DNA of 32,000 bases, from assembly GCF_000020025.1 (NCBI RefSeq), contig NC_010628.1, positions 4,080,001 to 4,112,000 on the forward strand, written 5' to 3'. Positions within the stretch are counted from its first letter, which is position 1, and the number at the start of each line of letters is the position of its first letter. A model generated the notes under the pieces. The model did no database searches, was not told the origin of the DNA, and saw nothing but the letters and a program-made list of their open reading frames with translations. Both the position numbers and the translations under genes were made by a program. Below, piece after piece: positions 1-32,000 of the stretch. The stretch comes from Nostoc punctiforme PCC 73102 (GTDB taxonomy: Bacteria; Cyanobacteriota; Cyanobacteriia; Cyanobacteriales; Nostocaceae).

Positions 1-176
1 TAGGAACAATCACATAGAATTAGTTATCTATGTAAATAAACATAGTTAAATCCAAACTCTAGGTAAAAAATAGTCAGATAGCATCCTTTATTTGTTTTGG
101 CATTGCCAACTCAAGAAGGTATGCAAAGTTTTGTTAGCTATAAGTTGTAAATTTTTTATTTTGAATTATTAAAAAT

Positions 177-3100
177 ATGATTATCAGATTTTTACACCGT
201 TTACACAATAAAATTCTATATTTCTTACTTAGCGTTCTTGGCATACTTAGCGGTAGCCTGCGGCAAGCCGTTCGCGTAGCGTCTCGTAGAGAAGCGTCTA
301 CGTTAAAAAAAATTAGCCATTCCTCACGCCAGAAGAGAAGGATACAGTTTCTTCTTCTCTTTACATTCATGCTAGCAATGACAGGGTGTAATTTTTTTGG
401 TATCAACTCAAGTAAAGAACAACTGCCAGCAGTATCCCCACTTACACCACCAAAATTACCAGACTGGATTGAACAAATTAGTCCTATTGGCGATGCAAAA
501 CCTCTCAACCAAATTCGCATCCGTTTTAAAGAAGCTTTAATCCCAGTTGAAAGTCTTGATAGTCCGGAACAACAGAAAATATTAGAAAAATTTGCCCTTT
601 GGCCGCCTTTACCCGGTCAATTTCGCTTTTTAACACCGCGTATGGTGGGATTTCAAGCTGAGAAAGCATTGCCAATAGCGACAAGATTTCAAGTCACTCT
701 CAAAGCAGGTTTAGCTGATTTAAAAAATCATCGCCTAGATAAAGATTTACCTTGGACTTTCAATACCGAATCTATCAAACTGACTAATTTACCTGGTGTC
801 AATCCTATTGAGAAGGCTGATATTGAACCCATTGATTTACAAGAAAAGCTACAGTTTACTTCCAACGTAGAATTAAATTTAGCTTCCGTACAAGAAAAAT
901 TACAGTTAATTCCTGAAGGAAAAAATAAAGGTGTAGGCTTCAAAGTCGAATTAAATAAAGAAGAAAAACCAGTAAAAAATGAAGAAGACCCTTTAGAAAA
1001 ATTTGACCCTTCAGCCCGCAATTGGATTTATAATCTCATCCCACAGCAAAATCTCGAAAAGGCAACTCCTTATCGCCTAGTCTTTTCTCCCGGAATACGT
1101 CCTGCTTATGGCAATCTCCCTACAGAGAAAGAATTTGCCAGTAAGTTAGTAACTTATTCACCTTTAGCATTCCAGAAAATCAACTTTTACGGACAGCCAG
1201 ATTCAGGTGGAACTTTTGGAAGATTTATTAAAGGCAGTCCCCAACTAGAATTTAATAACGTTTTACTGCCAGATTCAGCTAAAGAAAGTATTACGATTAA
1301 TCCAGCACCAAAAGACATTTCGAGAATCATCCAAATAAATGATGAAGATAAAATTGTCGGCATCAATCCTTATGCACTAGAACCAGCTAAAACTTATACA
1401 ATTACTATTGGCGGAAATCTCAAAGATAAGTTTGGGCAAACTTTGGGTAAACCTGTAACACTTAAATATGATACTGGAGATTTAGCCGGGGATATCTGGG
1501 TGCCATCAGATTTGAATATTTTCCCCACAGATAAAAATTTACAGCTAAATATTACTACCGGAAATCTACCAGAATCTAAATATAAAGCAGCTTATCGAGC
1601 AGTTAAACCAACAGATTTAGTTTATTTTAATAATAGTAATGATTTATTACCACAACCTTCTGATTGGCAAAGCTTTAAGGTATCGGGTCAGAAAAACCAA
1701 TCAGTCGATATTGCTGTTCCTCTGCGGGAAAAAATAAGTGCAGCCACAGGAATGTTAGCTTATGGAGTGCAAGCCCGTACTAATAAATATCAGGAAAATG
1801 GAAAGGAACTGTGGCGAGAACCTACCACTTATGGCTTAGTTGAATTGACGAATTTGGGCGTATTTACTCAGTGGTTTCCTGATTCAGGCTTAATTCGCGT
1901 CAATCATCTGACAGATGGTTCGCCAGTTCAAGCGGCGGCTGTGGAAATTTATCAATCAAAATTACAAGCAAAATCTCGCCCCGAACCGATATCTTGTGCA
2001 ACGGGTAAAACTGATGAAAATGGAATTTTTAGAATTATTCGTGAAGGATTACAGGCATGTTATTCTGGCAATGAAAGTTCTAGTAAATCACCACAATTAT
2101 TAGTAATTGCCCGTGAAAATCAAGATTGGGCATTCGCTAGAACTGAAGAATATAGCGGCGTTTATGGCTACGGTATTGATGCAGGTTGGCAAGATAGTAA
2201 GCCAGAATCACGCGGGGTAATTTTCTCAGACAGACAGTTATATCAACCAGGTGAAAAAGCTTGGTTTACTGGTTTTGCTGGCTTCTTGCAAAATGGCAAA
2301 ATCCAACAAGATAAAAATGCCGTTTACCAATTGACTTTAGTAAATCCTGATGGACAAAAGACTAACTTAGGTACACAAACTACAAATGAATTTGGTACGT
2401 TTTCTCTAGAATTGCCAATTAAAACTACTCAGCGCTTAGGCTACCATACAATCCAGGCTAAGGGTAAAAATGGACAAGAACTTTCTGGTGAATTTCGGGT
2501 GGCTGAGTTTAAGCCACCGAACTTTAAAGTCGAACTGAACTTAGATAAAGAATTTGCTTATATAGACGATAAAGTTGATATTAATGCAACAAGCAACTAT
2601 TTATTTGGTGCGCCTGTAGAAGGTGGAGAAGTAAAATACTTTATTACTCGTCAACAAGCTAATTTTATTCCCAAAGGTTGGGACGAATTTACTTTTGGTC
2701 GGCAGTGGTTATGGCCAGAAGAATCTCCTAGTATCTCTAGTGATGTGTTGCAAAATAATACCCAACTAGATGCTAATGGGAAAAATAGTCAAACGGTAAG
2801 TGTGGCTAAAGATTTACCGTATCCCATGACTTACCAAGTAGATGTGCAAGTTGCAGATGTTTCTAATCTGTCTGTAGCGAATTCCAAAACTTTTATAGCC
2901 TTACCTAGTAATCGTCTAATTGGGTTAAAAAGTAATTTCATTACTGATGCTGGTAAGGCTTTTCCTATTGATGTAGTTGTTACCGACCCTACAGGAAAAC
3001 CGATAACAGGTCAACGAGTGCGCCTGGAATTACAAGAGATTAAATACAGTAGTGTCACTCAATTAGTTGAAGGTAGCCGAACGGCAAAAAATCAAGTTGA

Positions 3101-6047
3101 ATATAAAACAGTGGGACAAGTAGAAATTACATCTGCTAGCAATCCCCAATCGGTAAGTTTGACAGCACCGGAATCTGGTTCATACCGGATTAGAGTGAAT
3201 TTTAGTGATGCAAAAAATGAATTAAGTGCCACAGATTTACAAATTTGGGCAACTGGACAAAACCCAGTATTTTGGGGTTCTAAAGAAAAAGATGTCTTAG
3301 AACTAAAATTAGATAAACAAGAGTTTAAACCTGGTGAAACTGCTACTGTACTAATTCAATCTCCCTATCCAGATGCAGAATTGTACTTTGCGGTGATTAA
3401 AGACAAACCCCTTTATCAGCAAATTACCAAGGTTCAAGGAAGCGCACCACAAATTCAGTTTCAAGTTACACCAGAAATGCTACCAAATGCAGCCATTGAA
3501 GCTGTATTAGTAAGACAAGGTAAACCCATCAGCCAAGTGGAAGTAGGAACTTTAGATAACTTGGTGAAGATTGGTTTTACACCTTTTAAAGTTAACTTAG
3601 AAGATAAGTATTTAAAACTGCAAGTTAAGCCAGTGCAAGCATCATTAGAACCTGGTGCAGAAGAAACAGTACAACTAGAACTGAAGGATAATCAAGGTAA
3701 TCCCACCAAAGGACAGTTTACAGTCATGGTGGTAAATGAAGCGGTGTTACAACTTTCTGGTTATCGTCCGCCAGATTTGGTGGATACAGTTTATGCAGAA
3801 CAGACAATATCTACCCGCTTTAACGATAATCGCGCGGATGTCATCTTACAACCGCAAGATGTAGCTAAACCAAAAGGTTGGGGTTATGGTGGTGGTTTCT
3901 CAACTGGTGCAGCGAATACTCGCACTCGCACCGATTTTAAAGCCTTAGCTTACTACAACGCTTCTGTTCTCACTGATGCAAATGGTAATGCACAGATAAC
4001 CTTTAAACTCCCGGATGACTTAACTACATGGCGGGTGATGGCTGTAGCCACCGATGGAAATCTGCGTTTCGGCAATGGGGACGCGACGTTTATCACCACA
4101 AAACCACTGCTAACTAATGCCATCTTGCCACAGTTTGCCCGTCCAGGCGATCGCATTCTCGCTGGTTTATCCGTCACCAACAACACCGGAAATACAGGAA
4201 ATCTCTCAATTAATGGCGAACTTAGCGGTACTGTGAAGTTTGCTGACAAAAACCCCACAACTACTGCTTTGCAAACCAAAGCTGAATCTGCAACCCATGC
4301 TTATCGCTTTCCAATGGTGGCGGATAGCGTCGGAGTTGGTAAGGTTCGCTTTACCACTCAGCTAAATGGTACAGCCGCAGATGCTTTTGAATTACCTTTG
4401 GAAATTAAGCCAGTTGAAATTACAGAACAAGTCGTTGAAACTGGTGTCACTGAAAAACAGGTGAAAATTCCCCTGAATGTTGATAAAAATACCTTCCCTG
4501 ATGCGGGAGGTTTAGATATTCAGTTAGCGAGTACTTTGATACCGGAGATTCAAGCACCAGCAAAGCAGGTTTTAAAAGATAATGATTTGCCGTTTACAGA
4601 ACCTGCTGCAAGTCAATTAATGATTGCGGCTAATTTGCAAACTATCTCCCAAAAATATGGTCCAACTTTTGCAGAATTTAATCCTAGCCAACAAGCTAAT
4701 TTAGCAATCGAACAATTACAAAAACTTCAAATAGCCGATGGTGGTTTTGCTGCTTTCCCCGGACAAGAAAAATCTGACCCTTGGGTTTCTGCTTATGCGG
4801 GTGAATCTTTGGCTAAAGCTAGTAAGGTATTCCCTAATTTAGTCGATTCTGGAATGCTATCTCGCCTCAAAACTTATCTGCAAAAAGTTCTAGCGAATCC
4901 TGGAGAATACGATTTTTGCAAACAACTACTCTGTAAAAGGCAACTGCAAATTAATAGTTTAATCGCTTTATCAGATTTAGGAGATAAACGCAATACTTTT
5001 CTTGCAGATATTTATGAACAGCGCAATAATTTTGATTTAGTAACTCAAATTAAACTAGCGCGATATTTATCTCAATTCCCAGAATGGCAAGATGAATCTC
5101 AACAATTAGTCAACAAGCTGCAACAGAATATCTATGAAACTGGCCGCACAGCAGTTGTGAGTTTACCCAGCAGTTGGGGATGGATGAGTTCATCTACGAC
5201 GACGCAAGCGCAAGCTTTACGCTTATTTATTGCCAAGCAAAGCAAACCCGAAGTTATAGATAAGTTATTCCAAAGCCTTCTCGCACTGCGCCGGGATGGT
5301 ACATGGCAAACTAACTATAATAATGCCCAAGCACTAACAGCTTTGGTAGATTATAGTCAACTGCAACCCACACCGCCGAATTTTGTTGCCACTGTGCAAT
5401 TAGCTGGTAATAAGTTAGGAGAGAATCGCTTTGAAGGTTACAAAAATCCTAGCTTACAACTAATTGTGCCAATGAATCTATTACCTCGTGGGCGTAATGA
5501 TTTAACGCTGCAAAAAGCAGGTAATGGCACTTTACACTATCTGGTTGCTTATAATTATCGCTTGCAAGGAAATCAACAAGGCAGGTTTAACGGTTTACGC
5601 ATAACACGAGAAATTAGTCAAGTAAATGAAGAGAAAGTTTTACAAAAAACAGGTATTTATGCTTTCGATAAACCCTTGACTTTAACTTCTGGACAGGTGT
5701 TTGATATTGGTTTAGAAATCATCGCCGATCGCCCCGCGGATCATATAGTAATTAAAGATCCTTTACCAGCAGGCTTTGAGGCGGTAGATGCAAGTTTTCA
5801 AACTACCACAGCTGCATTACAAGCAAAAGCCGATAATTGGGAACTTGGCTTTAGAAATATCTACCGCGATCGCATTATCGCCTATGCCGACCACCTGGAA
5901 CCAGGAGTTTATAGTCTGCATTACCTAGTCCGTTCTGTCACCCCTGGTACCTTTTCCTGGCCTGGTGCAGAAGTTCACCTACAATATGCACCAGAAGAAT
6001 TTGGGCGTACTGCTGAGTCTACATTGATATTGGAGGATGCGAAGTAG
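177..6047 (+). CDS. Alpha-2-macroglobulin family lipoprotein (bacterial A2M, YfaS-like, apparently thioester-less)
   Basis: 1956-aa ORF. Lipobox-like LAMTGC follows a basic/hydrophobic stretch. LPDDLTTWRVMAVA motif is typical of A2M/complement MG domains. Where the CxEQ thioester is expected the sequence reads PFTEPAASQLMIAAN, with no Cys. Start is uncertain: ATG at 177 leaves ~70 aa ahead of the lipobox, and I see no other canonical in-frame start between them. Confidence 0.85.
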   Translation: MIIRFLHRLHNKILYFLLSVLGILSGSLRQAVRVASRREASTLKKISHSSRQKRRIQFLLLFTFMLAMTGCNFFGINSSKEQLPAVSPLTPPKLPDWIEQISPIGDAKPLNQIRIRFKEALIPVESLDSPEQQKILEKFALWPPLPGQFRFLTPRMVGFQAEKALPIATRFQVTLKAGLADLKNHRLDKDLPWTFNTESIKLTNLPGVNPIEKADIEPIDLQEKLQFTSNVELNLASVQEKLQLIPEGKNKGVGFKVELNKEEKPVKNEEDPLEKFDPSARNWIYNLIPQQNLEKATPYRLVFSPGIRPAYGNLPTEKEFASKLVTYSPLAFQKINFYGQPDSGGTFGRFIKGSPQLEFNNVLLPDSAKESITINPAPKDISRIIQINDEDKIVGINPYALEPAKTYTITIGGNLKDKFGQTLGKPVTLKYDTGDLAGDIWVPSDLNIFPTDKNLQLNITTGNLPESKYKAAYRAVKPTDLVYFNNSNDLLPQPSDWQSFKVSGQKNQSVDIAVPLREKISAATGMLAYGVQARTNKYQENGKELWREPTTYGLVELTNLGVFTQWFPDSGLIRVNHLTDGSPVQAAAVEIYQSKLQAKSRPEPISCATGKTDENGIFRIIREGLQACYSGNESSSKSPQLLVIARENQDWAFARTEEYSGVYGYGIDAGWQDSKPESRGVIFSDRQLYQPGEKAWFTGFAGFLQNGKIQQDKNAVYQLTLVNPDGQKTNLGTQTTNEFGTFSLELPIKTTQRLGYHTIQAKGKNGQELSGEFRVAEFKPPNFKVELNLDKEFAYIDDKVDINATSNYLFGAPVEGGEVKYFITRQQANFIPKGWDEFTFGRQWLWPEESPSISSDVLQNNTQLDANGKNSQTVSVAKDLPYPMTYQVDVQVADVSNLSVANSKTFIALPSNRLIGLKSNFITDAGKAFPIDVVVTDPTGKPITGQRVRLELQEIKYSSVTQLVEGSRTAKNQVEYKTVGQVEITSASNPQSVSLTAPESGSYRIRVNFSDAKNELSATDLQIWATGQNPVFWGSKEKDVLELKLDKQEFKPGETATVLIQSPYPDAELYFAVIKDKPLYQQITKVQGSAPQIQFQVTPEMLPNAAIEAVLVRQGKPISQVEVGTLDNLVKIGFTPFKVNLEDKYLKLQVKPVQASLEPGAEETVQLELKDNQGNPTKGQFTVMVVNEAVLQLSGYRPPDLVDTVYAEQTISTRFNDNRADVILQPQDVAKPKGWGYGGGFSTGAANTRTRTDFKALAYYNASVLTDANGNAQITFKLPDDLTTWRVMAVATDGNLRFGNGDATFITTKPLLTNAILPQFARPGDRILAGLSVTNNTGNTGNLSINGELSGTVKFADKNPTTTALQTKAESATHAYRFPMVADSVGVGKVRFTTQLNGTAADAFELPLEIKPVEITEQVVETGVTEKQVKIPLNVDKNTFPDAGGLDIQLASTLIPEIQAPAKQVLKDNDLPFTEPAASQLMIAANLQTISQKYGPTFAEFNPSQQANLAIEQLQKLQIADGGFAAFPGQEKSDPWVSAYAGESLAKASKVFPNLVDSGMLSRLKTYLQKVLANPGEYDFCKQLLCKRQLQINSLIALSDLGDKRNTFLADIYEQRNNFDLVTQIKLARYLSQFPEWQDESQQLVNKLQQNIYETGRTAVVSLPSSWGWMSSSTTTQAQALRLFIAKQSKPEVIDKLFQSLLALRRDGTWQTNYNNAQALTALVDYSQLQPTPPNFVATVQLAGNKLGENRFEGYKNPSLQLIVPMNLLPRGRNDLTLQKAGNGTLHYLVAYNYRLQGNQQGRFNGLRITREISQVNEEKVLQKTGIYAFDKPLTLTSGQVFDIGLEIIADRPADHIVIKDPLPAGFEAVDASFQTTTAALQAKADNWELGFRNIYRDRIIAYADHLEPGVYSLHYLVRSVTPGTFSWPGAEVHLQYAPEEFGRTAESTLILEDAK

Positions 6048-6059
6048 TAAGTATGAGAA

Positions 6060-6093
6060 TGCCTAGGTTGAGCTACGCCTAGGCACAACTTTT
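6060..6093. terminator. Hairpin between convergent genes (candidate bidirectional terminator)
   Basis: TGCCTAGG (6060..6067) pairs with CCTAGGCA (6078..6085) across a 10-nt loop, followed by CAACTTTT. It lies 13 nt after the A2M stop and before the 3' end of the minus-strand 86-aa ORF. Confidence 0.45.
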
Positions 6094-6164
6094 ACTGCAA
6101 TTAAGTACAATCAAATGTTGTCGTTATTTACTGGAAACCACAATTGCCTGGAATGGGATTAATT

Positions 6165-6425
6165 TCAGGATTTCTCTGAGGGTTCCTCATCAATGAACAA
6201 TGCTTTCTTACTACGCTTCAACTGTTTCCAAAGTGCTTTAATTTGTTTGTAAGCATCTTCTGGCTCAATCTTTCCAGATGTTTCTAGATTGGTAATGTAG
6301 CCAACTTTTTGAGCAAATTCTTGAAGGTTGGCATTAAATACTAAATTCTCTGGCTTAACTTGACCGTAATAGCGACTACGAGGGTAAAGAAATTTGTTTT
6401 TGTCGTCAAGATTAGTCTCGTCCAT
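6165..6425 (-). CDS. Small hypothetical protein (86 aa)
   Basis: ATG-initiated ORF convergent with the A2M gene. Composition looks coding (charged C-terminus, no repeat content). No family recognised by eye. Confidence 0.5.
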   Translation of the reverse strand: MDETNLDDKNKFLYPRSRYYGQVKPENLVFNANLQEFAQKVGYITNLETSGKIEPEDAYKQIKALWKQLKRSKKALFIDEEPSEKS

Positions 6426-6691
6426 TATTTCACCCCCAATAAGTGACTTTTACCAACGATAATCACAACAAAGATGGCTTCAATGAAGAAATTGCCGCGA
6501 TTATTGTGAACGATGAGCCAGTCTAAAAGGGAACACAAAATTAAGTATACAGCAAGTAGCTATTTATTAGCTGTGATTATAGTAAGCTTTTCCAATCATG
6601 GACATTAAGTGTAGACTATACCAGGTTCTGTTAATAGCATTGCAATCAGTGGGTCTAGATTAAGCATTTTTCCCTTCTCTCTGTGTCCTCT

Positions 6692-6836
6692 GGGTTAACC
6701 CTCAATACTTCTAGCTTTGTGCATTTTTAACTCGGAATCGGGTTTAGGGGAAAGGGTACTGGGTTTGGGTTAAAGGTTTTTCTTTCCCTTTTACCTTCCC
6801 CTTTTCCCCAAAACCCGAGAAGTATTGGGTTAACCC
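6692..6836. repeat. MITE-like long hairpin element
   Basis: Terminal inverted repeats GGGTTAACCCTCAATACTTCT (6692..6712) and AGAAGTATTGGGTTAACCC (6818..6836). Interior arms are also complementary: CGGGTTT 6739..6745 with AAACCCG 6811..6817, and GGGGAAAGGG 6747..6756 with CCCCTTTTCCCC 6798..6809. Intergenic. Confidence 0.55.
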
Positions 6837-6892
6837 TAACTGAACCGTATTAGGATTTAGCTGGCACATTTTCAGATATTATACAAATCTTA

Positions 6893-8101
6893 TTATTTTA
6901 CAACTACCCATTGCGTTACAGGTGCCATTGCCCGCCAGCCCAAAAATTTACCAATAGGTTCCGTCCGTTGAATGGCAACACGAGTTAAATCGCCACCGAC
7001 TCGTTCATGCCATTGAAATAAAGTTTGCTCGCCCTCTACCGTCACCACATTTGCTACCAAACGCCCACCCGGACGCAGTGCTTCCCAGCAAACATCAAAA
7101 AGTCCTGTTGCTGTCACCCCACCACCAATAAAAATAGCATCTGGTGCTGGCAAATCTTTCAGTGCATGGGGCGCTTTACCTTCAATGATTTGCACATTTG
7201 GAGTACCGAGAGTGGCGGCATTATCGGCAATATAAAGTAGTCTAGAAGAATTTTGTTCGATCGCGATCGCTCGACATCGAGCATTACTCCGCATCCATTC
7301 GATAGAAATTGAACCGCAACCCGCGCCAACATCCCACAACAATTGTCCCGGTGTGGGTGCTAAAGCTGCTAGGGTGATTGCCCTAACCTCACGCTTCGTT
7401 AACTGTCCATCGTGGTGATAAGCGTTATCTGGTAGCCCTGGTAATCTTGGTAATGGGATAACCCCAGCATCAGCAATACAATAAACTGCGATCGCATTCA
7501 AAGCCGCAACTTCAGTTTCACTCCAAGATGCAGCCGTACCTTCCACAATTCTTTCATGAGTACCGCCCATACGCTCCAAGACGGTAATTTCGCTGCCACC
7601 ATAGCCGCGATTTGTCAAAATTTTCGCAACAATGGCGGGTGTGTCCTTCCCTCCACTCAAAATCAACAACCGTGCTTTTGGGTAAATGTAAGACTGGAGT
7701 AGGGAGGATGGACGACCATTCAAACTCAAGGTTTCCACCTCAGTTAAAGACCATCCCATCCTGGCACAGGCGAGGCTGAAAGCTGAAGGTGCGGGGATAA
7801 TCGTCATTTCAGAAACGGGAATTCGCCGCATTAAGGTGACACCAATGCCGTAACACATCGGATCGCCGCTTGCGAGTACGCAGATTGACTGACCGCGACG
7901 CTGAATGATTTCGTCTACAGAAATGCTAATGGGGGATGTCCAGACTATTTTTTCACGTTGATCGTCTGTAGGGAGCATTGCTAAATGGCGATCGCCTCCG
8001 ACAATTACTTTAGCTCGATCGACTAGAGAACGAGCGATAGCACTTAACCCCTGTAATCCATCTTCCCCAATGCCCACGATAGAAAGCCATTTCTCTGTCA
8101 T
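6893..8101 (-). CDS. cobL: Precorrin-6Y C5,15-methyltransferase (decarboxylating), CbiE/CbiT fusion
   Basis: 402 aa. N-terminal tetrapyrrole methylase half (LSIVGIGEDG...GDPMCYGIG). C-terminal CbiT-type SAM methyltransferase half (TKREVRAITLAAL...LWDVGAGCGSISIEW). Confidence 0.9.
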   Translation of the reverse strand: MTEKWLSIVGIGEDGLQGLSAIARSLVDRAKVIVGGDRHLAMLPTDDQREKIVWTSPISISVDEIIQRRGQSICVLASGDPMCYGIGVTLMRRIPVSEMTIIPAPSAFSLACARMGWSLTEVETLSLNGRPSSLLQSYIYPKARLLILSGGKDTPAIVAKILTNRGYGGSEITVLERMGGTHERIVEGTAASWSETEVAALNAIAVYCIADAGVIPLPRLPGLPDNAYHHDGQLTKREVRAITLAALAPTPGQLLWDVGAGCGSISIEWMRSNARCRAIAIEQNSSRLLYIADNAATLGTPNVQIIEGKAPHALKDLPAPDAIFIGGGVTATGLFDVCWEALRPGGRLVANVVTVEGEQTLFQWHERVGGDLTRVAIQRTEPIGKFLGWRAMAPVTQWVVVK

Positions 8102-8206
8102 GCTAATTCATGATTAATAATTAAGATTTGACGCTAATTCTAATTCTGAATTATTCCGTCAATTTTGGTAGGATATAGTTCATAGTGCTGGATTGAGGAT
8201 AACAGG

Positions 8207-8428
8207 ATGAACTCGCTCCCAGAAATAGAAGCTGCTATTATGCAACTGTCTGAAGGTGAAATGCGGGATTTATCAAACTGGCTTCAAGAATATCTCAATG
8301 ATGCTTGGGATAAGCAAATTGAAACAGATACAAAATTGGGTCAATTGGATCGGTTAATCCAGCGTGCAAAAGCAGATATTAAAGCTAATCGGGTGAAACC
8401 GTTAGATGAAATCCTTAACAACCCCTGA
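8207..8428 (+). CDS. Putative type II antitoxin (addiction-module component)
   Basis: 73-aa ORF whose 3' end overlaps the ATG of a ParE-like toxin reading frame by 23 nt. N-terminal IEAAIMQLSEGEMRDLSNWL resembles addiction-module antitoxin helices. Confidence 0.55.
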   Translation: MNSLPEIEAAIMQLSEGEMRDLSNWLQEYLNDAWDKQIETDTKLGQLDRLIQRAKADIKANRVKPLDEILNNP

Positions 8429-8660
8429 TTTTTGACGCTCTTATGCTGTACTTTCACCTGAAGTTAAAGAGCAAGCTAGAAAGGCGTATCCTCTTTGGAT
8501 TAATAATCAATTTCATCCGTCTTTGCATTTTAAAAAAGTAGGAAATGATTTGCGATCAGTCAGGATTAGTGGTGGATCTCGCGCACTAGCACTTAAGAAC
8601 GGCGAGGATTATTACTGCATCTGGATTGGGCTACATGATGAGTATGAGGCGCTGATTTAA
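8406..8660 (+). pseudogene. ParE-like/RelE-superfamily toxin gene interrupted by an in-frame TGA at codon 10
   Basis: Hand translation from ATG 8406: MKSLTTPDF-TGA(8433..8435)-RSYAVLSPEVKEQARKAYPLWINNQFHPSLHFKKVGNDLRSVRISGGSRALALKNGEDYYCIWIGLHDEYEALI, stop 8658..8660. The HPSLHFKKV and WIGxHDEYE motifs fit the ParE-like toxin family as I recall it. Missing from the ORF track because no start codon follows the TGA. Confidence 0.6.
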
Positions 8661-8760
8661 TAAGAATATTGCTGCTTTATTCTTTAACTGATTTTGTAAC
8701 TTTCTCGACAATTACAAATGGAGATGGGGAGATGAGGAGATAGGGAAAATAATAACTCCT

Positions 8761-8781
8761 CAGTCCCCAGTCCCCAGTCCC
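8761..8781. repeat. STRR heptamer repeat (CAGTCCC x3, a permutation of CCCCAGT)
   Basis: Three perfect tandem 7-mers immediately downstream of the ispH stop. The CCCCAGT class is the classical STRR of heterocystous cyanobacteria. Confidence 0.7.
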
Positions 8782-8783
8782 TT

Positions 8784-9992
8784 TTATACCAGCGCTGCTG
8801 TTGCTTTCACAGCAAAAATCTTCTCAATCACATCTTCTACCACCTTATCTGGTGTAGAAGCACCAGAAGTAATTCCCACGACAATTTCACCGTCTGGCAA
8901 CCAGTTTTCTGTAGTTATTAATTGCCCATTTAATTGTCGATGTTCTATAGAATCTCCTGATTTAATCCGTTCAACAGTATCAATGTGATAAGAGGGAATT
9001 CTCCGCTCAAAAGCAATTTGTTGTAATTGAGTAGTATTTGATGAATTAAATCCACCAATTACTACCATTAAATTTAAGTTATGCTCCACTAATTCCAACA
9101 TTGCATCTTGCCGTTCTTGGGTGGCATCACAGATGGTATTGAAGCTTTGAAAATGCTGATTTAACTCGATAGGACTATACTTCTGCAACATAGTCCGCTC
9201 AAAAAGTTTCCCGATTTGCTCAGTTTCGTCTTTAAGCATCGTAGTCTGGTTAGCAATGCCAACTCTTTCTAAATCACGATCGGGGTCAAATCCTGCTGAA
9301 CAAGCTTTAGCAAATTTTGTCAGAAATTCTTCACGATTTCCACCATTGATAATATAGTCAGCAACATATTGCGCTTCTTGCAAGTTCAACACAATCAAAT
9401 ACTTGCCAGCAAATGAACTAGTAGCGACTGTTTCTTCGTGCTTATATTTACCGTGAATTATTGATGTATAATCTATTTTTTTGTGCTTTTCTACTGTATT
9501 CCAAACTTTAGATACCCAAGGGCAAGTTGTATCAACAATTTTGCAGCCTTTATCGTGAAGGATCTGCATTTCTTGAACGCTAGCCCCAAAAGCGGGCAAT
9601 ATCACTACATCACCAGTGCCAACAACAGAAAAGTCTTTATTCTTTCCTTCAATGGGGATGAATTCTACTTCCATCTCCTGCATTCGCTGATTTACAGAAG
9701 GGTTGTGGATAATCTCGTTAGTAATCCAGATGTGTTCTGTGGGGAAGTGCTGACGGGTTTCGTAAGCCATGGCCACAGCCCTTTCTACACCCCAGCAAAA
9801 CCCAAAGGCTTGTGCCAGTCGGATCGTCACATCACCCCGTTGCAGAATGTAATTGCGATCGCGGATTTCTTGAATCAAATTACTCTGATACTCAGACTGC
9901 AACTGGGTGGCAACTTCTGCTTGATGACCAAACCCTTTGCGATTGTAATTTTCGGAATGTTGCAGGCTGCGCTTAAAAGCTTTTGTATCCAT
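8784..9992 (-). CDS. ispH: 4-hydroxy-3-methylbut-2-enyl diphosphate reductase (long cyanobacterial form)
   Basis: 402 aa. [26 protein letters not shown] and NQTTM motifs are typical of IspH/LytB, with the cyanobacterial N-terminal extension. Confidence 0.92.
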
Positions 9993-10107
9993 TAGATTTG
10001 TCTATTTCAACCACTATTTTTTATTTTCTCGCGCCAAGCCGCGATTTATACAGAGTTGTATTCAAAAATATTATCAGAGAGGGGAAAGGGAAAAGGATTT
10101 AATGCCT

Positions 10108-10974
10108 TTACCCTTTAACCTTTAACCTTTTCCCATCTTCTTCTTGCTGGGATTTTAATTCGATTTCGCCATAAATCTGCAATGCAGAACGCCAAACTAT
10201 ATAGCCTTCGGGACTTAAATGTAAGCCATCAGTAGTAAATTCGCGGCGGAGATTTCCTTGTTTGTTGGTGAACAGGGGATATAAATCAAGATATTTGACA
10301 CCTTTTTTGGTAGATATGCTTTGCAGTTGCTGATTCAACTCCTGAATGCGACTATTGGCAACAGCTAGAAGTTTATCTCGTCCTTTCCAGCTTGCTTCCT
10401 CTGCCCCATGTGGCAAAATCGATTGCACAACAATTTGCGCGGTAGGATGCGTCTTTCGGAGGTAATTGATAATTTGTCGCTGATTATCTAAAATTTCCTC
10501 GTTGCTCATCCCCCGAATTAGGTCATTAATGCCAATCATCACAAAAATTACCTCTGGCTGGGTGCGGTCAAATATCTTCAACCTATTTAAGAGTCCATTA
10601 CTGGTTTCGCCAGAGATTCCTTGATTGAGCCAAGTTTTACCTTCGGGTAATAACTCAGGGGGAAACCATAAACTCAGAGAATCTCCCGCCAGGATAGTTA
10701 AATGCGGAGGACGTTGGTCGGCAGCGACCTTGGCTTCTTGCTTGAGAATTTCTACCCACTCTTGGTAAGTGAGTTGGTGACGACGACCCAAATCAGGTGT
10801 AGCAATTTGGGTTGAGTTGTTCAGGTTAATTTGTTCTGGGGATGTAACTATCCCAAAAAAAGCGGCCAATTTCTGCTGTTGCCAAATTAGCAGAATGACC
10901 GCCAACATTAGGATGCCGTTAGTTAACAGCGAGAAAAATGCCCAGATAGGAAAGGTTTTTGCAGAAGTAGACAC
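10108..10974 (-). CDS. SGNH/GDSL-family hydrolase with N-terminal membrane anchor
   Basis: 288 aa. Block I AGDSLS, block III GINDL and block V DGLHLSPEGY, plus a hydrophobic N-terminal helix. The last ~9 codons and the stop lie inside a GGGTAAAGG-family repeat. Confidence 0.8.
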   Translation of the reverse strand: MSTSAKTFPIWAFFSLLTNGILMLAVILLIWQQQKLAAFFGIVTSPEQINLNNSTQIATPDLGRRHQLTYQEWVEILKQEAKVAADQRPPHLTILAGDSLSLWFPPELLPEGKTWLNQGISGETSNGLLNRLKIFDRTQPEVIFVMIGINDLIRGMSNEEILDNQRQIINYLRKTHPTAQIVVQSILPHGAEEASWKGRDKLLAVANSRIQELNQQLQSISTKKGVKYLDLYPLFTNKQGNLRREFTTDGLHLSPEGYIVWRSALQIYGEIELKSQQEEDGKRLKVKG

Positions 10975-11049
10975 GACTAGCGAAATTTACCAATTATTTG
11001 AATCAAATTTTAACGCTAGCGATCGCAAATTACACAATCTTAAATTGGG

Positions 11050-11209
11050 AGTGGGGAATGGGAGGGGCAGAGAGAGCAGGGGAGCAGGGGAGGTAGGGGG
11101 CAGAGGGAGACAAGGGGGAATTATTGAATGAATCTCTCCCTTGTCTCCCCCCTCTTCCTTGTCTACCTTGTCTCTTATTCATGCCCAATTCCCAATGCCC
11201 ACTTCCTAC
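11050..11209. repeat. G-rich ~150-bp dispersed repeat, copy A
   Basis: Shares the exact 15-mer GGGGGAATTATTGAA (11114..11128) and flanking blocks (AATCTCTCCCTTGTCT; TTCATGCCCAAT...CCCAATGCCCAC) with the reverse complement of 13657..13795. Contains a perfect 12-bp stem, GGGAGACAAGGG 11105..11116 with CCCTTGTCTCCC 11138..11149. Confidence 0.65.
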
Positions 11210-11212
11210 TAA

Positions 11213-12655
11213 CTAAGTCGGACGATCGCCAAACTCAGAGTTGTAACCCTCTTCGCCGTGTTCGTTGATATCCAAACCTTGCAATTCTGCTTCTTCTTTA
11301 ACACGCAGACCGACTGTAGCATCGATAACTTTGAGAATAATCCACGTACCAACACCTGCGATCGCGTAAGCAACGGCGATTGCTATTAGTTCAACTCCCA
11401 ATTCACCAAAATTACCACGTAGCACTCCGTCTTTACCTCCGCCGTTGACTTGAGTTGTGGCAAAGATGGCTGTTAAAATTGCCCCCACTGTACCACCAAC
11501 GCCATGCACGGGATAGGTATCTAAAGCATCGTCGATTTGCAGCTTATGCTTGAAACTTACAGCATAGAAGCAAACAAAGGCGGTGATGAAACCAATTAAA
11601 ATCGCTGATAGCGGTGTCACAAATCCGGCGGCGGGAGTGATCCCTACTAAACCAGCAACGGCTCCTGTAGCTGCTCCCACAGCTGTCGGTTTACCCCGTA
11701 AAACTGCTTCCAAAATTAGCCACATTAAAGCCGCCGCCGCCGCCGCTGTATTGGTGGCAACAAAGGCTGTTGTTGCTAAATTTGTTGTTAAGTTACCAGA
11801 AGTTCCACTAGCAACAGATAGGGCACTCCCAGCGTTGAAACCGAACCAACCAAACCAGAGCAAGCCAGCACCCAGCAAAATAAAAGGAACATTGTGTGGC
11901 GGACTAAGGCGATCGGGATGGGTTTTCCGAGGGCCAAGGACGATCGCAGCTACTAGCGCTGAAACGCCAGAACTAATATGAACTACTGTGCCACCTGCAA
12001 AGTCGAGGGCACCTAATCCACCAGCTAAACCCAAGAATCCACCTTTCGCCCATACCATGTGGGCTAGAGGGGCGTAAACAAAGGTTGACCAAAGCAGCAC
12101 AAACAGCGAATAGGCGCGGAAACTCATCCGCTCAACGAGTGCCCCAGAAATTAAAGCTGGGGTGATAATGGCAAACATGGCTTGATAAATCGTGAATGCC
12201 TGGTGGGGAATCGTTCCGGCATAAGAGACTACATCAGCATATTTGGGGTCTGCTGCTTTGAGCGCATCTTCATAAGGCAGATGTGGCAAGTAGCCTTGAG
12301 TCTCTAAACCAACACCGTTCAACCCAAACCATTGCAACCCACCAATGAATGGCAACCCTGGTGCAAAAGAAAGACTATAACCCCAGAGAATCCAGGTAAC
12401 TCCCACGATCGCCATCAAGACAAAGCTCATCATCAATGTGTTTAGGATATTGCGCGATCGCACAAATCCACCATAGAAAAACGCCAATCCTGGTGTCATT
12501 AGCAGCACTAATGCTGCTGAAATCAGCATAAATGCTGTGTCTCCAGTATCAGCAGCTGGTACAGCAACTGGTGTTTGGGCAAAAGCATTACCCATTAGCG
12601 GTCCTGCCAAAAACAGTAGGGTCATAGCCCCAATCATCACAACTTTCTTCAACAC
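11213..12655 (-). CDS. amt: Ammonium transporter (Amt family)
   Basis: 480 aa. Signal-like N-terminus, then canonical Amt motifs (DFAGGTVVHISSG, FGWFGFNAGS, PVHGVGG). The track start is GTG at 12655; ATG at 12637 is an alternative. Confidence 0.92.
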   Translation of the reverse strand: MLKKVVMIGAMTLLFLAGPLMGNAFAQTPVAVPAADTGDTAFMLISAALVLLMTPGLAFFYGGFVRSRNILNTLMMSFVLMAIVGVTWILWGYSLSFAPGLPFIGGLQWFGLNGVGLETQGYLPHLPYEDALKAADPKYADVVSYAGTIPHQAFTIYQAMFAIITPALISGALVERMSFRAYSLFVLLWSTFVYAPLAHMVWAKGGFLGLAGGLGALDFAGGTVVHISSGVSALVAAIVLGPRKTHPDRLSPPHNVPFILLGAGLLWFGWFGFNAGSALSVASGTSGNLTTNLATTAFVATNTAAAAAALMWLILEAVLRGKPTAVGAATGAVAGLVGITPAAGFVTPLSAILIGFITAFVCFYAVSFKHKLQIDDALDTYPVHGVGGTVGAILTAIFATTQVNGGGKDGVLRGNFGELGVELIAIAVAYAIAGVGTWIILKVIDATVGLRVKEEAELQGLDINEHGEEGYNSEFGDRPT

Positions 12656-12684
12656 TTCTTTTTCTTCCTAAGCACCAACGATTT

Positions 12685-12698
12685 GTATCCTTAACTAC
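12685..12698. promoter_or_regulatory. Candidate NtcA-type box (GTA-N8-TAC)
   Basis: GTATCCTTAACTAC fits GTA-N8-TAC upstream of amt. It is only 30 nt from the GTG start, and I see no TAN3T -10 box at the canonical ~22-nt spacing. Confidence 0.25.
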
Positions 12699-13222
12699 AT
12701 TTGATTACTTTTAGCTAGACATTTTTGTCTTAAAAGTTACTTAACTTTAATTTTGTGGAAATGTTAACAAAAATATAATCCGGATTGTAGTTGCCAAAAT
12801 GGAAACAAGAGTGTAACGATGCAATGATTGCATCTTTTTGTGCAGGATAGCATTTTATGCAAGCGCTACAAAACTCCAAATTTTTAGTTACTTACTGTTA
12901 CAAAACAAGATACTTGTAAAAATTGATAATAATTATCAATTTTCAGAAAATTTGTACAAATTTATCATGAATTCTCTTTATCTCTACGCATTTATGCGGG
13001 AGATATACAGATTCTTGCTTATCTTCGGCTGGTTATTAAAAAACCTTGGCAATTTTTGGTCAGCTTATTATGTGTTTAGGGGATTCCAGCAAAAGAAACA
13101 TCCCATCTCCAGATAGCACAGATGTGCTATCCAAACAAATGTATAAATAATTTTGGATAATTTATTTTTTGTCAGTCTCTGAAAAGCGGGTATTAAAAAA
13201 TTTATTAATCTAGAAGTTCTAC

Positions 13223-13546
13223 TTAAGGTCTGGGTGCAAACATGATAATTAGAACACTCACTAAAGCTAAACATGCTCCTATGAGGTCGTAGCGGTCTGG
13301 AATTACACCGTCAACCTTCCAACCCCAAAACATTGCTATTGCGATAAATACACCACCGTAAGCAGCATACACTCTGCCAAAATTTGCTGATTGAAGAGTT
13401 GCAATAACCCCATAGAAAGCTAAAGCAATTCCCCCCAATATGCCCCACCAGAACGGCTTACCTTCGCGCAACCACAACCAGATTAAGTAGCCGCCTCCAA
13501 TTTCAAATAAACCAGCCCACAAAAAATACAGCAGAGACTTAATCAT
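13223..13546 (-). CDS. ynfA: YnfA/UPF0060 family small membrane protein
   Basis: 107 aa with four hydrophobic helices. FEIGGGYLIWLWLREGK and GRVYAAYGGVF closely resemble E. coli YnfA as I recall it. Confidence 0.8.
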   Translation of the reverse strand: MIKSLLYFLWAGLFEIGGGYLIWLWLREGKPFWWGILGGIALAFYGVIATLQSANFGRVYAAYGGVFIAIAMFWGWKVDGVIPDRYDLIGACLALVSVLIIMFAPRP

Positions 13547-13656
13547 TTGACAAATTCATTTATCAGGTCGAACTCAGTGAAATTACGCTAACGCTTTTAA
13601 CTAAACTATTGCCATTAATTGAAGTAAGTTTATTGATCTGGGTATTGGCATTGGAT

Positions 13657-13795
13657 ATTAGGTAGTGGGCATTGGGCATTGGACATTGAACATGAAGAAA
13701 AGACAAGCGAGAGATTTGTTCAATAATTCCCCCTGCCTCCCCTGCCCCTCTGCCTCCCCTGCTCCCCCTGCCCTCTGCCCCAGCCCCCAGAATGT
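13657..13795. repeat. G-rich ~150-bp dispersed repeat, copy B (inverted relative to copy A)
   Basis: TTCAATAATTCCCCC (13719..13733) is the exact reverse complement of 11114..11128. AGACAAGCGAGAGATTTG and GTGGGCATTGGGCATTGG blocks mirror copy A. Confidence 0.65.
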
Positions 13796-13810
13796 AGATA
13801 AGGCGTAAGG

Positions 13811-15487
13811 ATGAAAGCACCATTACCTAATAACGAAATACAGAGATTCGAGACACTTTTGGAGTATAAAATTCTTGACACCCCATCCGAAGCTGCCTTT
13901 GATGATCTCACCCGTTTAGCCTCGTATATTTGTCAGACTCCTATTGCCTTAATTAGCTTAATTGATACAAATCGCCAGTGGTTCAAGTCAAGAGTCGGTT
14001 TAGATACCCTAGAAACACATCGAGATTTAGCATTCTGTAGCCATGCTATTTTACAGCCTGACGTTTTTGTTGTGCCTGATGCAACAGATGACGAAAGGTT
14101 TGCCACCAACCTACTGGTTACATCTGACCCAAATATTCGATTTTATGCTGGTGTACCTCTGACTAACCCTGAAGGATATGCTCTAGGAACTCTGTGCGTG
14201 ATTGATTACATACCACGAGAACTTACTCCAGATCAGATAGAGGCATTACGAACATTAGGTCGTCAAGTCATCAAACAATTGGAATTGCGCCGAAATTTAG
14301 CAAGTTTGGTACTTGTTAGCAAGAAAAGCAAACAGGCACAGAAGGTAAGCAAACAATTTTTCAAAAAGATTGTAGCAGGTTTTGGTCTAGCTTCGGTAAT
14401 TTTGGTTTTGATAGGTGTAATTTCTTATCAAAATACAACAGTATCTAGTAATAATCGCAGTGTCATAAAAAATGCTTATAAAAAGCTCAACAGTCTAGAA
14501 AAACTACTGTCTCAAATAAAGGATGCAGAGACTAGGCAACGTAGTTACATTATTACTGGAAAACAAACTTATATAAAACCCTATCAAGCATCACTAGCCA
14601 ACGTCAATCAGGAAATTGCCAAACTAAAGAACTTAACGATAGATCAACCAAACCAACAAAAGCAGATTGCAACACTTGAATTTTTGATTGCAGCTAAACT
14701 TGCTGAACTAAACCAGACTATCGACTTACGCCAAAAGAAGGGATCGGAAGCGGCGTTGCAGGTATTACTGACAAATAAAAGCCAAAATCTCATGGATGAT
14801 ATCCGCAAGGCGATCGATGAGATAGAGAATGAGGAAAGGGCGCAGCGGCAGCAACTTTCACAAACAGCACAAACTTGGACTCGCAAGACAACTGTGACAA
14901 TTGCGATCGCTATTTGCCTAAGTTTTATCGTTCTTGCTGTAGTTTACTACTTCATTTATCGTGAGGTAACAGAGCGCAAAAGGACAGAAGAAACCTTAAA
15001 TCAAGCAGGAATGGATGACTATCTGAGTAAGCCAGTGTTTAAAGAAAAATTAGCTGCCACTCTAGAGCATTGGACAGGCGTTATCCTCTCAAAACAAGAG
15101 CTAGTTGTTGATGAACAGACAGTTTCGACCACAAACAACGACACAAATGACCTAGCAATTGATTGGGAACACTTGCATCGAATATCGGAAAATGATGGAG
15201 AATTTGAATTAAATCTATTGCAAATATACCTTGAAGATGTTAGACCCCGTTTAGAGATAATGATTGCAGCGATCGCATCTGATGACTTTGGGCAAATTGC
15301 GCGAGAAGCTCATCACCTTAAAGGTGCTAGTGCCAATGTTGGAGCCACAGCTATGTATCTAGTCGCTGACAAACTAGAAAAGTTAGCTTACGAGCAAGAG
15401 CTTAGAGATGCTACTAACTTAGTTTTAGAGTCAAAAGAATTTATCAACTCTATGCAAGACTTTTTAACACGAAAGAATTCAGTCTGA
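13811..15487 (+). CDS. GAF-TM-CHASE3-TM-HPt sensor protein lacking kinase core and receiver (deletion derivative of a hybrid histidine kinase)
   Basis: 558 aa. N-terminal GAF domain (FDDLTRLAS...FYAGVPL). Two TM helices flank a CHASE3-like coiled region. A PAS-linker-like TERKRTEETLNQA joins directly to GMDDYLSKPV, the C-terminal motif of a receiver domain. An HPt domain follows (HHLKGASANVGA). AAGGA Shine-Dalgarno lies before the ATG. Confidence 0.8.
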   Translation: MKAPLPNNEIQRFETLLEYKILDTPSEAAFDDLTRLASYICQTPIALISLIDTNRQWFKSRVGLDTLETHRDLAFCSHAILQPDVFVVPDATDDERFATNLLVTSDPNIRFYAGVPLTNPEGYALGTLCVIDYIPRELTPDQIEALRTLGRQVIKQLELRRNLASLVLVSKKSKQAQKVSKQFFKKIVAGFGLASVILVLIGVISYQNTTVSSNNRSVIKNAYKKLNSLEKLLSQIKDAETRQRSYIITGKQTYIKPYQASLANVNQEIAKLKNLTIDQPNQQKQIATLEFLIAAKLAELNQTIDLRQKKGSEAALQVLLTNKSQNLMDDIRKAIDEIENEERAQRQQLSQTAQTWTRKTTVTIAIAICLSFIVLAVVYYFIYREVTERKRTEETLNQAGMDDYLSKPVFKEKLAATLEHWTGVILSKQELVVDEQTVSTTNNDTNDLAIDWEHLHRISENDGEFELNLLQIYLEDVRPRLEIMIAAIASDDFGQIAREAHHLKGASANVGATAMYLVADKLEKLAYEQELRDATNLVLESKEFINSMQDFLTRKNSV

Positions 15488-15794
15488 ATTCTGTAGGAGT
15501 AGCGGAAAAATATGTGAGTTTAAGTCCCACACTAATTAATTTTGAATTCTACATTATTTTTTCATCAGAAGAAATAATGTAACAAATCACACCTTACTTC
15601 CCAAACAAAAATAATTGGGTATAAATTCCAAATTTATATACAAAAACAGCTTTAATACAACTGTACTAATCAAAAATTATAGCATTTACAGGAATAAAAC
15701 TTGTATAGAATCTTCCTACATCTCCAGCAACTTTAGCTGATATAGTAGCTGATACCGTCATTACTTGGCGACTTATCATTATTCAAGAGGTCTT

Positions 15795-16220
15795 ATGAAA
15801 CGCTTAATCTACATCATCCCTGTGACTGCAATTAGCTTACTGACATTGGTCGGATGCAACAGCGATCAAAAATCCACTACTCAAACTCCTACTACCACAG
15901 AAACCACTAAGGCAACAACAGGATCAAAAACTCCTGCTGCTACGCAGGGAGGTTTTGATACTTTGGCTGGTGTCGTTACAAATACAAAAACGGCGGTGCA
16001 AGGCGGAAACTTTGACAAAGCTCAACAGGAATTTAATAAGTTTGAAAATTCTTGGTCTAAAGTTGAGGATGGTGTCAAAACTAAATCTTCAAAAACCTAT
16101 AATGTCATCGAAGATGCTGCGACCCAAGTGAAGGGTTCGCTGAAAGCAAAAGATAAAGCGAAATCTCTTAAAGGGTTACAAACACTTGAGACAAACATCG
16201 CCACTGTTTCTAAAAAATGA
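15795..16220 (+). CDS. Hypothetical lipoprotein (141 aa)
   Basis: ATG at 15795 preceded by AGAGG. Signal peptide with lipobox LLTLVGC, a Thr/Pro-rich linker, then a helical Lys-rich domain. The track start at 15765 is a TTG upstream. Confidence 0.6.
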   Translation: MKRLIYIIPVTAISLLTLVGCNSDQKSTTQTPTTTETTKATTGSKTPAATQGGFDTLAGVVTNTKTAVQGGNFDKAQQEFNKFENSWSKVEDGVKTKSSKTYNVIEDAATQVKGSLKAKDKAKSLKGLQTLETNIATVSKK

Positions 16221-16357
16221 TGTAAAACAAACATAGAGTAGGAGTTATAAAGACAAGAGACACCAAGAAAAAAGTCTTTATATCTGGCTTTGAGACAAAT
16301 AATTATGTAGTTTATCAAGTTGCAAACTGCGATAGTTTTCACTGGAGATTTTGGATA

Positions 16358-16633
16358 ATGCGTTCATTTCGCAAATACCACCGGACTCTGGCGATTATTT
16401 TGGCTTTACCGCTTGCTGTAACATTGTTAACTGGTATTGCAGCTACCCTGGTAGGTGAGTGGTCAGCTAACCTTGGAGTTCCACGTAGTCTACTACTTTC
16501 AATTCATCGTGGTGAAATCTTGGGTTTACAGGGAATCTACCCGATTTTGAACGGACTAGGATTATTAGGGTTGTTGGTTACTGGATTAAGTATGACCAGT
16601 TTGTTTCGTAAGAAAAGGTCAAAATCTGAGTAA
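16358..16633 (+). CDS. Small membrane protein (PepSY-associated TM-helix-like)
   Basis: 91 aa with two predicted TM helices. N-terminal FRKYHRTLAIILALPL resembles the PepSY_TM motif. Assignment is tentative. Confidence 0.5.
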   Translation: MRSFRKYHRTLAIILALPLAVTLLTGIAATLVGEWSANLGVPRSLLLSIHRGEILGLQGIYPILNGLGLLGLLVTGLSMTSLFRKKRSKSE

Positions 16634-17090
16634 GGATTAGTCAAAAGCGATCGCAGTCTTTTAATGTATAAAAACAAGTCAGTTACCCTGCGATCGCAAA
16701 TAGTGAAATCAAACCATAATCTATTGTCTCCAGTGTTGCAAAAGTCATTGTAGAAGCAGTTCCTAGAGGTATTGCTCCTGTTTTAGAACGGACTAGAATT
16801 TGCATAGACATAACTTTTTCAATTCTTTGACAAGCTCCTGTAACATCAAGCTATTAACTTAAAAAATATTGCTTTTAACAAAATAACGACCCGTAACAAT
16901 AACTAAAAAACATTCCAAATTTCTTGACTTTTAAGTTACTCACTACTGAGTGGTGAGTAAAAAGTAAAATTAGGACAAAAGCCAAGCAAGTAGTCTGGAT
17001 TTAGGGGGAATACAAAACGTTTTGTTACTGCCAAGAGGAATTTTAAAACATCCTCTAAACCAACAGATATTTTTGAAGGTTCAAATAACT

Positions 17091-18089
17091 ATGAATAATC
17101 TATCTCATCAGTATCTAGAAGAAAGTAATAAAAAGGAGAAACTTTTATATACTGCTGATACAGTGCGTGCTTATCTTCGCGAGATTGGACGGATACCTTT
17201 ATTAACTCATGAGCAGGAGATTAATTTTGCCAAGCAAGTTCAAAAAATGATGGCTTTACTAGCTACGAAAGAAAAACTAGCTATTCAATTAAAACGTCAA
17301 CCAACACAAAAAGAGTGGATTGAAAATATAAATATTGGTGAAAAATCACTGCTACAACAGCTACATCAAGGGCAAAAAGCGAAGCAGAAAATGATTCAGG
17401 CTAACCTGCGACTTGTAGTATCTATTGCTAAGAAATATCAAAGACATAACCTAGATTTTCTCGATTTAATTCAAGAAGGGAGTTTAGGCTTAGAGCGAGG
17501 AGTTGAGAAATTTGACCCAACTAAAGGGTACAAGTTTTCAACTTATGGCTATTGGTGGATTCGTCAGGCAATTACACGAGCGATCGCCGAACAAGGACGT
17601 ACTATCCGCTTGCCTATTCATATTACAGAAAAGCTGAACAAAATCAAGCGGATTCAACGCGAACTAACTCAAAAATTAGGTCGTACTCCTACCGCAGTTG
17701 ATATCGCCGAAGAACTATCTTTAGATCCAAAACAAATTCGAGATTATTTACTTTTAGCACGTCAACCTGTCTCTCTAGAATTACGAGTTGGCTCAGACAA
17801 AGATATAGAATTACAAGATATGTTGGAGGATAATGGACTTTCCCCAGAATTATACGCTGACCATAAGTTTCTCCAACAAAATATTCAAAATTTATTGTCA
17901 AAATTAAATCCACAGCAACGACAAATATTAACTTTCCGTTTTGGTTTAACAGATGGAAATGAACTTTCTTTAGCAGAGATTGGTCAACGTATGGGTATTA
18001 GTCGAGAACGAGTGCGACAGATAGAGCAACAAGCTTTGGGTAGTCTAAGAAGACATAAGGATAAAATACACAGCTATCTAGCTAGTTAA
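17091..18089 (+). CDS. Group 2 sigma-70 family RNA polymerase sigma factor
   Basis: Regions 1.2-4.2 are recognisable ([15 protein letters not shown]; [39 protein letters not shown]; [21 protein letters not shown]). ATG at 17091 is preferred over the upstream TTG at 17022. Confidence 0.9.
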
Positions 18090-18484
18090 TTCCTAAGCCG
18101 AATGTCTTGTTATTTGCTCTTTACTTCAACCCGCAGAGTTTGGTAAATCCTGATAGGCGATCAATACTTTTCGGTTAAACCCAATAATCTCTCTTTTGGT
18201 CTGGGGAAAGGTTAAACAGTAAACCAAAAAGTTTTTCCCAAAGAGCGATCGCTAATTTAGTTTGCGTATTCTGAGGTACTATATAATACTAGTCTCATAA
18301 ATAATGCTTATAGCATCCTGAAAGATTTCCAAAAATGAAATGATGAGAGTAGTGTGTAGCATATTGACTGAAAAAATTGAGCGTTTCATCAGAAGAACTG
18401 GCAATAACCGCCTCAGAAACCCCTCTCGTTTATATGATGATTTGCTCACAATTGCTGATAATTACAAAATAAAGGCATTAAATA

Positions 18485-19090
18485 ATGAAAAAAAGAGAAA
18501 AAATTGAACGCGATTTTCAAAATCTTCTTGAAATTATTGAAAATCAACGACCAGGATATATAGCTGCAATGGACGAAGGAGTATCTGATGAAATAATCAG
18601 AGATTGCATCAAAATTCATCCAATTCCTGAAGGTTTAATGGCTATATACTCTTGCGTCAAAGGTTTATCTGTATCTAAATTAATCGAAAAGTTTGATTAT
18701 CCTACAGATTTCATTCCTGGTTGCGATTTAATAAATATTTATGAATTTGATAAAATAATTAATCTTTTAAAAGCAGTACATAGAAACCCTGAGCCTTGGG
18801 CATGGCAACCAGATATGATTCCTTTTCTAGTGTATTGCGATGTTGATTACTATTGCGTCAGAACATTGCCTTCAGACCAATCTGTTGTATTCTGTTCAAA
18901 AGAAAACCAATGGATTACCATCTGTCAAAATATTGAAGATTTTATTTTAATAATTACTGAATGTTATAAGCAGAATGCTTATTTTTTAGATAATGTATAC
19001 TTGGAAAAAAATTATGATTTGGAAGAAAAAATTATCTTAAACTTCAACCCTAATTATTATTCTCAAAATGACTTAAAACCAGAAGCATGA
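18485..19090 (+). CDS. SMI1/KNR4 (SUKH superfamily) immunity-like protein
   Basis: 201 aa, very AT-rich. GVSDEIIRDCIKIHPIPEGLMAIYSCVKG and MIPFLVYCDVDYYCV resemble the SUKH-1 N-terminal ligand motif and central strand. Weaker match than the next gene. Confidence 0.5.
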   Translation: MKKREKIERDFQNLLEIIENQRPGYIAAMDEGVSDEIIRDCIKIHPIPEGLMAIYSCVKGLSVSKLIEKFDYPTDFIPGCDLINIYEFDKIINLLKAVHRNPEPWAWQPDMIPFLVYCDVDYYCVRTLPSDQSVVFCSKENQWITICQNIEDFILIITECYKQNAYFLDNVYLEKNYDLEEKIILNFNPNYYSQNDLKPEA

Positions 19091-19214
19091 GCAAAAATAT
19101 TTTTATATAAATGTTATATTTTATTTTCAAGAGTTTTAGCCTTTTGAAGTATTATTTCTATATACTTTGTTACACGATGTTCATGACTAACTTGAAACAC
19201 TCAAATTAAAAACA

Positions 19215-19808
19215 ATGGAAATCTTGAACTGGGAAAACCGTATTAGAGAATGGAGTCAAAAGCGAATAAAAATATTTCTTGAAGATTACGATGAAGAAGA
19301 TTTATCCCCGGAAGTTCGCAAATCTGGCTACTTAGGTTATCCTGGTGCAGCTGAGGAGCAAATAGTTACTACCGAAGCTCGTTTAAATGTAACTTTTACA
19401 CCTTCTTACCGGGAGTTTCTGAAAGCTTCTAATGGGTTACGTTCTATATCAGAATATAGTCTAGAGTTTTGTGGAACTGAAGATATTGTATGGTATGCTC
19501 CTGACCACCAAGATTGGGTAGATGAATTAATGGAAACTTGGAATAAACCAGTAACAGATGAGGAATATTTTGTTTATGGAGACGAACAATCAAATTACAC
19601 ATTTCGTCCAGAGTATCTACAAACATCGTTAGAAATTAGCAGTGAAGATATGGGCTATATATTTTTACTTAATCCTCAAATAATTGTCATAGATAATGAG
19701 TGGGAAGCTTGGTATTGCAATTTTTCAAGTTCATTTGGCATATATAGGTATCGTTCTTTTAGTGAAATGATGGAGGAAATATTAAACGATCCAGAATTTC
19801 TTGGATAG
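19215..19808 (+). CDS. SMI1/KNR4 (SUKH superfamily) immunity-like protein
   Basis: 197 aa. YPGAAEEQIVTTEARLNVTFTPSYREFLKASNGL is the classic SMI1_KNR4 opening motif. Acidic, W/Y-rich C-terminal half. Confidence 0.75.
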   Translation: MEILNWENRIREWSQKRIKIFLEDYDEEDLSPEVRKSGYLGYPGAAEEQIVTTEARLNVTFTPSYREFLKASNGLRSISEYSLEFCGTEDIVWYAPDHQDWVDELMETWNKPVTDEEYFVYGDEQSNYTFRPEYLQTSLEISSEDMGYIFLLNPQIIVIDNEWEAWYCNFSSSFGIYRYRSFSEMMEEILNDPEFLG

Positions 19809-19925
19809 ATTGGAATCTTCAATAATTTTGAATATCTGGTTTTCCTAAAATGGTAAATATTCAAAATGCTAAATATTATGATATTCAATAGCCTAAAATA
19901 TCCTAGGAAAAACGCAAAATCTAAC

Positions 19926-19988
19926 TTGCTAGACTTTATAGAGATGGTTTGCAGGGCAAAAAATCCTCTTTGTGATGCTTGTGACAAG
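19926..19988 (+). pseudogene. Possible remnant of an endonuclease III/HhH-GPD glycosylase C-terminus
   Basis: LLDFIEMVCRAKNPLCDACDK matches the Fe-S cluster loop spacing C-X6-C-X2-C and the ARKP-like context. The fourth Cys is absent (Ala) and nothing upstream is homologous. Confidence 0.3.
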
Positions 19989-20010
19989 GTGCTAAGAGCA
20001 TCTACGCAAT

Positions 20011-20649
20011 CTACAAAAACAGAGATTGAACAGTCAGATCCTTCTGGGTGATGCTAAAGTTACGCAGTTCTGCTATTGCAATGAATGAAACGATCGCTTC
20101 ACACGCCACAGCAACGGTTAACATCACCAGGTTTCGTGCCAACGGATAATCACAGACGTCATCATTAACCTCGGAAGGAACGCGATAAAATTCATTCCAA
20201 ATCACTTCTCCATAATCAGTCGATAGTCCAGCATGAAGACAAGGAATGCTTAACTGTTGAGCATAATCTTTCACTGCTTGACGTGCCACACTATTATCGA
20301 AGACATCGACAATTAGCTGGCTGTCTTTGAGTAGTTGAGTTGCATTTGCTGGTGTTAACTCCTTTGTTTTGGCATCAACTTTAGTACCAATAGCTCTATA
20401 TAAATTATTCGCCAAAATCTTCGCCTTAAATGCTCCAACATCAGGACGGTAGTAAGGCTGAGTGGAAAGATTGCGCTCCTCAATGCGATCGCGATCTATC
20501 ACTGTAAGTTTATCAAAACCAGACCGAGCTAAGTTTTCCGCAATGTTAGCTCCTAATGCTCCAGCGCCACAAATGATTATAGGATAATTTTTTAGCTTTG
20601 CCATCACAGCCTTGGTGCGGTAAAGCTGTTCGTGAAAAAAGATACTCAT
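20011..20649 (-). CDS. ThiF/MoeB/HesA-family E1-like adenylyltransferase (minimal, 212 aa)
   Basis: Rossmann nucleotide motif ICGAGALGANIAENLARSG, then VIDRDRIEERNLSTQ, typical of the E1-like adenylation domain. No rhodanese, Cys-rich or peptide-clamp extension. Lies 21 nt downstream of the preceding ORF on the same strand. Confidence 0.85.
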   Translation of the reverse strand: MSIFFHEQLYRTKAVMAKLKNYPIIICGAGALGANIAENLARSGFDKLTVIDRDRIEERNLSTQPYYRPDVGAFKAKILANNLYRAIGTKVDAKTKELTPANATQLLKDSQLIVDVFDNSVARQAVKDYAQQLSIPCLHAGLSTDYGEVIWNEFYRVPSEVNDDVCDYPLARNLVMLTVAVACEAIVSFIAIAELRNFSITQKDLTVQSLFL

Positions 20650-20670
20650 AATAATTCGTAATTAATACAC

Positions 20671-21504
20671 TCACCACTCTTGTTTTTCCATGACACCCAC
20701 TAAGGATTGCAAGTCAAAATCGCGATCGCGTCCACTCAGACAGATGCCAGAACTAACAACAGTCAAGTCAGTTTTAGCGATCGCACTACTATGGCGAACA
20801 CCATCAGCAGTTGTCCAATCGACTGTCCAGTAGTCGCTGCGATCGTGGAATTGAGTTAAGGTAGCGCCACCCATTTGCAATGCCTTTCTCAATCGCTTTT
20901 CATCCTGTTGGGATTGAGTAAATCCCTCAATGCGCCGAGTTGCTAATTCATACACTGTGAGGATTTCTGGAGTCATACCTTTAAACTGTAATTCCTCAGC
21001 ATGAATGAGTTGCTTAACAGCAGATTGCAGAGTTTCAACAATTACTGGATCGGTACGGCGATCGATTTCCTCGAACCAAGATGAATGCCCATTCCAACGG
21101 ACAATAATTTGCTCAAAGGTAACGCCCTCGGTAACTAAGTGAACTGCGAGCGGCTTAACTATCTTTAACCGTTGATGCATATCTACTTCATTTACAGGAT
21201 ATGCTAACCAAGTTTGTCCCCGCAGTTGGTGTGCTAACCGCAGCCGTATTTGGGAAAAGTGTTGCAGGTATTCCACAATTTGGGGTAAGTCTGCTTCTTC
21301 TACAACCGTTGCTGTTTTTTCATCCACAGCCTGAAAGATGCCCCAACCTTCAAATTTACTAGGCTTTGGCGTGAAAGTGTAGCTCATCCCAGCTACCCGT
21401 GTGCGAACTCGTCCACCTTTGACGCAGGGCGCAAGGAATTGGGTAGTATGTAACTGTGCTTCTGCGATCGCAATTTGGTTGATTAGCTTAAATATGTTAG
21501 CCAT
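20671..21504 (-). CDS. Unknown-function protein (277 aa from ATG 21504), co-oriented partner of the ThiF-like gene
   Basis: Long ORF with coding-like composition that carries HIP1 sites. No catalytic motif recognised: no JAB HxH, no clear E2 HPN, no C-terminal GG. The track start at 21516 is a TTG; ATG at 21504 gives MANIFKLINQ. Confidence 0.75.
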   Translation of the reverse strand: MANIFKLINQIAIAEAQLHTTQFLAPCVKGGRVRTRVAGMSYTFTPKPSKFEGWGIFQAVDEKTATVVEEADLPQIVEYLQHFSQIRLRLAHQLRGQTWLAYPVNEVDMHQRLKIVKPLAVHLVTEGVTFEQIIVRWNGHSSWFEEIDRRTDPVIVETLQSAVKQLIHAEELQFKGMTPEILTVYELATRRIEGFTQSQQDEKRLRKALQMGGATLTQFHDRSDYWTVDWTTADGVRHSSAIAKTDLTVVSSGICLSGRDRDFDLQSLVGVMEKQEW

Positions 21505-21522
21505 AACTAATACCAATTTTTT

Positions 21523-21545
21523 AAAACAAGGTTACAGATGCAACC
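21523..21545 (-). terminator. Weak terminator/attenuator-like hairpin in the leader
   Basis: The minus strand reads GGUUGC-AUCU-GUAACC followed by UUGUUUU, ~20 nt upstream of ATG 21504 and ~55 nt downstream of the structured RNA. Confidence 0.35.
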
Positions 21546-21600
21546 ATATAAAATCTGACTTTCTTAATTACCAATTACGAATTACGAATTAATATAATTC

Positions 21601-21804
21601 TGCGTGCAAGTTGGTGGAGCATTACGTGTTCTCAGTTACTAGAGGGACTCCGCTGGTGAGTTGTTACACACTCTTTCAAGGATGGCTACTTTTAAGCCTA
21701 CCTCCCAGGTTCTTCGTACTCCCCATTCACACACGCCCACTGCATTTGGCAGTGTTACCTTTCCTCTCGTACTAGTATGTAGGCTCCACGAGTTGGGGCA
21801 CGCA
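21601..21804 (-). ncRNA. Structured RNA candidate carrying a sarcin-ricin-loop core and a 23S GTPase-associated-centre (H42-H44) look-alike
   Basis: On the minus strand, AGUACGAGAGGA lies at 21773..21762. A 58-nt segment at 21709..21652 aligns without gaps to E. coli 23S 1051-1108 (recalled): 41/58 identical by hand count, with three compensatory base-pair changes. All helices nest inside a closing stem (21804..21783 paired with 21620..21601). Confidence 0.55.
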
Positions 21805-21819
21805 AAAACTATATGTTAC

Positions 21820-21848
21820 ATTGTACTACAGAAACTCGCAAATGTAAA
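21820..21848 (-). promoter_or_regulatory. Sigma-70-type promoter candidate for the structured RNA/operon
   Basis: The minus strand reads TTTACA (21848..21843), a 17-nt spacer, then TACAAT (21825..21820). The predicted start at ~21812-21814 is about 10 nt before the first helix. Confidence 0.45.
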
Positions 21849-21904
21849 TCTAGAATAGTTATTGCAATTCACATTAATCCTGAAAAGGAAAAACTTTGTA
21901 AGCA

Positions 21905-22098
21905 ATGAAGCCTGATGGTAAAATCATTATTTTAGATTGGTGTAGAGATTATTTATCTGTAAAATATTTGATTTAGCACTTAAAATTTTTGATCCGGCTC
22001 ATAAGCAGTGTTACACAAAAAATGAGTTTTACCGATTGCTTAAAGATGAAAACTTTGTGGTCTGTCGTGCGACCAAAATTTGTTTTAGTATTATGTAG
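21905..22098 (+). pseudogene. C-terminal remnant of a class I SAM-dependent methyltransferase with an in-frame TAG
   Basis: Hand translation: MKPDGKIIILDWCRDYLSVKYLI-TAG(21974..21976)-HLKIFDPAHKQCYTKNEFYRLLKDENFVVCRATKICFSIM. The LKPGG-like post-I/II region is present but the SAM-binding N-terminal half is absent. Confidence 0.5.
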
Positions 22099-22200
22099 AG
22101 ATTGATTTAAACTACAGCAAAACTCAAAACTTAAATCAATTTTTTGTCACAAAAATTTACCATAAAATTTGACATTTTGTCATTAAAATGACTAGTAAAT

Positions 22201-22974
22201 ATGATTCAACTCGATCGTCTAAGTATGACTTATAAAGGCGGAGTTATAGGGATTAAACCTATTTCTCTGAGCTTTATCAAAGGGCAATTCACTGTTATTT
22301 TGGGAGCATCTGGTTCTGGTAAATCAACTTTACTGCGCTGTCTTAACTATCTTAATCGCCCCACAACTGGTACTGTGATAGTTGAAGGATTGGGAAATCT
22401 ACATAACCGTAAGGTGTTGTATGAACATCGCAAGCGCACAGGGATGATTTTTCAGCAGCATCAACTTATTAGTCGGCAAACAGCTCTTGGGAATGTATTG
22501 GTAGGTCGTTTAGCGTACCATTCAACACTCCGAAGTTTCTTTCCTTTGCCCAAAGCAGATCAGTATATTGCCTTAGAATGTTTAGACCGGGTTGGGCTTT
22601 TGCATAAAGCTTTAACACGAGTGGATACTCTTAGCGGAGGTCAACAGCAACGGGTTGGTATCGCACGCGCCTTAGCACAAAAACCACAATTGATTTTGGC
22701 CGATGAGCCTGTTGCTAGTCTCGATCCTACTAGCACTCACAAAGTCCTCTCATTTCTGCGTCAGACTTGTCAAGAAGATGGAATTTCCGCAATCCTCAGT
22801 CTGCACCAGATCGATCTCGCAAGAATTTACGCGGATCGAATTATTGGGTTATCTCAGGGAAAGGTTGTCTTAGATGGTAAGCCAGCAGATATCAGTGCCT
22901 ACGAATTAAAGCAACTTTATAGTGACAAAGATAGTCCTGATGATGAAGGCTTTCAGGAAAGCATTAATTCCTAA
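22201..22974 (+). CDS. ptxA: Phosphite/phosphonate ABC transporter ATP-binding protein
   Basis: 257 aa. Walker A GASGSGKST, signature LSGGQQQRV and Walker B LILADEP. PhnC-type; first gene of a phnCDE-like set that ends with ptxD. Confidence 0.85.
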   Translation: MIQLDRLSMTYKGGVIGIKPISLSFIKGQFTVILGASGSGKSTLLRCLNYLNRPTTGTVIVEGLGNLHNRKVLYEHRKRTGMIFQQHQLISRQTALGNVLVGRLAYHSTLRSFFPLPKADQYIALECLDRVGLLHKALTRVDTLSGGQQQRVGIARALAQKPQLILADEPVASLDPTSTHKVLSFLRQTCQEDGISAILSLHQIDLARIYADRIIGLSQGKVVLDGKPADISAYELKQLYSDKDSPDDEGFQESINS

Positions 22975-23006
22975 TGGCTAAATTTACTGTACTGTTTTTA
23001 TATTAA

Positions 23007-23957
<951 letters not shown>

Positions 23958-24101
23958 TTTATAAGAAGAATTCAGAATTCAGGTGGTCACTGAGCTTAGT
24001 CGAAGTGAATCAGAATTCAGTATGAATTCTGTTTTTACTTAGCATTTTGCTCTATCCCTTTAGTAGAGTATTCTGAATTCTGTATTCTGACTCCTAATAT
24101 T

Positions 24102-24935
24102 TTGAATTTGGAGCGAAGCGACGTGACACTTCCTAATCCTCAACCAGCTTTCGATCGGCTACTGAAACAACAACGGCGGCAATGGTATCGAACAATAGTA
24201 ACCTGGGCGATCGCACTTTTGGCTATAGCTATATGTTGCTTTCTGGTTGGGCTTTGGGACGAGAAACGGCTTTCGGATGGGATTCCCAGTATCTTAAACT
24301 TGCTGCATCAAATGCTGCCTCCAGATTTTAGCGATGCCCGAAACTGGGTCAAACCTTTATTTGATACGCTGGCGATGAGCGTTGCAGGCACTGCGATCGC
24401 TATTGTCTTCTCGATGCCTCTATCTTTATTAGCGGCTCGGAATACAACTCCCCATCCCTTGCTATTTCAAGTTTCACGGCTGATTCTCAACGGCTTGCGC
24501 TCTGTGCCAGAGCTAATTATGGGCATTATCTTTGTGGCAGCTGTTGGCTTTGGGGCATTACCCGGAACCTTGGCGGTGGGATTTCACTCGATTGGCATGG
24601 TCGGCAAATTCTTTGCAGAATATATCGAACTGGTCAACGAAGCACCGCTAGAAGCAGCAAGAGCGGCTGGAGCCAACAAGGTGCAAGTAATCTATCACGG
24701 AATTTTACCGCAGGTTTTACCGCAAATGATGGATCTGACCCTTTATCGATGGGAATATAACTTTCGTGCCTCCACGGTTATGGGAGCAGTAGGGGCTGGT
24801 GGCATTGGGTTTGAGCTAATTGGCGCACTTCGCCTGATCAATTATCGGGAAGTTTTAGCAGTGCTACTAGTAATTTTGTTTATGGTAATTCTGGTTGATG
24901 GTTTTAGTAGTTATCTTAGAAAACGTTTAGTTTAG
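24102..24935 (+). CDS. ptxC: Phosphite/phosphonate ABC transporter permease
   Basis: 277 aa, PhnE-type permease with multiple TM helices and an EAA-like loop (EAARAAGANKVQVIYHGILPQV). The start is a TTG in the track and its exact position is uncertain. Confidence 0.85.
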   Translation: MNLERSDVTLPNPQPAFDRLLKQQRRQWYRTIVTWAIALLAIAICCFLVGLWDEKRLSDGIPSILNLLHQMLPPDFSDARNWVKPLFDTLAMSVAGTAIAIVFSMPLSLLAARNTTPHPLLFQVSRLILNGLRSVPELIMGIIFVAAVGFGALPGTLAVGFHSIGMVGKFFAEYIELVNEAPLEAARAAGANKVQVIYHGILPQVLPQMMDLTLYRWEYNFRASTVMGAVGAGGIGFELIGALRLINYREVLAVLLVILFMVILVDGFSSYLRKRLV

Positions 24936-24995
24936 TACAGCACGACATAAATAAACCACCCATCCCCGATCAACAACACGCTTATACTGTATTCA

Positions 24996-25023
24996 TTTTT
25001 AATTTTTAATTTTTAATTTTTAA
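24996..25023. repeat. Heptamer tandem repeat (TTTTTAA x4)
   Basis: Four perfect 7-mers in the ptxC-ptxD spacer, just upstream of the AGGAGG ribosome-binding site of ptxD. Confidence 0.7.
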
Positions 25024-25052
25024 TTCCGCCTTGCGGTACTAGGAGGTTGCTG

Positions 25053-26045
25053 ATGAAACCCAAAGTTGTAATTACCCATTGGGTTCACCCGGAAATTATT
25101 ACAAACTTAAGTGAGTATTGTGAGGTAGTTGCAAATCCCACTAGAGAGACTTTACCGCGTGAAGAAATTCTCAAGTTAGCGCAGGACGCTGAAGCTTTGA
25201 TGGTTTTTATGCCAGATCGAATCGATGAGGCGTTTTTGAAAGCTTGTCCAAAATTAAAGATTATCGCCGGAGCATTGAAAGGTTACGATAACTTTGATGT
25301 TGATGCCTGCACTCGTCAAGGTATTTGGTTCACAATCGTACCTAGTTTATTGGCTGTGCCAACAGCTGAGTTGACCATTGGATTGATTATCGGGTTAGCG
25401 CGCCAGATGTTGCTAGGCGATCGCTTAATTCGTCAAGGCACGTTTGCAGGTTGGCGGCCGCATCTATACGGTATGGGATTAGCAAACCGAACACTGGGAA
25501 TCGTTGGTATGGGCAGTCTAGGGCAAGCCTTGGCTCAACGGCTTTCCAGTTTTGAAATGAACTTGATTTACACCGATGCGATACCTTTACCCAAGGAAAA
25601 AGCAGCAGCTTGGTGCTTGTCACAGGTTTCTCTAGATACGCTATTAGCAACCAGTGATTTTGTTGTGCTGATGGTTCCTCTACAACCAGAAACCTTTCAT
25701 TTGATAAATGAGAAATCTTTAGCACGTATGAAACCAGGGAGTTTCTTAATCAATCCGTGTCGCGGCTCAGTAGTTGATGAACAAGCGGTCAGTGATGCTT
25801 TAGCCTCTGGACATTTAGCGGGTTATGCAGCTGATGTGTTTGAACTGGAAGATTGGGCGCGTAGCGATCGCCCGTCGAAAATTCCTCCATCTCTCTTAGA
25901 GAAACAAGACCAAACGTTTTTTACTCCCCATTTAGGATCTGCGGTGGATGATTTACGATATGACATTGCTATAGAAGCATCTCAAAATATTTTACAAGTC
26001 TTACAAGGTCATTCTCCTCAAGGAGCGATCAATTGTCCAAGTTAA
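25053..26045 (+). CDS. ptxD: Phosphite dehydrogenase (NAD-dependent, D-2-hydroxyacid dehydrogenase family)
   Basis: 330 aa from ATG 25053 (AGGAGG lies 6 nt upstream). Colinear by eye with Pseudomonas stutzeri PtxD as recalled ([34 protein letters not shown]). Catalytic-triad contexts are conserved: [10 protein letters not shown] (Arg), ADVFELEDW (Glu), TPHLGSA (His). Confidence 0.88.
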
Positions 26046-26288
26046 AATTAGTCAAAATATCGAAAAAATCATCACATTACATAGAAGCGACGAGAAGGAC
26101 ATACCTCGACATCAGTCTAGACATCTTGCAAAAGTTACTTTTGCAAGATATCGGGGAAAGGGTAAAGGTTAAAGGGTAATATCATATCCGCATAATTAGT
26201 TATGCTAACCACAGTCATTGCACCCCACACGCCAGATGCTCTACTTGGGGAGACCCCAAAACCGTACTGGCTCCCCTTAATCTTGTTT

Positions 26289-26408
26289 CGACTGACAATG
26301 GCATTGCATCGACTGACAATAGCGTTGCATCGACTGACAATGGCATTGCATCGACTGACAATGGCATTGCATTGACTGACAATAGCGTTGCATCGACTGA
26401 CAATGCTA
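26289..26408. repeat. 21-bp tandem repeat array (about 5.7 copies, two alternating variants)
   Basis: Units CGACTGACAATGGCATTGCAT (A) and CGACTGACAATAGCGTTGCAT (B) in order A-B-A-A-B-partial, starting at 26289, 26310, 26331, 26352, 26373 and 26394. There are no spacers, so it is not CRISPR. Confidence 0.85.
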
Positions 26409-26663
26409 TTTCTTTCGTTCCGATACTTTGTATGAGAATGAGTCAAGCCCGATCGAGCTAGGTTTTTAGGATTTGTGTGTACACCGTAGGCTTGCGGGGA
26501 GGGGAGACAAAGCTACGCTTTAGCGGGGGGTGGGGTTCTTCGGGTTTAATAAGCAATCAAGCGGACATGATATAAAAGGAAATTCCATCCCTTTACCCCT
26601 TACCCTTTAACCCACTTCTGCAAGAAGTCTTCTGTAAAAAAGTGGGGAAATCAAATCTGCGTT

Positions 26664-27971
26664 TCATGTAATAGCGAAAGCTAAAATTTCCTCTGCTGCT
26701 CGTTGTCCACTGCGAATCGCTCCCTCCATATAGCCACAATATTCAATGGGAGCGGTATGTTCTCCCGCAAAAATGACTTGTCCAGCAGAGTACGGTAAAT
26801 CAGAACGCCAGCTTTTCAAATCTCTGGGAGCGAAGTAGCAGTAAGATCCTTGTGACCAGGGATCGGCACTCCAGTTATGAGTTGTAGTTGCGTAGGCGCA
26901 GCCCGCACTTCGGCTGCGCTCAGTGACCGTCGTAGACATCGCTTTGGGAGCATTTGGGTAAAGCGCAGATATTGTTTGTTGTGCGAACTCAACGGAGTGT
27001 CCAGAAATATTTCGGCTAGGTGTCCCACTGCTCGTACAAGCCAGAATTCCCGCTTCACCTACTTGAGTTAGGGTAGATTCCCAGATAGTTTGATAAGGTG
27101 TGTCTCCCACGAGCAGCCCAAGACTGGATTGCTGCCAGAAACGATTGGAGTACTGAAGTAAGGTCTTAACCGATGTCCCATAAGGCAAGTGGGTTATCGC
27201 CTCTCGTTGTATCTGTGTAAGCGGAGCTTCAATCGACAAATGGCGCAAGACACTCCAGGGAATCGTGACAACAACCCAATCGCAAAATACTTCAACCTGC
27301 CCTTGAAGAGTTTTTAGGCTCACGGCAACAGTTTGTTCTTGCTGCTGAATCCGCACAACTGGGGTGTTTAGATGGATGCAATCGCCTAAAAAGCGAGCAA
27401 ATGCAGTTGCAATTTGAGTACTACCACCTTGAATTCGCAAACTGCGATCGCCGGAAGTACCACTGTAAGCAAAGAAACCAACTCCAATTGCTTCTGGATC
27501 GGCAGTATACATTCCATAGGATTGCTGACGAATAACTTTGCTTGCAAAAGGATCGATCGATTCTGCTGTCAACCACTGAGCTAATGTTTGGGCAGGATCG
27601 GCAACCTGTGACAATAATCGATCTAACTTCTGATATGCATCATTTAAAGAAGCTTGCTGTTGAGGCAAGAGCGTTTTTGGAGTAGAAAAATTACCATCAA
27701 TGTAATAACAGAGGTCATCTGGAAGCTCAAAGGCCGGCTCAAACTTGAGGTCGAATTGAGTGGCATAGGATATCAATGCTGTATGGTTATCATCGACAAA
27801 TTCTGCACCTAATTCGCCATGCTGTTCTTCTTCCAAAAAGACCGTTTTGACTCGTCCTCCAACTCGTTCGCGGGCTTCAAATACTTGCACATCAAACCCA
27901 GCACGAGTGAGTTCATAACCAGCCGTCAGTCCTGCCAACCCAGCCCCAATTACAATTACTCGTTTGCTCAT
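26664..27971 (-). CDS. FAD-dependent amine oxidase (flavin monoamine oxidase family)
   Basis: 435 aa. N-terminal dinucleotide fold VIVIGAGLAGLTAGYEL...FEARERVGGRV and C-terminal FAGEHT motif. Confidence 0.85.
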   Translation of the reverse strand: MSKRVIVIGAGLAGLTAGYELTRAGFDVQVFEARERVGGRVKTVFLEEEQHGELGAEFVDDNHTALISYATQFDLKFEPAFELPDDLCYYIDGNFSTPKTLLPQQQASLNDAYQKLDRLLSQVADPAQTLAQWLTAESIDPFASKVIRQQSYGMYTADPEAIGVGFFAYSGTSGDRSLRIQGGSTQIATAFARFLGDCIHLNTPVVRIQQQEQTVAVSLKTLQGQVEVFCDWVVVTIPWSVLRHLSIEAPLTQIQREAITHLPYGTSVKTLLQYSNRFWQQSSLGLLVGDTPYQTIWESTLTQVGEAGILACTSSGTPSRNISGHSVEFAQQTISALYPNAPKAMSTTVTERSRSAGCAYATTTHNWSADPWSQGSYCYFAPRDLKSWRSDLPYSAGQVIFAGEHTAPIEYCGYMEGAIRSGQRAAEEILAFAIT

Positions 27972-28012
27972 TGGTCATCATTATCCTGCTACATACCTTC
28001 GCCCAAATCAAA

Positions 28013-28225
28013 TCAGTTGTCTTTTCTTAGAAATTCCTCATCGTAATCTCGCATACTCTCTTGGCTGTCTCTTCTATCTACCGGAGTGTTATTTTTAAGG
28101 TTTTTGAGAAGTTGCAAGGATTTTTGATCTAAAATCCCAAATTGGTATGATTTATTTTTCGGAAGTCCCTGAGTATAATTCTGCTTAGTGTCGCGCTTTC
28201 TGATACCAATTGAAAAAAAATCCAC
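28013..28225 (-). CDS. Possible small hypothetical protein (70 aa)
   Basis: ORF co-oriented with and 41 nt upstream of the amine oxidase gene. Hydrophilic, with no recognisable family. May be non-coding. Confidence 0.25.
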   Translation of the reverse strand: MDFFSIGIRKRDTKQNYTQGLPKNKSYQFGILDQKSLQLLKNLKNNTPVDRRDSQESMRDYDEEFLRKDN

Positions 28226-28446
28226 CAGCCGAACTCCAATACAAACTAAGAGGATTCTGGCGACTGACTGTAAATTCTATTTTGATAAATGTTAATTGTG
28301 GGAAGCGTGCAGATTACCAATTTCTTATTTACCACTAGAATTACACTTGTTTGAACTCAGTCTTCCCGTAAGTGCTTCAACAGAGGAGTAGCAGCCACCC
28401 TTGCTGTATTGAACACAAAAAGCTGAAAACCAGGAGACAAAAACCT

Positions 28447-29469
28447 ATGGAACTTGCAATGATTGGACTCGGAAGGATGGGCGCGAACATGGCACAGCGC
28501 TTGATGCGTGCTGGGCATCATGTAGTTGGGTATGTCCGCCGGACTGAGAAATTGTCCGCAATGGTGAACGAAGGTGTAATTGCAGCCGGAGCCAGCTCAA
28601 TCGCCGATCTAGTCAGCAAGTTATCCAAACCCCGTACCGTCTGGTTGATGGTGCCTGCTGCTTCCGTGGATGAAACAATTGAAACGCTAATTCCACTCCT
28701 CGAACCAGACGACATTATTATCGATGGTGGCAACTCATACTACCATGATGACATTCGTCGAGCAGCCACACTCAAGGATCGAGGCATTCACTATGTTGAT
28801 TGCGGTACGAGCGGGGGTGTTTGGGGATTGGAGCGGGGTTATTGCCTAATGATCGGCGGCGAACAGGTGGCAATCAAACGCCTTGACCCCATTTTTGCAA
28901 CTCTAGCTCCGGGTGTAGGAGAGATCGATCGCACTCCCGGACGAGAGAAGGCGGGCGGTACTGCTGAACAAGGCTATCTCCATTGCGGGCCCATCGGTGC
29001 AGGACACTTCGTGAAAATGGTACACAACGGTATTGAGTACGGTGTCATGGCAGCGTATGCAGAGGGGCTGAATATTCTTCACCACGCCAACATAGGCAAC
29101 AATCAGCGCGAGATCGATGCCGAAACCACACCATTACGAAATCCAGAACATTATCAGTATGACTTTAATCTGGGAGATATTGCCGAAGTCTGGCGGCGGG
29201 GTAGTGTAATTGCTTCCTGGCTATTGGATTTGACAGCGATCGCTTTATTAGAAAGCCCCAATTTAGAAAGGTTTGGTGGTCGGGTATCAGATTCTGGTGA
29301 AGGGCGCTGGAGTGCGATCGCAGCAATTGACGAATCTGTACCGACTCCAGTGTTAAGCGCAGCGCTCTTTGCTCGCTTTAGCTCGCGTGGGGAAGCAGAC
29401 TTTGCCGATAAACTTTTGTCAGCCATGCGCTATCAGTTTGGCGGGCATTATGAAAAAGCTAATTCCTAA
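28447..29469 (+). CDS. gnd: 6-phosphogluconate dehydrogenase (decarboxylating), short Gnd-like/YqeC type
   Basis: 340 aa from ATG 28447. [15 protein letters not shown] Rossmann motif, GGNSYY, and [16 protein letters not shown] substrate-binding signature. Confidence 0.85.
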
Positions 29470-29480
29470 AGAGGTTAGTC

Positions 29481-30860
29481 ATGGGAACTCCTGATTCAGA
29501 CGCACTGGTATTTTTTGGGGCAACAGGTGACTTGGCTTACAAGAAAATCTTTCCCAGCCTTCAGGCAATGGTACGACGGGGCAATCTCAATGTCCCAGTA
29601 ATTGGGGTTGCCGGACGACCTTGGACGACGGATCAACTTAGGGAAAGGGCACGTGATAGCCTAGAACATAATGGTGGTATAGATCGAGACGCATTTGAGA
29701 AACTTTCTGGTCTACTCCAGTACGTTGCTGGTGACTACAACAAACCAGAAACTTACGAAAAATTACGTCAAGCCCTTGGTGATACCACTCATCCCCTCTA
29801 CTATTTGGCAATTCCACCGAGCCTGTTTGCACAAGTAGCGTCAGGATTGGGTAAATCAGGCTGTGCTAAAAATGCGCGGGTGGTAATTGAAAAACCATTT
29901 GGACGGGATTTGAAATCGGCACGTGAGTTAAATCAAATTCTGGCATCGGTTTTTCCCGAATCATCCATCTATCGCATTGACCATTACCTGGGCAAGGAAC
30001 CACTGCTGAATTTACTCTATTTTCGGTTTGGCAACTCTTTTCTCGAACCCATCTGGAATCGCAACTATGTTGAAAGCATCCAAATTGTGATGGCAGAGGA
30101 CTTTGGCATTCAAGGAAGGGGACGCTTCTATGAGGAGACTGGTGCAATTCGGGATGTGGTGGAAAACCACATGCTGCAAGTATTGGCTTCAGTGTGCATG
30201 GATGCTCCCGCTAGTACGGCGGCCGATTCCATTCGAGATGAAAAAGCACGTATTCTCAAAGCTATACCTTCACTGCAACCCGATGATATTATTCGCGGTC
30301 AATTTTCTGATTACCGCAACGAAGAAGGCGTTTCTCCTGATTCTCAAGTAGAAACTTTTGTTGCCGTGCGGTTATTTATTAATACGTGGCGGTGGTCAGG
30401 AGTTCCCATCTACATCCGGGCTGGAAAGAAATTACCTGTTAAAACTACTGAGGTGATGGTCAAGCTCAAGTGTCCACCTTTAGATGTGTTCCAGGAGGGA
30501 GGAAAAGAAAACGCTAATTATGTTCGTTTTTTACTAGATCCAGAGGTAATTGTGGGATTGGGCGCTCGCACTAAAATCCCTGGAGAAGATATGAGTGGCT
30601 CTGCGGTTGAACTCCTGGCTTTTTACGGAGGTGGCGACGAGATGGAACCCTATGAGCGTCTATTGGGTGATGCCATGCGGGGCGATCCCACCTTGTTTGT
30701 ACGAGAAGATACCGTAGAAGAAGAATGGCGGATTGTTCAACCAATCCTTGATAACGTCACACCCGTTTACGAGTATGAGCCAAATACATGGGGCCCACCT
30801 GAGTCAGATAAACTGCTCTCGCCAATAGATGATTGGTACAATCCCTTGGGTAGAGAGTAG
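29481..30860 (+). CDS. zwf: Glucose-6-phosphate 1-dehydrogenase
   Basis: 459 aa. [19 protein letters not shown] motif and the RIDHYLGKE active-site signature. Starts 11 nt after the gnd stop. Confidence 0.92.
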
Positions 30861-30914
30861 GATATATTACAATACGGTTCATTTAAGGGCTACTGGCAAA
30901 AATTTTGGGTTTTT

Positions 30915-30937
30915 GAGACGCGATAAATCGCCGTCTC
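30915..30937. terminator. Hairpin downstream of zwf (repeat-family stem-loop, possible terminator)
   Basis: GAGACG...CGTCTC arms with CGA/TCG extension (GAGACGCGATAAATCGCCGTCTC), flanked by T-runs, ~55 nt after the zwf stop. A related CGTCTC/GAGAAGCGTCT motif occurs at ~270..300. Confidence 0.4.
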
Positions 30938-31099
30938 TACAAGTGTTTTGCTCTTATCTGAACTATATTGGGATATATTACTCGCAGACTTGGCAATATA
31001 ATATCGGGGCTTCACCAATTAATAGCAATGGTAAGCAAGTTCGTAGTAAGAACTTTAGTCCTTACTACAAACCTCAAAACTAGCGGGAGCAAAGTACTA

Positions 31100-31249
<150 letters not shown>

Positions 31250-31272
31250 TTATGTAAAAATAAATTGAACAA

Positions 31273-32000
31273 TTAACTGACTACTTTGGGTTTGATAATA
31301 TAGTTCCACTCACCATGAAAAGAATTTCGTTCGATTGCGATAGTATCAAGCTCTTGGTCTGTAACCTTGATTCCCGTTTTGTAGAGATTTGGATCTAATC
31401 TAGCTTCAACTTCTAATCCTTGTGTGGTGGTAGTATTGCGAATTAGATTAATCACAACTTGCAAGCTAGTTAATGGTCTGCCTCGCCAGTTTTGGGTAAT
31501 GTGACAAAACAAGCGATGCTCAATCTTATTCCATTTACTTGTGCCTGGAGGAAAATGACACACATGAATAGTTTTACCAGTATCAGTTGCTAATTCTTGT
31601 AACTTCAATTTCCACAATCGTGAGCGATAACTATTGCTACCACCGCAATCAGCCGTAATCATTATATGCTCACTGCTGGGATAAACTTGTTTACCCATTG
31701 AGTACCACCAATGACGAATAGACTCGACTGCAAACTCTGCGGTATCGTGGTCAATGCCAACATTTACCCATCCTTGATTTGAGGTTAAGTCATAAATTCC
31801 GTAGGGAATTGCCTTGCCCAACTTGGGGTCAACAAAATCATGCATTTTCACCTCAATTGGCTGTTCCTTTTCACACCACTCGGTTCCAGAATTTTTAAAA
31901 TCTCCAATTAATTCTTTTTTTTTGTATCAACTGAAATTACGGGTTCGTTCTGGGATTGAAAGTGCAAGACTTGGTTGGAAATATGTAAAAACTGATCATC
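31273..32000 (-). mobile_element. ISAzo13-family IS element: DDE transposase gene, partial at the window edge and split by a frameshift in an A9 run
   Basis: The C-terminal 192 aa carry the family signature (ADCGGSNSYRSRLWK, HVCHFPPGTSKWNKIEHRLF, FHGEWNYIIKP). The upstream part (DDQFLHISNQVLHFQSQNEPVISVDTKK) is open from 32000 in another frame. The frames meet at A9 (T9 on the plus strand, 31915..31923). Confidence 0.8.

Follow-up and report, generated by a model that had tools for sequence, protein, structure and literature searches.

The described systems closest to the locus analysed here are of two kinds. YrlA RNAs are non-coding RNAs found beside the gene of a Ro60-type TROVE/vWA protein (Ro60 or Rsr), in the company of RtcB/RtcA or PNPase, and a stem formed by their two ends, interrupted by an internal loop, encloses a variable module that mimics an RNA of translation, which in YrlA is tRNA. 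The motif GNCGAAN0-1G near the 5' end of bacterial RNAs of this type binds Ro60, and relatively few YrlA RNAs have been found in cyanobacteria (Chen et al. 2014, PMC4201824). The second kind comprises the prokaryotic E1-JAB-Ubl operons, Bil and CBASS Cap2/Cap3 among them, in which genes for a ThiF-type E1 carrying an invariant Cys, for a Prok-JAB peptidase and for a small Gly-ended protein share one operon. None of the operon types tabulated by Iyer, Burroughs and Aravind in 2006 includes a vWA or TROVE protein (PMC1779556). We analysed a stretch of 32,000 nt from Nostoc punctiforme PCC 73102 (GCF_000020025.1, NC_010628.1, positions 4,080,001-4,112,000), referred to below as the window, which most probably contains the 3' half of a widespread bacterial and giant-phage system in which a ubiquitin-like tagging enzyme is coupled to a particle of the Ro60/Y-RNA type. 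No description of this system was found in Rfam or in the literature that we could reach.

Three parts lie on the minus strand of the window: an RNA of about 210 nt, an intact gene for a 277-aa protein and a gene for a 212-aa ThiF/E1 enzyme (Table 1). The open reading frames, their strand and the 21 nt that separate them are as the first-pass annotation of this DNA had given them, as are HIP1 sites at 20485, 20722, 20777 and 21464, and the gap between the 3' end of the RNA and the ATG of the 277-aa frame comes to approximately 92 nt. Some 30 nt 5' of the RNA are also kept in several relatives, and homology of the window with its relatives begins at 21830-21834. A promoter-like site was identified just 5' of the RNA; such matches are not enriched over shuffled sequences in the region upstream of the RNA. 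Further upstream, a remnant on the plus strand (21905-22098) looks by eye like the frameshifted C-terminus of a methyltransferase-like protein. No Ubl, JAB, TROVE or L12 gene was found in the 32-kb window, and Ubl, TROVE and tRNA-like parts are absent within 10 kb of the trio.

Table 1. Features of the minus-strand locus, in window coordinates.
Feature	Position	Strand	Remarks
ThiF/E1 ORF, 212 aa	20011-20649	-	
277-aa ORF	20671-21504	-	ATG start; an upstream TTG start would give 281 aa
Terminator-like hairpin and U-tract	21530-21545	-	between the RNA and the 277-aa ORF
Structured ncRNA, Y-RNA-like scaffold with putative rRNA-mimic cargo	21597-21806	-	covariance model R1, 269.6 bits
Scaffold 3' half	21599-21629	-	P1 3' strand 21599-21607; AACUUG 21607-21612; P2 3' strand 21615-21620; P5 3' strand 21624-21629
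Putative mimic of 23S helices 42-44	21642-21724	-	L10/L11-binding stalk base, thiostrepton site
Hairpin P4	21738-21754	-	CACUGC-loop-GCAGUG; apical pair CG changed to UA in 7 sequences
Putative mimic of the sarcin-ricin loop (SRL; 23S helix 95)	21756-21777	-	4-bp stem and AGUACGAGAGGAA
Scaffold 5' half	21778-21806	-	CUACA 21778-21782; P2 5' strand 21783-21788; loop CCCAAC 21792-21797; P1 5' strand 21798-21806
Promoter-like site, TTTACA-17 nt-TACAAT	21820-21848	-	just 5' of the RNA; 10/12 consensus matches

The covariance model R1 has its sole match in the window at this RNA. The closing scaffold follows a pattern of helix P1, a CCCYAAC loop, helix P2 and UACA, answered on the 3' side by AACUUG. 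Searching the related loci with this pattern gave 254 matches on the gene strand, compared with 0.8 in shuffled sequences, and a single match on the opposite strand, which was that of the window itself. Over 99 distinct scaffolds, whose 5' strands come in 71 versions, P1 is 93% paired (control 66%), and P2 is 89% paired against 75%. In the secondary structure that we built by hand, pairing reaches 94% and both bases of the pair have changed in 11 cases, versus 2-3 in slid controls; covarying pairs are also present at the base of H42 and in H43. The closing pair of the SRL mimic covaries as well (UG, UA, GC, GU), and its loop is invariant in the main copies (alignment A1) except for one base in locus L078. 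An RNAalifold consensus was rejected, since it wrongly paired the SRL region with the 5' end, and the hand-built structure, backed by the pair counts, was used instead. A pairing of UACAUAC with GUGUGUG inside the rRNA-mimic RNA was also rejected, since its 5' strand is invariant and its 3' strand varies without compensation; the latter pairs in P5 instead, where three covarying pairs have changes on both sides. In the sister tRNA-like RNA, UACAUAC and GUGUGUG do pair and make up its acceptor-like stem.

Judging from its sequence, the insert carried by this scaffold copies 23S helices 42-44 and the sarcin-ricin loop, that is, the factor-binding site of the ribosome, where ribosome toxins strike. 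The Rfam model LSU_rRNA_archaea matches at 21653-21708 (-), corresponding to helices 42-44, with 54.6 bits (gathering threshold 50; E 4e-13), and LSU_rRNA_bacteria matches in the relatives L046, L071 and L080. The universal 12-nt sarcin-ricin sequence AGUACGAGAGGA is found exactly at 21762-21773 (-), its one occurrence in the window comparing with 0.11 expected at up to one mismatch. This match and the Rfam result support the earlier proposal that the RNA copies rRNA of the GTPase centre. Beyond the local element the RNA is not collinear with LSU rRNA: 56 nt match the LSU model, and the SRL copy sits 5' of the H42-44 copy, which is not the 23S order, with both elements within about 156 nt of the ~210-nt RNA. 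SRL-like mini-inserts were also seen in the distant loci L101 and L102. A 191-nt insert of the huge-phage copy, by eye like 23S 'UAAGGUAGCGA', was tried as a possible second rRNA mimic and was not retained, Rfam giving no support at E 1. The related loci were gathered by means of the 277-aa protein, and copies of the RNA elsewhere in genomes were sampled in a plasmid collection only. In that collection, full-length matches to the RNA occur in exactly the two records that carry the 277-aa gene; 14 unrelated records of plasmids or chromids have matches of 50-70 nt (80-90% identity), probably to their own 23S genes.

Perhaps such an RNA could be nothing other than a scrambled 23S rRNA gene fragment, captured beside the gene pair and without function. 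This would fit its resemblance to 23S rRNA and the truncated, remnant-flanked state of the window locus. However, the packed, non-collinear arrangement just described, the preservation of helices by compensatory changes, an identity of 83-97% across cyanobacterial orders and a scaffold common to more than 200 other RNAs make an inert relic extremely improbable. The same two rRNA elements are known outside the ribosome from the 'ribosome-in-pieces' approach, in which oligoribonucleotides of the thiostrepton and sarcin-ricin domains are used in vitro to bind EF-G, but here they would be part of a natural, genome-encoded single RNA in a conserved scaffold.

The first-pass annotation had taken the RNA for a leader. 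As a cis-regulatory element, the rRNA mimic would bind L10(L12)n/L11 or a translation factor and so control the 277-aa and E1 genes. Mimicry of rRNA is the classic logic of r-protein leaders, and leaders such as that of L10 also copy the rRNA site of the stalk proteins; furthermore, the RNA is kept immediately 5' of the 277-aa gene, on the same strand, in 61 of the 80 cyanobacterial loci, and the terminator-like hairpin ahead of the frame could serve as an attenuator. However, r-protein leaders belong to the 5' UTR of an operon for ribosomal proteins and keep a constant distance, whereas the genes downstream of the window-type RNA are non-ribosomal, an SRL copy is included too and the position varies: in relatives, the distance to the gene ranges from 10 to about 2,000 nt, sometimes with another gene between, as with the EEP nuclease gene of L080. 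The RNA closes on itself by a covarying terminal stem, with the promoter-like site on its 5' side and the terminator-like hairpin before the next frame. Twelve loci with the full set of genes lack the rRNA-like RNA, and the same scaffold occurs with other inserts at other positions, including arrays 3' of the E1 gene. A leader function is improbable on these grounds, and the RNA is a stand-alone non-coding RNA. It belongs to a Y-RNA-like class, and the closing scaffold is common to every RNA of these loci. The idea of a conserved, co-occurring module of RNA, 277-aa gene and ThiF gene did stand up, the ThiF/E1 gene following the 277-aa gene in all 80 loci.

In Y RNAs, a terminal helix of the 5' and 3' ends surrounds a functional module, and P1 and P2 provide such a helix here. 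The likeness to YrlA extends to the internal loop in this stem and to a variable module that mimics a translation RNA. As to the genomic setting, a Ro60-like TROVE/vWA gene lies beside the RNA in 62 of 80 related loci but not in the window. By eye, the end of the Rfam YrlA consensus (...AaAcUuGucGccg) resembles AACUUG, the 3' loop strand, together with the 3' strand of P1, and sister RNAs give sub-threshold matches to YrlA (at most 45.1 bits compared with a gathering threshold of 69, E down to 3.8e-7). There are also differences. Here the module would copy the sarcin-ricin loop and helices 42-44 of 23S rRNA in place of a tRNA, no match to Rfam YrlA (RF02553) was reported for the rRNA-mimic RNA, and GNCGAAN0-1G (PMC4201824) is not present in the scaffold, where the 5' loop is CCCYAAC. 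The partners are an E1, a Gly-ended protein, a JAB peptidase and a multi-OB protein, in place of RtcB/RtcA or PNPase, and the scaffold RNAs occur in arrays of up to seven. A GUGCGAAG element was observed in the H42-like internal loop; it is neither invariant nor near the 5' end.

Complete loci begin with the gene of a ~66-aa Gly-ended protein. At least one tRNA-like RNA in the scaffold comes next, in some loci a bL12 paralog as well, and then the Ro60-like TROVE/vWA gene, the rRNA-mimic RNA, the 277-aa gene, a JAB peptidase gene (outside cyanobacteria) and finally the E1 gene. The small protein ends in RPEAV[YF]G-stop in 34 loci, 11 of them cyanobacterial, and sequence searches with it gave no match to a Ubl family. 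The bL12 paralog (TIGR00855, 106.8 bits versus a cut-off of 84.4) was found in 14 cyanobacterial loci. The TROVE/vWA gene is upstream in 62 of 80 loci, and the order TROVE, 277-aa, E1 is kept even around a homolog of 31% identity. Proteins of the Ro60/TROVE type combine a HEAT-repeat ring with a vWA domain that has a MIDAS. Compared with the PDB, the upstream protein matched phiRo60 over residues 25-394 (E 7e-5), and its profile matched Ro60 (4.8e-6), Xenopus Ro60 (1.2e-3) and Rsr (0.027). Nine of 22 members match Pfam vWA_Ro60; Pfam TROVE was not reached at E 0.01. Outside cyanobacteria, a Prok-JAB gene separates the 277-aa gene from the E1 gene in 41 of 81 metagenome loci, and phage copies have a Prok-JAB too; neither the cyanobacterial loci nor the window contains one. 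The other scaffold RNAs bear either hairpin inserts or tRNA-like, weakly YrlA-like inserts, in which the 'anticodons' are not conserved. The whole system is also present in a 595-kb phage genome, beside the phage tRNA array, and on large IMG/VR contigs.

The window locus is a truncated copy, the back (3') half of this system, from which the upstream half is gone. The view that its E1 has no Ubl context is not supported: complete loci encode the Gly-ended protein, the Ro60-like TROVE/vWA protein and, outside cyanobacteria, Prok-JAB. Seven copies, the window included, have the RNA and the 277-aa and E1 genes with no TROVE or Ubl gene within reach, and the trio may therefore function without these. 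It either uses partner copies encoded elsewhere or has a reduced function.

The 212-aa protein belongs to the ThiF family (PF00899; 103.8 bits, gathering threshold 28.1, E 1.1e-29) and is minimal, as the first-pass annotation had described it. CGAGxLG (GxGxxG) and DxFDN are conserved to at least 95% in the family, and the Cys in DVCDYPLARN is invariant. The ATP-binding arginine of NLxRQ is not present, the family having N(L/V)STQ (NxSTQ) instead. The NCBIfam equivalog cut-offs are missed for ThiF (93.4 versus 159), MoeB (53.7 versus 449), TcdA (37 versus 304) and PRTRC_ThiF (50.2 versus 144.75). As in the E1-JAB-Ubl operons (PMC1779556), the E1 has an invariant Cys, and part of the related loci add a Gly-ended protein or a Prok-JAB. 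The system differs from those operons in that it has no recognisable UBC-fold E2, its small protein has the tail [FY]G, it includes structured RNAs along with Ro60-like and multi-OB proteins, and its cyanobacterial versions, that of the window among them, are without JAB.

The partner of the E1 has no match in Pfam, NCBIfam, PADLOC or PHROGs, in agreement with its earlier description as a protein without a placeable motif. Its family is uncharacterised and comprises 700 clusters at 50% identity. An AF2 model (pLDDT 93) presents N-terminal OB folds, a long helix and a C-terminal four-strand domain with an invariant Cys255 (GICLSG) and D260/F263/D264. A structure-model check had been put forward in the first-pass annotation, and Foldseek with this model returned only OB folds, such as those of IF1, the proteasomal ATPase and S1. 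From the modelled fold, this multi-OB protein is probably RNA-binding. An E2-like fold was considered for the C-terminal Cys domain, and a domain-only model (pLDDT 87) compared with the PDB by Foldseek gave no UBC match; for that reason we only infer an E2-like role for this domain.

Several substrates can be considered for the E1. The first-pass annotation had thought an action on RNA conceivable, by analogy with TcdA and t6A; the E1 would then adenylate or modify the rRNA-like RNA or the ribosome, with the 277-aa OB protein as its RNA-binding subunit. Its minimal form, its deviation from NLxRQ, its probably RNA-binding partner, the RNA that is always beside these genes on the same strand, and the lack of a nearby Ubl in the window and six other copies would all be consistent with this. 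We consider it unlikely, however, because the Gly-ended small protein and the JAB peptidase are conserved in the same system, the enzyme retains an invariant Cys typical of thioester/acyl transfer, the TcdA score is far below its cut-off and both genes are kept in the 12 loci without the rRNA-like RNA. Since complete loci encode a Gly-ended protein, JAB and a Ro60-like protein, activation of a Ubl by the E1 is more likely than adenylation or modification of RNA. Alternatively, the E1 might thiocarboxylate the Gly-ended protein, as in TtuB/TtuC and Urm1/Uba4, for the thiolation of the tRNA- and rRNA-like RNAs or their cellular counterparts, a sulfur relay which the Cys of the 277-aa protein would join. 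The link of E1, small protein and JAB to tRNA-like RNAs, the invariant cysteines, and the fact that ThiF and MoeB are the best NCBIfam resemblances of the E1 speak for such a relay. Yet every ThiF/MoeB model stays far under its cut-off, among the conserved neighbours we saw neither a rhodanese nor a cysteine desulfurase or PP-loop thiolase, and the small protein ends in [FY]G instead of GG and has no ThiS/MoaD match in Pfam, so that a sulfur relay has little probability.

Returning to ubiquitin-like tagging by a Ro60/Y-RNA-type particle, a mechanism of scaffold docking, bait insert and E1-driven tagging can be proposed tentatively. The scaffold would be where the Ro60-like ring, the OB folds of the 277-aa protein or both dock, and the insert would serve as bait, attracting proteins with an affinity for tRNA or the GTPase centre, with ribotoxins, translation GTPases and L10/L11/L12 as candidates. 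Since it is the GTPase centre that is mimicked, the clients may be translation factors, stalk proteins or ribotoxins. The E1 would adenylate the C-terminal Gly of the small protein and pass the protein on by way of its invariant Cys, possibly to Cys255 of the 277-aa protein, and the tag would then be placed on the bait-bound protein or on a component of the particle. Taken as a whole, with identity and mechanism blended, this is the best explanation of the locus and a reasonably likely one.

It is conceivable, although rather doubtful, that the loci form a modular 'bait RNA' immune or counter-immune system, in which the scaffold displays copies of the tRNA, sarcin-ricin and L11-stalk structures that toxins attack, and a protein engaging the bait is tagged or the particle switched. 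If this were true, the tag would be borne by a Cys carrier of a new type, distinct from UBC and joined to OB folds, substrates of a ubiquitin-like pathway would be selected under RNA guidance by a new class of Y RNA, and the system would allow cells and giant phages alike to shield translation or to take control of it.

The system would tie a Ro60-type particle to ubiquitin-like chemistry, a link that we did not find in the reachable literature. The scaffold motif is a candidate for a new Rfam family, and testable handles are provided by the 210-nt RNA together with four small proteins, by a large protein family as yet uncharacterised and by the giant-phage copies beside tRNA arrays. The divergent Y-like RNAs of these loci, missed by existing models, would answer the open point of the scarcity of YrlA in cyanobacteria (PMC4201824), and mimicry by Y-type RNAs would extend past tRNA to the GTPase centre of the ribosome.

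The structured, rRNA-like element that the first-pass annotation had placed 5' of a gene pair was borne out by two matches. A 56-nt match to the Rfam large-subunit (LSU) rRNA model (54.6 bits, above the gathering score, E 4e-13) aligns gap-free to helices 42-44 (H42-44) of 23S rRNA, the L10/L11-binding stalk base. The universal sarcin-ricin-loop (SRL) sequence AGUACGAGAGGA lies 5' of it; the window has a single occurrence, where 0.11 would be expected at one mismatch or fewer. Together, H42-44 and the SRL are the rRNA portion of the ribosome's site for factor binding, and because the SRL copy stands first here, the similarity is not collinear with 23S rRNA. The rival reading that this RNA is an inert rRNA relic has to be weighed against its secondary structure, built on a 26-sequence alignment and 94.3% paired. 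In the modelled fold a terminal stem P1 and a second stem P2 are followed by a four-way junction, with the SRL hairpin, the small hairpin P4 and stem P5 as its arms; P5 leads to the H42-44 copy. Eleven pairs are altered on both sides, compared with two to three when partners are slid, and none of 500 shuffles reached the observed values; P5 alone has three compensated pairs. The covariance model of the RNA (R1) found a single copy in the window, at 269.6 bits. In many relatives the short heptanucleotide repeat that follows the RNA (AATTCGT AATTCGT AATTGGT) was also seen, often inverted, in the spacer that separates the 277-aa gene from E1 (query positions 306-345).

Features of the system and its surroundings in the window
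Feature	Position	Strand	Remark
Sigma-70 gene	17022-18089
SUKH-1 (SMI1/KNR4) gene	18485-19090	+
SUKH-1 (SMI1/KNR4) gene	19215-19808	+
212-aa ORF (E1-like)	20011-20649	minus	ThiF family
277-aa ORF	20671-21504	minus	ATG start
Terminator-like hairpin	21545-21530	minus	consensus match only; between RNA and ORF
Heptanucleotide repeats	21563-21590	minus	between RNA and ORF
R1 match	21590-21810		rRNA-like RNA
LSU rRNA match	21653-21708	minus	H42-44 copy
SRL sequence	21762-21773	minus
Promoter-like site TTTACA-17-TACAAT	21848-21820	minus	consensus match only; 5' of RNA
Methyltransferase-like remnant	21905-22098	+	frameshifted

The RNA had been described as a leader, and a cis-regulatory leader is a second rival reading. 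Among 80 cyanobacterial loci retrieved via the 277-aa protein, 61 have the RNA 5' of the 277-aa gene on the same strand, with an identity of 83-97% in loci that include Leptolyngbyaceae, Coleofasciculaceae and Crinalium. The distance from RNA to gene runs from 10 nt (Kovacikia) to about 2,000 nt (locus L078), an EEP nuclease gene separates the two in the Crinalium locus L080, and 12 loci lack the RNA with all protein genes kept. These results, together with a fold closed by its own terminal stem, speak against the leader description and for an RNA that is a structured molecule of its own. The loci were sampled through the protein, and the only protein-independent test is the plasmid collection, in which full-length RNA matches fell in exactly the two records bearing the 277-aa gene. 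Four loci carry a second copy, truncated at its 3' end, some 1.7 kb upstream of the complete one (L005:1999-2157, L018:2034-2195, L025:997-1158 and L032:995-1160), which retains the SRL and H42-44 and has lost P5', P2' and P1'.

ORF clustering placed the E1 gene downstream of the 277-aa gene in all 80 loci, and a gene for a protein of about 477 aa, with a C-terminal vWA domain, 5' of the RNA in 62 of them. By phmmer this protein matched the Thermus-phage Ro60 structure over residues 25-394 (E 7e-5), and a profile of the family reached Ro60 (4.8e-6), phiRo60 (1.1e-3), Xenopus Ro60 (1.2e-3) and Deinococcus Rsr (0.027). Pfam vWA_Ro60 was matched by 9 of 22 members and Pfam TROVE by none, so that on its sequence the protein is a putative divergent Ro60. 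Upstream of its gene are tRNA-like elements whose 'anticodons' vary among orthologous loci (gaa, taa, ctg, tgg, tca, tga, aat), and a gene for a protein of about 66 aa ending in RPEAVYG-stop. Fourteen cyanobacterial loci also have a paralog of ribosomal protein bL12 (TIGR00855, 106.8 bits; cut-off 84.4), which is noteworthy because the RNA copies the stalk base where L10-L12 binds. The paralog is full-length, its gene having the tRNA-like RNA on one side and the Ro60-like gene on the other (L046:719-1099 and 13 others), with no L10 gene adjoining it in these loci. A conserved protein of about 170 aa without family match, whose gene separates that of the small Gly-ended protein from the tRNA-like RNA (L002:37-552; at least 40 cyanobacterial loci), may be an additional component of the cyanobacterial version. 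In L080, an OLD-family nuclease (AAA_15 + TOPRIM; 911-2797) and the EEP nuclease/phosphatase (3070-3936) are inserted inside the system, and in L071, where the E1 gene is displaced (6435-7061), a CRISPR repeat match (CRISPR-DR28, 36.8 bits versus 35; 4967-4990) stands between it and the 277-aa gene.

The arrangement extends well beyond close relatives. A 277-aa family member of 31% identity is found in the order small Gly-ended protein, Ro60-like protein, 277-aa, E1, its Ro60-like neighbour being 51% identical to the Nostoc Ro60-like one. In 41 of 80 diverse metagenome loci a Prok-JAB peptidase of about 140 aa (PF14464) lies between the 277-aa and E1 genes, and contigs that are long enough also encode, upstream, the Ro60-like protein and the small Gly-ended one (tail RPEAVFG). 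The whole set also occurs in IMG/VR contigs of 122-390 kb and in the 595-kb 'uncultured phage' LR756511.1, where it adjoins the phage tRNA array. In that locus (L170, 274920-293729) the complete system lies beside eight tRNA genes, and one scaffold RNA (3188-3417) has a 191-nt insert which by eye is reminiscent of 23S 'UAAGGUAGCGA' and gave no LSU match in Rfam at E 1.

Against this background the window has only half of a larger system. The Ro60-like gene, tRNA-like elements, bL12 paralog and small Gly-ended protein are all absent from its 32 kb. Homology with relatives ends at 21834, just 5' of the RNA, and past it are a methyltransferase-like remnant and a transporter operon. Read by eye, the remnant comes from the C-terminus of a SAM-methyltransferase-like gene and is frameshifted (…MKPDGKIIILDWCRDY… / …FDPAHKQCYTKNEFYRLL…); it marks the breakpoint beyond which the system's upstream half is missing. 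Seven copies consist of RNA, 277-aa and E1 genes only (the window, loci L001, L017, L047, L062 and L069, and plasmid pAfl69), and such a trio could function as a sub-module by itself or could rely on genes located elsewhere. On the Dolichospermum plasmid pAfl69 (58435-68932) it adjoins a HEPN-domain gene and an IS1634 transposase. In the window, the two SUKH-1 genes are inserted between E1 and the sigma-70 gene, which in relatives directly follows E1. Members of the SUKH family typically serve as immunity proteins in polymorphic toxin systems.

The RNA belongs to a wider class. At distant loci R1 matched at its ends only, which define a common scaffold: P1, a 5' loop CCCYAAC, P2 ending AGCNUACA, then GCU-P2', RACUUG and P1'. 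This pattern had 254 gene-strand matches in 162 sources versus 0.8 in shuffles, and one match on the other strand, the window itself, where the genes are minus-strand. P1 was 93% paired versus 66% with 3' strands exchanged (99 distinct scaffolds; 71 different 5' strands), and P2 89% versus 75% in the control. The inserts are hairpins of about 25 nt, tRNA-like modules of 70-104 nt, SRL-like mini-inserts at two distant loci (L101 and L102) and, in cyanobacteria, the H42-44 + SRL insert of 155-158 nt. Some tRNA-like inserts gave sub-threshold YrlA matches down to E 3.8e-7 (45.1 bits; gathering score 69). The 3' strand of the scaffold is similar to the final part of the Rfam YrlA consensus (AaAcUuGucGccg). 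The scaffold's 5' loop is unlike the motif published for Ro binding (PMC4201824). Some loci have arrays of up to seven scaffold RNAs downstream of E1. In many non-cyanobacterial loci the place between the Ro60-like gene and the 277-aa gene is taken by a short-insert scaffold RNA; the cyanobacterial rRNA mimic therefore seems to have been elaborated from an ancestral RNA at this position.

Rfam 15 has no family for the rRNA-like RNA, the local LSU match being the only one, and the protein libraries have none for the 277-aa or small Gly-ended protein. Neither a link of TROVE/Ro60 with E1, JAB and Ubl genes nor an rRNA-mimicking Y RNA was found in full-text searches of the accessible literature, and no such type is among the operons tabulated by Iyer et al. 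2006. We rate Y RNAs and E1-JAB-Ubl operons as the closest known kinds.

The first-pass description of the two minus-strand genes held, and its HIP1 site positions were recovered. The 212-aa protein is ThiF-family (PF00899, 103.8 bits, E 1.1e-29) and well under every cut-off of the ThiF, MoeB, TcdA and PRTRC NCBIfam equivalogs; the 277-aa gene, 21 nt away, had no match in Pfam, NCBIfam, PADLOC or PHROGs. One close homolog is named 'DUF4376 domain-containing protein' by NCBI, with Pfam blank for the window protein. Conserved in the E1 family are GxGxxG, DxFDN and, within DVCDYPLARN, an invariant Cys; NxSTQ replaces NLxRQ. The 277-aa family comprises 700 clusters at 50% identity, and a confident structure model (pLDDT 93) gave only OB folds in Foldseek (IF1, proteasomal-ATPase OB, Tudor-SN, S1). 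Its invariant residues, Cys255 (GICLSG), D260, F263 and D264, sit in the C-terminal 100 residues or so, predicted as helix, four strands, loop and helix, a topology that recalls the UBC fold. An E2-like carrier role is one that we infer, because a domain-only model returned no UBC match.

Gene linkage, RNA structure, mimicry of rRNA and tRNA, a common scaffold and a distribution over phages and cells are what we observed. By sequence, the small Gly-ended protein matched none of the Ubl families; its size, invariant terminal Gly and linkage to E1 and JAB suggest a Ubl-type partner. Perhaps E1 activates it for transfer, possibly via the two invariant cysteines of E1 and the 277-aa protein, onto a bait-bound protein or the particle. 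The scaffold would then be a dock for the system's own proteins, and the insert a bait for proteins recognising tRNA or the GTPase centre. Rival to such a transfer are the first-pass idea that E1 acts on RNA and a sulfur relay for RNA thiolation. Ro60/Y RNA systems serve RNA quality control and are located in RNA-repair operons (PMC4201824, PMC7790460), and jumbo phages have Ro60 among their RNA-repair genes (PMC7824862). A role of the system in conflicts over the translation apparatus would fit this background.

Follow-up and report, generated by a model that had tools for sequence, protein, structure and literature searches.

A 32,000-nt stretch of the Nostoc punctiforme PCC 73102 chromosome (hereafter the window) encodes, on its minus strand, a structured RNA of 204 nt that is real, widely conserved and previously unannotated. 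The RNA combines mimics of two 23S rRNA elements, the sarcin-ricin loop (SRL, helix 95) and helices 42-44 (H42-44) of the GTPase-associated centre (GAC), with a scaffold that resembles those of Y RNAs (Table 1). On balance, we favour the interpretation that this non-coding RNA is Y-RNA-like and that its effector module, a mimic of the ribosomal stalk base and the SRL, acts as a surrogate, decoy or adaptor. This RNA is not described in Rfam 15 or in the literature that was searched.

Table 1. Coordinates of the RNA, its structural parts, the putative transcription signals and the adjoining genes within the window.
Feature	Position	Strand	Basis or remarks
204-nt structured RNA (Y-RNA-like scaffold and rRNA-mimic module)	21601..21804	-	covariance model R1
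Promoter-like site: TTTACA 21848..21843, 17-nt spacer, TACAAT 21825..21820	21820..21848	-	consensus scan
P1, 5' strand UGCGUGC	21798..21804	-	pairs with 21607..21601; followed by bulge CCC(C)AAC
P1, 3' strand GCACGCA	21601..21607	-	invariant ACUU (21611..21608) just before
P2, 5' strand GUGGAGC	21783..21789	-	pairs with 21620..21614; followed by conserved junction CUACAUAC
P2, 3' strand GCUCCAC	21614..21620	-	covariation
SRL (helix 95) mimic hairpin: stem UACU/GGUA round AGUACGAGAGGA core	21756..21777	-	exact 12-mer
P4 hairpin CACUGC-CAAAU-GCAGUG	21738..21754	-	covariation
P5, 5' strand GCGUGU	21731..21736	-	pairs with 21629..21624
P5, 3' strand ACACGU	21624..21629	-	covariation
23S H42-44 mimic (stalk base / GTPase-associated centre)	21643..21724	-	Rfam LSU match, homologue alignment
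Terminator-like hairpin and U-run, after the RNA and ahead of gene X	21530..21545	-	pattern scan
Gene X, 277 aa, starts MANIFK	20671..21504	-	uncharacterised family
ThiF/E1-like adenylyltransferase, 212 aa	20011..20649	-	PF00899; identical to Nostoc punctiforme ACC81736.1

The covariance model R1 recognised the RNA with a score of 244 bits (E about 1e-74), the runner-up in the window scoring less than 10 bits. Rfam, even at permissive thresholds, contained no known family corresponding to the RNA beyond its LSU piece: the sole match in the 32 kb was to H42-44 of LSU rRNA (21708..21653, minus strand), and the snoRNA and riboswitch matches returned by the scan (E 3-8) were rejected as noise. The fold computed from the single sequence is of unremarkable stability (z = -1.0). 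Comparison of 34 diverse homologues revealed that all five outer helices and the GAC helices drawn in an earlier note, which had been prepared from the letters of the window, are present and covary. In total, 94.9% of the cells are paired and 26 of the 49 pairs have changed on both sides, a degree of pairing that was reached in 0/500 shuffles and that compares with 33-50% in slid controls. The outermost helix, P1, is 97-98% paired and displays G-C/U-A/C-G exchanges across RNA classes; P2, in which 93% of the cells are paired and both partners have been replaced in three of the pairs, likewise covaries across module classes. For P5 the respective values are 93.5% and four of six pairs, and the P4 hairpin, which differs in length and sequence between lineages, has changed on both sides in 6/6 pairs within the family. 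The earlier view that the RNA is kept for its fold and is not a scrap of the resident rrl gene is thus borne out both by covariation and by the homologous loci, which carry the RNA with its helices covarying.

The promoter postulated upstream of the RNA was recovered by the scan with 10 of 12 positions matching, i.e. as a consensus match only. Its predicted start lies ~10 nt 5' of the first helix, and the -10-like GTAGTAYAATGTAA block recurs in the upstream flanks of other Nostoc loci that were read. Pattern scanning detected no strong terminator directly 3' of the RNA, and therefore co-transcription with gene X may occur. The terminator-like hairpin located before X, which might possibly serve as a 3' boundary or as an attenuator, also precedes X in loci devoid of the 204-nt RNA.

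The SRL core AGUACGAGAGGA, pointed out in the earlier note, is indeed exact (21773..21762, minus strand) and occurs once in the window; a search tolerating one mismatch disclosed no other, the chance expectation being 0.11 matches. Its closing stem is of 4 bp, and not of about 3 bp as previously described, and it covaries, with the exchanges U-G/U-A/C-G/G-C. The hairpin therefore contains what defines a sarcin-ricin loop, i.e. the exact core with the bulged-G motif and GAGA tetraloop, and a closing helix. In 63 homologues selected without regard to the core, AGUACGAGAGGA is invariant, compared with 116 variable columns out of 204 (57%) in the RNA as a whole. Truncated pseudo-copies of the RNA carry mutated cores.

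The second mimic is composed of a lower stem (GGGGA/UCCCU), the internal loop of H42 and the 58-nt L11-binding domain (21709..21652). This 58-nt segment had been written out correctly, as had the E. coli reference aligned with it (100% identity with the annotated 23S rRNA, in all 5,426 E. coli genomes), and the manual count of 41/58 identities proved right. Independently of that alignment, H42-44 was called by the LSU models of Rfam: the archaeal model matched 21708..21653 (minus strand) with 54.6 bits (gathering score 50; E 4e-13) and the bacterial model matched the copy in the window with 47.3 bits. The homologue from locus L081 scores 52-58 bits over model positions 1078-1159; in the bacterial LSU model, to which it aligns, these positions correspond to the whole of H42-H44. 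Since this homologue aligns over the entire region, the internal loop formerly termed loop-E-like, which does exist, is in fact the own internal loop of 23S helix 42. The references used for comparison were the Rfam consensus, the 23S rRNA of E. coli and plasmid-borne 23S genes; against the bacterial consensus, 45 of 56 positions are identical (about 80%). The idea of a specifically archaeal- or eukaryote-like GAC copy was dropped, as the window favours the archaeal model and L081 the bacterial one, with 46 versus 45 of 56 positions agreeing with the respective consensus.

Equivalents of A1067 (76/79 sequences) and A1095 (79/79) are kept, as had been proposed. The compensatory changes reported in the earlier note are real and, within the family, they reach the 1072/(1092-1099) tertiary triple (1072/1092/1099 being UUA in 70 sequences, CCG in 3, and other or mixed in 6, with few independent changes). 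This base triple is said to have been recognised as a tertiary signature of the GAC by Conn, Gutell and Draper in 1998. The GAC fold is thus indicated by the LSU model match, by both adenosines and by covariation of the triple. The RNA agrees with 23S H42-44 and H95 in secondary structure and in key nucleotides: it has A1067, A1095 and the 1072/(1092-1099) triple, as well as a bulged-G motif with its GAGA tetraloop. In contrast to 23S rRNA, the SRL and the complete stalk-base copy are placed in reverse order, as the earlier note had observed, and ~60 nt apart, among unrelated helices of a 204-nt RNA, which is encoded far from any rrn operon.

We identified about 90 distinct homologues (88 extracted) in cyanobacteria, high-GC soil bacteria and plasmids. 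The search of 84 protein-anchored loci (L001-L082, L115 and L117) yielded a full-length copy in 62 of them. A further 30 loci carrying the RNA come from metagenomes, among them organisms at 58-66% GC; these were found with a pattern requiring the SRL and part of H43, and in this subset the conservation of the required positions is by construction. PLSDB contributed two more carriers of the RNA, a Dolichospermum plasmid of 69 kb and a Kovacikia replicon of 1.2 Mb, and the SRL..GAC pattern had no match in viral contigs.

The gene following the RNA in the window, X, encodes a protein that comprises several beta-barrel domains of OB-like type; a Cys in its GICLSG motif (Cys255) is invariant. X has no match in Pfam, NCBIfam or PADLOC, and a profile search against PDB sequences returned nothing; its family comprises 1,328 homologues (812 cluster representatives at 50% identity). 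The AlphaFold model of X reached pLDDT 94.4 with a diverse alignment (41 with a shallow one), and in Foldseek it gave OB-domain matches only (IF1 and the OB domains of proteasomal ATPases). A search started from a distant low-GC relative of X retrieved two proteins, one in a vWA-X context and an X-like one beside a JAB peptidase. The product of the next gene matches PF00899 (E 1e-29; 103.8 bits versus a cut-off of 28.1) and falls below every NCBIfam equivalog cut-off, and hence belongs to none of the named subfamilies. The ThiF-like gene adjoins X in 82/82 protein-anchored loci, and the pair is also found without the RNA in some loci.

Upstream in 67 of the 82 loci, and in the same orientation, is a gene for a 477-aa protein that combines a helical part with a vWA domain. 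NCBI names this protein only "vWA domain-containing"; Pfam finds the vWA domain, and the TROVE model remains unmatched even at E up to 1. The only relative that it has in PDB comes from Thermus phage phiLo and is a Ro60 homologue (PMC12135203), with E 0.0015 over 364 residues (30-393), and this similarity hints, weakly, that the protein is Ro60-like (of the TROVE/vWA type). The 32-kb N. punctiforme window contains no Ro60-like gene, the RNA adjoining only X and the ThiF-like gene there. Scaffold RNAs were again found together with a Ro60-like gene, X and ThiF in a phage of 595 kb and in L093, a soil contig of 63% GC. Other frequent neighbours are RNA-repair and ADP-ribose-removal genes. They include NADAR, microbial PARG, KptA/Tpt1, NUDIX, an RNase T-like exonuclease, a nucleotidyltransferase of the CCA-adding type and an RNA ligase that has a tRNA-binding domain.

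The two outer helices of the RNA constitute a scaffold common to sibling RNAs in related loci, a feature that had escaped the earlier note. R1 also retrieves RNAs of 72 to 183 nt that have P1, the bulge, P2 and the CUUACAUAC junction in common with it and that differ in their inner modules. Across these classes the scaffold is 93.9% paired (0/500 shuffles), and its bulged helix reads 5'-GUGC[CCY]RA opposite a 3' strand UU-GCAC, with ACUU invariant. Some of the sibling modules are complete tRNA cloverleaves (46-55 bits on the Rfam tRNA model), and others are tRNA-like in the V-T-AS-D order that has been described for YrlA (Chen et al. 2014, RNA 20:1715; PMC4201824). The 204-nt RNA occurs in tandem arrays with its siblings, and siblings are located upstream of the Ro60-like gene and in a phage; none is present in the 32-kb window. 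The combination of this scaffold, tRNA-like modules and a Ro60-like gene alongside probably places the 204-nt RNA with the Y RNAs.

The similarity to YrlA-type Y RNAs extends to the modular architecture, in which the paired ends form a conserved bulged stem and the inner domain mimics another cellular RNA. It seems to extend also to the genomic setting: homologues are encoded near a putative Ro60-type gene and in the same orientation, frequently in several paralogous copies, and they occur in phages as well. Proximity to a Ro60/TROVE gene (within about 4 kb, same strand) has been used as a criterion for Y RNAs (Chen et al. 2014; PMC4201824); at the level of the family, a Ro60-like gene is situated upstream in the same orientation in 67 of 82 related loci and is present in a phage, the 32-kb window itself having no such gene. 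The Ro60-binding motif of YrlA, GNCGAAN0-1G in the terminal stem, is absent in its literal form, and the family has GYCC(C)YRAY opposite RACUUG. In our own reading, the bulged helix resembles the GGUCCGA/UUGACC helix of vertebrate Y RNAs. In contrast to YrlA, the inner domain of the 204-nt RNA mimics rRNA (SRL and H42-44) and not tRNA, and no tRNA-like domain was found in it. The protein partners also differ: the putative Ro60-like protein is too divergent for the TROVE model of Pfam, and the constant companions are X and the ThiF-like enzyme. In Salmonella, the operon companions are RtcB/RtcA.

How these parts might work together can be outlined as follows. The RNA would be a two-part molecule, perhaps released from an operon leader. 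Its 5' and 3' ends, paired as P1 and P2 with the bulged helix, would form a handle; because the same scaffold carries tRNA-like modules beside a Ro60-like gene, this handle is most likely the candidate binding site of a Ro60-like ring, by analogy with Y RNAs. The effector part would be the SRL hairpin with the full H42-44 copy, located where the siblings hold a tRNA-like domain. On the ribosome, translational GTPases dock at the site made up by the SRL and H42-44, and toxins are known to target both elements. An off-ribosome replica of the GTPase centre could thus be presented to an RNA-damage response system, with the Ro60-like protein, the multi-OB protein X and the ThiF/E1-like enzyme as its putative core, and with variable accessories for ADP-ribose removal or RNA-end repair. 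Agents directed against the SRL or the GAC might hit or bind the replica, which would then be a sentinel or decoy; alternatively, the replica may be an adaptor through which proteins that bind the GAC or the SRL reach the Ro60-like ring. An equivalent role for tRNA would fall to the tRNA-like siblings.

The 204-nt RNA therefore probably stands in for the ribosome in a system of RNA surveillance or repair, and the decoy or sensor function suggested in the earlier note appears to be the most plausible class of function. More tentatively, and as a proposal that may well prove wrong, we suggest a natural, trans-acting replica of the GTPase centre on a Y-RNA handle, which would be the rRNA sentinel or decoy of an unrecognised RNA-surveillance system. 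Such a system, in which a Ro60-like ring would work with a multi-OB protein and an E1-like enzyme, would be common to cyanobacteria, soil bacteria and huge phages; it would detect or absorb damage inflicted on the translation apparatus, for example SRL cleavage or depurination and ADP-ribosylation of the GAC, and direct repair. A toxin that ADP-ribosylates helix 44 of 23S rRNA is documented (PMC8661411). In the literature searched we found no link of Y RNA or Rsr to the SRL, the GAC, L11 or ThiF.

Action of the RNA without any Ro60-like partner, as a free-standing modulator that under stress draws translational GTPases or the stalk proteins uL10, uL11 and bL12 off the ribosomes by titration, seems to us rather unlikely. 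The idea is in keeping with the N. punctiforme locus, where a Ro60-like gene is missing, and with the union of both rRNA contact sites of EF-G and EF-Tu in one molecule; oligonucleotides of the SRL and of the GAC reportedly bind EF-G in isolation (Munishkin and Wool, 1997). However, it leaves unexplained the tight linkage to X, ThiF and the RNA-repair/ADP-ribose genes, as well as the tRNA-like siblings, and a single RNA species would have to compete with far more numerous ribosomes. The well-known example of 6S RNA, which titrates RNA polymerase, offers a conceptual analogy, as 6S and other decoy RNAs also imitate the natural nucleic-acid ligand of a central machine; the target and the fold are different, and titration by the 204-nt RNA is only hypothetical.

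The earlier note had also considered a mimic leader that autoregulates the two downstream genes. In this explanation the RNA would be the 5' UTR of X-ThiF or of a longer operon, and a product able to bind the GTPase centre would control its own synthesis through the mimic. In most loci the RNA does lie directly upstream of the first gene of the operon, on the same strand; this position, the absence of a strong terminator after the RNA and the modelled OB folds of X, typical of RNA binders, are what speaks for it. Nevertheless, the identity of the downstream gene changes with lineage: X follows the RNA here, NADAR in L081, and a methyltransferase and then KptA in L115, with X and ThiF situated further downstream in the operons opening with NADAR or methyltransferase-KptA. 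Elsewhere the RNA precedes an RNA ligase or KptA, and X-ThiF was not found in the flanks (L084, L085, L099, L109); conversely, X-ThiF exists in other loci without the RNA. Moreover, the closing stem is shared with siblings that form tandem arrays upstream of the Ro60-like gene and in a phage, which better fits independent RNAs. A leader dedicated to the downstream genes is, for these reasons, an unlikely explanation.

Ribosomal-protein leaders that mimic rRNA are a familiar precedent, e.g. the rplJ leader for L10(L12)4 and the L11-operon leader for L1. By analogy, the 204-nt RNA may represent another rRNA structure copied off the ribosome for recognition by a ribosome-binding protein. However, those leaders are partial mimics that act in cis, before the genes of the proteins they bind, whereas here a near-complete H42-44 and an SRL are mounted on a Y-RNA-type scaffold, and no ribosomal-protein gene was found among the downstream genes. 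The leaders mimicking rRNA have been reviewed (Meyer 2018, as cited in PMC8058203).

Finally, a functionless, decayed fragment or chimera of the resident 23S gene, to which one could point because parts of the RNA share 80-90% identity with genuine 23S genes along 50-73 nt, is hardly conceivable and is excluded by the way in which the RNA covaries and is distributed: the match to LSU models is limited to 56 nt, colinear 23S sequence around 21708..21653 was looked for with the Rfam models over the 32 kb and is absent, the SRL comes before the GAC, compensatory changes are present and the RNA is conserved from cyanobacteria to high-GC bacteria, departures from the bacterial consensus are shared (e.g. 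U1072 with U1092-A1099), and the genuine pseudo-copies of the RNA look different.

Y RNAs are known to imitate tRNA. If the interpretation favoured here, i.e. a Y-RNA-like RNA with a ribosomal mimic as its effector module, is correct, then the mimic module would be exchangeable, which would argue that the joining of a handle with a mimic is a general way to present surrogates of the translation machinery to a Ro60-type ring. The 204-nt RNA would be the first natural minimal GTPase centre contained within a single RNA, and it could provide a tool for studying off-ribosome recognition by EF-G, EF-Tu, uL10, uL11, thiostrepton and ribotoxins. Its presence in Nostoc punctiforme PCC 73102, a genetically tractable model, makes the system directly accessible to tests. 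The uncharacterised pair formed by X, with its 812 cluster representatives, and the ThiF-like enzyme would thereby be tied to RNA surveillance.

The minus-strand sequence of the 204-nt rRNA-like RNA is exactly as written in the earlier note; its position and those of the other features are listed in the table. Its sarcin-ricin loop (SRL) core, AGUACGAGAGGA, is the sole match in the 32-kb window, even with one mismatch (0.11 expected by chance). A second, 58-nt block aligns without gaps to positions 1051-1108 of E. coli 23S rRNA with an identity of 41/58, in agreement with the earlier hand count, and the E. coli reference given there proved exact (100% identity to annotated 23S rRNA in 5,426/5,426 E. 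coli genomes). Rfam analysis of the full 32 kb yielded one match only, to LSU rRNA helices 42-44 (54.6 bits with the archaeal LSU model, gathering score 50, E 4e-13; 47.3 bits with the bacterial one). Since the rest of the window contains no rRNA-like sequence, the RNA does not belong to a more extensive rrl remnant. The promoter-like TTTACA-N17-TACAAT noticed previously is, as a consensus match only, the top-scoring such site in the region. The single-sequence fold is of unremarkable stability (z = -1.0); the argument for structure is carried by covariation.

Features of the window and of homologous loci
Sequence	Feature	Positions	Strand
Window	rRNA-like RNA, unannotated	21804..21601	minus
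Window	SRL core	21773..21762	minus
Window	58-nt block	21709..21652	minus
Window	Rfam LSU match	21708..21653	minus
Window	copied unit (stalk base)	21724..21643	minus
Window	promoter-like site	21848..21820	minus
Window	hairpin and U-run	21530-21545	minus
Window	X gene	20671..21504	minus
Window	ThiF gene	20011..20649	minus
Window	two SMI1/KNR4 (SUKH) genes	18485-19090; 19215-19808	plus
Window	phosphonate/phosphite transporter operon	22201-26045	plus
Window	21-nt tandem repeat	26288-26405	
L019	truncated RNA copy	2034-2238	
L034	truncated RNA copy	998-1199	
L005	truncated RNA copy	1999-2196	
L027	truncated RNA copy	997-1192	
L082	three tRNA genes upstream of operon	1033-1501	
L082	apparent tRNA fragment directly before NADAR	~2720-2790	
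L112	two ORFs between RNA and X	1267-2176	RNA-strand orientation
L118	X relative and neighbours	7001-9393	
L121	scaffold RNA array and genes that follow it	5138-8284; 9001-15616	

Eighty genomic loci were fetched via protein X, the 277-aa multi-OB protein. Of the 84 protein-anchored loci searched (L001-L082, L115, L117), 62 have a full-length RNA (84-98% identity) at most 4 kb upstream of X. A metagenome scan for an SRL core placed 45-75 nt ahead of part of H43, an order absent from real 23S rRNA, added 30 loci, including four soil contigs of 58-66% GC. In PLSDB, full-length copies were detected on a 69-kb Dolichospermum plasmid, where NCBI annotation leaves the RNA unannotated, and on a 1.2-Mb Kovacikia replicon; genuine 23S genes there match the part corresponding to the GTPase-associated centre (GAC) alone, at 80-90%. 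The helices listed in the earlier note, together with the Rfam GAC pairs, were tested on an alignment of 34 sequences (A2; pairwise <95.5% identical). In this alignment 94.9% of cells were paired and 26 of the 49 pairs had changed on both sides; none of 500 shuffles was as good and slid controls gave 33-50% pairing, so that all of these helices are supported by covariation.

Four Nostoc loci carry a 3'-truncated second copy ~1.7 kb upstream of the intact RNA. The 3' strands of the outer helices P1 and P2 and of P5 are gone and the SRL contains point mutations; these copies look like decaying duplicates and show the form that neutral decay of the RNA sequence takes. In L019, a minus-strand 367-aa gene, hydrolase-like by eye only, lies between the two copies.

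The homologue at L081 aligns to positions 1078-1159 of the bacterial LSU model, which comprise the entire helix 42 with its internal loop and helices 43 and 44. The loop previously described as loop-E-like is thus none other than the internal loop of H42, and the stalk base (~82 nt) has been copied in full. Among 79 family sequences, A1067 is retained in 76 and A1095 in all; position 1072 is U with a U-A pair at 1092-1099 in 70, C with C-G in three, and mixed in six. The pattern agrees with a base triple in the crystal structure of the L11-binding domain, which argues for a native tertiary fold of the module, with few independent switches sampled. The SRL hairpin has a covarying stem of 4 bp (A2). 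As the SRL had served to select the metagenome set, its conservation was assessed in the 63 distinct RNAs found through protein X alone: 116/204 columns vary and the SRL core is constant, its lone "variable" column being a gap positioned in an A-run. The module is ~80% identical to either consensus (bacterial 45/56, archaeal 46/56), and its family-specific states are common to cyanobacteria through high-GC bacteria, which indicates that it descends within the RNA family, without repeated copying from host rrl genes. The element is very probably a real RNA and a real mimic.

R1, the covariance model built from the alignment, additionally matches shorter RNAs at related loci, chiefly upstream of a conserved 477-aa gene. 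These share with the rRNA-like RNA two outer helices, a bulge CC(Y)RAY, a junction (C/U)UACA(U/C)AC and a 3' RACUUG, and their inner parts are unlike. Tested on the outer parts only of 26 RNAs of all classes, the scaffold was 93.9% paired (0/500 shuffles as good), and equivalent positions exchange G-C, U-A and C-G pairs. The inner modules are of four kinds: (i) a complete tRNA cloverleaf (46-55 bits on the Rfam tRNA model, called as tRNA genes by ARAGORN), whose "anticodons" drift, (ii) RNAs of ~135-140 nt (L029, L056) with the stem-loop order V, T arm, closed "acceptor" stem, D arm, (iii) minimal 72-nt forms, and (iv) the SRL plus GAC module of the 204-nt RNA. Three scaffold RNAs, the third rRNA-like, stand in tandem on one 66%-GC contig.

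The order in (ii), established by folding for L029 and L056 only (siblings also reach 145-183 nt), is the layout of the bacterial Y RNA YrlA (Chen et al. 2014, PMC4201824), from which the 204-nt RNA differs in having an rRNA-mimic module instead of a tRNA-like one. By our comparison, the bulged helix of the closing stem, 5'-GUGC[CCY]RA over UU-GCAC, resembles the vertebrate Y-RNA helix contacted by Ro60, GGUC[C]GA over UU-GACC (PMC4201824). The scaffold of the 204-nt RNA is probably Y-RNA-like, with Ro60 binding as a prediction.

In 67/82 loci the 477-aa gene is found upstream in the same orientation. Its product contains a vWA domain and has a single relative of solved structure, the Ro60 homologue from Thermus phage phiLo (E 0.0015, residues 30-393). 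The phage protein, a HEAT-repeat ring with a vWFA domain, binds Y-RNA-like RNAs whose genes directly precede its own (PMC12135203). An earlier survey that set out from TROVE-annotated proteins recorded only a small number of YrlA RNAs in cyanobacteria and anticipated variants; it would not have covered the 477-aa proteins, since these do not match the Pfam TROVE model and are named by NCBI only as "vWA domain-containing". The 595-kb uncultured phage LR756511.1 (L121) encodes at least seven scaffold RNAs, none of them rRNA-like, followed by a Ro60-like gene (47% identity), X (34%) and ThiF, the ThiF/E1-like gene (51%). Its array, in which some RNAs are tRNA-like, occupies a largely non-coding stretch of ~4.6 kb, and ordinary tRNA genes lie further downstream of the three protein genes. 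A 63%-GC soil contig (L093) has the order Ro60-like gene, rRNA-like RNA, X, ThiF. The predicted protein P0195 combines part of the Ro60-like helical region with the C-terminal two-thirds of X; be it a genuine fusion or an error of gene calling, it places the two genes side by side in a distant, high-GC organism.

X and the 212-aa ThiF/E1-like enzyme occur together in 82/82 protein-anchored loci. The X family is large and has no Pfam, NCBIfam or PADLOC model; the X of the window is 99% identical to its best database match. Structure prediction from a diverse alignment (pLDDT 94.4) gave a string of small beta-barrels and helices, for which Foldseek found OB-fold domains only (e.g. IF1, proteasomal ATPase OB rings) and no whole-protein match. 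A Cys within the C-terminal motif GICLSGxDxxFDLxSLV is invariant. The window ThiF, identical to ACC81736.1, has a PF00899 adenylation domain and falls outside all named subfamilies. A hairpin and U-run between the RNA and the X start codon, also present upstream of X in RNA-less loci, may be an attenuator or a piece of X's own leader. In L118, a remote 236-aa X relative adjoins a Prok-JAB peptidase and a deaminase, a possible sign of a connection with ubiquitin-like conjugation.

The variable genes beside the RNA make up a set for RNA end repair and removal of ADP-ribose: (i) in L081 and related loci, NADAR and an RNase T-like exonuclease, which separate the RNA from X, plus a CCA-adding-type nucleotidyltransferase and DUF4291 further upstream of the RNA, (ii) KptA/Tpt1, NUDIX and an AAA ATPase (L099, L115), (iii) an RNA ligase with a fused tRNA-binding domain (L084), (iv) microbial-type PARG (L085, L109) and (v) a Schlafen/AlbA_2 protein. 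On a 62%-GC soil contig (L112) a nucleotidyltransferase-like ORF precedes an ORF that is HEPN-like by eye, and Leptolyngbya AN02str (L082) has a NADAR-RNase T-X-ThiF operon without the rRNA-like RNA.

Elsewhere in the window, the SMI1/KNR4 genes, of a family typical of polymorphic toxin system immunity proteins, are encoded on the opposite strand a short way downstream of ThiF. The divergent operon (phnC/phnD/phnE-type ABC transporter, then a 2-hydroxyacid-dehydrogenase-family gene) is reminiscent of ptxABCD and a candidate for phosphite oxidation. The tandem repeat (5.6 copies, 90% match) yields repetitive heptad ORFs on both strands.

The 204-nt RNAs form a structured family that shares its closing stem with tRNA-like RNAs, reproduces the SRL and stalk base in its inner module, and is genomically tied to the Ro60-like gene, X, ThiF and RNA-repair genes. 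Ribotoxins cleave or depurinate the SRL. A documented toxin is described as ADP-ribosylating helix 44 of 23S rRNA (PMC8661411). The closing stem would be a handle for the Ro60-like ring, and the inner module would present an off-ribosome copy of the GTPase centre. We judge the likeliest use to be that of an rRNA surrogate in damage surveillance, parallel to the role of the tRNA-like siblings: the RNA may act as sentinel or decoy towards SRL- or GAC-directed agents, or as an adaptor delivering GAC/SRL-binding proteins to the ring, roles to which we give rather less than an even chance. The N. punctiforme locus, where neither a Ro60-like gene nor sibling RNAs occur within 32 kb, would also be compatible with an RNA that works alone as a sponge for translational GTPases or stalk proteins, a reading that leaves the gene linkage unexplained. 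The position of the RNA also fits a cis leader autoregulating X-ThiF, although the RNA heads operons starting with different genes, stands in arrays with sibling RNAs and is present at several loci with no X-ThiF found in the flanks, and X-ThiF also occur without it. A decayed rrl fragment is refuted by the single 56-nt LSU match in the window, the covariation, and the truncated copies, which show what decay looks like.

Rfam 15 has no family for this RNA, and a search with incomplete coverage of the literature retrieved no paper linking Y RNAs or Rsr with the SRL, GAC, L11 or ThiF. We class the putative rRNA surrogate as a modular RNA of Y-RNA type that carries an rRNA mimic and is a predicted Ro60 ligand. 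As the window belongs to N. punctiforme, these predictions are open to test in a genetic model organism.
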